Assembly (NCBI GenBank): GCA_010093815.1
Contig: ML996577.1
Strand: one strand, 5' to 3'
Origin: Pseudovirgaria hyperparasitica
Lineage: Eukaryota
DNA length: 64,000 nt
Shown here: piece after piece, positions 1 to 64,000 of the stretch
Layout: each line of letters begins with the position of its first letter
How positions within the stretch are numbered: position 1 is the first letter of the stretch
Position numbers and translations under genes: made by a program
The notes under the pieces: generated by a model
Databases searched by the model: none
What the model saw: only the letters and a program-made list of their open reading frames with translations
What the model was told of the DNA's origin: nothing

Positions 1-658
1 AGTCGGTGGAAACCATGGCTTTCTTGGTCGAGGAAAATTGCAATAGCATTAAGCAAAGGTATGGCCAAATTCGTTCCGAGGATGATAGTCGCATAAGTGA
101 AGCCGAGAGAGAGAAACATCTGCAAGAGGAGAGGTGCTGGGCCGAGCTGCTTCATTCCCTCTCGTCATGCAAGGCGGACAGCAAAATAAGGGGTAGCGCG
201 ATACGAGAAAAGATACGTGAGAAGTTCACAGAGCCGCGCATATCGTGGACGAACCAAGAAGCCAACCTCAGGTATCAAGAGCGATGGTACTGGAGGGTCC
301 TAAAGCTCTACAACCTCATTCTTGTAATGCTTTCCAATAGTAAGTCCAGAAATGGGTTCTTGGCCAGTTTCTGTAGATCTGACGGAAGTTTTCAGAAGCG
401 AGTAGCATGCGCGGCCATAAAGTCCCAGATCGATTCGATATCCTCTCGGTGCATCACCTCCTCGAAGCTGAAGGGCCACATGCCGATCGCTACATGAACG
501 CCCTCAGGACGTCACGGCTACTCGATTCTTTGCAATTAGCCAATGATGGTCTCGAATTCTGGGAGACACCTGAAACGTTCGACTGGACGGATGTGGCTTC
601 TGTCTCTCATGCTGTTTCCCAACTCGACACTGCAATAAATGGATCATCAAGGCGTTGA
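1..658 (+). CDS. 3' part of a hypothetical protein gene (probably begins before the window)
   Basis: Open frame from the window start to ~339, then an intron-like GTAAGT(340)...CTGAC...TTTTCAG(~395), then the 407..658 frame (..GHKVPDRFDILSVHHLLEAEG..SSRR*). No family recognised. Confidence 0.4.
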
Positions 659-896
659 GGGTGTAGTTGGACGCCAAGCTTTGGAATAATCTGAGAGAAA
701 TTCATAGTGGTATCCAGTGAGGATAGATATGGCTGGAACCTGCGGGCAGGCTTCTCAGGACAGCTCTGATCCCGCCAATCTAAGGAATGGGATTCTCCAC
801 TGATGTTTCTAAAGGTGTAGCATGGTGATGTGATATGATTGGGTTCCACACGAACAGGCTGGAATAATATATTTCGGGTATCAATCAGAAGCTCTT

Positions 897-1869
897 TCAG
901 TCATGCTTGCGCCCCCTAGTAGAACCTCGGTCGGGCGAGTGGCTTCGATCTCGGCGCCTGGTGTTCCTGTCCCTTGAGCGCGAGCGGATCCGCACATGGT
1001 CTGATCGCGGCCGAGCTCTTTGATGATGATACTCTCTGCTTCTCGACCGGCGTCTCTTGCTGTCTCTTCCGTTATCTCGAGATCGAGACCTATGTCGCCT
1101 GTGTCGCTCTCTACTTCTGCTTCTAGAGCTGTCTCTCCTTCGCCGCCTGTCGCGATCGTCGTGGTCACGTCGTCTCCGATGTCGATCATCATGTCGTTGA
1201 CGGTTCCGATCACGGCTCCTACTTCTCTGTCTTGATCTCTTCTCCCCTCGGAGACCACCCTCCACAACGTCGCCCTCAAGAACATCTCTTGCTTCGTCGG
1301 CAGGCATATTCGGACCACCAAGCTTGGTGAAGCCTGTTCCACGACCAAGACCATCATGATCGTCGTCTCTTCCCTCCGCAACAGCCTTGCGCATCTCTTT
1401 GTCACTTATGCCCTCTCTTGCTGCAACGGGCACCGCGTTCGCGCCGCTCCGATCCCTCACAGGCGGAGGCAGCCCGAGCGCAGCAGCCATGGCATCTTCT
1501 TCCGCCTCCTTCACTTTCCGCAGCTCTTCAGCACGCGCAAGTGCAGCTGTCCTCTCGGGGTCGGGGTCGTCGGGGTTTGCGTCGCCTTTCGCGTACCAGT
1601 TGAGGTCTTTGTTGCGTTGCCAGCGGCCGACAGCTGTATGATATTAGACGAGATCCTCGTAGATAGCTGAGAGCCGACTTACGCGCCATAAGGGAGTGGC
1701 CCAGGTAATTCTCGCGGTGCTGGTCGCCTTTGACATCATCCCATTTGAAATCGCCACGGCCGCCGCTGTAGGAAGTTACTTTATGCTGCATGTATGGCCT
1801 TACAGCACCTGTTACTACATGGAATACTTACCGGCTACCCTCCTTGCGTACCGACTGTAGAAGATCCAT
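897..1869 (-). CDS. MMTAG2/C1orf35-like protein with an RS/RD-rich C-terminus (putative splicing-associated)
   Basis: Three exons (1869-1832, 1765-1683, 1633-897) with GT-AG introns give [56 protein letters not shown], the conserved MMtag N-terminus, followed by an SRSR/RD-rich tail. Confidence 0.85.
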
Positions 1870-2191
1870 GTTGTTAGATCTTGGATATGGAGGTACCACG
1901 AGTGTTGTTTGGCCAGACCTGTAACTTTGGAGTGGCGCACGGGTCCGTGCTGAGAGATGTCGTATCAGACTGTAAGTTACACCACACGTCAAAAATCACC
2001 GCAATGTTATCCCGAAGCCGGCAATAGTCCTTGATGCGAATGTGCAAATATATCTATTTTTACGCAGGTAATTTCCAAAGCCCATGGATGAAGTAAGCCG
2101 TATGTACATCGAAGGCTATACATGTACCACATACATGCCCCATGCGTCCTGTGATTCGACAATCTTTCTCATGCACATATAGCTCATCAAC

Positions 2192-3773
2192 CTATGAGAC
2201 AAACTGCACAGCCAACTTCTCTCTCGTCTCCCTCGAGCCTGCAACAATGAGCGGCTTCTCCTTGGGAAACTTGGAGATAGTCTCATCGGACAGCTTCAAC
2301 GTGTCCTTCACGATTTGTGGCGAAGTCAGACCAAGCCATTGGCCCAAGGAGATGTCAGAAAAGTGGTCAGCCTGGAGCACTTCTAGGAAGATGACATCGG
2401 TATCCCCGACGTTCTCAATGTAGTGATTATTGCTCTGAGGAAAGTACGCAACGTCACCGGCACTGTAATCGTACGTTGTGGCGACATTGGGAGGTGTGAA
2501 AAGCGTAGCACGAGCCTTGCCCGCGATGAAAAAGGTCCATTCGTCGGAGCTGGGGTGCCAGTGGATCTCGCGCATTGCACCGGGCTTCACGGACACGAGA
2601 GCAGCGGAGAAGTCCTTGGCTATGGGAAAGGTGAGCGGATCAACGATCTTGACACTTCCACCAGCAACTCGATGAGCTTCTTGCTCAGACCAGTGGTAGG
2701 AGTATGTCTTGCTTTTGGGGATGGGCCCGGCAGAGCCAGTGATGTTCTGCTTCTCAATGTCTTTCGGAGCTGGTGTTCCGGGGAAAATGAACAGCTCGCC
2801 GGACGGGATGTTGTCGAACGCAGAAGTTGGGACCTCCAGGTTCTTGGACAGAACAGATTTGGGATTGTGGGCAAACACCTCTGACGCAAGGAATGTGTTG
2901 TCTTCGGAAAATGCGCCGTCATCGAAGACGAGCATAAATTCGCAGCCTCCCTCGAGGCCCTGGATGCTGTGAGGTACACCTCTGAAACTTATATTAGATA
3001 TTGATCCGTCATTGTCTTGGATCTAGCTTACGCAGGGAAGAACCAAACATCGCCCTTGCTAACATCGTCAATAAATGTTTGGCCATCTTCATCGACAGCC
3101 TGCTGCAGTATCAGTTCCAGAACAGTCACGTGACGTGTCTCAGCCTACCTGGATTCGAGCAGAGCCATTTAGCATAAGAGCCCACTCGGATGCAACATGC
3201 CAATGAAGCTCACGATATGCGTGGGGCTCCAATCGCATATCCACACCAGCCATCAACTTCGCGTCCGGCATAACGTTGGTGTTCTGTTGCCGTGACCAGC
3301 CTGCGCTGTCCAGGCCCAACTTCGAGTGAGACAACGCCATCGGCCATTTCGCGCTGATAGTCTGTCCGTGATCGGTTCCTGGAGGAGCCAACAAGTCGCT
3401 GTTCATGGCAGAGAGCGCATCGTTGCCTATCGAAAATCAGATCCTCCCAATCTTGGCCTTGTAAAGATGGTAACTCACGAGGGCCAGGGTCCGTTCCTCC
3501 TTTGGCACCTCGAATTGGTTGGGGATGTTCAATGTTGTCAAAGTTGAGAAACACCCCTATCTTGGCATCGTCTGATTGGCCTGGAGCAAGCTCATACTCA
3601 ACCTTTGTGGTGTCCTCGTCAGAGATGATGTTTGACGGATCATAGCCCGCGAGGTCAGGGCTACCTCGCAACGGCGGGTTTGCAGCACGTTGTGGGACAG
3701 CTGGTGGAGACCCTGCTATCGCTGAGCTAATGAAAGAAGCAGTGTACAGAAGACCGAAGGCCAGTCTCGTCAT
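2192..3773 (-). CDS. oxdC: Secreted bicupin oxalate decarboxylase
   Basis: Signal peptide MTRLAFGLLYTASFISSAIA. Two cupin Mn motifs, RELHWHVASEW and MREIHWHPSSDEW. Lid region FDDGAFSEDNTF. Introns 3478-3427, 3148-3100, 3031-2982. Confidence 0.92.
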
Positions 3774-6700
3774 GGTGCAATTGATGGACTTTCTTAAACA
3801 CTGAGGCTAACTTGCTGAGAACTGAAAGAGGGACGACTGGTTGAAGTAGGGAGCAGGCGGTCCTACTTTTTATATGCTGGCCGAACGCACGATTGTCATG
3901 GCTCCTCCAATGGATGACTAGTCTAGAGCATCACCAACAGCAGCTCCTCTAGATTTCCCCGTGTTGCGCTTGCATAAGGGGCGTGTAACATGGCAGCATC
4001 ATGTAGCGAGCTGGGGGGGCCTTGCGGGGCTATTCTCTCGTGAGTGGACGCTACCTTGCTTACCCATGAGTGTTTTCTTTCTTTGCTCGATAGGAGCGCG
4101 GCTCAGAGATGCCGGATTCATGTTATTGTGGAAATACGGCAGTTCAGCTGGGGGACCCGATATGTCTGAATGGTAATATAAAGCGTTAGCGTGCTTACAG
4201 TGCACACTAGCACGTTGACGTTGATCGATGGCTGGCCCAACAACGCGGCCGAGTCTTGGTCCTCGTGGTTATGACAAGGGATATAGTAGTTAAGCACATT
4301 GATCTACATCTGCTAACAACCGTTTCATGCATGGCAGAGCTTGTACATACTTACGTATAATTAATTACAAGACTTCTGGCCATGGACATGAAAGCTATAT
4401 TCTAAATTATAGAGGTCTCCGACAAATCCGAAAGAGAGAGTTTGACCAGGGGAGGTTGGACGCCAGCCACGCCGGAACACGGCTATCGGCACAGGCATAC
4501 TCAGGCATCTTCAAGCCTCAGCATTCTCAGGCACTCAGGCATCATCGAGTCACGCTTGTGCTTCTCTCAGCGATAACAACAGAAGCCTCATGGTGCCACT
4601 TTGTCATAGACGCCGACTTGTGAGCATCTTCACAATCTCATTCCAGTCTGCGGCATAGCGCTCCGGGGCTAATCGCGCTGCTCGTTGATGCGGAACATTG
4701 ATATTCATCTGTTCTCTACACTGAAAACCCTTCTCAACATTCTTCCACGCCAGGACGTTCGGTTGGCAGGTGATATGTGAATCTATATATCAACTATACA
4801 TCAAGAAGTGCTAGCCTTTCGCAGAACTACCTGTGCAAGTAATCTACCGACAACTCAACATCAGCGTGGTCTCCATACAACGATATCAAATCGTTTCGAG
4901 GTCACAAAAGGGCTCGCAGAAAAAGATTTTGACTCGCCATATGTAGCACTCACCGAGTACGTTCTATCACACCCAGTCAAGCTTTGTTTCCTAACACTCA
5001 CATTTCTACTTACCATCTAGCCATGCAGGTAGATTTTAGATCGTTTTCTAGAACAAAGAGGGTCCTTAAGCTCTCATCTCCTGAAGCTCCAATCTCACCA
5101 GACGATATCACCACCGCAACCGTAAGCTAACTGAAGTAGTATGTCCTGGATCTTGAACCCAAGTTAGGTCTTGCACGGTTCTCGGTTTACTGGCAGCCTG
5201 TGTCCTTTCCCTGACCGGTGCAGTACTGCAAGAATTCTTAGAAGAGCAATGGAAATTCTGCCTTTTCTCTTGCATTGACATATAAGAGAACTCATGCAAT
5301 TCTTCTAGAGTCGCATAAGCTCTTCTACAGCGTCGTCTGACGGTAGCTTTTCGAGAGCGTAACATGCCAAGTGTTGAGGCCAAGTCTATCATCGAGAGCT
5401 TCCGTGTGTGTCAAGCACCACCCTGGTGCTGGAGTGGCTCGAGCGGCATCATGGTTAAGTTGAGCCTCGCGACCGTCGATGGCTAATCCTCGAATGTCGA
5501 CAGTCTAGCCGGGAGTCTCGGCCGACTTGGAACTGACAGGATGGACGTCCACGCGTATCTCCATGGTGATTCTGCTGGGTAGCCGGACTGACCATGGATG
5601 TACGGAGTTCACCATCTCTCTCCCACCTTCCAAAAGTGAGTTATCAGACTCACTGCTGTGCTATTACCGTCTCTTTCAGTCCCTGAATGTTGCGTGGGCT
5701 TAGACCGCCGTGATACTTTTCTCTAGGTATTTAGGGCGATCTTTGTCTATGACCAACCAGTCAGCAATGAAGGCTAAGGTCTCGTCGATTCGGACTAGTC
5801 AGGATCGAGTAAGACTGGAGATTTGTATACCTGTCGAGGCGAGGTCCTGGAAGTCGAATCAGCTAGACCGGCGACAGCCCGGGTCGTCTTTTTCACGAGC
5901 GGGTATGCCCTCAGCAGGCTATTTTCCCTGTTGAGCGAAGCAGAGAATCAAGTTGAAAGTAAATTCTGCATCTGTTTGTGGAGGTAGGAGGTGTTCAGGC
6001 CTACGCTGCTAATAAGAGACCGGGAATTGTGGCGGCAGTGTACAATGATGAACGACTCGCGTGCCACTCGGGAAGACCCAGAGAACGGAATGCTTGATTC
6101 ATCGTCGAGGAATGTAATCGTGGTCTTAATCCAGTTGATGGCTCGTGCGAAGTTCGGATTGGTGTCCGCCAATGAGCGGTGTTTTAAGTCCAGGAAATCG
6201 AGATCCGTGATACGGAAGATCCTGCGTCCGCAACGTTATTGGCCTTCGGAGAGCAATTCTTATCACGAATTCCCGTGCCTTAGGAGGCCTTCACCGCCCG
6301 CCATTGTTGCTATTATCATTATTTCCAGCCCCGAATGGCTCACAGGGCAGGATGTGATATTCCCAGTTCAGCCAGTTCAGCATGTAACCCAAGAGTCGTG
6401 AACGCGTTGGAAGAGGCTCTCTGATTGGCCACTGAGGCCCTGGAAACCCATGGAGCTACCTCCGACACGTCAAGTGTGCAAATATCTGCCTTTGCCCATG
6501 ACTGCGAGTGAATATGGACAACGGACAGGCCATGACTGTGGAGCCGTCTGTATGTTACTAGGATGGCACTTCTGATGTTTATCGGCAAGCCGACCTAACT
6601 GTTCGATCACGAATGCTCTTCCTCGACTCATGACTCCGGACGCAGCTCCGCAGAATAGGGAGCTCACACTCACCATCACGCCCGTACGCGCCCCACACTC

Positions 6701-8117
6701 ATGGACGGGAACGAGAAACAAGGTTTGGCTGTGCTGCTGGACCAGGTCTGTCTGCTCAGCGTTCTCTGGCACTTGGACCTGATCGAATATGGTCGAGTTC
6801 TGATTGAAGAAGGATTCGATGACCTCGAGACCTTCTCTAATGTGGGTAACCAGGACTTGTACGTTGGTGCGCTATAGAGCCAGCGTGGCACCCATGTTAA
6901 CACCCTGATCAGAAAGTCCCTTAAGCTGAAGCGTGATGACGCTAGGGTGAGTTTGGTTTCGAATACTCAACGTCCTACTCATGAAACTACTTAGATGATG
7001 GAAGCATTCATCACCTCTTGCCGTAACCTTCACAACGTTCTGCCTTTGGATCCATCAAGACCACTGGTGACATGGGGCCACGTCCAGTCCGAAGCTTTCG
7101 AGTCTCTGTTGTCGAGCGTACGTGCTGCCGAAAATCCACGTAGCAAAGTAAGTACACACTACTCTCTGCTCGTCGCAACTCCACCATTGCCCCCTTGTAG
7201 AACACTGCCTAAGGACTGTGTTGACATCTAGGTAGCAGAAGAGTGTTTTAACGCTTCCACCAGCGCTGGACTCTCTCGACACTCTCTCGAGTTTCTTCCG
7301 CAGTCAGAATGGAGGAAGACCATCGAAGATCAAGCCAAGAGTCCTCTCTGGGGCTCTATCAGACATACCACAATGCAAGTCCATCATCGAAAAGGCTAGG
7401 AAGGCTGCCGTCGCCTGGGTCGAGTTGTCATGTCGGGTTTCAAAAGGCGGGCCGAGTCATGAGGCAACGACGTACCCACCAGCTCCTATACAAGGCGGTC
7501 ACATCCATGCCCTGTATAGACCATCTGTGATGCATGCGGGCTCACCAACAGCATCTTCTCCGACTTCGGGAACCCCAGTTTGGTCGCCAGAAGCTGGTAC
7601 AAACCTTTCGTCTCTTAGACAAGCAGACTCAACCGCAAGTGGTGTCGGGAGTAGATCTGCATCTAGTGCTATGTCACCTCAAGAGTTGTATGCCGATAGA
7701 CAAGACAGCAATAGCATGGCCTCACCGGGGCTGAATGTAGCGTCATACACTGGTCAATCATCACCACCTATGGCCTACAGTCCCTCAATCGCTAGTGTGA
7801 CTCATCTACCAACGTCTCAAACGCAGACGATTTGGTCGCCTGTGAATCAGGGGATATTCGCCTACGTAGGTCCACCGCTGAATGCACTGTATCTTTGACT
7901 GACGAAGCCTCAGGCTGCTCCTCCTGGCACACCTATGCCACAGCAGGCGTATAATTCAACTCTCCAAAACACTCCAGTCACGTACGCACCTGACACGCCC
8001 CCTGAGACGTCACAGAACGTGTCCGCTGCTGCATTCTGGAGCCCATCCTACGATGCCTATCAGTTCACAACCACTCCATATGACCCAAATCGCCCTCCAT
8101 ACAACCAGCAGGGGTAA
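6701..8117 (+). CDS. Hypothetical ~391 aa protein with an N-terminal SAM-like domain and S/P/T-rich C-terminus
   Basis: Five exons (6701-6858, 6913-6946, 6995-7147, ~7239-7865, 7914-8117) joined by four GT-AG introns in consistent phase. LSVLWHLDLIEYGRVLIEEGFDDLETFSNVGNQDLKSLKLK resembles the SAM pattern. Start codon uncertain. Confidence 0.55.
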
Positions 8118-8834
8118 TTCGACTCCTAACACTCCTTTTTGTTCGATGATACCGTGGCGTTGTACTTTCTTTCGATGCGTTATGACAGCGCGTAGACGGA
8201 GGCTTCCCGTACCGTACGAGATCTCTCCATCTTACGCATCCTGATGTATATGACTTACGGCCTTGATGATAACGATACTTCCTTCAGTGTGGACCGGGCT
8301 GTCCGGACTTTGCGTATGAAGAACACTTGCACCGGATCACTCTTTTCTAGGCACACAGTTCCTTTCTTGGCTGTGGTAACCATTTTAGTGCATATTCATA
8401 GAGCATTGCTGGCGTTATTAGACACCCGGGCAACGACGTAAATGCATATCACGAATTTTCTTTGATTGTTATGATATCCTCCTTCCTATTTGGGGCTACA
8501 TGATGCGCGCCACGTGATCCTGCGCTAATGCATCTTCCGCCTTCTTCCTGCAGGCAACCATTGTTGTTCATTATCAGAACATTTTTCTCTCTCTGGTGTT
8601 ACGACGAGCTGATAATTGTGAAGGGAAAGCTTTGCAGTCTACCCCTGTCGTTGTGTTGCTATATGGAGCCGCAGACACCGTGACCGTTTCTTGGACACCG
8701 CATGGACCTTTTCGGCAACACTTGCAGTTCTCGCGCATTTCTACCTACATCCTGTGGACGCAACCAGTTCAAAATGCTTCGACAGCCTTGAGCTGCTGTA
8801 TCCCCTACTTCGACTCTTCAGTTTTTTGCCTGTC

Positions 8835-10319
8835 ATGTCGATCGTTACTCGCCTCCAAACCTACACCAGCTGGCTAGTCCACGAATTCGGGCTTTATACT
8901 CTTTACAATGCAGGCCGCGATGTCCACATCATCATTGTGCTCCGGATGATGCGAGCGTTTTGTTTTGGCACTATAGGACTCATTTTCGCCTTGTATTTCA
9001 ACGCTCTTGGGGTCTCTGATGCTCGTATCGGGCTCTTCATGACTCTGACTCAGCTCGGCGACGTGGTTCTATCACTTGTCCTCACCTTCGGTGCAGACAG
9101 TCTGGGCCGACGTCGAGCATTACTACTCGGAGCAATGCTTATGGTTGTTGCTGGTGTGATCTTTGCAGGCACGGAGAACTACTGGTTGATGCTGGCCGCG
9201 GCGATAGTGGGAGTCATCAGCCCTGGTGGAAACGAGATTGGCCCCTTCCGAGCGATCGAGGAAAGTACTCTGGCACACCTCTGCGAGACGCCAGAACAAA
9301 GACCTGAGATATTTGTCTGGTATGTTGTCCTCGCCACTGTGACTGGTGCAGCTGGTCTTGTAGCCGCGGGGTTTATCGTCGATATATCGAAGAGCTTGGA
9401 CAATTGGACGGAAGTTGATGGCTACAAAATCCTCTTCTGGATATACGCCGGTGTTGGTGTCCTTCAATGTTTTCTTGCCCTCTTCCTGTCAAAGGACTGC
9501 GAATTTGACGATCGGGAAACCCCTGACGATTGCCGCAAACCAACCAGCTCCATCAACACGGATGAAAGCACTCCCCTCATCAACCCACCAAATGGCCACT
9601 CGATACCCCCATCCGACCCAGACGTCGATCATGAAAAACGCGGCTTCCGATTGCCGATCTCACGCATCTCCCCTTCCACTATCCCAGTCCTCCTCAAACT
9701 CCTTCTGCTCTTCAGCATTGACTCTCTCGCCTCGGGCATCATGCCATGGTCTCTACTCAACTATTACCTCGATCTCAAATTCCCAATCTCAAAGTCCACC
9801 CTTGGCACACTGATGTCACTCGCCTGGCTCTCCAGCGCCGTGTGCAACATATTCTCTGCCCCACTCGCGCGCCGCATCGGTCTGATCCCCACGATGGTTG
9901 CCACACACCTTGCTGCCGCAATCTTCCTGGGTCTAACCCCCGTGCCACGCAGTCTCAGTTTCACTGTTGCGCTCATTTTCGTCCGCGCCAGCTTGAATAG
10001 TATGGATCAAGCCCCGCGCTCAGCATTCCTGGCGGCTGTCATTAAACCGAGTGAGCGCACGCCTGTCATGGGCACGGTCAATGTGTTCAAGACGCTGGCT
10101 CAGGCGGCAGGACCTAGTCTGACGGGCGCGCTGGCGCAGGAGGGTAGGTTCTGGATTGCGTTTGTGGTGGCCGGGGCACTGAAGGTGGGGTATGATGTTG
10201 GGCTCTTGGTGCTTTTCTGGGGCAACAGGATCGGGGAGAAGGAGAAAGAGGGGGACAGCGAGGAAGAGGTAGATGGTGACGGTGACGATATTGGTGAGGG
10301 CGAAGGGCCGGCAAATTGA
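8835..10319 (+). CDS. Uncharacterised MFS transporter (intronless)
   Basis: About 12 hydrophobic segments, MFS motif A-like GADSLGRRR, and SPGGNEIGPFRAIEES and MDQAPRSAFLA motifs. First in-frame ATG is at 8835; the ORF track starts at an upstream TTG. Confidence 0.85.
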   Translation: MSIVTRLQTYTSWLVHEFGLYTLYNAGRDVHIIIVLRMMRAFCFGTIGLIFALYFNALGVSDARIGLFMTLTQLGDVVLSLVLTFGADSLGRRRALLLGAMLMVVAGVIFAGTENYWLMLAAAIVGVISPGGNEIGPFRAIEESTLAHLCETPEQRPEIFVWYVVLATVTGAAGLVAAGFIVDISKSLDNWTEVDGYKILFWIYAGVGVLQCFLALFLSKDCEFDDRETPDDCRKPTSSINTDESTPLINPPNGHSIPPSDPDVDHEKRGFRLPISRISPSTIPVLLKLLLLFSIDSLASGIMPWSLLNYYLDLKFPISKSTLGTLMSLAWLSSAVCNIFSAPLARRIGLIPTMVATHLAAAIFLGLTPVPRSLSFTVALIFVRASLNSMDQAPRSAFLAAVIKPSERTPVMGTVNVFKTLAQAAGPSLTGALAQEGRFWIAFVVAGALKVGYDVGLLVLFWGNRIGEKEKEGDSEEEVDGDGDDIGEGEGPAN

Positions 10320-10629
10320 CACGTTGAATACCGGCACGGATGAATCCACGCGTATGAATGTATCGGGGACGATACGCAACAGCACTTCTGGCGCTCGCAG
10401 AATCGTAAAATCCATCAAGCCTCGAAGCGGAGCAGCACTTTCGGCACTCGTACAGTAGCATCACGACTATCGATGCGCTACCCAAAAGCAATGCTAGGAT
10501 ATATGCTAGACCTAAAATTCCACACTGACGTTACAATCTAGACTCTATACATGTCTTACAGACATAATATCCCAAAATGCACAGTGACCATCTGACACAT
10601 ACACGGATCTGGAGTGGTATGCATGTCTG

Positions 10630-10864
10630 TGATTTGTATGATTTGTATGATTTGTATGATTTGTATGATTTGTATGATTTGTATGATTTGTATGATTTGT
10701 ATGATTTGTATGATTTGTATGATTNNNNNNNNNNNNNNNNNNNNNNNNNNNNNNNNNNNNNNNNNNNNNGATTTGTATGATTTGTATGATTTGTATGATT
10801 TGTATGATTTGTATGATTTGTATGATTTGTATGATTTGTATGATTTGTATGATTTGTATGATTT
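10630..10864. repeat. Perfect 9-bp tandem repeat (GATTTGTAT)n interrupted by an assembly gap (N 10725-10769)
   Basis: About 10 perfect copies on each side of a 45-N gap; true array length unresolved. Confidence 0.97.
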
Positions 10865-11189
10865 CCCGAAACGAAGTCTCTATTTGCGATTCCCAGTTCG
10901 TACATCCATCCATCCATCAATCCTACATAACCTGTAAGCATAACCCATGACCATAAACATACCTCAACTCCGCTGTGAAACATATGGAACCAGACGTTGA
11001 ATCTAATATACTCCCCTTTTTTTTCCAACGCCGTAAGCCCTAGTCCTCTTCGCCTTCCAATCTCCAAGAGAATCCAGGACGTGTTCTTTCTTTTCTTTTT
11101 TTGGCTTTTTTTGTGTATCTGGCGATTTTGCGGTCGTGTAGTTTGTGATATGTATCGTTACAGAGAGCTCCACATCCTCGTATAGACTA

Positions 11190-11253
11190 TCATCATTCAT
11201 TTCATCTCATTTCATCACATTCCATCACATTCCATCCATCCATTCATTCATTC
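11190..11253. repeat. Degenerate CATT/CATC microsatellite at the 3' end of the Ric-8-like gene
   Basis: catcattcatttcatctcatttcatcacattccatcacattccatccatccattcattcatt. Confidence 0.6.
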
Positions 11254-12929
11254 AAGCTCCACAACCATATCCCGCACCCGCGGATCTGCCGCGTCGGAGA
11301 TATGCGTCACGCGCAACCTACAACCACAACAACCCACAGTCAGCAAAATGTTACAACACCCAAGGCGCAGGGAACGCGTTATAGGGAATTATAAGCTACA
11401 CACCTGTCAAACAGCACCATGACGCGCGCGGGGTCTGGCTTGGGCTTTGGCACTGCTGCTGCGCGTTCTGCGGGGGCTGGCAGGATGGCGCGGGCGGAGT
11501 TCGTCGAGGAGACGGAGGCGGAGCCGTGGGTGTGTGTTGCGGTGGAGATGGAGGTGGTGCTTGTGCGAGCGGGGCGGTCGGATGGGGAGCTGGGGGGATG
11601 TGTTTGGGAATGAGCGGAGGAGGTCGAGGAGGAAGAGGAGTGGCGGGGCGGAACGATGGCGGTGGTGGTGGTGGTAGTGGTGGTAGCGGGAGCGAGGAAG
11701 TGGAAGAGGAGGACGATGGCGTCGGCGAGGGGGCGGGACCGGGACGGGGTGTCGAGGAGGGCGGAGAGACGGGCGTGGAGGTTGATATTTGCGGAAGCTT
11801 GGGATTTGGGGTTCGGTGGGAGGAGGGTGGGTTTGAGGGATGCGGCGAACGTTGGGGAGTGTGTGGCGAGGCGTTGGAGGAGGGTGACGAGGGGGGTGAC
11901 GGTGGCGTCGAGGTCGTGGTCTGGGGAGACGGCGAGGGAGGCGTCGAGGATGGTGAGAAGGTGTTTCGCGCAGGGCGTCAGGGTGGATGTGGATAGGGGT
12001 TTTTTGGGGAGGGGAATGGTTAGGAGGCAGGTGATGAGGAGGTTTGTGGGCGCGGAGAGAGGGGGCGATTGGAGGGGTCGGCGAGTGAGGATCTTGATGA
12101 TGGATGGGAGAGCTGGGGTGAAGGCGGATGCGTGCGAGGGACAGAAGTGGGCGATGTTGAAGACGAGCTTGAGCGTCTCGTTGAGGGCTTCGTCGTCGTG
12201 GCGGGAGATGAACTTATTCTTGGCGTGGCGTTCGAGGTTCTGGTGTTCGGATCAGATTTGTGGTGACGTGGCATTCAAGGTAACTTACATTGCTCATGTG
12301 GTCAGCAAGATGGAATTTGTCAATTAGTATGTCGAAGCGTTGGGTGGTGCCGTAGGATGTGAGGAATAGGATCCTCGACATGAGGAACTCATCGTCTTTT
12401 TGAGGCTTCTTCAGTCGGCGCACCGCTCTCTCGCTGTAGCCTAGGTCGACAAAATACTGCCGCGTGATGGGTTCGGCGAGGAGAGCGTTTGCCAGACATT
12501 GCAGGGCAGCTTTCGAGGTTGTGGGAGAAGTGCTGTGGAAAGCATGGTGTGTTATAATCTCAATCCCCTGAATCTGTTAGTAGATAGCACGGTAAACAAC
12601 CCTTGGACATACGGAAGGGGTGAATATTGGCTCCGCATTCTTGGGATTCCGACCAAACACTTTCAGCTGTTCCATATGGGCATTGCGTTCTGCTTTGCGG
12701 TTAACGATGGAACTATCAAAAGCAGAGGATGACAATTACCGAATGGGAGAAGATTGACGTGGACAAAGTCATCACGGAGCTCTTTGATCAACTTTGTCAC
12801 TCTGTATAGCTTCTCTAGGATGGTGAATTAGCTATTTTCTGGTGATTTGTGGGGTAATAGTGCAGCTCGCATACCCTCACCGGATACCTGGTCGTCAGTG
12901 ATGGGCTCAGGCGGGTCAAAGTCCAGCAT
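11248..12929 (-). CDS. Ric-8/synembryn-like G-alpha GEF/chaperone protein, ~463 aa, divergent C-terminal half
   Basis: Six exons (12929-12875, 12814-12740, ~12689-12613, 12567-12289, 12239-11404, 11317-11248), all GT-AG and phase-consistent. Ric-8-type segments QLKVFGRNPKNAEPIF, AALQCLANALL, DDEFLMSRILFLTSY, ALNETLKLVFNIAHFCP, and terminal VLFDRL. Largely missed by the ORF track. Confidence 0.8.
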
Positions 12930-15919
12930 TACGGATAGGCAGTAGCAGTGCAATCAGGCTTGAGCATGGCATGAGTAGTGGATTGTGGCAGAGTCGAGAT
13001 CACGGCAGTGAAATGGGATGTTGAATTCAAGAGGCGATGTAAGCCCGACGGTGCGGCGCAGCACAAGAATGCGGGCCGAATGAAGAAGTTCTGGGTATAG
13101 ATGCTGATACCGTGCATGCAGGGTTCGATTTTGAGATGAGGGGATGGGGCAACAGATAAAGAAAGACAAGGCGGAAAAAGGTAACGAGTTGGAAGGACAG
13201 GTTATTACAGAACGACGGCCATGGTCTGATGAGTGAAGATAACGTTTGATGCAGGATGTACAGGAGTGGTCCGCTCATCTCATGTCCGCACGTGGCTAGG
13301 CTGGGCTGAAGAGTGCAGAGTGCAAGCGGCGGGAGAGCTGCATAGGAAGGGCAGGCTACAAGACGTTTCGGGCGGGAGTGTCAGACGGACGACGATGACT
13401 ACTTAGGCTGAAGGCTTGCTGTGAGCGATAATCGAGGAGGGGAATGAAGCATGTGCGATGGTTTGTTAGTGGTTCGTTGGGGAGAAGTATGAACGAAAAA
13501 GGCCGGGAACAAGCGACGGGGGCGAGGTTAGTTCACAGTAGTCGACATCAGCCGCGTCTAGGCCAAATACTGTACTACTACTATTGTATGTGCATACGAC
13601 ACAGATGTAGATTGGGATTCGACTAGACTGGGACTCCTGGCTGAAAATGAGCTTGGCACGAAGTATCTCGCCAGTGTTGTGTTGTTGTTGCTGTTGCTCC
13701 TGGGGTGTGAGATGTTGGATGGATCTGGCAACACAACATACACATTTGGGGGTTGCATATTTGACGAGCTGATGAACGATGAACGAGATGCGGGAAAGAG
13801 GCCAGGGTAATGATGTACAGCGGAACGGGCAATTGGACGATGAGGGCTGGAGCAATCGATGCTCGTGCGTGTAGATATGTGTGTATATATATAAATATAG
13901 TTCTAAATATATCCATGTATATAGAAAATCAAGACATTCGTCATTGAGCGATAATCGAGGGAGAGAGAGGACGCTATCTGGCCAGTGGTGTCGATGTCGA
14001 TGGACGTGATAGACGTGGAGAGGGAGGGAGAACGCGCCGAAATCGCGGCCGTGAGCAAATAAATACACAGCACGGCACGGGGCGCAGCAAGCGAGTAGAG
14101 GTAGCATTCGTCAACTCGGAAACCAACGCATACTATGTACGTATGTACATGTAGCATCATGCATTACACTATTACCGTCTTATTTGGGGGCGCGACTAAC
14201 ACTGGGCAGCCCAACAGACCCTCTAAGCGTTCCCTCTCGGTCCCTTACATACATTATTAGAACAACCACTGTGGCCATAACTATGGAGTATATCATTATC
14301 TTCCAAGCAGCAGTCCTTACCTCGCACTTCACTATCCCATTCACCCTCTATCTACAAAGGAGTGCATCTACCCCGCCTCTTCGTCGTCGTGATGGATGGG
14401 CCTGTCAACATCACCCTCCCCCTGGCCTCACGGCTCCCTCGCGCGCGTCTGACTCTGTCGAAACACGCGCGCCCTACACGATTCATTCAATCCCTCTTCC
14501 TCCTCCTCCACATCATCCTCATTCTTGCCCGCTGTTATTGTCGCCACGAGCAAGTCCGTGTGCGTCGAAAAAGACGCACCTGAGAAGCCGTGGTTAATGC
14601 ACCTGGTTGCGTCCAAGTCGATACTACTGCGCCGTATCGACAATGACATCGTGACAATGGCTGTCTGTCTCTGTGTCGTCCCAAGAGGCCGCATGCAAGT
14701 GGCAACCAACATTAGTGAGCAGTAGCTGCTGCTCGTCGGTGCTGGGGATCCTGGCTCGCGATACCGATATCGATATCGATCACGCACAGCAGACCGGTAG
14801 CAGCAGTTGCCCATGCCTCAGCCCATGTTCAAATTTCCTTCCGCGCTTTCGTCAGCTTACTTGTTCGTATACTTCGACTTGTACAAGGAACGGCTGCGAG
14901 CGTCAGCGCGTGCGTGTACATGTGCGTGCGTGAATATGCTGCCTCAGGAAACACCACGCAGTCCTACATCGCCGACAAGGTTTGGGCGTGTGGGCGTGTG
15001 GGCCTCGCCGGGCTCACTGGTGAGACGTTTTGGCGGCCATGACTCTGGAAGACCAGAACGTCCAGCACTTCTAGCAACAATGATTCATCCGTTATTATTC
15101 AGGACGGCCAGTGTCATCTGGTGCGGCACAGACATCGCCACCGCCAATGCGTGCTCGTCCGGCGTCGCATCTAACTGGAGAGATAAAGGAAGGAATGTAT
15201 CACTTGTGCGATCTCTGCAGCAGACAACAAACTGTATGTCCCAGTCAGCCTTCGGCTGGCAAAGACAGAGCACACTGATCCCCCACTTCGTATCGACTGC
15301 GTGCGTATGCTGTACGGTGAGGGTGTAGCCATAGCCATGTTCATCGACATGGACATGGGCATCAACAAGGGCATGGCTGTGTTGACAGGGCCTCGTAAGC
15401 CGCATTTCACACCAGCACTCGCCAGTAATATCCACAATTCGGTATGAGAAGCCAAGCAAGGCCAAGATCAAAGTAACATCTATTACTATCCCTAGTGACT
15501 AGTGGTGCTCCAGCTATCAGACGCCCCTCGCTCCCGACACCCGCCTGTCTGGCTGCCCCGTCTATCCCGAGTTCTCCTCCCCATCCCCCCCCCCTTTCAG
15601 GCCCTTCCCAAGCATCCTACACATCCTCCTCCCCAAAATTCAATTCGAGAATCCGGGGACAAATGGGCAAATATTAAACATCAAACTGCCCGCCCGACGT
15701 CTCTTCTCTCCGCCCCTCCCTCTCTCCGTCCCCGAGCCCAAGCTCCCTAATCCCTAAAACTCTATTCTCATTCGCCTCGTCCAGCCCTCGTGCTTTGACT
15801 CTCTCACTCACACACACTCTCTCTCTCTTGATTCATACATACATACACTCCACGCCTGTCCCACATCTCATACTCGTCCCTCGACTCTGTCTCTCTGCTA
15901 CATCCTCTACAGTCGTCTG

Positions 15920-15983
15920 ATGTACTTCTCTCCTTCATGAACGCCTAATGGCGAGTTCCTCCTCTACTTCGTTCCCGTCATGA
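15920..15983 (+). promoter_or_regulatory. Three chained upstream ORFs overlapping each other and the transporter start codon
   Basis: uORF1 15920-15940 (MYFSPS*), uORF2 15937-15948 (MNA*), uORF3 15948-15983 (MASSSSTSFPS*). Junctions are ATGA, TAATG, ATGA. Presence in the mRNA is inferred. Confidence 0.45.
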
Positions 15984-17807
15984 AGACCGTCACGAATGTA
16001 TACGCTGTCTGCGCCTTCGCCGCCCTTGGTACGCTATCTTGTTTGCTCCCGTATGCCCCCCATTGTGCGCTGACTTCGTTCTAGGCGGCTGCTTGTTCGG
16101 CATGGACATCGCAAGCATGTCAGGTGTGCTTGGAACCTCGGCGTACAAAAACTACTTCAATCATCCACGAAGCTTCACCCAGGGCTACATCACGGCCTCC
16201 ATGCCCTTGGGCTCCATCTTCTCAACTCTCGGTTCGTCTTGCATGTCGGATCGCTTCTCGCGCAAAATTGCCATCCAGTTGGCCTGCATTCTGTGGATCA
16301 TCGGATCTGCGTATGTCTTGCATAGTCTATCAAAATGTCCGACGCTGATTATTCTCCGCAGACTCCAATCCGGAAGCAATGGCGTCCCTATGCTCTGCGT
16401 CGGACGTTTCGTTGCGGGCTTAGGTGTTGGTATCGCCTCTGCGGTCGTGCCTGTCTACCAGGCCGAAATTGCCCCAAAGGAAATCCGAGGCCGCGTCGTG
16501 ACTTTGCAGCAATGGGCTATTACTTGGGGCATCTTGATTCAATACTTTGTGCAGTACGGTGCCTCTCACGTAGGCAATGGACCGGACTCTCCTACTCAAA
16601 GCACCGCTGCTTTCCGCATTCCGTGGGCCCTCCAAACCATTCCCGCTTTCATTCTCGCCATCGGCCTGTTTTGGTTTCCCTATTCTCCTCGTTGGCTCGC
16701 GGGCCAGGATAGGTGGGAGGAGGCCATTATGGTGCTGGCTGACCTGCATGCCCACGGTAATGTCAAACACCCAAAAGTCCTGGCGCAGTACCGCGAGATT
16801 GAAGAAGCCCTGCGATTCGAGAAAGAGGTGGCCGCCGCGGGCTGGAGCGGCCTTCTGGACAAGAAGATTGCGAAGCGCGTCCTCAGTGGCATGTCCGTCC
16901 AGACCTGGGCTCAGCTCTGCGGCATGAACGTCATGGTAACTTTCCCCAGTTCCCTCTCTTCATGGTCAATTCACTAACCAAACCTCCCAACCAGATGTAC
17001 TACATTGTCTACATCATGGAAACCGCAAACATTGGCACCCCCCTCCTCACAGCCTCCATCCAATACATCATCAACGTCGTCCTCACCCTTCCCGCAATCC
17101 TCTACATCGACACTTGGGGCCGCCGTCCCACGCTCCTCCTCGGCGCCCTCTCCATGATGGCCCTCCTCTTCACCTCCGGCGCCCTACAAGCCATCTACGG
17201 CACGCCCACCACAGTCCCAGACTCCGACCTCTCATGGCACATTGTCGACAACGCGCCCGCATCGCGCGGCGTCGTCGCCTGCTCCTACCTCTTCGTCGCC
17301 ACCTTTGCCGTCTCCTGGGGCCCCGTCTCCTGGACATACCCGGCCGAAATCTTCCCCAACCGTGTGCGCGCCAAGGGCACCAGTCTGACGACAGCAACAA
17401 ACTGGGTGTTCAACACCGTGCTTGCGTTTGCCGTGCCGCCGCTGCTGTACCGCATCGGCTGGCGCATGTACATCCTCTTCGGCACCTTCAACGCCATCGC
17501 CTTCGTGCAAGTCTTTTTCACCATCCCCGAGACGAAGCAGTTCAGCCTCGAGGAGATGGACGCCGTTTTCGAGGGCCCCGCCTGGCGCGGCCCCAAAAAG
17601 GAGAGTCGGCTCGATGATCTCGAGCTGCAGATTGAGTGCGGCGTCGTCGATGTGCGGGGGCCCAAGGGCTTGGATTGGGAGGATCGCGGCAGTTGGGAGG
17701 GCAGCTCGAGCATGTCGAAGGGTGGCATTGGCGTCGAGACCACAGTGGAGATGCGCGAGAGCTGGGTGGATAGTGGTGGTTGGGCGGGGCCGGGTCGTGC
17801 GCTGTGA
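15980..17807 (+). CDS. Sugar porter, HGT1-like high-affinity glucose/hexose transporter
   Basis: MKTVTNVYAVCAFAALGGCLFGMDIASMS, VPVYQAEIAPKEIRGR, QQWAITWGILIQY, QLCGMNVMMYYI, WGPVSWTYPAEIFP, PETK. Introns 16029-16084, 16311-16361, 16936-16994. Confidence 0.9.
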
Positions 17808-17888
17808 GACGTGCGTCGGGTTCCGGGTTCTGGGCATGGCGTTTTAGGCAGAGGATACCCATTGTCATTCACTCACTCCTTTCTTTGA

Positions 17889-17920
<32 letters not shown>

Positions 17921-17946
17921 TCTTTCTCTCTTCCTCTCCCTCTCTC
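17889..17946. repeat. (CT)n microsatellite
   Basis: Long TC dinucleotide run degrading into a pyrimidine tract in the 3' flank of the transporter. Confidence 0.9.
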
Positions 17947-19193
17947 GGTCTCTGACATTCCTTATACGGCGTTGGTAATGCCGAGATGCGAATAAGCACG
18001 TGGGCGGCGCGTTTGTTTTCCTGTCATCGTATAGTCCCTTGGGGGGGTCCGACATCTACCGACCTGCGTACAGTAGATTGTACGTCTGCTCATATACCTA
18101 CACACATGTATAAATATGAGTCATGAACAACAATTCGTTCCTCATCTAATAACGCCTCGTAGCTCACACACTTCCACCTGTAGCTAAAAAGGAGATGCAT
18201 CCACGGCGATCTACACTCTTCATTTGTCCTCAACTCTCTCACTTACAAGCATGAATGAATGAATCATGACGATGAAATCGATATTTAGCAAGTTTGACAT
18301 TTCAAGTTGAAGTTTTTTTACCATGTCTATTTTGTCCTCGACTACAATTCTTCATTGCGTGCATGGTGCATTGCGTAGATCGTAAATCAAATTGCGAGTC
18401 AAGGTTGCAGTGCTTGGCTTGAGATTAGAATATGCACCACCACCCCACCAGCACACGTCCTACCCCCAACATCTGCATTTCTCGATGCCCGACTGCACAA
18501 GTACTCCTTGCCCTAGTTCATATCGTTTCACGACCAGACATGAACCTAGGTATTCTGATCATGAAGATCGAAACAGTAGGACCGCAATCCAAAAACCCGA
18601 AGGCGTTGAATACTATATACATTACCATGCACTATTAAACAACGCTGTTAAAGCCTTACGCCTGAACTTCACAGGCCGGTTTGATCTTCTCGCCGCTCAA
18701 TCATCTCACCAATCCAGATTCCTAGCACAGCAAAACCAACAAATGACGAATGCCAGGAGCGTTACAGAATATTGCGAAAGACTGAAGAGAAGATCCTCTC
18801 TCGATGACACTTTATGCAGTCCAGTTTGTTATCTATCATATTAGTCTTTTCTCTCTTGGGGACTGCGATTAATGTAGTGCAGACATGACTATATTAGTAT
18901 GGTATGGCTATAAACTGACAACATTGTCGAGTTGATAGCGTGGCAGTATGCTCACTCAACATGCCGACGCTTCTATTCGGATTGATAGACGGCTTGATGA
19001 GATATGCCATCCAATACCGACGCCTCGCCTGGCCAGACTCCGTGTCACTCCGGCTTGTCGTCGATGAAGACGATTACAAACCTCGTGTATAATGCGAGCC
19101 CAAGGCACTTCCAACGCATCAATCAAGCGGACAAGAAATATTGTCCCCGAATCCCCACGGATATATACCGAATGTGAGACTTGTGCCAATATC

Positions 19194-19265
19194 GGGCTTG
19201 TAGTGTAGTGGTATCGCGCATCCTTAGCATGGATGAGGTCCTGGGTTCAATTCCCAGCAAGTCCA
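19194..19265 (+). tRNA. tRNA-Ala (anticodon AGC), intronless
   Basis: Acceptor stem GGGCTTG/CAAGTCC plus discriminator A; anticodon arm CATCC-TTAGCAT-GGATG; T-loop GGTTCAATTCC; oligo-T Pol III terminator directly after; ATATATA about 30 nt upstream. Confidence 0.96.
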
Positions 19266-20707
19266 TTTTTGCTGGCACGTTGATTCTCATGTATGTTTTG
19301 GTTGTCGTGGAAGTGTTTATATTCTTATTTTATGGAGATATGTGTGGTTGTGCGGGAGGGATTTTAAATGGGTTGGGGACTAAGCGATAGATGGGTGTGG
19401 CCGTGCGTGTTCGACTTGAACGAGAACATTTTTATTCATTTCTTTACCCGACTTCTGGTTTGATGGTTAAATGTTATATTGGCTCCAGAGACAGAGGGTG
19501 ATAACGGTGGAAAGAATAGGATGGAGTTCTGTATCAATGTGACTGTTCTGTCGCAGAGAGGAAACTTCGTGTCATGATAATTGAGTGTTCATCGGTAAAG
19601 CTCTTTATAATAACTTAGATCTACAGAAGGCAACAACAGAAGGCGACCACAGAATCAAGAACTATCTATATTAAAGCGTACATTCTAGATCCAATCTCGA
19701 CGTTCGCTCGATTTCTCGATTATGTCAAACCTTGAAAAACGGATTCTAGACTGCTAGCGAAGCCTCCTCTCGCCCACGACCATCTATTATTAGCACCAAA
19801 AACTTAAAATCACGGGTCTTACTACTACACCCCTTAGCGAGCCATACTCTAGGAGAGTCAACTCCATGAGCTCGAGCTTACTAGTTTACCATCAAACGTC
19901 GAGTGTGTATGATGCTCATCGGTCACTCGGTCACTCAGCCACGAATTGCATGACTTGAAGCCAATCGTGCATTTCCGACGGACGCGTCTTGGAAGCTCAC
20001 CCCCCTCCCCCCCCTTCCTTATGCCTCAATCAGTAGTAAGTAGCGTTGGTCCGGGGTAGTTATACCTAACCCTCTAGCAAAAAGTTCAAAGGTTACAACA
20101 AGTAAACCAATATGACCAAGCAAAGAATTAATTAATCAGCGACTGAGCATGTACACTGATATCGTACGATATGACCACTCATTCACGGACACTCACTCTG
20201 TCTGACTGGCGGGGAGCGGAATGCTAATATCAAGACTAATAAAGTGTTATGTCGCTGTTCTACACCGCAGGGAAAGTAATTGTGTAAAGAAGCTGTCGGA
20301 CTTCGGTCCGTTGTCGAGGTAGCAACAATAGCTAAGGGAAAAAAGCTTACATTAGTCTTGCGCTAGACCTGAAGTAGGTAGGAGAGATGGGGCTCATCTT
20401 CGACGCGTCAGGTCACCATCAAATTTAAACAGTTCATCACATACAGTATGTACCTTTAACGCGCGAGGTGGGAATTTAGGATTCGATAGCTGAATGCGAT
20501 TGGTGACATATCCCACCAGCCCAGTGTTGTGGTACATGAGGAGTGAGTATAGTAGGTCCATCCTATTGGAAAGCTACACGCGTCACAACCCAATAGTGCG
20601 ATATCGAATTAGGTCAGAATCCTGAAGTCGAAATGCTGTCTACATATCACACCGGTCTCATACAGAGTGACATTCACAAACATCCTGCTACTATGTCTAT
20701 CTATCCC

Positions 20708-23065
20708 TCACGACACAGTCAACGTGGCATTTCCCCGGAGATCCTCGCTCGAACTGCCAATCCAGACCACGAAATCACCAGGTTCGACGGTGTACTTCAT
20801 ACGGATGTCCCAAACACCCAACTTGCTCACATCAACCGGAATCTCCACAGTCGTCGTTTCTCCGGCCTCGATAAACATTTTCTGAAACCCCTTCAGCTGC
20901 TTGTTCGGAACCACAACCGACGCAATCACATCCTGGACGTAGAGCTGCACGACTTCCGCTCCGGCCCTCGAGCCGGAGTTTGTCACCCGGACTGACGCCG
21001 TTATAGTGTCAGACGCGCTAGCTGTCTTCGATGAAAGCGAGACGTTTGAGTAAGTAAAGTTAGTGTATGACAAGCCATAGCCGAACTCGTAGTGCGGGCG
21101 AGGATCACCCAGGACATAAGCGTGTCCAAACACAAGGGTTCCGTTGTCGGTAACATACCCCGGCTCTGGATATTGTCGCGCGGAGTTCAGATAATCATAA
21201 AAAACAGGCAACGTGCCGACGTCGTATGGTATGCCGACGCTCAGCTTCCCCGAAGGATTCACTTCACCGTAGAGTATGTCAGCGATAGCGTTTCCTCCCT
21301 GTTCAGAAGGGTAGAACTGTTGCACCACTGCGGCTGCGTTGTCGCTGATCCATGGCTCGGTTATCGGTTTCCCAGACACGTAGACGACAATCGTGGGCTT
21401 GCCAGTCTCGATGACTGCTTGTACGAGAGGGCCCATCGCTCCGACCAGAGACAGGTCAGCTACGTCAACATGTTCGCCGGTGGTGGCGTTGAGCCCTGCC
21501 CAGAGTTCTCCTTGATCCCGGGACCATGTGCCGACAAAGACGACGGCGACGTCGGCTGCCGATGCAGTTGCGACGGCCTCCGAAAATCCGGATTGATCTG
21601 CTGACCATCTTTCGCAGCCTTGAGCAAAAGTCACAGTACCAGTGGATGCGTTTCGGATGCCTTGTAGAGGTGTGACTGCGTCAGGATTGTACTGTGATCT
21701 GAAAACGACGTAGTCGCCGTAATTCATGAAATTAGACATAGGCCCGATGACTGCGACGTTTGCATCTTTAGATAGCGGGAGGATGCTATCTTTGTTTTCG
21801 AGGAGAACGATGGATTCCGCGTCAAGTTTGCGAGCAAGTTCAACGGCTTCGGGAGTGTGTATCAATGATGCAGTCTGGCTGCTTGGTACACCAAGATAGG
21901 GATTCTCGAAAAGGCCCATCTCGAACTTTACCCTGAGCAGACGAGAGACAGCAAGGTCAACAGTCCCGATGTCCAGCTTCCCAGATTCGACCAAAGAAGG
22001 TATAGAGCGGAAATTGAAGCTCCCACCCCCCATCTCAACGTCATTGCCAGCTGGTAAAGCGTACGTTGTGACAGCATCAGAGTCGATCGGATTCGTTGCG
22101 CACATCTTGAACGAGTTGCATAATCTGTCTGTTCCACCGGCATCAGACATGACAAAGTATTTGTAGCCCCACTCGTCGCGCAAGATTTCCGTCAATGTAT
22201 GATAATCTGCCACAGCTGGAACACCGTCGTATGAATGGTACGCAGACATGATACTATACGCCCCGCCATCAATGATAGTCCTGTGGAAAGACGGCAACCA
22301 AGTCGTTCGAAGTTCACGCTCGCCGCCATGAACAGGCCCTGTGTTGAGACCCTGCTCTGGAGCACTGAATCCAGCAAAATGCTTCACCATGGCGCTGACA
22401 TTGTTCGACTGTAGCCCCTTGACAAAGTTGTATCCCATCTCTCCGGCTAGATAGGGATCCTCGCCGTAGGTTTCTTCGACACGCCCGAAGCGGAGCTCGC
22501 GGGCTAGGTCGACCACGGGAGCAAATAATTGATTGACCCCAAGGGCAAGAGATTCCTGAGCAATGACCGCGGCCATTTCTTGGATAAGCTCAGGATTGAA
22601 AGAGCAAGCAAAAGCAATCGGACTGTTGAAGACGGTCGCATTGCCGATGAGGAAGCCGTGTATGCCTTCAGACTGTACAAGCGCCGGTATGCCCAAGGTT
22701 GTGTTCGCGATCAAGTAGTCTTGCGCTTTCTTGGTGTTTTCTGCGATCCATTGCTGCGGCACCGCATAGCCGACATAGAAGCTTCCCTGCTTGTACTCCA
22801 TGTTTGCTACAAGACCGGAGTAGTTGAACGCATTTGTTGAGGAATTCATCCAGTTGCCGATGTCTCCTTGCATCAATTGAGCCATCTTGTCTTCAATTGT
22901 CATCCGAGAGAGCAGATCAGCGATTCGGGCATCGACTGATGCAGTCGGGTCCTTGTAAAGCACACCGCTGGTGTTGTTGATGGTGTTGCCATTTCCGGGT
23001 TGCTGCGCTGCTACAGTTGACGTACACGCTACCCATAGGGCAAGCGGAATAGCTGTGTACCACAT
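20708..23065 (-). CDS. Secreted GH3 glycosidase, probable isoprimeverose-producing oligoxyloglucan hydrolase (IpeA-like)
   Basis: Intronless 785 aa ORF with a signal peptide. GH3 motifs KHFAG, nucleophile VMSDAGG, acid/base ATTGEHVD, C-terminal Fn3-like domain. Segments QGDIGNWMN, FYVGY, PEQGLNTGPVHGGER, GTWSRDQGELWAGLNATTGEH and QQFYPSEQGG match my recollection of Aspergillus oryzae IpeA. GH3 is secure; the subfamily call needs alignment. Confidence 0.88.
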   Translation of the reverse strand: MWYTAIPLALWVACTSTVAAQQPGNGNTINNTSGVLYKDPTASVDARIADLLSRMTIEDKMAQLMQGDIGNWMNSSTNAFNYSGLVANMEYKQGSFYVGYAVPQQWIAENTKKAQDYLIANTTLGIPALVQSEGIHGFLIGNATVFNSPIAFACSFNPELIQEMAAVIAQESLALGVNQLFAPVVDLARELRFGRVEETYGEDPYLAGEMGYNFVKGLQSNNVSAMVKHFAGFSAPEQGLNTGPVHGGERELRTTWLPSFHRTIIDGGAYSIMSAYHSYDGVPAVADYHTLTEILRDEWGYKYFVMSDAGGTDRLCNSFKMCATNPIDSDAVTTYALPAGNDVEMGGGSFNFRSIPSLVESGKLDIGTVDLAVSRLLRVKFEMGLFENPYLGVPSSQTASLIHTPEAVELARKLDAESIVLLENKDSILPLSKDANVAVIGPMSNFMNYGDYVVFRSQYNPDAVTPLQGIRNASTGTVTFAQGCERWSADQSGFSEAVATASAADVAVVFVGTWSRDQGELWAGLNATTGEHVDVADLSLVGAMGPLVQAVIETGKPTIVVYVSGKPITEPWISDNAAAVVQQFYPSEQGGNAIADILYGEVNPSGKLSVGIPYDVGTLPVFYDYLNSARQYPEPGYVTDNGTLVFGHAYVLGDPRPHYEFGYGLSYTNFTYSNVSLSSKTASASDTITASVRVTNSGSRAGAEVVQLYVQDVIASVVVPNKQLKGFQKMFIEAGETTTVEIPVDVSKLGVWDIRMKYTVEPGDFVVWIGSSSEDLRGNATLTVS

Positions 23066-23934
23066 CTTGATGAAGGACCTAGCAATAGCAAGATGCGTGA
23101 CCAGGAGTGAATGACTGTATACTTATTCTCTGAGGATATGGACTTGAGTAGGCCACTGCAACCGACTTGGTCTTGCACAAGCCGCTACGCAGCATCATCC
23201 GTGGGTCAAGCTTGCCCTTGATGCAAGATCCTCGCTAAAGTCACCGCCCATGACACATATTTGATTGATGATGGGTTTGCATTGGTGTCACGGAAGTTTT
23301 CTGAAAGATCTCTGTCTAGGGTGTATCCTGATAGTGTGGAGGAGTTGCGGCGAACATCAGCAGGGTCAGAAGCGAGCCGGATTTTGGGTCGAACAATACC
23401 CAGGAGGCATAATAATTCATGATTTGGCAAAATTGACCGGGATAGATGCAGGCGTGTCGTTCAGTATATGTCGCATGGAATCGTGTGGAGAATCGAGGTC
23501 AGGTGAAGAGATGTTGACACTCTGTAGCTATCGGTACGTTTGTCGAACTTTGGATCACGGTAGTCCTATGGGCGGATAATTCTGTCACCTTGCAACTAAC
23601 AACCCCGCAGCATAACCATTTTCGATTTGGCATCTTCTCCATATATTGCAAGATATGTTTTGGCGCCTTACTCACTGGGCCAATCAGATTCACTTCGTCC
23701 GGCAGTCGGCCTCTAGTTTTGATGCATGTATACCGCCCTGACACAGAAAGACACGCTCCGCAGGCATGGAACCACCGGGGTGGCTTTCTGGTCTCCAAGT
23801 ATCTTTTGACATGGCTTGGAGGATGGCATTCAGCCGAGCATGGAGGTTTATATACTCGGCCTAGCCGTCAGCAACGTTGAATACATCGCTGTTACATCCA
23901 GCTCTACTTCAAGCACCAGGGAAAGGGACCGAGA
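23066..23934. promoter_or_regulatory. Bidirectional promoter of the GH3 and sugar porter genes, with candidate XlnR/Xyr1 and CreA sites
   Basis: CGGATAAT 23573-23580 (CGGNTAAW); minus-strand GGCTGA 23830-23835 and GGCTAG 23861-23866; minus-strand SYGGRG at 23603-23608. Confidence 0.5.
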
Positions 23935-25618
23935 ATGGGGAGACTTTTCAATATATCGCTTGCCGTGTTTGCGGCAACGGGGTCGTTTCTTTTTGGTTAT
24001 GACTCTGGTCAGTCTTGACAGTCTTATAGAAACACAAAAGACTTACTTTCGTTCAGGCGTGATGACGGATGTCATCCAGAGTCCGCACTTTCTACAGACT
24101 TTCAACACGGTCCCAACGTCTCCTATCATCGGTGCTATCAATTCCACATTCAGTGGTGGTGCCGTGTTTGGGTCTCTGATGGGAGGCTTCACCATGGACC
24201 GCTTCGGACGCAGAATGACCATCTTTGTGGCTGCATGGATTTGTCTCGTGGGCGCCGTACTTCAGTGTGCCGCACAGAACTTGGCCATGATACTGATTGG
24301 CCGCATATTAACTGGTGAGCCTGCTGTGAGAGTAAATAGATCCTGCGCTCACATGAAGAAGGCTGGGCGGTCGGTCTGATGTCCATGTCTGTCCCAATCT
24401 ATCAATCAGAATGTGCGCATCCACGCGTACGAGGCCTCATTGTCGGATTGACCCAGCAGATGATTGGGGTGGGATTCATCATCTCTACTTGGGTAAGCTA
24501 CCTATAAGTCCACCTTTTTACTATCCACTCACATCAAATAGGTCGGATTTGGCTCTGCACACGTTCCCGCGACAAGTGCTTTCTCCTGGCGCTTTCCGTT
24601 AGCCTTTCAGTGTGTCCCCTGTATTATCCTGATAATCGGTCTCTTTTTCTTTCCCGAGTCGCCCCGCTATCTAGTGCAAACCGATCGTGAGGATGAAGCG
24701 CTAAAGGTTCTGCGCAAGCTTCACTACGATGGCACAAACGATGACTGGATTGATGAAGAATTCCGCGAGATCAGACTGACTATCCAAGCGGAGAACACTG
24801 TGACAGAACCTGGTTGGTTGATCATGTTCCAAGTACCGACGTATAGACGCCGCCTTGCACTTGCTACCTTCATTCAAGTTTTCACCCAATTTACCGGCAT
24901 CAATGTCAGTCGAATCTGTTGCCTAGCCATAGAAGTGCACTGACGGAAGTCATAGGTCATTGGTTACTACCAAACAATCATGTATAAGAACCTTGGAATC
25001 GAAGGCAATCGAAATTTGTTGGTTACGGGCATATACAATTGTGTTGGTCCCGTCGCCAACTTGATCTTCATTATATTTATACTCGACCGCGTCGGAAGAA
25101 GAAAGCCACTTCTCTTTGGAACAATCGGTATAACGCTCGCCCTGATGTGCGAAGCTATCATCAACTCTCAGTTTGATAAAGCATCATCACCGGGTCAAGA
25201 ACACAATCTCGCGATAGCCGGAGTATTCTTCATCTTCTGTGTGTCGGTCATATTCAGCTGGTCCTTCGGGCCTTGTAGTTGGGTGTACATGTCCGAGATC
25301 ATGCCTTATCAAATTCGAGGTCGTGGCAGTGCTTTTGCAACAGGAATTGGGAACTGGCTTGTCTCAACGTTTTGGTCACAAGTATCTCCGATCGCGCTTG
25401 GAGCCATAACTTGGAAGTTCTACTTCATCTTCTGCGCTTTCAATGTTCTGATTACGTTTCCCAGCATCTGGTTCTTCTTTCCGGAGACAAAGCAATTATC
25501 GCTGGAGGAGATTGATCTCTTGTTTGGAGACCGTGCGCTGGGTACTCTTCCAGAGAATCTGGATGATGCCAAGGGAGCGTCTGAATCGGTTCGGCAGGTT
25601 GAGGATACCGAAGCGTAG
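23935..25618 (+). CDS. MFS sugar porter (candidate isoprimeverose/xyloglucan-oligosaccharide importer)
   Basis: MGRLFNISLAVFAATGSFLFGYDSG, MDRFGRR, VPIYQSECAHPRVRG, FPESPRYL, QFTGINVIGYY, DRVGRR, SEIMPYQIRGRG, PETK. Four introns at about 24008-24056, 24315-24361, 24494-24541, 24905-24954. Substrate inferred from gene context only. Confidence 0.9.
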
Positions 25619-25864
25619 GGGTGCTAAGTAAAGTTCATCCATCGATGTTCTCAATAATCAGAATGCTCATGAGTCTAACTTCTTGATTGGATGAAGAGGA
25701 TTTGTAACCTATACCATGAAAGTGAAGATCTGACCCACCGGAGGCCCTCAGCAGATATGAATCCATCAATCACATGCTTCAAGACATTCCCTGACAGATA
25801 TTCACTGTAGAGACAATATTATACCCCGCGCTGTCCACGGGTAGGTCGAGTCGTGCAGCATTAG

Positions 25865-25961
25865 CGGGTAATACTCATCCATGCAGCAGGAGCTATCCTT
25901 GTCACTACAATCGATCCGTCTTTGTGTTTGACCGCACAGGCAGTAGATGACTCCGGATAAA
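25865..25961 (+). promoter_or_regulatory. Two candidate XlnR-type CGGNTAAW sites upstream of the GH31 gene
   Basis: CGGGTAAT 25865-25872 and CGGATAAA 25954-25961, 150-250 bp upstream of the ATG; CreA-like GCGGGG on the minus strand at 25824-25829. Confidence 0.5.
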
Positions 25962-26114
25962 CTCGAATCGGCTATTTCACACAAACAACTGCTGAGGACT
26001 TCAACATTCTGGACATAGTGAGCTCGTGAACAAGAGAGTCATTCTCAGCTTACATCATAGCTTGCTCACTGTCCACTGCCTACTAATCAACATTCAGGAA
26101 GTGTTGAACTCACC

Positions 26115-28556
26115 ATGAAGTTCCGCGATGGTATGCTGCGATTGCTTCGTCCTAGAAGACGACGATGCATTCTGAATGAACACTGACCTGCCACAGGAAT
26201 GTGGCTCGTCGCCGCAGACAAGACCGTTCAGTATGCCGAAGATATCCATACCATCACGCCCTCACAAAACAATCGCTCCTTGTCACTGTTATGCCCAACT
26301 CGACACATTCGGTCACGTGGCGACACACTCAACTTAGCAACCATGAGTGTCGACATTACCGCCGAATTCGACGGTGTGATATCTGTCGAAGTCGCTCACT
26401 TCCGCGGCGCACGCAAAAAAGGGCCAGACTTCGAGCTGTACCCTGATGGTAGACCTGATGGTCCATCGGAGCTACTCAAGGACGACAAAGGCACAACATT
26501 GACCAGTGGACGCCTTGCTGTGACTGTTGGTCCCAACAAGGACACCTTCGATATCAAGTTCCACGAGTCTGGTAATCCTGGTCGAGACTTGACGAGTCTG
26601 CTTAGTCGAAGCGTGGGTTTTGCATACACTCCAGCGCTCACTTCACCGAAGCAAGTGGAAGATCTGGTGGGAGCTGGTATCAAACACTACATCTTCACAC
26701 AGACAGAGCTGGGAGTCGGCGAGAGTATTCATGGTCTTGGTGAGCGCTTCGGCGCTTGGAACAAAGTTGGTCAGAGTATCGAGGTCTGGAATGAGGACGG
26801 CGGCACCAGTTCGGAGCAAGCGTACAAGAATGTCAGCTTCTGGCTCAGTAACAGAGGCTATGGTGTGTTTATCGATACACCGGATAAGATCGAGCTAGAA
26901 ATTGGAAGCGAGCGGTCATGTCGCCTACAGACCTCTGTTGAAGGCCATCGCTTAAAATGGTATATAATCTACGGTCCAACGCCAAAGGAGGTCTTGACAA
27001 AGTACTCCATACTCACTGGGAAAGCTGGCAAGGTTCCCGCATGGAGTTTTGGCCTTTGGCTATCAACCAGCTTCACGACAAACTATGACGAGGCAACCGT
27101 CAGCCACTTTCTTGAGGAAATGCAATCTCGCCAGATCCCTGTCGAAGTCTTTCACTACGACTGCTTCTGGCTGAAAGAGTTCCACTGGTGTGACTTCGAA
27201 TTCGACATTGCCGCGTTCCCAGATCCAGCTGGATCGATCAAACGTCTCAAAAGTGCGGGATTGATGCGTAAAGTCTGTGTGTGGACGAATCCGTACCTGG
27301 GCCAAGCATCCCCCATATTTGCGTACGCTGCCGAAAAGGGGTATCTACTGAAGCGACCGAACGGCGACATCTTTCAGTGGGACTTGTGGCAGACAGGTAT
27401 GGGCATAGTCGATTTCACGAATCCAGCTGCCAAAGAGTGGTTTGTCGGGTGTTTGTCTAAGCTGTTCGATCTCGGCGTAGACTGCATCAAGACAGACTTT
27501 GGTGAGCGTATTCCCACACGCGATGTTGCATGGCATGACACGAGCGTCGATCCTTCCCGTATGCACAACTACTACTCTTTCATATACAACAAATGCGTTT
27601 ATGAAGCACTTCAGTCACGATACGGCGCAGATCAAGCTGTGCTCTTCGCACGCACGGCCTGTGCGGGAACGCAACGCTTCCCACTCGTAAGTCCATATTA
27701 CTCCGTTGTGTTATCCCATAACTCACGCCAACAGATCTGGGGTGGTGACTGCGAGTCCACACCTCCTGCCCTTGCCGAGTCTCTTCGTGGCGGTCTGTCC
27801 ATTGGTCTGTCATCTCACACATACTGGTCCTCAGACATCGGCGGTTTCGAGGGCTCCCCGCCACCCTGGATCTACAAACGTTGGGTCGCGTTTGGACTTG
27901 TCTGCTCGCATTCGCGTCTGCATGGCAGTAACAGCTACCGTGTACCTTGGCTGATCGACAACGATTCCAAAGAGAAGGAGAATTGTACTGAAGTTCTAAG
28001 GACGTGGGTTCAGCTGAAGAGACGTCTGATGCCATACCTCTTCGCGCAGGCACAGGAGAGCGCGGAGAAGGGATGGCCCTTGAGTGTTCGTGCAATGGCG
28101 CTAGAGTTCCCTGACGACCCGACCGCGTGGTTCTGTGACAGGCAATTCATGTTGGGGAGTCAGTTACTTGTCGCGCCCGTTTTCAATGAAGATGGGAGCG
28201 TGGAGTTCTACCTTCCTCCGGGACGCTGGACTAACTTCTGGTCTGGAGAGATCGTGGATACGCCTGGATGGAGGAAGGAGTCCCATGGTTTTTTGACATT
28301 GCCACTGTATGTGAGAGACGGCACCTTGTTGGTGCTAGGGAAAGAGCCTGCCGAAACTGATACGGAAGGGTTTGCGTATGACTGGTTGACTGACGCCGAG
28401 TTGAGACTTTACTCAACGAAGGAAGGTGATAAGGCGAGGCTGGTTGACAAGAGCGGCGTGGATGTGGGAATTCTTGAGGTGGGTGATGCTGGCACTGTAA
28501 AGGGAATGGACTTGTTGAAAGGCTCACCTAAGGTTGCTCACATCGTGAAGGAGTAG
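26115..28556 (+). CDS. Intracellular GH31 alpha-xylosidase (YicI/XylQ/AxyA type)
   Basis: MKFRDG|MWL N-terminus with no signal peptide (intron ~26131-26196). GLGERFG, NEDGGTSSEQAYKN, WSFGLWLSTSFTTNYDE, nucleophile KTDFGERIP, acid/base WGGDC, DIGGFEG, HSRLHG. In-frame 48-nt intron 27687-27734. Confidence 0.93.
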
Positions 28557-29376
28557 CATAGCTATGTAGCAGACTTGTCAGTGTAGGTCAGACTAAATCA
28601 TAGTTTCCAGAGGCGCCTAGTGCTCTCTCAAGTCCTGCAAAAAATCCAATTATATCTCAGAACTTGACTATCGACTGTGTTTTCAGGTAAGGGGTAGGAG
28701 GTGTCTTCTTGGGTAGCTAACGGAGGATCGTAAACGGATTGTCTGTCTGGCTTGTTCAAGGGGTCCAGAGTGTAGAGCATGCTGTTTTACACTGGTTCTC
28801 TTCGAGCCAGCGACATGGCGACATATCGTATCCCGATAGTGAGACAAAAAGGTTTCCGTCATTCCTATCATGCTTTCACACGACGAGTCGGCAATTGCAT
28901 CTACTCATACGTTTCTCCCTGCGACATGGACCGTTCAGCTCGATCATGCACAGCTAAGGAACTCAAAGTTCTGGTGACAAAACAAGAGCGTCCATACGCG
29001 TCACGATGGAGCCGGTGACATTTCACTAGCAGTAATGGTGACTTTGTACACTGACCCTCTCTTTAACTATCACAGAATCCATCAAAACCACACTTTTCCT
29101 AACTTATTTTGGCCCATGGCAGACATATGCACGATATGGCCACCACACCACCGATAGATACGCTACATTCTTCACCGAATTCATGCCACGATGCGAATCA
29201 GACCCCTATATATATACCGCCCGGAACTACCACATTCTCATCCTTCCCCACGAACAATCACATCCGACTACTCTGATCCAGTTATCCAGATCCAGCTAGT
29301 CAGACACAGCTACCAAGATCCAACAATTCACCAACGACACCCCCAAAACCCGCATTCTACCTCAACATCGAAAAAT

Positions 29377-29640
29377 ATGTGTCTCTTCAGCGTCCAACGC
29401 TACGCCTGCGGCCACGGCCGATGGACCAGAATCGGCGAGCGCTGCACGCATGCACCCTTACCTGCCCCACCCGTCGTCGACGACGATTCCTATGAGGAGA
29501 ACATGTGTCCGATCAAGCAGGTCGAGGAGGAGAGCAGCGATTTCGTGTGTGCGCTGTGTGAGAAGATGATTTGCTATGGGGAGCGGAGCGGATGGGATAG
29601 GGGCAGAGAGGGCAATGAGGGGTTCCAGCGGTGGTTGTGA
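29377..29640 (+). CDS. Small Cys/His-rich hypothetical protein, 87 aa (copy 1)
   Basis: MCLFSVQRYACGHGRWTRIGERCTHAP...MCP...CALC. TATA-like CTATATATATA at ~29207. Clear paralogue immediately downstream. Confidence 0.7.
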   Translation: MCLFSVQRYACGHGRWTRIGERCTHAPLPAPPVVDDDSYEENMCPIKQVEEESSDFVCALCEKMICYGERSGWDRGREGNEGFQRWL

Positions 29641-29908
29641 ATGAAAATTGGTGCGCCGGCCATGTAATGCGGTCTGGGGATATTGTAAAGGGTTTTTGAG
29701 GCGGCGTTGGTAATGAGTGTTCTTTCACGCATGCTTGATGCTTGCTACGTGCTCAGAGCAGGATGTAGCATTCGTGGAGGTAGCTAGCTACGCAGCAGGC
29801 AATCCTCTCTTGACATATTTACCTTTTTCACATCGAATTCCCTACTCCAAGGACACTTTTGCAAACATCCAGCTTTGGTTGAACGGAACGACGACACACA
29901 GGCCCAGA

Positions 29909-30151
29909 ATGTGCATGTATATCTATTGCCGCTACAGCTGCAACCACGGTAGATGGATCCTCACTGGCGAACGTTGCTACAAGGCCCCGGTGCCGTCACA
30001 GCCGGTGCTTGATCATTTGCTTTGCGACGATGATCTCTGTCCGGATCGCGAGGTCGTGGAGGAGATGGAGCTCTATTTTTGTGGGGTGTGCGATGGGTAT
30101 GAGCCGGCGTGGGACGGGCCGGTTAATGATGATGATGTTTTGAAGTGGTAG
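29909..30151 (+). CDS. Small Cys/His-rich hypothetical protein, 80 aa (copy 2)
   Basis: MCMYIYCRYSCNHGRWILTGERCYKAP...LCP...CGVC. Same Cys/His order as 29377..29640 with near-identical spacing. Confidence 0.7.
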   Translation: MCMYIYCRYSCNHGRWILTGERCYKAPVPSQPVLDHLLCDDDLCPDREVVEEMELYFCGVCDGYEPAWDGPVNDDDVLKW

Positions 30152-31949
30152 GGGGAGTCGGAATGGTGGGTGGACGGTTTCTGTTTAAGGTTCAGAAATG
30201 GCATGCTTGTTGCTGAATTCTGGTTGCTAGTTGGACGGAATGTTTTCTGTCTGAAATCAAGCTTCTTCTTATTCGGCTTCATGGGCCGCAAAGGCTTGAT
30301 TTTGTCATAGGCTAGCGTCTATGCATTAGATTCAATGATCTGGATCAGATTTGTCGTGTATTTGAAAGCATGTAAGTCTCTCGTGAAGCAGAGCACGTCA
30401 TGCTTGTCAATGCAGAGTGTCTGTGTCCTGTGAGATTGTGACGTGTCGTTGACAAGCTTTAACAGATAGTCAAGACTTCTCTATCAGGTCTTTGGTAGGC
30501 TTATAGCCATGATCGACCAAGAAAGAGCACAGGGAGTGTATGCTTGACATCTTGCTCATGCAGAATGCTTGGGAGCACGACACAACGAGCTGAAACCTAT
30601 ATGGAGGATGTGATGATACGAGGCTACTAGTATACGATGACTATGCATGCATGAACACAGTAGCATGCACTAAGAAGTGGATCGGTGTGGCTGCACAATA
30701 TACTGTACAGATGGGATGTGGCTGTGGCTGTGGCTGTGAACGTGGATCAAACCATCATGGTTGCCGGGCTGCCGTGGCGTGTTATCATACATTATACATC
30801 TGCAGAACGTCGGTAGTGGCTGTTGCAAGCAGGCTAGATCTCGAAAGCTGGCGTTGGCGGGCCGGGTTGTTGTCAAGTGTTAATGGAATAGCGAAGCGAG
30901 GGGATAGAGAGTCTGCGAGGGACTAGAGTCTGCGAGGGTCGAGATTCGGCATGAGGCGTTCTATCTCATCTTAAAAGCATATTTAGGGCCGCCAACGGGC
31001 CGAAGCCCAGCTAGCCCGAGAGGCACAATAGACGGCAAACAAGAGTAACCAGGTCATGATATTACCCTGACACTCAAGTACGAAGAGAGAATTCAGCAAC
31101 CTCGAAGAAATGTCATACATAGTCAGTACAACACGTGAAGATGATTACAGTGATTCGGCTGTTGTGAATGGGGAAGGGAGGTAAAAATAGCAAGCGAGGG
31201 AGGGGTCCATGAGCCTAAAGTAGACTAGCGCTGTGGGGTCAAGGGAAGGCTGAGCTGGGGGCCGAAGCTCCCGCATGGGAGTGCTGAGTCATCTTGGAAC
31301 CGTGGAACCGGGTCCGCGTCTATTTGGGCTTCTCCATCCAATCATCGTCGATGAAGAACGGCTTAGTAACAGTAGCGTGCACAAGATTGCACAACGTGGC
31401 CGGGGGAATGTTGCAGTTACTGCACAACTCAGGCGTCCAGCTCTCTGCATTAATATATCGTACCATCATCTTAGCTGCATCTCTTCCACCAACAACATTG
31501 GCTGGTCTCAGTGCACAAGCTCTGCTAAGCCTTTCACTCGATGCTGTCCATCACCGTTGTCGAGCCAAAACTTCCATAGTCCGCCAGTGAGAGCTGCTCT
31601 CGCCTGAACGCCCGGTGCTTCCCACGAGCATTGCTTGCTGCACCATGGCTGTGAGGGTCCATGGTCAATATCTTCCAGGCTTCAGCCTCGCTGGCTCGGG
31701 GGCCATTCTTTTGCTTCCAAGGCTACACCATATCTGCCAAAAAGACAGCCCCAAGCAATCTAGCTAGCACACCCTGCACCATGCCTTCTTGGGCTTCCCG
31801 CGTACGAGGTGCGGGGACCGTGCCGTTTCGTTAAGAACTGTCGTCTTTCCTCGACCATCACCTTCACGTATCCCTCACTTCACACCCGACTCTCGACTCT
31901 CGCTCGTTGTGATCCACGTGCGGTAGGAGATACCGCCATATCTCTCACG

Positions 31950-34170
31950 ATGCCCACAAAACTCCCACATTTCAACTGGTATTTTACCCTTCAGCCTTGC
32001 GGCTGGTCACATACGTGTAGCTACTAACACGCGTTTAGGGACTCACACAAGTTGAAGAAGCGGAGATACCTCATCCTACCGTGGATTCAAGATCCCACCT
32101 CCGGCGCCATACAGGAGACAAAGAATGGCCGCGCAACTCTGGTATTCGCCCAGCGCCATGAAGCAAATACTACGGAACTCTTCTTTGACCTGTTCTTCGT
32201 CGCAAACTTGGCGCTCTTCACTCAATACCATTCAATCACCGATCACAAAGGTTTCTTGACCTATATCGGTATGCCTAGTCCGTTTTCTATCGACTGCCAA
32301 CATGCTAATTAGTTTACCAACAGAATTCTTTGGTCTCATCTGGGGAACATGGTTCTCCATAACTCTCTTCGACGTCCGCTTCGGTCTCGACTCTGTATTC
32401 GAGCGTGCCTGCAAGTTCGTACAGTATGCCGTTTTTGTAGTCTTCGCCTTGGTCGGATCCGAATTCGAACCAGGCAGCAGGTCTTATCTTCCCAAAGACA
32501 ACGTCAACTTCCGCATCCTCAGTTGGGCCTTGTGTGCCAGTCGCGCGCTGCTCATGATCCAGTACCTGGTTGTGCTCTACTTCGTCATGAAGCGTCGCTA
32601 TCGAAGGCTGTATTTCCCTCTAGCTCTCAACGCTTTCTGGTACCTTGTCACCGCCACCGTGTTCGGCGCAATGAGCGCTGCCTTTCCCAACACTGGAAAT
32701 CATCATCCTCACATCTACTTGATGTGGTACGCTGCCATATTCCTCGAAATTGTCTGCGTCCTCTCTGTCTCGACCATTTGGCGCACCTTGAGTTTCAAGC
32801 TTACTCACTTGGCTGAACGTATGAGTCTATTGACATTGATCATCATGGGTGAAGGTATCATTGGAATCACGAAGACGGTTTCGATTATCCTCGCCAAGGG
32901 GCCGGTTTTCTCATACTTCGGCCTGGTCTTGTGCATTCTATTCATCATCTTCTGGCTCTACTTCATCTACTTCGACAACACTCCTCGTGGCCACTTTGGA
33001 ACCATCCGTCAACAAGTATGGGCATTCCTCCATTTCCCATTCCACTTGTCCGTCGTTGGTATCGTTGAAGGCGCCCAGCAAATTGTTCGCGCACGTTACG
33101 TGATTGACGGCGACAAGAAATTTAACAAATCTGCTATGCAATACTGCGTCAAAGAGAATCTCGATGGTATAAAATTGCAGAACAAGCTTGCCGAACTGAT
33201 AAGATACTACGACTTTCCCTCCAAGGCTCAGTCCAACCAATTTTTGCCTGACATATACGAAAGCTTGTATGCTGTTGGTAACCACACCGACATCTGTAGT
33301 CCAGAAAACTCCGAAGGCTACGTCAATGCTAATGGCGAGATGATTGCCTATCCCGATGAACTCTGGTATCTCTGGGAGAAGACGATTTCCGCAGTGTACG
33401 CCGGCACTGTGACAGACAAACAAGTCCCCGACTTCGACGACGCCTTGACTTCCTCCATCAGCGCATGGGAGACGGCTTACAGCTACTTCTGGGGCGCCCT
33501 CGGACTCCTGGCCTTTACAACAATCCTAATGTTCTTCATGTGCCGCCGTTCGAAGCGAGACATCTACACCTACTTCGGCATTGGCGTGCGCGTGTTCGTC
33601 CTCGTCATGGCCGCCTTCCTGGGCGGCTACGCCGCCGCAAACGACGACTTCTTCACCAGCTTCATGTACTCCTCCGCCGTCGTGCCCACCGCCATGGCCT
33701 GCCTCTTCCTCATCGTCTTCGTCGACTCCATCGGCCGCGGCCTGTCCAACTACGCCCTTAGAAACACCCACAAGGACATCATCGACGACGAGGCCGAGGC
33801 CATGGAGCACGACCACCTGCACGGCCACCACCACGACCACGACGGCTCAGACGACGAGATCGAGCTCAAGCCCCAGGCCCACACCCCCGGCCTCCAACAA
33901 CAACACGAACACTGGTACGGTGGTGTCGCGTCGCCGCCTCTGCCCGGCCCGGCACCGTTGGGCTACAGTGCGGTGCAGAACCCGGGCACGCCTGGCACGC
34001 CGGCCTTTCACCAGGAGCATACCGCTTACGGCGGTGCATACAGCCACGAGAGAACACAGAGCGATACCATAGACCCCGCGTACGGCCACGCGAGGCACCC
34101 AAGCGACGCATACGATAACCCGGACTTTAGACGCACGAGTGGATTTGGCGGCGGGCCAGCGATGGCCTGA
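31950..34170 (+). CDS. LtrA (low temperature requirement A)-like multi-pass membrane protein
   Basis: ELFFDLFFVANL, HLAERMSLLTLIIMGEGII, WAFLHFPFHL motifs; many TM segments; introns ~31979-32038 and ~32269-32323. Confidence 0.82.
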
Positions 34171-34609
34171 TCTGAGAGGCAGCTCCGACATGACGAATAC
34201 TACGAATCTCTCTTCATTCAAGCCAAGAGAAAAACCATGAATGTGTCTTTTTTCTTTTCCTCCAAAACATCTCATATATACCCCTCAACGATGACGTGTG
34301 TGGTCTACCTACCTACTGTCCATATAACTTCGGGGGCATTCTTTTTTTGATAGCGAGCGGATGCATTTGGATCAGGCGCGTTGGGTATTGCATTATTATA
34401 TGTTTTCAGATGCATTACTGGAAGAGTTTATGCGTCGGAGCGACGCTTCTATAATGATATATTATCACTACGATATATTGTATGGACTTATGAATGAATT
34501 CGAAGTGCTTTCTAATTTGCATGCATGTGAGTCCCGACCATCTCTTGGGCCTTGCGATCCACTATAGAGGAGAGACCCGAGTGGCTTGCTGCTCTACTCC
34601 ACGATGCCA

Positions 34610-37225
34610 TCACAACCCATTCCACCAAACCGTCTTCGCAACCTCAAACTCTCCCTTCAGATCTGCCTTTGCACTGCTATCGCCCACAAGCACATCAAAC
34701 ACGCCCTTCTCCATGATCCACGCATCTCTCTCCTCGTCCCACCAGCTCGCCGCATACTTCTTCTGCATCTCCACCGTGACCTCTTTGCTCTCGCCCGGTT
34801 CCAAGTCCAGCTTTGCGAAGCCTTTGAGCTCCTTCACCGGCCTGCCGACACCAGACTCGCGCTGCGAGACGTATACCTGCACCACCTGCGCGCCCTTGCA
34901 CGCGCCTGTGTTCTCCACATCAACCGTCGCCGTAAGGGTCGTGCCGTCATCAACGACTTTGAGGCCAGACATGTTGAACGTGGTGTAGCTTAGGCCATGC
35001 CCAAAGGGGAACAGAACGTCGCGCTTTATCTTCTCGTAGAACCTGTATCCGACATAGACGTCCTCGCCGTACAAGGCGCGGCCACGCTCACTCTTGTAGT
35101 TCAAGAACGCTGGGTTGTCCTCGTTGCGGATGGGGAAGCTGAGCGGTAGTTTCCCGCTCGGACACACTTTTCCAAAGAGGACGTCGGCGATTGCGTTGCC
35201 TGTCTCGTTTCCGCCGTACCAGGCCTGCATGAGTGCAGGTACGGAGTCGATCCACGGCATGGATACTGGCGTGCCGGATTGCATTACGACGGCGGTGCGT
35301 GGATTGGCTTTGCTGACGGCGGCGATGAGATCATTGAGTGTGCCGGGCAGATCCATATGTGGTCTATCATATCCTTCAGACTCAAATTCGGAGTTGAGAC
35401 CAGCGCAGATGATGACTTGATCGACTTCCTTTGCAAGAGCTACGGCTTTGGCGATATTTGTTTGGGAATCACTAATGGCAAGACCGCCGAGACGGATGCC
35501 GCCGCTGGCCATGACTGTTGCGCCTTTGCGCTTCACCGTTTGAGTGATGCTGGATCCCCATTGCAAGAGGAGGCTATACGTCTGGCCGCCTTTGAGGTGC
35601 TTTACACCTCTCTCTTCCTCTGTGCCGGCGGAGAAAAAGTTCTCGCCGATACGCTGGTGCGTGGCATTATCGACGACTAGCTCGCCGTCGACATAGAGTT
35701 TTGCGGTGCCGCAGACGGCAACACCAAATTCGAAGTCGCAATCTTCCTCCACAGTGATAGTGCCCTCGAGGTCCATGTAGAAGAGATCTGGATTGACCTT
35801 GGGATGGTAGTAGTCTGCGAGTAGCATAACAAGGTTGTCAATGTGGATCTCGTCGACAAGGTTGCGAACGGAGCTCGACGGTGGTTCATTGTAGACCTTG
35901 CCAATCATGCCGACTTGCCCGTCCTTTGTTCTGGTCTCAGGGGCAAGTTGTGGTAGATTCTTATAGGCAATAGCGCCAAGTGTGTATTTGACGTCCTTGG
36001 CCTGAGCCGTGATGCCCTCGAAAGGTGTTCGTGCATAGTAAGGAAGAAGGGATGCGGAGCCACCACCAGAATATGTTGCAACTTTAGCATTAGGACCAAT
36101 GACGGCGATTGTCTTTGCTGGGTCAAATGGCAAGACATTGTCGTTGTTTTTGCATAGTACGATGCCGGCAGCAGCAGTGTCTCGTAGGCGTTCCGCAGTC
36201 TCTGGCGAATCTATGGTAGTTTCCGGTGCATTTTCTGGTATGTTGAGCTTGCCAACACGATTGACCAGATTTAAAACGTTTCGAACACGCTCGTCGATCA
36301 GATGACTGGCAAGTTGTCCGCAACGGATCGCAATGTGGACGTTCTCTTTGCGGACGACTGGCGGACCAGGCATCTCCAAATCAAGTCCTGCTTTGATCGA
36401 CTGTGTCGCAGTATAAGTACCGAACCTAGATGGCTGTCAGGGGAATCCAGTGGTAGCAGTTTGCGGAACGTACCAGTCACTCATGACAAGCCCGTTGAAA
36501 CCCCATTCTTTGCGCAAAATATCCGTCAGTAGCTTGGGACTTTCACTGACATGAGTATCGTTTACTTTGTTATATGCCGTCATGTAGCATAGTGGTTTTG
36601 CATCGCGCTGCGCGATCTGAAACGGCATCAAGTAGATCTCTCGCAACGCACGTTCAGTCAAGATGGAGTTGACAGCTTGTCGTTCATCTTCTTGGTCGTT
36701 ACAAACAAAGTGTTTTACCGTAGCGGCCACGCCTGTGGACTGAATTCCAGTGACAGTTGCGGCAGTCATAGCACCAGCTAGATACGGATCTTCACTGAAG
36801 CTTTCAAACCCGCGCCCTCCAAGCGGCGAACGTTGCATATTCGTTGTCGGACCAAGAATGACATGAGCCCCCTTGGCAATGGCTTCTTTCCCTTGAAGCT
36901 GGCCACCGGACTTGATCAAAGCTGTGTCCCATGTAGCGGCAAGGCCAGTGCCACATGGGAAGCATGCAGCCGGTACGCCTTTAAAGAAGCGAGTGCCTCT
37001 CACGCCATTGGGACCATCTGATGTACGTAGTGACGGGATCTTCAGTCGAGGAATGCCCTTGGTGTGCCAAAAGTCGATTCCTGAGAGTCATATCAGGAAG
37101 TGCGGCGTGACAGTAGAAGGCTGTAAGCTGGTACCTGATAAGAGACTGATTTTCTCATCCAAATCCAATTCTTCCAACAACGCCTCTACGTCAAGTTCCT
37201 TGAAGGTCGTGTCAACGTTACTCAT
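34610..37225 (-). CDS. Intracellular GH3 beta-glucosidase with a PA14 insertion (BglI/BglH type)
   Basis: No signal peptide. [33 protein letters not shown], nucleophile [33 protein letters not shown]. Introns ~37134-37082 and ~36473-36426. Confidence 0.93.
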
Positions 37226-37709
37226 TTTGAAGGCTCCACGTGAAGAAGCGCAATACACGATCTCAAGATTTCTTTTCCAGGCATCACTGGAGCGGGTCTT
37301 GACAGACTTTATGTATGCAAGATCGTCATAGGTAACATAGTACTCACTACCTGATACGGCAGTCGTGACCCGCCGGACGCAACTGCAAGAACAACACGAT
37401 AGATTGCCGCCCTAGCGTCAACATACCGGGCCGACACTCCGCCATACTGAGCACGACACGATAAGGGGTTAATTCAATCCAAGTGAATTTAGCTGTCGTG
37501 CGGCGAAAGGTAGTTGGATATGAAGCTCTTGATTGGCTACGTACTTGATACTAGCGGGGATTCGTGGTAGAACATCGGTATCAGCGGCCGATCAGCGGCC
37601 CATCAGGGTCGATTTATATGGGACATCGCCCAGCATTGTTGCGTTCAATCTCGCGTGCGACTCACGTATGAGGGGTATGACCGGGATCCTGACGCTGCTA
37701 TGTCGATAT

Positions 37710-37717
37710 CGGCTAAA
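37710..37717 (+). promoter_or_regulatory. Candidate XlnR site CGGCTAAA upstream of the intracellular GH3 gene
   Basis: Matches both GGCTAAA and CGGNTAAW, about 490 bp upstream of the ATG; a second match (CGGCTAAT, minus strand) lies at ~38262-38269. Confidence 0.4.
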
Positions 37718-38399
37718 TGTTCGTATAAAAGCTGTGGTGGAGCGGACCATACTCTAATATCTGTATGCAGACGCAAAAGAGCGTACGTTTACATATTGCC
37801 GTACATCAACAATCATGCAGTAATTAGTGACAGTCCGTAGGCCTTTCCAAAGTCTGGGAGGCAAGTTTCCTGCAAATCATGAAGGTTTTTTGTGGTCTCA
37901 TTGAGCGCTATCTCGAAGGATTGCTGAGATTCTGCTAGCAATTTGTTCTCCGCTATTGGGCCGTTGGCATGTTTCTCTTACTGTGAATGGAAAACTACAT
38001 AGCGATATGTGCAGCAATGCAGATGGCCACCTGGAGTACGAATGGTGGCGCGTATGAAGGGGCTGGTCATTCGGCCTGATTCGTTCCTTTACAGGTAGAT
38101 GCATTGGCCCTTTTCTCAGATTATGTCCAGTGTGCTCCATAATTTACCTGAAAACAACCATGTGCATACCGAATCGATCCTCTCGTATGGCTTTGACTTG
38201 GTTCCACTATTATGGCCGTGGCTGAAAACGAGCAGAAAGGCGGCCAATATTAGATCTGTCTATTAGCCGGAGTTTACCAAGCTTCACTAGCTTCATTCGG
38301 TACTGATTCCGCACGTCCCCCACACACATCACTCGTTTCGCCGAAGTCTTGCCAACAGCTCCAATCATTGCACTTCTAACATCTTAGCCTTCGCCAGAC

Positions 38400-38978
38400 A
38401 TGTCCGAGAATGTTGGTCTCTCCACCCCTCGGGGCAGTGGGACATCCGGCTACGTCCAGCGGAACTTGTCGCATCTGAAGCCGCGCGATAATGGCGCGCC
38501 GTACCCCAAAGATCGCGATGAGTACAAGTTCAGACAGCGACAACCGAATAAAGAAATCATCGAGCACGAGGAACGGCTCAAACTTGAGAACGAAGTGCTC
38601 AAATATCGGGACGAGCTCGAAGAAAAGTTAGAGACAGGTGACGACGCGTAAGTTTATGCCTATCGTGTCCACAGCATAGACACTAACAGCAGAAGGGACT
38701 TGACCGAGGATGTGATCGAAGAGAAAGTTGATGCTTATAGGAAGAAGCTAGAGAGCGACAGGGTGAATTCCAAGAGCTCAAAAACAACGGCAAAGGGTCT
38801 CAAGAGTCATCAAGTACACGAACTAGGCCAGGCTAAGATCCAGGAGATGGAAAACATGCGCAAAGCCTTGAAGATCCGGGACGATTATGAAGAGGGCGGT
38901 CACTGGAAGGAGAAAGAGGAAAGACTGCGTGAACGAGGGGACCGCGAAGAGGAGCAGCGTAGTAAGAATGGTCGTTGA
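38400..38978 (+). CDS. CWC21: Pre-mRNA splicing factor Cwc21
   Basis: MSENVGLSTPRGSGTSGYVQRNLS N-terminus and LKSHQVHEL motif; one intron from 38648 to ~38690. Confidence 0.93.
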
Positions 38979-38984
38979 AGTGCG

Positions 38985-39869
38985 TTACAACTTGTGTCTC
39001 TTCTTCCCGCTCGCTAGAGCTGCAAATTCTTTTTGCGGGATACCCTCGAGATGTCTCTCCATGCCACCAAGTACCTCATGCACCGCCAAACGATCATGCT
39101 CATCCAACCCTGGCTTACGGATCAGCTTCTTAATCTTCAACATGCTGTCGGCATTTAAATTCTCGCCCAATCGATCATTCACCTCCGCCAGTACCTGTTC
39201 GTTGAACTTGTCGGTGTCCTTGTTGGTATCGAATATCTTGTTCACGAAGCCGCAGTGTAGCAGTTCCTCGGCGGTGATCTTCTTGCTCATGATCAGAGCT
39301 TCGTTAGCCTTTGATATGCCCATCCTTTCCACAAATGCGCGCGCCGCGTTTCCTTCGGATATAAGTCCCAGCGAGGTGAAGGGTGTCAGAATGTATGCCT
39401 CAGGAGTGCAATAGACGAAATCTGAAAATGCGGTCAAGGTTGCAGTCATCCCTACAGCTGGACCATTCAGGGCTGTAATAAGGATTTTCGGGTGTGAATA
39501 AAAGGCATGAGTGGTATGAAGGTTCATAGTTGTAAAGCCCTGTAGGTAGTGAAGCCGTCGAGTCTGTTCCGGTTCATTCTCTGACGGATAGCTGATCCGA
39601 GAGATATCAGCACCCCTGTTAAGCAGGTCAGTACTATCTGATAAATCGCAAGGTTGAAATACATACGCCGAGAAGAAACGACCTTTTGCCGCGAGAAGGG
39701 TGATGAAGATGTCATCGCGAGCTGCAATCTCATGCAACAAACAAGCTATACGAAAGTAGAGCGCATGTGACAATGCGTTCAGCTTTTTGGGCAGATTCAG
39801 TGTAATGATTGCAATCTTTCCGCGATACTCGATGGTCACAGCCTCGTCGTCAGGAATCTGGCTTGCCAT
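38985..39869 (-). CDS. ECI1: Peroxisomal delta3,delta2-enoyl-CoA isomerase (crotonase family)
   Basis: ITLNLPKKLNALS, GRFFSAGAD (after removing the 51-nt intron 39666-39616), ALNGPAVG, PFTSLGLISEG, C-terminal PTS1-like KKRHKL. Confidence 0.9.
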   Translation of the reverse strand: MASQIPDDEAVTIEYRGKIAIITLNLPKKLNALSHALYFRIACLLHEIAARDDIFITLLAAKGRFFSAYVFQPCDLSDSTDLLNRGADISRISYPSENEPEQTRRLHYLQGFTTMNLHTTHAFYSHPKILITALNGPAVGMTATLTAFSDFVYCTPEAYILTPFTSLGLISEGNAARAFVERMGISKANEALIMSKKITAEELLHCGFVNKIFDTNKDTDKFNEQVLAEVNDRLGENLNADSMLKIKKLIRKPGLDEHDRLAVHEVLGGMERHLEGIPQKEFAALASGKKRHKL

Positions 39870-40182
39870 CTTGTGAAGGCTGCAGAAAGCTTCTAAGTCG
39901 TTACATGGAGCACGTTCTTGTAACTTTATCCACGGGTAGACGTTCAGTAGTAACCAACCTAGCCCCTTGAACTCAATCTAGCCTCGGCTTCTACCCCACA
40001 GTGCCCACACCGGCTTCCATCCATGCCGTCGTAGGTCTGGTCAGTTTTCCCGGAGAAATCCCAGAGTCTTGGCTTGAATGGCGTAAAGGAAAGAAGTTGT
40101 TTGTATTGCGCGGTTGCGGTACTTCCCAGTTCAATTGACGACGACCTCGGCACCAATCTTCACTTCTTCGCCAGCAAGCAAA

Positions 40183-40579
40183 ATGGGTGGACCAAATTTA
40201 GAAGTCTTCAAGGTAAGCATCTGCATCCACTCGCCGAGTGTCCAAACTGTACTGACCAAAGTCTAGTTCGCCATGTACATATCTTTCCCAATCGGCATCA
40301 TGTATTATTTCGGTACCAATCTTGATGGTTCGCTTCTATATCCGCTACCAGGCATATCTGTATTGACCACAAGTAGGACGTTTCAAAGTCGATAACTTCT
40401 GGCCGTCACAAGAGCAAACGTACAAGATCCCCTTCGAGAGAGAGGAGATAGATAAGGAGCTCGCAAGACTAAAAGCAAAGAGACTCAAGATCAGAGACGA
40501 GCGATTAGCGCAGGAAGCAAGGGCGAAAGAGCTAGCCGAAGCACAAGGTCTACGCACGCAAGACCAGGAGTCAAGTTGA
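40183..40579 (+). CDS. PET100: Cytochrome c oxidase assembly factor Pet100
   Basis: Three exons give MGGPNLEVFKFAMYISFPIGIMYYFGTNLDGRFKVDNFWPSQEQTYKIPFEREEIDKELARLK; introns ~40213-40266 and ~40328-40376. Absent from the ORF track. Confidence 0.88.
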
Positions 40580-40766
40580 AGAATTTCGCCTCCGAATGTA
40601 ATGACAATAGTCCTGCATAGTGGGAAACATTGGCGTTCATGGTTTTGTCAGGGAAAAGGGCAAACGGGGAGTAGACCGCACTTCTGCGGCTCTATGTACA
40701 GTACTGTATATATCTACACTTTTTGCTGAATGCATTAATCAACCGCATTCACTGGCGGGCTTCCTT

Positions 40767-41664
40767 TTAGGCATCTGTCACCTGCTCTTGCTCGTTAGTG
40801 TACAGTCGTTGGAAACCATGTTCGTAACTCAATTTCTCTGTGAACTGTTCCCATTGCTGCAGTTGATATGCTGTTCTTGTAGCGTTCACCAACGTATCAC
40901 TCTTTGGTGTCCACAATACCTCCACAGATTCTACTTCAGCCTGCAGAGACGCAGCTAACGCTGTTGCGACCGCCTTGGTTTCTGTAGCTTCTGTGTATAC
41001 GACGATGGAGTCTGCCTCATCCTCAACGTCTAGGGCACCAGCTTCGAGTGCAGCTTCCAGAACGTACTCCTCCGTGAGATTAGGCCTCTTTTTGAACTCG
41101 ATGCGACCCTTCCTCTCGAAGAGGTATAAAATAGAGGCTATGCTACCACCATGGTCTTTGATTATCGTTTTCACATCTTGCACCGTCCTGTTTTTATTGT
41201 CTGTTTCGCACTCAACAATAACGGCCACATCGCCAGGAAATAGAGCCTCGATATCGACTGAGGTCAGGGGTTTCCCGCTGGACGATACTCCTTGACCTCG
41301 CGCAATCGCAGATTCTATGAAGTCTTTCGGGAGGCCTTGTTTCTTAGCCGCTGCGATCGCATTGGCCAATTGTAGGTTCGAAGTCGGATCTGGGCCGTAG
41401 ACTAAAACCTTGATGAGCTGAGTCTTCGATAGTGAGTGGTGATGAAATACATTTTGAGGCTGCAGTTATAAGTCGACTAAGTGGCTGCCGTGCTTTACTC
41501 TTCCGTGCATCTGTCTGAGCTTTGTCGTGTTTTATTTTGGACCACCTACTGTGGCCAGAATAGAACGTGCATGTCGTCCGGAAGGCACGTATTTGATGGG
41601 ATGCGTAGCGTATGTAAGGAGCATCTGAGCACCTGAGAGCACGTAGAGTATGATTGATGCGCAT
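40767..41664 (-). CDS. YebC/PmpR/TACO1-family mitochondrial protein
   Basis: Arg-rich presequence-like N-terminus, then SGHSRWSKIKHDKAQTD, YGPDPTSNLQLANAI and VECETDNKNRT; one intron ~41450-41402. Confidence 0.88.
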
Positions 41665-41914
41665 CAGCGGTTGTTCGAAATTGTTATTTAGAGAGGTGTG
41701 ATCTATACTATGTCTTCTGCTCGTCCTGATCAAACTAAAAGTATCAAAAGGGCCCGTGCGTTCACCTCCGTATCCTCCGCAAGCTTGCCCGCACGAGTGA
41801 ACAAGCATCCCTACAGGCCGCTTGTTGTTGCTGAGACCAGCATATTGGCCGCTACGAGCATGTCAATCATAATCTGAAATCTTACCACAATATCAAGGGA
41901 CTTTTGCATCCACT

Positions 41915-44900
41915 ATGTCGGAGCAACCATCAGCGAATGGTGACAGCTCTTACCCTGAACTCGACGTGACCAAGCTGCATTCTCTCCCCTCTGAACAGCA
42001 AGACCTCTTCCTCCTCACATTTACGACCGATCTCGCTAGACATGTCTCTGAACTAGATGCTGATGGCGCCTCAGCCCAGCAGATATACGTCAAGAAAGAG
42101 CTATCAAAAGTCATCAACCTGTCCGCACCCCCTCTCAATCGAGTTGTACGAAACAATCTTGGGCATACGTTTGCTCATGTCTTGGGAAAGGGCGATCGAA
42201 AACTGCTCGTCGAAAGTATCAACGAGCTGGTGGCTATCCTGAGCGCTGGTGGTAAGACAGAAAGGGATTTGCGGAGCAAGCAGACAGCGGCACATTGCCT
42301 TGGATGTGTTTACGAAGCAGCTGGCGATAGCGCAATACACCTTGCGACCTTGGCTGTAACCTCTCTACTTCGATTGCTCAAGACTGCGCAAGGTCATACC
42401 GGTCTTAGGGGTGTCACCTTCAAGGCTCTTGGGAAGATATACAAAGGCATTGGCAAATCCGCCGACGAGTCCGCCGTACGCGATGTCTTCAAGCAAGCGA
42501 GGAATGCTGCCTCTAGTGAAAAGTCTCAATTCGTCCAGGCCAGTGCTTGCTACTGCTTGGAGCAGCTGTTTCGATGCAATACCTACCTGGACAACTCGGG
42601 AGATTTTGAGAAGCTGCAAAGCGCCCTTTGGAAAGCCTTCGACAGTAGGTCTCCACACGTGCGGCATTGTGCAGCTGCCTGTCTAAGCGCAGTCCTGGCG
42701 AAGAGCTACTCTGAAAATCCATCAAAGGACGCCGTACCCAAAGTCAAGAAACCAAAGAAGTCGAAGAAGAAGACTGATCTAGATGGCGATGAAGGTAGCA
42801 TAGAACGGCCCGAGTCACCAGGGCCAACGAAAGATGTAACACAATTGTCTTTCAGCATTGGTGATATCCTGCGGAACTTGTCCTCGACGTACTGTAAGCC
42901 GGCAACTACCAATCGCGCGCGCGCAGGCATAGCGATATGCTACCTGAAAACTTTGCGAGAACTTGGATCTGGTATCGTGGAAACCAAGTATGGCGAGATA
43001 GCCTCGCATTTTCTTGTTGATCTTTTGAGCTTCCCTAGTATAATTTATTCTCGGCATCGCTTCTTAATCACACGCAAGTTCGTCCGAACCATACTAGAGG
43101 CTGTCATTGGGCGACAAGTTCTGGGAGAAACAGGACAGTTGAACGCCGCAAAATACCTCGTAAATGCTATCCTGAAAGACTATCCCCAGGCTTTGAAGGA
43201 GCGACAAGAGCCATCGAAGCAGACTCTAACAGGCACGCTCAGTGCCTTGGCCTCGTTACTGAACTCGCTTGGCGCTGCAGCGAGTGGGATTGCAGAGCTG
43301 TGTCGTGAGGCGTTACTGCAAGTCCTTCAACATCCTAGCTACACTGTGCAAATTCATGCTTCAGCCTGCTTGCGAGCGTTCGTTCTGGCATGCCCACAAC
43401 AACTTTTACCATCGGTCACGATATGTATGAATAGCGTCAACCGTGAACTCAACCTTCTCGCTGGTCCGAGGCAGTCGCCGAGACGCTGTGTCGGGTTTGC
43501 GAATGGTTTGTCTGCCGTCTTGAGTACTTCTACCTTACAGCCACTCTATGGTTCTGTAGATGTTAATTCCCGAGTCTTGTCGCAAGCAACGACTCTGCTC
43601 AAGTCGAGTGGAAGTTCCGATCTCAAGATATCAAGTACACAAATCCAAGTTGCCTGGATCCTCATTGGCGGACTGATGACACTTGGGCCCAGTTTTGTCA
43701 AGATTCATCTTTCACAGCTGCTGCTTCTATGGAAGAATGCCTTGCCGAAACCACTAAACAAGGACAACATGGTACAGCGAAACCTTCTCGAGTTGAGCTT
43801 CTTAGCACATGTGAGAGAATGTGCCCTGGGGTCCATTCTCACCTTTCTTGAGTTCAATAGCCGTATATTGACTGTTGATGTCACAAAGAGATTAGCGACT
43901 ATGCTTCAAAACAGCACGATGTTTCTCAACAGTCTTCCATCGAAGAAAACAACGGAGGACAGCTCCCAGAGGTTGTCACCAGCTCTTCAGCTCCAGGATT
44001 TTGATCTTATGGTGCGGCGACGAGTACTACAATGCTACACAAAATTAGTTGGCTTGAATCCAACGGGAAGCAGTGAGGGACTGATACAAACCAACCTATT
44101 ACCTTTTGCAGTATCATGCTTTGCAGATCCCGATGCGTATACTCCGAGCTCGCTCAGTACCTCTCTGTCTAGCTCTGCAGGAACTTTCGAGAGCCTATGG
44201 GATATATCGGATAATTGCGGTTTCGGGGTCTCGGGAATGGTTCGTGGATTCAACATAAAGCCTCTCCCCGGGCAGCACGAGACAAAGTTTTCAGATCATT
44301 GGGCCAGCAGGGCCGATATAGAGGCTGAGATAGACCAAACGGTAGGCCTATGCAAATTCAGTCTGCAAACATATCTAATCATCCATCTAGCTCCTGTCTC
44401 CGATCTGTAGCGCCCGTGAACATGACTCTGTCACACTTTATGTAGGAACTGCCGACAGGCCTGTTGAACTCCCTGAGCCGCCTTCTACCGAAGTCGTGAA
44501 CTCTGCTATCTGTCTGTTTGCTATCACTCTACCTCAGCAGAGCGCGAAAATCCAGGAGAGCATACTCGAACAGATATCCTCCTTTCTCTCCGCTGGCAGT
44601 CTCCAACGGGACCCGGCTCGGAAAGCTGCGATCACGGTCAATATCGCACTCGGCATACTTTCTGCATTGAAGGTTGCCGTAAAAGAGACACAGTCAGCCC
44701 CTGGCGACCTAAAAGGTCCCGCCGTAGAAAAGCTTCTACAGGAATTCTTACATGTAAGCTAAAAGACCTTTGTCTGCCTGCTATGTTCTCATATTCCTCA
44801 GGTATTCATTGTACACCCCGATCAATACACACGGAATGTTGCTTGCGAGGCGCTGGGACGCCTTTGTAGCAGCTCTGGTACAGCATTTACAACGAACGAG

Positions 44901-47900
44901 GTCAACTATTTGGTCGATCAGATTGTTTCTAATCGTGAACCGCATGTGCGCGCTGGTTGTGCGATTGCGCTAGGTTCTATCCACTCTCAGCTTGGGGGCA
45001 TGGCCGCCGGATATCATCTCAAAAATATCCTCGGTATACTGATGTCCCTCGCAAGTGATCCTCACCCTACAGTTCACTTCTGGGCTCTGGACAGTCTCTC
45101 CAGAGTGGCTGACTCAGCCGGCCTCAGTTTTTCCGGGTACGTCTCGAGCAGTCTGGGTATGTTAGCTCAGCTTTATGTTGCCGATACGCATAACGAGGAA
45201 GGCTCATCCCTAGCGGGGTCGAATCTGGAGATCGATCTTCCTTCTCAAGCCGCCATTGCTCGCTGCATCGACAGCATCATCAATGTCTTGGGGCCGGACC
45301 TACAGGATATGTCGAAAGCCCGAGACATGATAATGAATATAATTTACCTTTTCCAGCAAGAAAGTGATAGTTTGGTATGTTTCGAAGGCCAGCGATGCCA
45401 AGAGCACTTGTCACTCTATGCCCCGGGATATATGGACTTCAAGGCTTATGTGCTTTCACTCCAAGAATCTTTATCATCCGACTCAATACCTCTGAGAGAC
45501 ATGGCTGTTGACGGGTTGCACAATCTGATGAGGCGGAATGCCACTGAAGTTTTCAAAACGGCTGATCCTGGTCTTGACGAGCAACTCTGGACTATCCTGA
45601 ATCAGGATACCGATCACAAAAGCGTTCGCAGCATTATCAGCAACTGGCTTGATCAAACAGCTCTGACTGAGACTGCGCTATGGGTACAACGATGCCACAC
45701 TATCCTCTTCAAAATCGTAAGAAAGGAAGAAAAATCTAAAATACAGTCAGCGAAGCCGGCAGAAGGTGTCCCAGATCTACAGGATGAAGAAGTTGCTGGC
45801 TTCGCTGCAGCTGCTAATGCTCCATCAGAAGAGCCCAATGCTACCGGGGCTGCGTCTCAGGAGTCATTGAAGTGGCAGGTCCGAACTTTTGCGATGCAGT
45901 GTCTGTTAGAATTGCTTCGTGTCGTCTCAAAAGACGCTACCAATAACGAGGACTCGCCTGCTGCACTGGCTTTGCAGCATAAGGTTGCAGACATCATCCG
46001 GGTAGCATTTTCAGCCTCCACGGCTGGTGTCGTGCAGCTACGCATACAGGGCCTGAAGATTGTAGAGCAGGTCTTGAAGATGTTTGGCAAGACTCTGGAT
46101 CCCGACTTTCCCGAAGCCACTCTCCTGGAACAGTACCAAGCTCAGATTGGGTCTGCTCTTACCCCGGCGTTTGCGGCAGATTCATCCCCTGAGCTTGCAG
46201 CTGAAGCGGTGAATGTATGCGCAAGCTTTATTGCAACTGGCATCGTCACTGATGTCGACCGAATGGGCAGAATCCTGAAGCTTCTGGTTGCCGCTTTGGA
46301 GAACTTTGCTGAAGAGTCCGAGACTGCAGCCATTGGTGATCTAAAGGGTCTCAGCTCCAATGCCCAAGTCATGGTGAAGATGTCGGTCTTCTCGGCTTGG
46401 GCTGAATTACAAATTGCAAGCGCTGATCAGAAGTACTTGGTTGATGTTGTCAAGCCCCATATTGTAAAACTTACACCCCTGTGGCTAGCTTCACTGCGAG
46501 AGTATGCTCGGTTACGTTTCGAGCCTGACATCTCTACATCCACTGGTGGACCGTCTATGTCAGGCAATCTTGACACCATATATGCTGCCCTGAATCGGGA
46601 GACTCTATTGAAGGTATGTTGTCGCCAACCCTGGTTTGGTTACTTTTTCTGAATCTTTCCAGTTCTATCAACAGGCGTGGCTCAATCTCGTGGATGCGAT
46701 CGCAAGTCTTATCGATGAGGACAGTGAATTCGTCTTCGACGCCCTAGATGGAAAGACCGAAGCCACTCCGGGTGAATCAAAGGATAAGGCTATTGATATC
46801 AATTATCGAGACGAACCAGTCGCATTCTTCTTTGTTTTGTTTGGTCTCGCCTTCGAAGCACTTGTTGGGAGGTCAAGCGACCAACAAGCATCGAAGTCGC
46901 AAATAATCGAGATTCTCCAAGCCATCAAGAAGATACTAAGGCCTTCCGTCTCCGGCCATGCAATATATCAAGAGGTTATTTTTTCCGAAACCATGGACTT
47001 GATGGACAGACTTGTCCTAACAGAGGGTCTGAGTGTTCAGTCGGTTATCGTTGATATCGCAAGAAATCTTTGTATCGGGCATCCGTCCGCACGAAAAGGC
47101 GCAAGGTATGCACTGGTTCGGGACGATTCGGCAATCGACTGACATTGCGTAGTGCTGCACATGCTGAAGAGAATCTCTCGGACGATATCGATCAGCTTTT
47201 TGAACTTACAAGAATCATCGTCCTCGTGATTACTGGTCTGCTTCCAAACCTCGCCGATAGCCAGAGCAAACGTATGTTTATATGCATACCCAACCTTGCA
47301 CACTCTTACTAATAGATATAGCTCGCTCAGTATTAAGTGACGAGGCTGTGGAGCTGCTCGGTCTCGCACTTTCCGCATTAGCTGACGCAGCAGACGTATT
47401 CCCTACAATCATCAAAACCGATTTACATGCATGCATACTTCACATATTCACGACGATACTCGGCACCGGATCATGTCAAGCAGTTGTTGTGCCGCAGTCC
47501 CTCCCGATTCTGAAGCGATTCTTAGGCAGTCTTATAAAAGTCGGTCCTCAGCAGATTGAAGAAACGAAGACTCAATTGCGTACCATGCTCAACCGGTTCC
47601 TTGCAATACTCAAAAATGCACAGAAGCGGGAGTCTGAAGCTGCGCTTCCGTGTGAGAAGAACACCCTTCTTGCGCTTACGATTGTGTTGAGTTCAATTTG
47701 TCCGCTCATGGACGCACAAGATCATTTGATCAAACAGATTATTGACTGCCTTGGCGACTGTCTCGGCAATAGACTTACCAGTCTAGTTGCAGCGAACTGT
47801 TGCCGGTCGCTCCTCCTATTACCAAAGAAAAGTTCGGTCGAATCTGCGATCGCAGCTCATCTCATACCCCACATCCTAGCCTTCCTGTCGATTCCGTCAG

Positions 47901-48262
47901 ACGTCGAAGGCCTCGATGCAATACGGCCTATTATCACACAAACACTTACCTCGTTCGTACCAACACTGCAACGAGCACAAATAACAAGTGCACTGGCTCT
48001 AGTTCTGCCGACATTACTCGCTCGGGCTAGCAAGGAGGGCGAGGGCACATACAAAGAAACTGCGAGTCGATTGCTCGAGCTTGCTGGATCTGTACAGGCT
48101 GAATTCCGAGGCGTGGTTGGAGGCTTCAGCGCCGAACAGCGGTCTTTTATGGAAGAGGTCATAAAGGCAGGAGGATCAAAGACTGGTGGCCAGCAACATG
48201 TTCGAAGAAATGAAGAGTCCAACGAGCCTTCGATCGCACTGAAGATGAACTTTGGGTCGTAG
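41915..48262 (+). CDS. Large HEAT-repeat AP-1 accessory protein (Laa1/Sip1/HEATR5 family)
   Basis: About 2000 aa across six exons. ELDVTKLHSLPSEQQDLFLL, IQVAWILIGGLM, HLSQLLLLWKNALPKP, LLEQYQAQIGSALTPAF, C-terminal EPSIALKMNF. Introns near 44342, 44754, 46614, 47106, 47272. Confidence 0.88.
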
Positions 48263-48975
48263 GATACAGCAGATGTGCTATAATATAGATACGAAAACCG
48301 TCAGAGGTACCAGCAATAATATTGCAGACCCATGATGGAGTCGCGCAGTTCTTTCTGAGAAGAGTTCAGGCAGACATTATGTCCTGAGGCCAACATTATG
48401 CCTTACAAATACCCCGCACAGGCAGGAGGCTATAGCTCCAATTACCCCGCCGATCGAGGGGTTAACGCATTCACTGGGACCCAGGAATTGAAATGAAGCT
48501 TCTCCCTGTTGAAGCCTATTACCTCAAGTGCTCATTGGTAGTTTCGCTCAGTATTTGGTGGTCGACATTGTGACATCGAATGAGATGATTCCATAGCAGA
48601 AGACTTTTTGACTACCCAAGTAGGCTACGGCTCAATGTGGAAGAGTATCAATCCATCATCAGAATACATCCGCAGGGGGGCTATGAAGGTGACGAGCCAT
48701 GGGGAGCTACAGATCATTAGGCGTGATTGCGTGCTCGACACCGGGCATGATGAATGTTGTTCACAATGATGGACCAAACAAATTCGACTGTGTTGCATTG
48801 CCGAGATCGCGCAGTAATGGGAGGATGGTCCATTGAGGGAGAAGTTTGATGGTCCATCAAGGTCGGTCGTACGGGGCACAATAAAGACCCTGTGCTGTCT
48901 ACGTCCCACTTGCCCTAAGAGCCTGCTCTTTCGTCTCATACACACAATCACAGCCCATCTCAACCTCTTGTCGAC

Positions 48976-50590
<1,615 letters not shown>

Positions 50591-51701
50591 ACTAATTAGT
50601 GACGACTTCTGGTGGGCTAATACCAAAAACGAATCGATAAGATGAAGCTGTAATAATCACTTATGGCCAAGTGCAGACAGTGAAGCCGTGACTCGTGACG
50701 TTGACTTATTATTATTACCGGGGCAAAGCACATGGGCCGAAAGCCAAAAGCCGAGACTAAACCCCACAGAGTTCCAGCTCCGGCCCGCGCCACTGCAGCG
50801 CCTCAAGGAAATTCCCCGCATGTGAAAAGCGAAAAGTGTAAAGTAGAGAGAACCAAGAACAATGAATCCATGTTTACAACCGTCAACTGTTACACACTGC
50901 CGCGGTTCCCCTGTCTTCCAAGCGTGACAACCATGCGCGTCTCATTCGTTCATGGGTGCGAGTCTGGGCAAGATACTCGAGCTCGGGAAGCAGTCAATAC
51001 TCAGCCAAACACACTCACGGGGGCGCCGGCGTCTGAAGCAGAACAACCGAGGCATCTGACCGCAGCCAACACACTCACTCGACGCACCACTTAATCTACA
51101 CATTGTCATGTCATCCTCACCGAAGCCATACCAATCTACGCAAGACTGACTCTCTTCACCTTCTCCTCTTTCTCTTCCTCTCTCGCCCTCTGTCCACATA
51201 CATACATATCAACTCATCTCCAACCAAGTCGCGCGCCTGTTCACCCACTCGTGGATCTCTCATCTCACCGTTCTACTAATATACTACTGCATGCGCTGAG
51301 CTGCAGACCTTCTTCGTTACATATATCCTCACCTTGCGCGCGTTCTCTCCCTCCAGCTCTAAGCTTCAGCTTCAGCTTCGCATCTGTCACTATATCGATT
51401 GCGACACAGTGATCGTGAGTCGGCTCCGGACCTGAAAAGGCGTTAAAAGCAAATATACAGCTGCACAAGCACGCACAACTTAAGGAACCGCTGGCTAACA
51501 TTGCTCGCGACTGCAGCAATTCTGGCCTTCACTGTCCACTTCAGCCCTAAACGCTGCATTCGAGTATTTGTTCCGGCTACCGACGCGGGTACTTTTGCAT
51601 CATCTTGCGCTGTAGCTTGCATAGTCTCCACTTCGACCTTGAACCCTCCGACCTGCGATCGCCCATACACTTCGGAGAATTAAGCACTCTACTCTACCCC
51701 G

Positions 51702-54107
51702 ATGGCTCCTCCGACGTTCTTGGCGATAGAGAAGGCGAAGGAGGCGCGTGTGCCTCCTGCGCCTGGAAAGCCGCAGAGTGTCACAGTGCCAGGCACGGAA
51801 AAGCCCGGCTATAGCCCCATATACCGTCATCACAGATTCACAAATGGTTTGCTGACGACCTTTGACCCTGCGGTATGATGCATGTGCGCCGATCCGGAGT
51901 ATGCAGCGCTAATCGTGGGTTCGCAGATTGTGAATATGCACGATGCATTCGAGAATGCCGGTACGTGCCTCTCTCCATAATATCGATGGCTGTGATCCCA
52001 AACTAACGGTACACTAGCGAATCGTGTTCCGCGCAGCAGATGCCTCGGCAGCAGAGCGTGGGATCCCGTCAAGAAGGTTTTCGGGCCATACACCTGGGAG
52101 ACTTATCAAACAGTTCAGAAAAGACGGCGTGATTTCGGATCCGGCTTGGTCGACCTCCTCGCTGCAGAAGGACATGTTGGCGAGAAGTTTGGAATCGGGC
52201 TGTGGTGTCAGAATCGACCAGAATGGCAAATAACAGGTTTGTCTGTGCTTGTCATGTGTATGCGACCATCCTGACAGTGTCTGTAGATCTTGCGGCGTTG
52301 TCTCAGAATCTCTTCACTGTGTCCCTCTACGACACCCTTGGTCCCGACACGACCGAGTACATCATCAACCATGCACAGCTCCCGCTAGTCGCCACATCCG
52401 TAAACCATATCACAGCTCTTCTCAAACTAAAGCCGCGGTTACCAACGCTGAAAATCATTGTATCGCTCGATGTGCTCAGCTCTGGCGAGCTTCCCGGAGA
52501 GTCGAAACTGGATGTTCTGAACTCAATGGCCAGTGAGCTGGGCGTCAAGATCTTCGACATCAAGCAAGTCGAGGCGCTCGGAGAGAAGAACCCTAAGCCA
52601 TACAGGATCCCGTCGCCTGAGGACCCTGTAACCATCAATTACACATCTGGAACCACCGGAAACCCCAAGGGCGTGCTTCTCACCCACAAAGCAGCTGTTG
52701 CAGCCACGTGCTCGAGTTTCATGGTCACCCAGTCCGGCAACGATGACATTATATGCTCATTTCTGCCCCTGGCCCATATCTACCAGCGACTTGGTGAGAA
52801 CACAGCACTCTGGGGAGGTGCGGCAATCGGCTACTTCCATGGCAACATCGTCGAGCTCGTTGACGATCTCAAACTCCTCCGCCCAACCGCTTTCTCCGGC
52901 GTGCCTCGTCTCTTTAACCGCTTCGGTGGTGCGATCAAAGAGGCCACCATCGAAGCTCCCGGCTTCCGCGGCAAGTTGTCCCGTCGAGCCATTGACACCA
53001 AGCTCGCCAGCATGGCGCGCAAAGACAAGCCCACCAACAAACACTTCCTGTACGACCGCATCTGGTCGAAGAAAGTCTCTGCTGCCCTTGGCCTCGAGCG
53101 CTGCCACACGGTCGTCTCTGGCTCTGCACCCATCGACCCATCTCTTCAACAACTGCTTCGCGCCGTCTTCGCCAACAACTTCGTACAAGGCTACGGCCTA
53201 ACGGAATCCTATGCCGTCTCGCTCGTCCAGATGGAAGGCGATTACACAGCCTCAAACTGCGGCTGCGTGATGCCGACGATCGAGGCGCGCCTGCGCGACG
53301 TGCCCGACATGGAGTACCTCTCGACCGACAAGCCGCACGCGCGCGGCGAGCTCCTCCTCCGCGGCACCTCGCTCTTCACCGAGTACTACAAGAACCCAGA
53401 GGAAACGGCCAAGGCCGTCGACGCAGACGGCTGGTTCCACACCGGCGACATCTGCGCCGTCGACGAGATCGGCCGCTTCCGCATCATCGACCGCGTCAAG
53501 AACGTGCTCAAGCTCGCCCAGGGCGAGTACATCTCTCCCGAGCGCATCGAGAACGTCTACCTCGCAAACTGCTCCTGGCTGGCTACCGCGTACGTCCACG
53601 GCGACAGCCACCAGGCCTTCCTCGTCGCCATCTTCGGCATCATGCCGGAGAGCTTCGCCGCCTTTGCAGGCAAGGTGCTCGGCACCACAATCGACCCGAC
53701 GGACATTGCCGCGCTCAAGGAAGCCGCGCTCAACAAGAAAGTAGAACGGGCCGCGCACGCTGAACTCGAACAAGTAGCGCGCAAGAATAAATTCAACAGC
53801 TGGGAGCGCGTTAAAGGCCTGAGGATGTTTGTCGAGCCCTTTACGGTCGAGAATCAGCTGTTGACGCCGACGTGAGTTTCACATCCCTACCCCCGCTCTT
53901 TTCCCATTCATGCGCGATTTAAATAACGTCGCGCGTCTATTTAAATACATACATCCGTGCCATCATGAATGCGCTAACACTACATTTCCCCACAGGCTCA
54001 AACTCAAGCGTCCCCAAACGGCAAAAATGTACCGCGACACGCTCGATCAGCTCTATGAAGAGGCGCTTGCTGAGGAGGCGGCTAGTAAGCCCAAGGCTAG
54101 GCTGTAG
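51702..54107 (+). CDS. Peroxisomal long-chain fatty acyl-CoA synthetase
   Basis: YTSGTTGNPKG, QGYGLTE, DGWFHTGDI, IIDRVKNVLKLAQGEYISPE, LLTPTLKLKR, C-terminal PTS1 ARL. Introns ~51873-51927, 51962-52017, 52237-52288, 53872-53995. Confidence 0.93.
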
Positions 54108-54109
54108 GG

Positions 54110-55020
54110 TTTTTTTTGTATATATGTTTGTGTTTGTGTATACACATATGTACATGCGTTTGCGTTTGCGTTGCGTTACATATATGACAGATACAGATAC
54201 AGATACAGATACCATGGCTATTACCTACCCGTCCGTTTTGTACGCGGATGAATATATATATTTTTTATACATATACTTGTATATGGGCTTGCATGGTGAA
54301 CGGAGAGGAAGATGATGAAGGTGGAGCGCGCGTAGCGATGGGGGATGAGGAGTGCGAGATAAGAGGTGTCTTTTATGGTGTTTGTGTGAAGTGAGAAGTG
54401 AGAAGGAGCAGTCAGGCAAGCAAAGGCGAGTAACGCAAGTAATGAATGGGTTTTATATACATATAATTAGGTATTTTACGTACTTTGTATACTTTACGCA
54501 TTTATGCATTTACGCATTTACGCATTTACGCATGCGGTACTAGAATGGATTTCTGGTCTGTCTGGTCTGTCTAATCCCAGCACGAAATACACAGACGGAC
54601 ATTCAGAATCATTTCGACAAGATACCACACGCAGACAGAGTGCAATCGGCACAGTACCATCAACAATGAACAGCTATCCGTACTCTTTGACTCGGACTGG
54701 AATCGCAGTCTGATACACACTTAGTATAACTGCATAGTCAGGGCGAGCACTGTGATATGAACGATCCGGATGTCTTTGAATTGTACTGAATCGCGACTAC
54801 TGCTTACAGCAATACATTTCAACACCAACACGCTCCTACGCCAACTACAACTTGCTACACCAACGCAACTCCTCACACCACACCACACCACACCGCAACA
54901 CCTCGCTAAGCAGACAATTTTCTCGCCGGGTTTACTTTGATACATCGTTCATCATCATCGTCGTCGTCTTCATCAACATCGTTCATCTCTCATCACCACC
55001 ATCGTTCATCGTCACCACTT
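54110..55020. repeat. Intergenic tract rich in short tandem repeats
   Basis: (ACAGAT)x4 at ~54188-54211, (CATTTACG)n at ~54490-54533, (TCTGGTCTG)x2 at ~54552, (CACCA)n at ~54876, CAT/CGT triplets at ~54943-55015. Confidence 0.7.
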
Positions 55021-55063
55021 CAAAACCCCAAATCCACAACTCCCCGAAAACGAAACAACACGC

Positions 55064-56748
55064 TTAACTCTTCATCCCCGCGACCATCTTCCCCGCCAAA
55101 CACCCGGCATGTGTATGGCCCACCCCATCACCCACCTCCCTCCTATGATCATGACTCCACTTAACCCCCCTCATCTGATCCTCATTCCGCCTCCTGCGCA
55201 AATCCCGCTTAAACCTCGTCACACTCGCCGGCTCCTTGGGAGGCAGCATATCGAAGCTCTCGCCAAAGACAGCAGCCGCATGGGCAATCGCCCTGGCATG
55301 AATAATAAAGGCCTCGGTGTTGAGATTATCGATCGTGTCGCCGGCCTGGTGGTAGTTTGCGTCATAAGGGGCGCCGGCGACGCCGCCGAAGAGGGCAACT
55401 TCGGCTTCGGTCTTGAGCTGTTCGGCGCCCGTGAATGTGCCCCCGGAGGGCACTCCGAAATCGATAAAGGCGGCGTAGTCGGAGCGGCCGGAAAACTCGG
55501 TCGGGACGGAATTGTAAGGGGTGAAGTAGGTTTCGAGGAAGTGCTCGAGCTCGGCGGAGCCGCGCGGGCCGGTGAGGTTGAAGGCGCTGCCGTCGCCGTC
55601 GTAGATGCCGTGGATGAAGTTTGGGGAGGCGATCATGTCGAAGTTGAGGTAGGCGCGGATTTGGGCCAGGGCGTCGGCGGAGAGGTGTTCGACGTAGTAG
55701 GTTGAGCCGACGAGGCCGACTTCTTCGGCGCTCCAGAAACCGAAGCGGATGGCGTTGGTGGTCTGGTAGGCGGCGAGTTGCTTTGCAACTTCGATGAGGG
55801 CGACGGTGCCGGAGCCGTCGTCGTTAATGCCGGGACCTGGGGGCACGGAGTCGGTGTGGGCGCCAAACATGAGGACGCTGTCTTTGTTGCCGCATTTTGT
55901 CGTTGCGAGCACGTTGTCCGAAGTCACGTCGGTGATGGTCGTTTCGACATCGAGGTGCGCGATGACCTCGGTGCCACTGTTGATTACTTGGACTAGGGCT
56001 GTGCCATTGTTGTTTGAGGTCCCGACGGTTGGTACGTATGGGCCTGTTGGTCTGGGTGCGGAGCCCAAGGTGCCACTCAGGGGCGCGTCGCCGGGAACGT
56101 TGTCATAGATGAGAGCACCAATCGCGCCAGCTGCTCCAGCGAGGGAAGATTTGAGCCCGAACTCGCATGTCCCGCGGGAGATAAGAGCAATGTTTCCTGC
56201 AACTGCGGCTGGATAATCTTCCTATTTTGGCCACATGAGTGGAATGATCATGGGGTTGGAATCACAGCATACTTACGGGAGTACATCCTAGGTTGCTTAC
56301 AACAACCAGGGGTGCAGTTACATCGCCGCTGGCCGAGAATTGGAGCTCGCCAGCATTCCACTCGACATTGTCAACCGTGATTCGATAACTACCCTCTTCT
56401 TGGATAGTCGTGGTGAAGGGCTGTCTTTCTATGTCGTATGCCCCTGTTGCTTCGAGTTCGGAGATAATGTAGTCGACAGTTGCGACGTGACCGGGACTCC
56501 CTGCAACACGATTTCTTGCTTCCGTGGCATAGGCAAAGTCTTGGAGCTTCTGGGAGCGTGGCAGAAGGTTCTCGAGCTTGATTGACTCCTGTAGTGCGAG
56601 CTGCAGATTGCCAGTCAGATCCTGCAGAAGATGGCAGAGGGCAAAGGAAAAATATACTCACATCGTCTACTTGTGGCTTGTAGTCGCACGTAGCTCTAGC
56701 GGCAGTTGTGAATCCACTCACAGCGAGTCCCAATTGGCGAATCTTCAT
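55064..56748 (-). CDS. Secreted M28 aminopeptidase with PA domain (aminopeptidase Y/LAP2-like)
   Basis: Signal peptide, RNRVAGSPGH, PA-domain ALISRGTCEFG, Zn ligands GAHTDSV, GINDDGSG, WSAEEVGLVGS, YLNFDMIAS, YHQAGD. Introns 56661-56601 and 56276-56222. Confidence 0.92.
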
Positions 56749-58853
56749 ATTGCAGATACCTGTGTATTCGAAAAGCTTCCCAAAGCAACAAACAGCTATC
56801 CTCCCACATATCCCACAGGGAGCAGCAAGCTATTTAAGCATGGCAAGCTTGAGACCCTTGAAATAGTTATATGAGAAGCATCTCAGGCTCGAGTCAGACA
56901 ATTAGCCAAGCTCCACGAGAGCACAGCAGATCATATTGCGAAAACAGTGGTCCGAGAAAGCTGACGACGAATAGCTGCCAGTGTCGTACCGCCTGAATTG
57001 GCAGGTTTGAAGGCGGATCCAAGGAAACTGCATAATAGCAAGCCCTAACTCAGCCGCAACTTCGTTTCGGACGTAATTGGAGCATCGGCTTCTGCTGGTT
57101 CTCTCGCAGTTGCAATTGCTTACATGGGTTTGCTCTGCATCATCGGCTCCGTGGCGGACAGCCAAGAAGCCAAGAACCTCCGGCGCACAGTCCGAATGGC
57201 CGGCGGGATGGCGCTGCGACCGAAGAGGGCAGGAGCAAGAACCGCCTTTCTTGGACCTGGCATTAGAGATAAACGTCTGCGGGGGGCCGGGGCGGATCAG
57301 GATAATCTACATAGAAAGTGGCGTCGAATGCTGGAAACATGGGAACAAGGTTCGTTTCCTCCCGATGAGGATGCTCGCTTGGAAAGGTAACCGTAGGACT
57401 TGAGAATGTTGAGAGACATAGTTCATGTGGCCTGCCGTACGTGTTCGATTTGATTTCAGCTCATCATTGCTGTAGTGTAACGCCTTGTGCTCTGAGGGGA
57501 GGATCGTCTTGAGGCACGCGATCAGGGGCTCTTGGCTGCAAATCGGGGGCCCCAAGAAGAGATAAGAGATAGACCCCTCATGTGATGTGACTTATCCCTG
57601 CGAGTGATGGCGAGCTGATGTAATAGCCTATTGAGAGCGATGCAAAGTCTTGGTCAGGCGTGTGCGTTCAGGCAAAATGCAATATTAGTTGTAGCAAGGA
57701 AGGATGTATTGTCGTTGGAGCCATTCTGAGAGCAATCGTTCAGGTCACGTGCTAGACAAAGTATGTGAATATTACGATCTTTGAGTCGTAGCTGTCCTGT
57801 GGATACTGGTCTTCGGAGACGGAGGATTATGGCGTTGATACTTACATTACAGCCTCCGCTGCTGCGAAGGACCGACCTGGAAAAGTACACATTTAGCACT
57901 TATGGACCTGGCGTACATCACCTATGTCCTGTCGTTGTTGTTGTTCGGAAGAAGCCCTCTCATCTACAGTTTGATTCATATATTCCCTAATGCCGTAGCG
58001 AAGTAGATGTAGCATGTATATCAGGATACAGACCCAGCATGACGTACATGACGCTGCTATGTGCAGACCGAAAGTTGCTATTATCTACTACACCATTCCA
58101 GTCGAAGGGTCAGTATAGTGTGCAGACTGTAGTACGAGCAATTTTTATATGGTCCCATAGAACGCTTCAGTCATCTCCCTCATATTACCTACTCTCATGA
58201 CCGATGTAGAAAGAGATGCGCCATGATTCTGGGAGCAGACTTTGTTTAGGAAGTATGGAGGGTTGATACGTTGCTCGGAGATTCGTGAGTTTGAACAATG
58301 CTCATACCAAGGTATTGTTCAAGACTTGATACCTGATTGCATAGCCCTTCCTCCCTGATTCCACAGGCAACTTGTGTTCGAAATCATTCCCTGTATCACG
58401 TGCATCAGGCACCCAGAGTGGCCTTCAAAAGAAGGCAAACAGAATCTCACCGGCACTCGCCAAGCTGGCAGACGCTTCCAGAGAGCCATAAAAATCGGGA
58501 GGCGGAGGGGGATAACTGTCTGACCGGTCAGTATCGCCATGGCCCAAGTCCGTTTCTTTCACTTCTCCCCGAGTTGCAATCCTTTTAGCCATACGAGGCA
58601 ACATCCAACACCAGAAACTGTTAACTAGATACCTCTCAAGCTCTCGTACGAGATCAAAGACATCATGTCAGTACACGTGATGCAGACTGCCTTTATGTAA
58701 CGTTACTCACAACCCTGCCAGGTGTACTACAACCGAGACCGTATTGTCTTGTCCACGATGTGCGCCTTTCATGTGTTCTTCCCTGTAGCTCGAGAACTGA
58801 TATGCCTGTGCCTAGGCCATACACAAGGTATCACAGTCGCAAGTCGGTTTAAA

Positions 58854-59068
58854 ATGTGTCATTACCAGGTTCAGCAGCGGTACGGCTGTCCAGGACATGG
58901 TATACGCATTATTCCAGTCCGATCGGTGGGTGTGACATGTCGCAAGAAGCTGTGATGATACGCTGACGTCGGTAGGATTATTGCTCTGACTGTTACCAGA
59001 GTCATCGATACTGGCGGCGGACATATGACCATTGGCCGACTACAACTCGCAAGCGCATTGCATGGTAG
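58854..59068 (+). CDS. Putative spliced 54 aa Cys/His microprotein
   Basis: AAAATG start. Exon 58854-58925 gives MCHYQVQQRYGCPGHGIRIIPVRS; a 50-nt intron follows (GTGGGT..GCTGAC..TAG, 58926-58975); exon 58976-59068 gives DYCSDCYQSHRYW...AW*. Confidence 0.45.
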
Positions 59069-59367
59069 CTAAGCGACAATTTATGAGCACGATTATCCAC
59101 CGGGTGCCTTGCTGATCTGTATTTATCTAATGGAACTGTCAGAATGTGTCGGGCTGAAAATAATCAACTGGCCCAAGGTTCAAACAATGTGTGTATGATC
59201 TGTGGAGTTATTCCGTATTCATAATGGTTCTTCTGTATGATATCGAACGTGGTATCTCATGATAAATCTCGACTGCGCATAGCGCACTGATACCATAAAA
59301 GTCTGCATGCAATGTACACCGACTGAACCGCCTTCGACGCCGTTGCGCCGTCCATGCAGAAAAAGAA

Positions 59368-60216
59368 TTAGCAACATCCACCCATCATACCTTTAGACTT
59401 ATGATTGTCGTTCAACTTGACGGTCCCTTTGCCGCCACCACCAGCTCCTGGTCCTTTGACGCCGCTTCTCCTATCATTCAAGTCGTATTTGCCGGCTTCT
59501 ATGTTCTGGTATATCCGTTCCGCAACCTCCAAGAACGCTCTTTCAACTCCTTCGCCAGACTTAGCTGAAGTCTCGACGTATCGCAAGACTTCGTGTTGCC
59601 GACACCATGCCTCAGCCTCCTCAACTGTCACCTGTCGCTTGTTGGCTTCATCTGTCCGCGATGGGTCGCTCTTGTCGGCAGGCGAAGATGGTGAGACTGT
59701 CGATGCGGTGGCAAGATCTGACTTGTTACCTACGAGTATGATGATGATTCCTTCCTCGGCGATATGTCGTAGATCATTCAACCATGATGTAGCCGAAAGA
59801 AACGTTTGACGTCGAGTGATATCGAAGACAAGCAGGGCACCGGATGCTCCACGAAAATACGAGCGTGTTATCGACTTGTACGTCTCTTGTCCGGCAGTAT
59901 CCCATAATGATAACTTCATATGTTTCTGTGGTCCGTTCTGTTTGGTGCTTTGGCCATTTGGAGTAGGATCATTTATGCCGAGGGTTAGGGATGCCGGAGG
60001 TCCAACAGGAACAATTCGTGATCCAAACTCGACTCCAATTGTCACGTCGTGGTGTGGAGAGAAGCGTCCTTCACAAAGTCGCACTGTAAGCTGCCCATCA
60101 TACTTATGTTAGTGGACGTGACGTGCTGCGAAATCAGGGGATCTTACACTTGACTTGCCAGCACCCGAGTCTCCAAGCGAAACAATCTTCGCTATGTAGT
60201 CCCATGGTTGTGCCAT
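59368..60216 (-). CDS. Rab-family GTPase (Rab2/Rab4-like)
   Basis: GDSGAGKS P-loop, TIGVEFG, WDTAGQE, NKSD, ETSAK, C-terminal GGCC prenylation site; intron 60147-60091. Confidence 0.93.
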
Positions 60217-61009
60217 AATAGCCAGGAGTATGAATCGCTCGAACGATGACACGTACAGAGGACACCGGTTTTTTGGTACTTCGGAAGCTCTCCAGGGGCG
60301 GTGTATCGGTGGTGATCACAGGGACAGGGACCGGTTGGTTGCAGTAGTTAGCTAGCTTCAACGGTATCTGTCTGAGCTTAGACCGGTCGAGATGGACAGA
60401 CGCGGGGGTACGTACCTGTACCTGATGCTCCAAGTACGACAAGGGGCTCGAGGGTGGGAAGAGTGCAGGACGGAGATTTGTTTGGAGGAGAGACGAGGCG
60501 TTGTCGGAGAGTTCGTGATGCAAACAGAGATATTAGCTAGAAGCCTGAGTGGCAGCGTGTTGCGAAGTTGCGTCACGCCTCGGTGTCTCGTGTCGGCGGC
60601 TCCGCTGCTCTACTCTGCTCTGTTTCGCCGCCGATCACGCCCACGAACGAACGAAGCTGCCCAGGCCAGCGCTGTGCTCAAGTAGTGATGACTTGGAATG
60701 CTTCCCTAACAACTGCTTTAACAATCCTCACTCTCCCTCCCTTCAAGGTCCACTGTGCCATTTGTACCTTCCTATGACCTTGTGTGCTCTATCGTCCTCG
60801 TATTCTTACTCTCCCACATACACCTCAACTACACCGTATCCTCTCGTCGTCATTGTATAGCTTACAGGCACCGACCTGGCCACGGCCACCGTACATCCTC
60901 CCACCCACTCGTTAGAACTTCACCACGACCTGAACAAGGTACTGGCTACATCAGCGCAGCTTTGGCGAGCTGCTTCAGCCACGCCCAAACATAGGTCGCC
61001 TTTTCCAGC

Positions 61010-63374
61010 ATGTTTTCCGAGTGTGAGTGCACATCCGTTCTTATCAGGCGCGGTATCAGGCAGATGATAGCTGCCTGTGAGACACCGACAGATCAGCTCG
61101 TGTGACTGACTCTGATGCCTTTCTACCTCTATAGATGCCTCCAAGTTCCTTGCACAGTCGCAGTCGCGGCTGTCTCTTGGACAACCCGACCCAGAATCTA
61201 CTCGAAACACACCAAACCGCTACGGTTATGACCGCCGTTCGTCGTCGAGACTGGGCGCACACAGATCGATATTAGGAAGAGCAAACATGCCAAATCCATA
61301 CCAGCCTAGCGGGTCTACCAGGTTCCCATTCAGCTCCCGAGTGTCCAACGCCCCAGCACCGTTGTTCTACAGCGCTGCGGACGATTTTCGGGAAGAGGAT
61401 GATGAGACAGAGTACGAGAGAGAAGTTGCAGATCTGCATGCTCTGCAAAAGTCGCGTCGCAACTTCGGGAGTCACATGGTTGAGTCGTCAGGAACGGATG
61501 AGGATCAGCAAGAGTCGGCCAGAAGCATCGGTGATGGCAGTCCAGCATTCTTCTCAAGAGGCATCAAAAGCTCTTGGAAAGGCGATCAAGTAGGCGGACG
61601 CGGCAGAACACAAGCGACACGACTCACCGTCGAAGAGACAGAAGACAGGGGTCGCAGTGTGGGTATCCCAGGGGACGGACCAAGTGGCAAAGAAAGAGCA
61701 AATATGGTCGACGTAGAGCTTGCCTCCACTGTGCATAGCGAACGCGATCCACTCGTAGATGACATATCAGACTATCAAGACGACAAGCCCCCAGCCGTGC
61801 AGAAATTTCGAAAAGCTCCTACGGTGAGAGGTCGGAGGAGCCCGCTTCGCACGACACTGCCCATACCCCAGGAGACGGACGAAGAAGCACATGTAGCGCA
61901 GCCTCCACCCACAGAGACAGATGCCGACGGCGAGACGACTCCGGCCGAAGCTCTACCAGAGTCTGAAAAACACGACACATTTTGGCTACAGTTGTTTCTG
62001 ATATGCCAGTGTGCAACAATAGGGGCCTTTATCCTAGTGTTATTGCAAACGTCCACGCCGAAAACACCTCTTGGAGATACGATATATACAGTTCTCCGAA
62101 AGTCCTACCATTTACTCGGCGTCTACTCTCTCGTTTCAATTATCGTCGGATTCTTATGGCTAGCCTTGCTACGGTCCTTTGCACGTCCACTGATCACCAT
62201 TATTCTCGTGGCTGTGCCCGTCATACTTTTCTCATTCTTCCTCTATCCGTTCGTGTCAAGCTTCAAAGGCGATGGCGAAAGCTCAGGCGTACAAGACAAA
62301 GCTATGAGATGGTTGTCCTTCATTCCATGCCTTGTCGCGATCTTCTGGACTTACACAATATGGAGAGGTCGCCAGTCCGTCACTAAAGCCATGGAACTGT
62401 TGGAATTTACCGGCAAGATTCTCACTGCGATGTCACCTTTGCTGCTCGTTGGTTTTGCGACGTTGTCCTCTGTCGTCGTATATACATGGCTATGGATCTG
62501 GATGTTCACACGTCTCTTCTTGGAAGGGCAGATCAACAAGCGCTCACTATTCATTCTTGACTTCAGCACATGGTGGCTAGGCGCAGGCTTCATCCTCGAA
62601 TATCTCTGGACGCTCGGTGTCATTGCGGGGATTCAACGCGCCACCACTGCTGCAACAGTTTCACAGTGGTACTTCCATCGCAACGCTCAGCCACGAATCT
62701 CCTCTCGCATCGTCGTCCAAGCCTCATTTATCCATGCCGTCACCACGATGGCCGGTACGATCTGCCTGTCCACCTTCATATCCCTCCTGATCCGCGCACC
62801 GCTCCTGATCCTTCCCCGTCGCTTCGCAGGCGCTATCACCATGTGCATCTACAGCCTGATTCCAGCCTCAGTCGCTACGCTCACAAACCCACTCACCCTC
62901 ACTTATGCCTCAGTACATAGCCAGAACTTGCGTAATGCGGCAAACAGCCTTTCACAGATGACTTTCGTATCGAAAGACTCGCCCACGACAACGCTCACTC
63001 CCAGATCATTCAACTCCCGCAGTGGGTCCTCGCTACTCCCCTATCGCCTTGCGAAGCTATTGTTGCACGCGCTGCGCTTCATCATGTCCCTCGCACTCGG
63101 CTTCGGAGGCTGGGTGACTACAGCTCGTATGCTGGAGATCGCGAGCGACGGGACGAGCAAACACGGAAGCATGTATGCGTATATCATCGGTTTGATCGCT
63201 GCGGCAATCGGATGGGGTGTTCTTGGTGCGATGGAGGGCGTCATGGGCGGCATACTTGACGCCCTTGTGATATGCTGGGGCAGTGAGGTTGGTGTCCATG
63301 GACAAGGCGAGGCCAGATACTGTCGCGAGGCCGGGCAATTGTTAGGAGAGACGCCACGGGGCCGGTGGTCGTGA
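61010..63374 (+). CDS. Choline transporter-like (CTL/SLC44, Ctl1-type) membrane protein
   Basis: A 13-nt first exon (61010-61022) plus intron 61023-61134 gives MFSEYASKFLAQSQSRLS, in frame with the 61287 ORF. APLFYSAADDFREEDDE and QRATTAATVSQWYF motifs; about 10 TM segments. Confidence 0.85.
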
Positions 63375-64000
63375 TGCAACCGGGCAAGAGTGTTCCCCGG
63401 TCATTTCCTTTGTGTATTCGATAGTTGAGTTTTAGCATGCATGTCTGGCGAACTAGCGTTGGGATATAGGATGGATATAGAGATCATTACACCCTCCTGA
63501 GAATTGAGGACTAGGAAGAATCTAAGTTTTCATCATCATTACCACCACGACTGTTCATGACTGATCAATTCATTGTTTGAAAACTCTGTCGCCAAAACGC
63601 ATCAGAAAGCTATTAATCGGTTGTAAATGCTGCTGCATGTACACCAGCAGAACACACGACGGGAACACTAGATTAATTAGCAAGCGTGTTATATATATTC
63701 TGTTACGGTCGTGTCGAGAACTTCATGCGGCATGTGGACCGCAGTGTCATTCAGTCTGCCCTTGGACACATATTCCAATATTGCAGCTGGCGTGATTGTG
63801 CAGGTAGTGTCAAGATGTGGCGCTGTGGGTACGTAGGTATGTACCGATTCAGAAGGTGCGGGTACTGGAAATAAGAGTGATCTTTCCTGTGACACCTCAC
63901 CTCCACGCTCTGTGAGACCGTGCGTGGAAGTGGAGTGTGGTTGTAGGTAAGGGATGAGCTGTTTGGGAATGGGGAGACATGGCCTTTGGAATGGGATGTA

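Follow-up and report, generated by a model that had tools for sequence, protein, structure and literature searches.

The locus described here, from a 64,000-nucleotide stretch of Pseudovirgaria hyperparasitica DNA (the window), raises the question of whether neighbouring genes for a GH3 enzyme, an MFS sugar porter and a GH31 enzyme enable a fungus to produce, take up and split isoprimeverose (Xyl-alpha-1,6-Glc), and by which protein the disaccharide would enter the cell. We estimate at roughly 60% the probability that the trio is a conserved filamentous-ascomycete catabolic cluster for xyloglucan-derived isoprimeverose, operating through the steps proposed below. The coordinates were re-derived and agreed to the base with the original prediction of three adjacent genes with nothing between them; its 869-bp divergent gap and its gap of about 500 bp were measured as 869 and 496 bp, respectively. 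The arrangement is as follows:

20708..23065, minus strand: GH3 gene, 785 aa, a single exon and intronless (from the open reading frame and its translation)
23066..23934: divergent 5' region shared by GH3 and MFS, 869 bp from start codon to start codon
23534..23610, plus strand: intron in the MFS 5' UTR, 77 nt, GT..AG, contig joint 23532>23610, with 3' end ACCCCGCAG and containing CGGATAAT
join(23935..24007, 24057..24314, 24362..24492, 24542..24904, 24956..25618), plus strand: MFS sugar-porter coding sequence, 495 aa, five coding exons
25619..26114, plus strand: intergenic region between the MFS stop and the GH31 start, 496 bp, with the GH31 promoter inside
join(26115..26130, 26197..27686, 27735..28556), plus strand: GH31 coding sequence, 775 aa, three exons

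The spliced translation of the MFS gene was identical to the annotated protein P0003 (495 aa) and matched an NCBI protein at 100% identity, and that of the GH31 gene was identical to P0242 (775 aa). Spliced contigs from two runs of one public sample, whose depth cannot rank the genes, covered GH3, MFS and GH31 and skipped all six coding introns as well as the 77-nt 5' UTR intron, with GT..AG ends in seven out of seven. GH3 was covered by a contig spanning 20449-23504, and the divergent region consists mostly of the 5' UTRs of GH3 and MFS, with transcript contig ends meeting or overlapping near 23501-23532. Here, records 1 and 2 of X1 stop at 23504 and about 23501, and record 6 of X2 spans both genes. 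Elsewhere in the window, a second sugar porter is found 3 kb away (15949-17804), and 6 kb downstream of the trio there is a GH3 of KmBglI type that carries a PA14 domain.

The GH3 protein comprises the Pfam domains Glyco_hydro_3, Glyco_hydro_3_C and Fn3-like (E-values of 6.7e-55, 6.6e-50 and 1.9e-25, respectively). A search of the PDB returned the Aspergillus oryzae IpeA structures 5yot and 5yqs with 1155 bits over residues 37-784, followed by the next GH3 family, that of beta-xylosidase 7zb3, with 456 bits, which bears out the originally predicted match to IpeA along its length. The identity to IpeA is about two-thirds, as estimated from bit scores rather than counted, and the other GH3 of the window reached only 156 bits against the same enzyme. 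The motifs SDAGG (D308) and TGEH (E531) were identical to IpeA in the alignment, and both residues are read as catalytic because they correspond, with a numbering offset of +8 or +9, to the catalytic D299 and E523 of PmIPase (PMC6325624), which produces isoprimeverose despite merely 65% identity to IpeA (PMC6325624). The N-terminus, MWYTAIPLALWVACTSTVAA, is hydrophobic, with a maximum Kyte-Doolittle value of 2.17 over 10 residues, and would be a putative secretion signal. Taken together, the protein is likely to be a secreted isoprimeverose-producing oligoxyloglucan hydrolase orthologous to IpeA.

The GH31 protein contains three Pfam GH31 domains, and its best match among solved structures was Escherichia coli YicI (705 bits in the PDB search), with the second at 302 bits. 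The Cys-Phe motif DCFW (at 327) and the catalytic Asp motifs KTDFGE (at 437) and WGGDC (at 504) aligned identically to YicI and were kept in 117, 119 and 117 of 120 GH31 relatives, respectively; the Cys-Phe pair reportedly determines xylose specificity, following work by Okuyama in 2006. The protein starts with MKFRDGMWLVAADK, which yielded a maximum Kyte-Doolittle value of 0.87 and no hydrophobic N-terminus, in agreement with the signal-less YicI-type enzyme that had been predicted. Such an N-terminus was present in none of the 120 GH31 relatives versus 97 of 119 GH3 relatives, so that the predicted split between compartments is conserved among relatives. By its sequence, the protein is assigned as a signal-less YicI/AxyA-type (GH31_3) alpha-xylosidase that would act on isoprimeverose, the link to A. 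oryzae AxyA being one of subfamily, made through the YicI match rather than by direct sequence comparison. AxyA is described in PMC10792220 as a GH31_3 enzyme that lacks a signal peptide and whose Km for isoprimeverose is 0.2 mM; AxyA and YicI-type enzymes favour this substrate over XXXG or XLLG (PMC10792220). Fungi also possess extracellular alpha-xylosidases such as AxyB (PMC10792220), which provide a further route besides uptake of the disaccharide.

The protein encoded between both enzyme genes is classed as a member of the sugar-porter family, with Sugar_tr detected by Pfam in exons 4 (1.9e-24) and 5 (1.4e-30) and with relatives carrying PF00083. Its full-length matches among solved structures were GlcP (192 bits), STP10 (182 bits) and XylE (139 bits), and these nearest relatives of known structure carry monosaccharides. 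The search turned up no characterised orthologue, the source names ("glucose transporter", "sugar carrier protein A") being automatic. A search of the published literature revealed neither a fungal isoprimeverose transporter nor a clustering of these genes. The MFS protein is a candidate isoprimeverose importer solely by virtue of its conserved linkage.

This linkage was assessed in a metagenome set of 59 non-redundant MFS loci, 14 of which had full flanks, defined as at least 6 kb upstream and at least 3 kb downstream. Among these fully flanked environmental fungal loci, both GH3 and GH31 were found in 11, GH31 only in one, and neither in two. When a single flank of 3 kb or more was required, 31 loci qualified and the corresponding figures were 12, eight and ten, plus one locus with GH3 only. 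The trio occurs in at least four gene orders, and the genes beyond it vary between loci and are not conserved. In named genomes, for which the counts were tallied by hand from tables and a common contig was recognised by its length, MFS lies on the contig of GH31 in 24 of 26 species and on that of GH3 in 20 of 30, with GH3 on a separate contig in the other ten; the locus tags are consecutive in seven species, and the species with the trio span four classes of Pezizomycotina. One well-supported clade of MFS relatives (16 rows, support 99/97) lacks both neighbours, long-flank loci included. With the trio found again in many other fungi, its adjacency is far beyond chance. It is a conserved fungal catabolic gene cluster whose synteny is kept beyond that of the neighbouring genes. 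Co-location in other genomes had been set beforehand as a check, and the trio was indeed recovered in the flanked loci and named species given above.

The promoters were inspected for binding motifs, and three short sequences were noted in the window:

23573..23580, plus strand: CGGATAAT, inside the MFS 5' UTR intron, matching the XlnR/AraR monomer site CGGNTAAW
25865-25872: CGGGTAAT, in the MFS-GH31 intergenic region
25954-25961: CGGATAAA, in the MFS-GH31 intergenic region

A contig end lies near 25988, downstream of the latter two. CGGNTAAW is given as the XlnR/AraR monomer site in PMC8180590 and PMC6323846, the former of which also reports sites of this type from pentose catabolic genes. 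The merged promoters of 25 loci, 33,161 bp in total, contain 24 copies of CGGNTAAW, whereas shuffles gave 7.7 on average and 15 at most; the loci are related to one another and the counts are thus not independent. The density of the motif was 0.72 per kb in promoters versus 0.115 per kb in flanking DNA beyond the cluster. When 7-mers were ranked de novo, CCCCGCA (CreA-like), GGCTAAA and CGGTTAA came within the top four; the window's own promoters contain no GGCTAA and just one GGCTAR. The trio promoters show an enrichment of motifs of the XlnR/AraR and CreA types.

In the mechanism that we propose, the secreted GH3, judged by the homology of its class, would release isoprimeverose from xyloglucan fragments. 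The adjacent MFS protein, linked as it is to an enzyme that needs an intracellular substrate, would import the disaccharide, probably as a proton symporter, and the cytosolic GH31_3, whose class and signal-less start were established, would cleave it to xylose and glucose. The freed xylose may then act on all three promoters via an XlnR/AraR-type activator, together with CreA-type repression, as suggested by the motif enrichment. The endo-xyloglucanase and the beta-galactosidase needed upstream would be encoded elsewhere; neither was found among the 81 open reading frames of at least 130 aa in the window, and the description of the module as self-contained was therefore an overstatement. The same reading frames contain no Zn2Cys6 domain, and the trio has no regulator gene. 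A more specific proposal, to which we give even odds, holds that the trio-linked MFS clade is the missing fungal isoprimeverose:proton symporter, a disaccharide carrier that would have arisen inside monosaccharide-like sugar porters, with an origin separate from that of the GPH and ABC importers of bacteria. The trio would then represent a PUL-like unit of a eukaryote ("make, import, cleave"), held by selection through repeated rearrangement in at least four Pezizomycotina classes.

The alternative that survives best, which we nonetheless consider unlikely, accepts a real and xyloglucan-related cluster in which the MFS protein is a xylose/glucose proton symporter or sensor, kept only by common XlnR-type regulation, while the GH31 substrate enters by another carrier. 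It is favoured by the compact size of the protein (495 aa), the monosaccharide cargo of all its nearest solved relatives, the enrichment of pentose-type CGGNTAAW sites and the second sugar porter nearby. However, there is no disaccharide carrier among the solved sugar-porter structures, so the list of structural matches cannot discriminate the cargo. Moreover, the tightest linkage is that of MFS with the cytosolic GH31 (24/26 species and 20/31 metagenome groups), as expected for a carrier and the enzyme for its cargo, and other xylose-regulated genes are not retained next to MFS. Somewhat more doubtful still is the import by MFS of larger xyloglucan oligosaccharides or another alpha-xyloside, on which GH31 would act inside the cell with intracellular beta-glucosidases. 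This would account for the KmBglI-type GH3 downstream, for MFS-GH31 pairs without a nearby GH3 in 8/31 groups, and for bacterial GH31 relatives that adjoin ABC oligosaccharide importers (11/31 loci), GH42 (4/31) or GH3 (2/31). Against it, AxyA/YicI-type enzymes show the substrate preference cited above, the IpeA-type GH3 of the cluster would make exactly isoprimeverose, and the downstream GH3 is not kept beside the trio in other loci. Finally, a chance neighbourhood of the three genes, with no functional link, is scarcely credible: nothing beyond the general rarity of fungal catabolic clusters speaks for it, and the same families lie together in 11 of the 14 flanked loci and in named species of four classes, with several gene orders and orientations among them and with all other neighbours changing.

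Under the preferred reading, that of a cluster for isoprimeverose, the linkage has a practical consequence. In the pathway as modelled for A. oryzae, an intracellular enzyme splits part of the isoprimeverose that is made extracellularly, and the accessible papers name no importer; the conserved linkage points to one specific and easily testable transporter family. If confirmed, such an importer would complete the fungal xyloglucan-oligosaccharide pathway, supply a part for yeast using xyloglucan-derived sugars or for isoprimeverose-accumulating strains, and provide a clear case of selection holding a fungal carbohydrate-use cluster together.

As to known systems, both enzymes and the pathway have already been characterised in A. 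oryzae, whose secreted IpeA (GH3) and intracellular AxyA (GH31_3) belong to the same families as the trio enzymes, with the same split between compartments. According to PMC10792220 and PMC11975219, both ipeA and axyA respond to xyloglucan oligosaccharides or xylose by induction; in the accessible portions of these papers no transporter is named, the word "transport" is absent, and no clustering of ipeA with axyA is described. In contrast to that pathway as described, the trio has a conserved sugar porter between both enzyme genes.

Among fungal clusters that pair a permease with an intracellular glycosidase, the MAL genes of A. oryzae (malP, malT and MalR) likewise lie together. They follow the same logic, with a disaccharide permease gene beside that of an intracellular hydrolase, and malP and malT are reported as MalR targets in PMC8180590. 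The trio differs in having no regulator gene, in including a secreted producer enzyme and in its substrate. The XyGUL of Bacteroidota and Cellvibrio also consist of co-located genes that move xyloglucan fragments inward, with a GH31 alpha-xylosidase and a GH3, the GH31 being of subfamily 4 instead of subfamily 3 as in the trio (PMC10792220). The trio, however, lacks both a SusC/SusD pair and an operon, and comprises only three monocistronic genes in a eukaryote. This likeness is one of analogy and not of membership; a strict PUL was rejected, as the host is fungal and the 81 reading frames of at least 130 aa contain no SusC/SusD-like domains.

In the isoprimeverose pairs xylP-xylQ of Lactobacillus pentosus and yicJ-yicI of E. 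coli, an importer gene adjoins that of a cytosolic YicI-type GH31 alpha-xylosidase, and these bacterial carriers (xylP and yicJ) are members of the GPH family. Close GH31 relatives sampled from bacteria have mostly ABC systems alongside (11 of 31 loci). With importers adjoining GH31 in bacteria and the trio widespread in Pezizomycotina, the claim that few competitors can use the disaccharide went too far. The import-then-cleave logic is the same, but the fungal carrier would be a sugar-porter MFS, unlike the bacterial GPH and ABC importers, which argues that the pairing of carrier and GH31 arose independently. Compared with the bacterial pairs, the fungal trio additionally possesses a predicted secreted enzyme that would make the disaccharide.

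Genes in the window were called from stop-to-stop open reading frames (ORFs) and their translations, and the resulting gene models were checked by script. The last exon of the MFS gene, used as a protein query, retrieved a 100% identical NCBI protein (P0003; 495 residues), titled 'general substrate transporter [Pseudovirgaria hyperparasitica]', and a search with the GH31 protein retrieved an annotated protein of 775 residues (P0242) from the same species, a dothideomycete of the Acrospermales. The trio, whose genes are already annotated in public genomes, was modelled as follows:

20708..23065, minus strand: GH3 gene, single exon, 785 residues
join(23935..24007, 24057..24314, 24362..24492, 24542..24904, 24956..25618), plus strand: MFS gene, translating exactly to P0003
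join(26115..26130, 26197..27686, 27735..28556), plus strand: GH31 gene, translating exactly to P0242
23534..23610, plus strand: intron of 77 nt (GT..AG) in the MFS 5' UTR, skipped by the contigs of public runs

The start codons of the GH3 and MFS genes are separated by 869 bp, and the MFS stop lies 496 bp before the GH31 start. Because the models reproduced P0003 and P0242 along with both gaps, the coordinates and spacings of the original prediction proved exact.

Contigs were taken from two public runs of one sample from one study, the kind of run being unrecorded. They were used for joining across introns, whereas contig depth, which is unable to rank genes, was left unused. Since all six coding introns of the trio were skipped, as was the 5' UTR intron, we infer that the contigs derive from spliced RNA. 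Their coverage was as follows:

about 20449 to 23504: GH3 gene
about 23501 to 25790: MFS gene
about 25988 to 28638: GH31 gene

In one of the two runs, a single contig joined the GH3 and MFS ends, so the divergent 5' ends of these genes meet or overlap head to head near 23.5 kb (23501–23610); the bridging contig does not establish a single transcript. Outside the trio, the following features were recorded:

29158-29637 and 29717-30148, plus strand: two tandem small ORFs with a common Cys-rich stretch (C.HGRW...GERC...C...C), for neither of which Pfam returned a family; the region was partly covered by one contig per run, from ~29030 to 29500, the end of the compared stretch
32260-34167, plus strand: ORF of 636 residues, matching LtrA (low temperature requirement A; 7.6e-25), a family of bacteria
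10001-16000: pronounced GC skew (+0.24 to +0.33 at 10–14 kb, -0.19 at 14–16 kb), with several overlapping long ORFs on both strands
11382-12251, minus strand: Ric8/synembryn-like ORF within the skewed stretch

Both enzymes belong to characterised families and are unremarkable within them. Pfam assigned GH3 N-terminal, GH3 C-terminal and Fn3-like domains to the GH3 protein, and its best matches among all solved structures were the isoprimeverose-producing IpeA of Aspergillus oryzae and variants thereof (5yot/5yqs, 1155 bits over residues 37–784; 21ji, IpeA or a variant, 1170 bits), with β-xylosidase as the next family at 456 bits. Judged from bit scores rather than counted, it would be about two-thirds identical to IpeA; GH3 relatives at 1202–1213 bits show 68–70% identity. 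The other GH3 of the window (34613..37087, minus strand), which carries a PA14 insert and has Kluyveromyces marxianus β-glucosidase I (BglI) as its best match, served as a control and scored 514 bits against the latter but only 156 against IpeA. Its gene is located 6 kb downstream from the trio, an adjacency that was not kept in other loci. In the alignment, the SDAGG and TGEH columns of the trio GH3 were the same as in IpeA, and their D308 and E531 lie 9 and 8 residues past the catalytic D299 and E523 that the available text of PMC6325624 gives for the Phaeoacremonium isoprimeverose-producing enzyme. According to the same text, this enzyme is just 65% identical to IpeA yet produces isoprimeverose, as does an Oerskovia enzyme with 33% identity. 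A hydrophobic N-terminus was found in the trio GH3 and in 97 of 119 relatives.

Three GH31 domains were assigned by Pfam to the GH31 protein, whose best solved match was Escherichia coli YicI (705 bits; next match, 302 bits). Its DCFW, KTDFGE and WGGDC motifs match YicI exactly in the alignment and recurred in 117, 119 and 117 of 120 relatives, respectively, none of which had a hydrophobic N-terminus (0/120). In A. oryzae, as described in the available text of PMC10792220, AxyA (GH31_3) is intracellular with a Km of 0.2 mM for isoprimeverose, AxyB (GH31_5) is extracellular and AxyC belongs to GH31_4.

The MFS protein belongs to the sugar-porter family, and its nearest solved relatives are all monosaccharide carriers (GlcP, 192 bits; STP10, 182; XylE, 139). 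Since no disaccharide carrier is among the matches listed, these do not appear to discriminate between substrates. A monosaccharide or sensor role is one that we consider unlikely. Import of larger oligosaccharides or of other α-xylosides we hold to be rather improbable next to a GH3 whose expected product is isoprimeverose itself. Automatically named relatives, 64–77% identical in the C-terminal half, are found across Pezizomycotina, and no characterised member was recognised among these protein-search matches. At a distance of 3 kb from the GH3 gene, the window has a second sugar porter (15949-17804, plus strand), whose two long ORFs match Sugar_tr at 5e-56 and 9e-42 and which is just ~30% identical to the trio MFS across the C-terminal exon.

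Linkage was assessed in metagenome DNA, in which a scan with P0003 yielded 79 loci that were searched by tblastn with the three trio proteins at cut-offs of at least 50% identity for MFS and at least 55% for GH3 and GH31. One locus (L072; 36% identity) was left out, and merging at 97% DNA identity gave 59 non-redundant groups.

Enzyme genes beside the MFS gene in metagenome groups
Flank of 3 kb or more on one side (31 groups): both 12, GH31 only 8, GH3 only 1, neither 10
Flanks of 6 kb or more upstream and of 3 kb or more downstream (14 groups): both 11, GH31 only 1, GH3 only 0, neither 2

A neighbour was also visible in three short groups. The genes occurred in at least four orders, including GH3(-) MFS(+) GH31(-), GH3(-) GH31(+) MFS(+), GH31(-) GH3(+) MFS(+) and the window's own, GH3(-) MFS(+) GH31(+). 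Among 105 other ORFs taken from 14 long loci, Pfam revealed no additional gene that stays beside the trio, save a GH5 in one arrangement. This GH5 lies just past the MFS gene in three GH31(-) GH3(+) MFS(+) loci (L037:12077-13481, L051:13310-14749 and L067:12866-13633) and resembles exo-1,3-β-glucanases such as Candida XOG1 (86–97 bits) rather than a xyloglucanase; it may be a fourth cluster member in that lineage.

A maximum-likelihood tree of the MFS C-terminal exon was computed with a careful search from 44 rows, with the neighbour-less groups L049/50, L064 and L078 left out. The neighbour-less loci of the tree, long-flanked ones included, formed a single 16-row clade (support 99/97; L020, L023, L026, L032, L044, L070 and relatives) with neither GH3 nor GH31 nearby, into which two long-branch paralogues were probably drawn falsely. 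This clade represents either paralogy or a lineage in which the linkage was lost. The window fell in a clade of 17 rows (support 88/97), where GH31 was found in all 12 rows with usable flanks and GH3 as well in six of these, the window included; the five rows without a neighbour were contigs shorter than 2.3 kb.

For named genomes, the hit tables of the three proteins were cross-tabulated by hand, with equal size of the 'longest contig' taken as a proxy for the same contig. By this proxy, MFS and GH31 shared a contig in 24 of the 26 species common to both tables (all but Aplosporella and Diplodia seriata). The same held for MFS with GH3 in 20 of 30 (Aspergillus spectabilis, Pyrenochaeta, Amniculicola and Ascochyta lentis being among the ten that differed) and for all three in 14 of 18. 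Some shared contigs were small (Periconia macrospinosa, 54 kb; Malbranchea, 21 kb; Lepidopterella, 11.7 kb for MFS and GH31), and locus tags were consecutive in seven species, although 'DRAFT' tags may count proteins and not indicate position.

Consecutive locus tags
Malbranchea: 4131 / 4132 / 4133
Polytolypa: 03281 / 03282
Helicocarpus: 02060 / 02061
Hymenoscyphus albidus: 274 / 275
Thermocarpiscus: 5114 / 5115
Cudoniella: g8016 / g8017
Chlorociboria: g1360 / g1361

The linked species belong to four classes (Dothideomycetes, Eurotiomycetes, Leotiomycetes and Sordariomycetes), and set beside this distribution, chance adjacency of the three genes in the window is scarcely credible. What is new in these data is that the two enzymes are strongly and conservedly linked with one sugar-porter clade despite repeated rearrangement.

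The promoters were inspected for CGGNTAAW, which the available texts of PMC8180590 and PMC6323846 describe as a competitive XlnR/AraR binding site in A. oryzae. Three sites were located in the two promoters of the window, where chance would provide ~0.12 CGGDTAAW sites per region:

23573: CGGATAAT, in the MFS 5' UTR intron, a short distance upstream of where the GH3 contig ends
25865: CGGGTAAT, upstream of the GH31 contig end
25954: CGGATAAA, upstream of the GH31 contig end

In the merged promoters of 25 loci (33,161 bp, window included), CGGNTAAW occurred 24 times and was present in 15 of the loci, whereas 300 shuffles averaged 7.7 occurrences and reached 15 at most; its density was 0.72 per kb, compared with 0.115 per kb in flanking sequence (173 kb) beyond the cluster. 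Every 7-mer seen 10 or more times was also ranked de novo, with no prior motif; because the 25 loci are related to each other, none of these motif counts are independent.

Enriched 7-mers in the merged promoters
CCCCGCA: observed 25, expected 3.0; 19/25 loci; likely contains the CreA-type GCGGGG
GGCTAAA: observed 12, expected 1.1; 9/25 loci; likely the classical XlnR core
ACCCCGC: observed 20, expected 3.3; 17/25 loci; overlaps CCCCGCA
CGGTTAA: observed 10, expected 1.4; 8/25 loci; likely of the CGGNTAAW type

The two promoters of the window held no canonical XlnR site (GGCTAA), and the motif count revealed no enrichment of the CLR-2-type CGGN8CCG. The 3' end of the 77-nt UTR intron (ACCCCGCAG) coincides with the top enriched k-mer (19/25 loci).

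The simplest explanation of the linkage is that the MFS protein imports the product of the GH3 for the cytosolic GH31; it would thus carry GH3-made isoprimeverose into the cell. We assign a probability of roughly 0.6 to the full make-import-cleave mechanism, of which we infer the transport step and the co-induction. The isoprimeverose pathway as such is already established in A. oryzae. The word 'transport' is absent from the available texts of PMC10792220 and PMC11975219, and the literature searched, which most subscription-journal papers fall outside, contained neither a fungal isoprimeverose transporter nor an ipeA–MFS–axyA cluster; a search by locus tag returned 0 papers, and a paper on the A. 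niger transportome mentions neither GH31 nor xylosidase nor xyloglucan. With the trio, the import step that had been missing can be put to a direct test.

With respect to known systems, a scan of prokaryote genomes yielded 80 loci with GH31 relatives (L080–L159; 41–55% identical) from Bacillota, Chloroflexota and others, and this high identity between fungal and bacterial GH31 raises the question of an old transfer. In 31 of the 52 fully flanked loci, examined within 2 kb of the GH31 gene, parts of ABC sugar importers were found 11 times, GH42 β-galactosidase four times, GH3 twice and MFS_1 once. With such neighbours, an importer adjoining a cytosolic α-xylosidase can be called common in bacteria, where xylP–xylQ and yicJ–yicI are such pairs; the bacterial carriers are of other families, whereas the fungal trio has a sugar-porter MFS. 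In Trichoderma reesei, the MFS gene Tr69957 presumably lies near the GH31 gene Tr69944. The latter is an induced α-xylosidase (Tr_69944; PMC3648571; PMC8825865), and the former is probably of another family than the trio MFS because it clusters with maltose permeases (PMC5879799); these three papers state no adjacency of the two. Aspergillus fumigatus Z5 has an adjoining, co-induced pair of β-glucosidase and MFS genes (Y699_04562/04563; PMC4469458). We file the trio with the known fungal catabolic clusters of permease plus glycosidase and with the isoprimeverose pathway.

What the first reader, a model, noticed from the sequence alone, without database searches (positions are those of the whole stretch)
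23935..25618. Candidate fungal isoprimeverose transporter
Seen: a complete sugar porter sits between the enzyme predicted to make isoprimeverose outside the cell and the enzyme predicted to cleave it inside. An importer is the logically missing step, and I am not aware of a characterised fungal isoprimeverose transporter (to be checked against the literature). It belongs to the sugar porter family rather than the GPH family of bacterial XylP, so the function would be convergent. The substrate is inferred only from context.
Basis: inference. Interest (0 to 1): 0.8.

Follow-up and report, generated by a model that had tools for sequence, protein, structure and literature searches.

The report
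Candidate fungal isoprimeverose importer gene
A complete sugar-transporter gene sits between a secreted enzyme that releases the disaccharide isoprimeverose from plant xyloglucan and a cytosolic enzyme that splits it, and this trio recurs in many fungi, so the transporter is a good but untested candidate for the missing uptake step.

Summary
Window 23935-25618 (+) is a five-exon gene for a 495-aa sugar porter. My model is identical to an annotated Pseudovirgaria hyperparasitica protein, and spliced contigs of two runs skip all four introns. The left neighbour is a secreted-type GH3 whose best solved relative is Aspergillus oryzae IpeA. The right neighbour is a signal-less GH31 that passes the curated YicI alpha-xylosidase model.

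New evidence is conserved linkage. Of 23 distinct informative metagenomic fungal loci with an orthologue, 17 have the GH31 within 5 kb and 9 also have the IpeA-like GH3, in at least five gene orders. In named genomes the transporter and GH31 share a contig length in 24 of 26 shared species, with consecutive locus tags in three. No other window gene travels with them. One Capnodiales-like lineage and one Sordariales-like locus lack the linkage.

Best reading (0.55): a proton-coupled importer of isoprimeverose that feeds the cytosolic alpha-xylosidase. It works like bacterial XylP-XylQ but uses an unrelated transporter family. The substrate remains inferred: the sugar-contact residues I checked look much like those of monosaccharide porters. 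Nine full-text searches found no characterised fungal isoprimeverose transporter. I rate it a new member of a known kind, of moderate-to-good interest.

The parts
23935..25618 (+). Coding region of the sugar-porter gene (495 aa). Exons: 23935-24007, 24057-24314, 24362-24492, 24542-24904, 24956-25618.
   Evidence: Gene model. It is identical to P0003. All four introns are skipped by contigs of runs X1 and X2. Pfam Sugar_tr 337.9 bits. TIGR00879 318.8 bits against cut-off 237.8.
23534..23610 (+). 77-nt GT..AG intron in the 5' leader of the transporter transcript. The spliced contigs run on to about 25790, giving a 3' UTR of about 170 nt.
   Evidence: tables 5 and 8. Sequence read.
23568..23580 (+). 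ATGGGCGGATAAT, a one-mismatch copy of an upstream element (ATTGGCGGA[AT]A.T) that is conserved about 330-420 bp 5' of the transporter start codon in nine related loci. In the window it lies inside the leader intron. Its function is unknown.
   Evidence: These are k-mer counts and an alignment of 12 upstream stretches. The loci are related, so this is a lead and not a tested site.
20708..23065 (-). [quoted passage not shown] It is transcribed divergently from the transporter.
   Evidence: Pfam GH3 N-terminal, GH3 C-terminal and Fn3-like domains. 1155.2 bits to PDB 5yot and 1169.6 bits to 21ji, with the next family at 456 bits. Hydrophobic N-terminus MWYTAIPLALWVACTSTVAA. Covered by contigs.
26115..28556 (+). 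GH31 alpha-xylosidase gene of the YicI/AxyA type (775 aa, P0123). Exons: 26115-26130, 26197-27686, 27735-28556. No signal peptide.
   Evidence: Pfam GH31 domains. 712 bits to E. coli YicI. NF007940 'alpha-xylosidase' 952.7 bits against cut-off 606. Both introns are skipped by contigs. P0123 compared with the ORF. Sequence read.

Best explanation
The gene encodes a plasma-membrane, proton-coupled sugar porter whose physiological cargo is isoprimeverose (alpha-D-xylosyl-1,6-D-glucose), perhaps along with closely related small alpha-xylosylated sugars.

Proposed pathway:
- The secreted IpeA-like GH3 cuts isoprimeverose units off the non-reducing ends of xyloglucan oligosaccharides outside the cell.
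- The porter brings the disaccharide in together with a proton.
- The cytosolic YicI/AxyA-type GH31 splits it into xylose and glucose.
- The three genes form a small catabolic cluster and are probably co-regulated.

What is shown: the gene structure and its transcription, the family of each of the three proteins, and conserved linkage across several classes of Pezizomycotina.

What is inferred: the substrate, the direction of transport and proton coupling, the plasma-membrane location, and co-regulation.
For: Neighbours. The GH3's best solved relatives are isoprimeverose-producing enzymes. A Phaeoacremonium enzyme only 65% identical to IpeA still has that activity (PMC6325624, passages). The GH31 passes the curated alpha-xylosidase equivalog. 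A. oryzae AxyA is a signal-less GH31 that prefers isoprimeverose, with Km 0.2 mM (PMC10792220, passages). A cytosolic alpha-xylosidase needs an imported substrate.

Metagenomic linkage. The scan returned 71 loci. Of these, 62 carry a transporter at 58% identity or more, and 30 of those have at least 3 kb of total flank. They collapse to 23 distinct groups. 17 of 23 have the GH31 within 5 kb, usually 0.35-1.5 kb away. 9 of 23 also have the IpeA-like GH3. In the tree, every linked locus and the window fall in one clade with 100/99 support. In that clade 17 of 18 informative groups are linked. The exception, L042, has only 2 bp of upstream flank.

Gene order. At least five orders and orientations occur. 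No other window ORF between 8 and 40 kb recurs in these loci, and the outer flanks differ between the six loci scanned.

Named genomes (my manual tally of the tables). The transporter and GH31 have the same longest-contig length in 24 of 26 shared species, ten of them on contigs of 260 kb or less. The transporter and GH3 agree in 20 of 30. Locus tags are consecutive or adjacent in five species:
- Malbranchea: 4131 (MFS), 4132 (GH3), 4133 (GH31)
- Thermocarpiscus: 5114, 5115
- Hymenoscyphus albidus: 274, 275
- Polytolypa: 03281, 03282
- Helicocarpus: 02060, 02061

Transporter features. In the alignment to GlcP, Asp23 and Arg107 align with D22 and R102. That these residues couple protons in GlcP is recalled, not checked here.

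Transcription. All three genes are present as spliced contigs.
Against: There is no functional data for any member of this orthogroup.

In the alignment to the glucose transporter GlcP, the positions I recall as sugar contacts are mostly kept (Q143, Q270, N275, W384). The only change is the first Gln of the TM7 'QQ' pair, which is Thr269 here. The window's unrelated second porter also lacks that Gln, so the change says nothing about specificity.

The best solved relatives are all monosaccharide transporters, at 24-29% identity.

Linkage is not universal. Four distinct groups of a Capnodiales-like lineage (L058, L059, L060, L061; three of them have under 2.3 kb of flank on one side) and one Sordariales-like group (L065/L066, with 10 kb on each side) have no GH31 or IpeA-like GH3 nearby. 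In Aspergillus spectabilis the orthologue and the IpeA-like GH3 are on contigs of different length.

I could not place the protein relative to characterised fungal transporters.

XlnR-type GGCTAR sites are not enriched, either in the window (40 found against 42 expected) or in the cluster promoters (27 against 27).
Confidence: 0.55

Rival explanations
1. It is an ordinary monosaccharide/H+ symporter for xylose and/or glucose. It is co-located and co-regulated with hemicellulose genes and takes up the end products of extracellular xyloglucan breakdown.
For: The closest solved relatives are GlcP, STP10, STP6, XylE and the GLUTs. The aligned sugar-contact positions are largely conserved. A. oryzae also has an extracellular alpha-xylosidase, AxyB (PMC10792220), so free xylose and glucose are produced outside the cell in at least some fungi. 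Orthologues persist without linkage in one lineage.
Against: This does not explain why the tightest partner is the cytosolic alpha-xylosidase (17 of 23 groups; 24 of 26 species) rather than the secreted GH3 (9 of 23; 20 of 30). It also does not explain why the pair stays together through at least five rearrangements. The protein fails the GlcP and XylE equivalog cut-offs (210 against 750 bits; 186 against 608 bits). A cytosolic isoprimeverose-preferring enzyme would be left without a supplier.
Confidence: 0.25
2. It imports a different oligosaccharide. Candidates are larger xyloglucan fragments, another alpha-xyloside, or beta-glucosides such as cellobiose left after IpeA action. The neighbouring enzymes then finish the breakdown inside the cell.
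For: Fungal sugar porters can be promiscuous. T. reesei Tr69957 is reported to carry xylose, mannose and cellobiose (PMC5879799, abstract and section 18). In 8 of the 17 GH31-linked groups no IpeA-like GH3 lies within the flank held, so the pair is not strictly tied to IpeA.
Against: AxyA-type enzymes prefer isoprimeverose over larger xyloglucan oligosaccharides (PMC10792220). Branched heptasaccharides are large for this fold; that judgement is inference. No cytosolic beta-glucosidase travels with the pair.
Confidence: 0.13
3. It is mainly a sensor (transceptor) or an inducer-uptake protein that controls expression of the xyloglucan genes rather than supplying carbon, or it sits on an internal membrane.
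For: Only the general precedent, recalled from the literature, that some fungal sugar porters affect cellulase induction. Tr69957 deletion alters cellulase and xylanase expression (PMC5879799, abstract).
Against: The protein has all the transport-family signatures and no extended sensor-like tail; the last 25 residues are merely disordered. Linkage to a catabolic hydrolase is what is expected of a nutritional importer.
Confidence: 0.05

Closest known systems
Lactobacillus pentosus xylP-xylQ (isoprimeverose transporter plus GH31 alpha-xylosidase) and the E. coli yicJ-yicI pair
   Same: A dedicated importer gene sits next to a cytosolic GH31 alpha-xylosidase. The fungal GH31 even passes the curated model built for the YicI-type enzyme and scores 712 bits against YicI itself.
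   Different: XylP and YicJ belong to the GPH family (recalled; I saw only the title of Chaillou et al. 1998, in a reference list). The fungal partner is a sugar porter (TIGR00879, PF00083) and the Pfam scan listed no MFS_2/GPH match. It has the same role in an unrelated transporter family. The fungal cluster often adds a secreted isoprimeverose-producing GH3.
Aspergillus oryzae xyloglucan-oligosaccharide pathway (IpeA, AxyA, AxyB, AxyC, LacA)
   Same: The window's GH3 and GH31 match the IpeA type and the AxyA type (GH31 subfamily 3, signal-less, isoprimeverose-preferring) described there.
   Different: No transporter is named in the two papers I could read: 'transport' occurs 0 times in each. 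I could not check whether the A. oryzae genes are clustered, because the IpeA and AxyA papers are not held.
Fungal transporter-plus-intracellular-glycosidase systems (yeast and Aspergillus MAL clusters, lactose permease with beta-galactosidase, cellodextrin transporters with intracellular beta-glucosidase)
   Same: The logic is the same: a sugar-porter-family disaccharide/H+ symporter paired with a cytosolic hydrolase for the same disaccharide, often as neighbours. These systems are recalled and were not tested here.
   Different: The predicted cargo is different (an alpha-1,6-xylosyl-glucose). No regulator gene travels with this cluster. Orthology to those transporters could not be tested. 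Tr69957 of T. reesei is described as maltose-permease-like, and I could not show it to be related more closely than at family level.
Solved monosaccharide/H+ symporters (S. epidermidis GlcP, Arabidopsis STP10 and STP6, E. coli XylE)
   Same: The fold is shared (Foldseek TM 0.80-0.84). The TM1 Asp and TM4 Arg are conserved, as are most aligned sugar-contact positions.
   Different: Identity is only 24-29%. The protein fails the GlcP and XylE equivalog cut-offs. Thr269 replaces the first Gln of the TM7 QQ pair and is invariant in the 25 orthologues aligned.

Membership tests
Sugar porter (SP) family of the major facilitator superfamily (TIGR00879 / PF00083) | Score above the curated family cut-offs | tested here: met
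   TIGR00879 scores 318.8 bits against cut-off 237.8. PF00083 scores 337.9 bits against 22.3 and covers positions 2-452 of the 452-position model.
Sugar porter (SP) family of the major facilitator superfamily (TIGR00879 / PF00083) | Twelve-helix MFS fold resembling solved sugar porters | tested here: met
   AlphaFold2 model has mean pLDDT 82.8 and pTM 0.81. Foldseek matches STP10, STP6, XylE and GLUT3 at TM 0.80-0.84 and probability 1.00. My crude hydropathy scan did not resolve single helices cleanly.
Sugar porter (SP) family of the major facilitator superfamily (TIGR00879 / PF00083) | Signature motifs: G-R-[KR] after TM2 and TM8, PESPR after TM6, PETK after TM12 (motif names recalled) | tested here: met
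   Read in the translation: DRFGRR, PESPRYL, DRVGRRK and PETKQ are all present.
Proton-coupled sugar porters (GlcP, XylE, STP type) | Acidic residue in TM1 paired with an Arg in TM4 (roles recalled from the GlcP and XylE literature) | tested here: met
   Asp23 and Arg107 align with GlcP D22 and R102. Both are invariant in the 25 orthologues. Coupling itself cannot be tested with these tools.
GlcP and XylE monosaccharide transporter equivalogs (NF052357, NF007484) | Score above the equivalog cut-off | tested here: not met
   210.2 bits against 750, and 186.5 bits against 608.
GPH-family isoprimeverose transporter XylP | Homology to the GPH / MFS_2 family | tested here: not met
   The Pfam scan of P0003 lists only Sugar_tr, MFS_1 and TRI12.
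GPH-family isoprimeverose transporter XylP | Gene linked to a GH31 alpha-xylosidase gene | tested here: met
   In the window the two genes are 496 bp apart. The linkage holds in 17 of 23 distinct metagenomic groups and 24 of 26 shared named species.
GPH-family isoprimeverose transporter XylP | Demonstrated isoprimeverose uptake | not testable with these tools
   This needs uptake or growth assays.
IpeA-type isoprimeverose-producing oligoxyloglucan hydrolase (left neighbour) | GH3 architecture, with IpeA as the closest characterised relative and a secretion signal | tested here: met
   Three GH3 domains. 1155 bits to 5yot over residues 37-784, with the next family at 456 bits. The hydrophobic N-terminus was judged by hydropathy only, because no signal-peptide predictor was available. 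It passes no NCBIfam equivalog. Enzyme activity was not testable.
YicI/AxyA-type alpha-xylosidase (right neighbour) | Score above the curated alpha-xylosidase equivalog cut-off, with no secretion signal | tested here: met
   NF007940 scores 952.7 bits against 606. The N-terminus MKFRDGMWLVAADK is not hydrophobic. The KTDFGE and WGGDC motifs are present; their catalytic roles are recalled.

The most novel reading that the evidence does not exclude
This orthogroup is the first eukaryotic isoprimeverose/H+ symporter. Together with an IpeA-type GH3 and a YicI-type GH31, it forms a compact, repeatedly rearranged but persistently linked 'xyloglucan-disaccharide utilisation cluster' that spans Dothideomycetes, Eurotiomycetes (Onygenales), Sordariomycetes and Leotiomycetes. 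It arrives independently at the bacterial xylP-xylQ solution using a non-homologous transporter. Its GH31 partner is so close to the bacterial enzyme that an old transfer from bacteria, followed by recruitment of a resident fungal porter, is conceivable.
Probability: 0.45. Interest if true: 0.7.

Novelty: new member of a known kind. Interest (0 to 1): 0.6.

Why it matters
Fungal xyloglucan breakdown has well-described enzymes, but the papers I could reach name no uptake step. Yet a cytosolic isoprimeverose-preferring alpha-xylosidase implies that one exists. A conserved, specific candidate makes that gap directly testable.

It would be useful for engineering yeasts to consume xyloglucan-derived sugars. 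It could also help strains that accumulate isoprimeverose, which PMC11975219 treats as a product of interest; whether removing an importer would raise its yield is my inference.

It would add a new cargo to the fungal sugar-porter repertoire. It would also be a clear case of two unrelated transporter families recruited to the same enzyme partner in bacteria and in fungi.

Tried and rejected
T. reesei lead (recalled). I thought Tr69957 might be the orthologue and lie next to the GH31 Tr69944. The Tr69957 paper calls it maltose-permease-like and never mentions 69944 or GH31. Two other T. reesei papers list 69944 only in tables. I could not test orthology and dropped the lead.

Botrytis locus tags Bcin07g05900, Bcin07g05910 and Bcin07g05920 returned 0 papers.

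XlnR sites. GGCTAR is not enriched in the window (40 against 42.3 expected) or in 40 cluster promoters (27 against 27.3). In the same test CGGDTAAW (11 against 4.8, sd 2.1) and SYGGRG (161 against 130, sd 11) were above mononucleotide shuffles. However, divergent promoters were counted twice and the loci are related, so I do not rest anything on these figures.

The second sugar porter (15949-17804) is not a rival candidate. It matches the related loci only at paralogue level (31-46% identity), on the transporter gene itself.

RNA evidence. No listed holder is on record as RNA. The two holders' kind is unknown, and I read them as transcript assemblies only because their contigs skip GT..AG introns. 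Depth was not used.

Tools that gave nothing:
- No whole genome is held for this window, so paralogues and the rest of the xyloglucan toolkit could not be surveyed.
- The protein atlas returned only generic names such as 'general substrate transporter' and 'STL1'.

Papers not held: PMID 33760931, PMC4777843, PMC107170. The AxyA paper was not seen either. I opened no supplementary tables. Transcriptome supplements of Aspergillus or Trichoderma studies, and the 'data not shown' screen in PMC10792220, may already list the orthologue as induced by xyloglucan oligosaccharides.

Full report
THE GENE

Window 23935-25618 (+) holds a five-exon gene. The exons are 23935-24007, 24057-24314, 24362-24492, 24542-24904 and 24956-25618, with four GT..AG introns of 47-51 nt. 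Its 495-aa product is identical to database protein P0003, 'general substrate transporter [Pseudovirgaria hyperparasitica]'. That organism is a Dothideomycete of the order Acrospermales.

Contigs of two public runs of one sample (kind not on record) skip all four introns. They also skip a 77-nt leader intron (23534-23610) and both introns of the right-hand neighbour. I therefore read these contigs as transcript assemblies and take all three genes to be transcribed. I drew nothing from depth.

FAMILY OF THE TRANSPORTER

- Pfam Sugar_tr scores 337.9 bits over the whole model.
- NCBIfam TIGR00879 (sugar porter family) scores 318.8 bits against a cut-off of 237.8.
- The GlcP and XylE equivalogs are far below their cut-offs.
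- The Pfam scan listed no GPH/MFS_2 match.
- An AlphaFold2 model built from 25 orthologues (pLDDT 82.8) matches STP10, STP6, XylE and GLUT3 at TM about 0.8 and 24-29% identity.
- In the alignment to GlcP, Asp23 and Arg107 fall on D22 and R102. Q143, Q270, N275 and W384 fall on the positions I recall as sugar contacts. Thr269 replaces the first Gln of the TM7 pair and is invariant among the 25 orthologues.
- The window's unrelated second porter also lacks that Gln, so I give the change no weight for specificity.

THE NEIGHBOURS

Left neighbour, 20708-23065 (-). This is an intron-less GH3 of 785 aa with a hydrophobic N-terminus. Its best solved relatives are isoprimeverose-producing enzymes: 1169.6 bits to 21ji and 1155.2 bits to A. 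oryzae IpeA (5yot). The next family, beta-xylosidase, scores 456 bits. A Phaeoacremonium enzyme 65% identical to IpeA keeps the activity (PMC6325624, passages).

Right neighbour, 26115-28556 (+). This is a three-exon GH31 of 775 aa (P0123) with no hydrophobic N-terminus. It scores 712 bits to E. coli YicI. It passes the curated alpha-xylosidase equivalog NF007940 at 952.7 bits against 606.

PMC10792220 (passages) describes A. oryzae AxyA as a signal-less GH31 subfamily-3 enzyme that prefers isoprimeverose (Km 0.2 mM). I infer, but could not show by direct comparison, that the window's GH31 is the AxyA orthologue.

CONSERVED LINKAGE: METAGENOMIC LOCI

A scan of metagenome contigs with the orthologue alignment gave 71 loci. 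I then searched them with the three window proteins.
- 62 loci carry a transporter at 58% identity or more.
- 30 of these have at least 3 kb of total flank.
- At 97% DNA identity they collapse to 23 distinct groups.
- 17 of 23 have the GH31 within 5 kb, mostly 0.35-1.5 kb away.
- 9 of 23 also have the IpeA-like GH3. All nine are among the 17.
- 6 of 23 have neither.

At least five arrangements occur:
- GH3(-) MFS(+) GH31(-)
- GH3(-) GH31(+) MFS(+)
- GH31(+) MFS(+) with no GH3 in the flank held
- GH31(-) GH3(+) MFS(+)
- the window's GH3(-) MFS(+) GH31(+)

No other window ORF between 8 and 40 kb recurs in these loci. The outer flanks of the six loci scanned carry unrelated genes.

A maximum-likelihood tree of the C-terminal 195 residues (64 rows; pieces under 150 aa were dropped, which removed L065, L066 and L070) puts the window and every linked locus in one clade with 100/99 support. 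In that clade 17 of 18 informative groups are linked. The exception, L042, has only 2 bp of upstream flank.

Four unlinked groups (L058-L061) form separate branches. In a FastTree of 112 named or unnamed full-length proteins plus nine fragments, these branches sit beside Hortaea within a Capnodiales-like part of the same orthogroup. In that tree L065 sits among Sordariales orthologues. It lacks both enzymes within 10 kb on either side, so it is a real exception.

CONSERVED LINKAGE: NAMED GENOMES

This is my own hand tally from the tables, each of which lists only the best 120 proteins.
- The transporter and GH31 share the same longest-contig length in 24 of 26 species present in both lists. 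The misses are Aplosporella prunicola and Diplodia seriata.
- Ten of the 24 are on contigs of 260 kb or less.
- The transporter and GH3 agree in 20 of 30 shared species.
- Locus tags are consecutive or adjacent in Malbranchea cinnamomea (4131 MFS, 4132 GH3, 4133 GH31), Thermocarpiscus (5114, 5115), Hymenoscyphus albidus (274, 275), Polytolypa (03281, 03282) and Helicocarpus (02060, 02061).
- These species belong to four classes by my recollection of their taxonomy, which I did not look up.
- For Eurotiales I have almost no linkage information. In A. spectabilis the porter and the GH3 are on contigs of different length.

INTERPRETATION

The partner that stays closest to the porter is the cytosolic alpha-xylosidase, not the secreted GH3. 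That is what is expected if the porter supplies that enzyme's substrate. The known preferred substrate of this enzyme type is isoprimeverose, and the frequently co-clustered GH3 makes isoprimeverose outside the cell.

I therefore put 0.55 on a proton-coupled isoprimeverose importer. I put 0.25 on a plain xylose or glucose symporter, 0.13 on another oligosaccharide and 0.05 on a sensor or an internal-membrane role.

Against the favoured reading:
- No member of the orthogroup has been assayed.
- The binding-site positions I could align look monosaccharide-like.
- The orthologue survives unlinked in at least one lineage.
- I could not compare it with characterised fungal transporters.

LITERATURE

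Nine full-text searches turned up no characterised fungal isoprimeverose transporter and no description of this cluster. The two A. oryzae papers I read in passages never use the word stem 'transport'. The IpeA, AxyA and L. pentosus xylPQ papers and the Aspergillus review are not held, and I opened no supplements. The claim 'not in print' is limited to that library.

COMPARISON WITH KNOWN SYSTEMS

The locus works like bacterial xylP-xylQ or yicJ-yicI: an importer next to a GH31 alpha-xylosidase. It also resembles fungal MAL-type or lactose-type permease-plus-hydrolase pairs.

I file the protein as a member of the sugar porter family. It is not a member of GPH or of the GlcP and XylE equivalogs. 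Overall it is a new member of a known kind with a specific, testable predicted cargo.

Noticed in passing
window 15949-17804 (+): A second sugar-porter gene in two ORF pieces with an intron near 16.9 kb. It carries FPYSPRWL and PETKQ motifs and lies about 3 kb beyond the GH3. It matches the related loci only at paralogue level and does not travel with the trio.
   Followed up: partly
window 34613-37087 (-): Another GH3 gene carrying a PA14 domain, so beta-glucosidase-like, about 6 kb downstream of the GH31. It is not conserved next to the trio elsewhere.
   Followed up: partly
window 23568-23580; L008, L015, L029, L070, L037, L043, L045, L053, L031 upstream of the transporter: A conserved element, ATTGGCGGA[AT]A.T, lies about 330-420 bp upstream of the transporter start codon and is usually followed by CCCCGC. 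CCGCCAAT is almost absent from the rest of these loci. In the window the copy has one mismatch and lies inside the leader intron, and the CCCCGC there is part of the intron's 3' end. It may be a shared regulatory site or a conserved leader intron.
   Followed up: partly
window 23066-23934: One assembled contig (run X2, 5045 nt) runs from the GH3 gene straight into the spliced transporter transcript. The GH3-side contig of X1 reaches 23504. The two divergent transcripts therefore seem to abut or overlap head to head, which suggests a very compact shared control region.
   Followed up: no
window 26115-28556: The fungal GH31 scores 952.7 bits on a model curated for bacterial YicI-type alpha-xylosidase and 712 bits against E. 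coli YicI. That is unusually close for a fungus-bacterium pair, and an old transfer from bacteria is conceivable.
   Followed up: no
L058-L061, L057, L018, L006, L020 (metagenome loci): In a Capnodiales-like branch of the orthogroup (next to Hortaea in the FastTree) the transporter has no GH31 or IpeA-like GH3 nearby. L065/L066 (Sordariales-like) also lack them, but have a different GH3 about 6.7 kb downstream.
   Followed up: partly
window 8622-10316 (+) and 32260-34167 (+): An MFS_1-type transporter ORF and an ORF with a bacterial LtrA-like domain lie in the wider neighbourhood. Neither is conserved with the trio.
   Followed up: no
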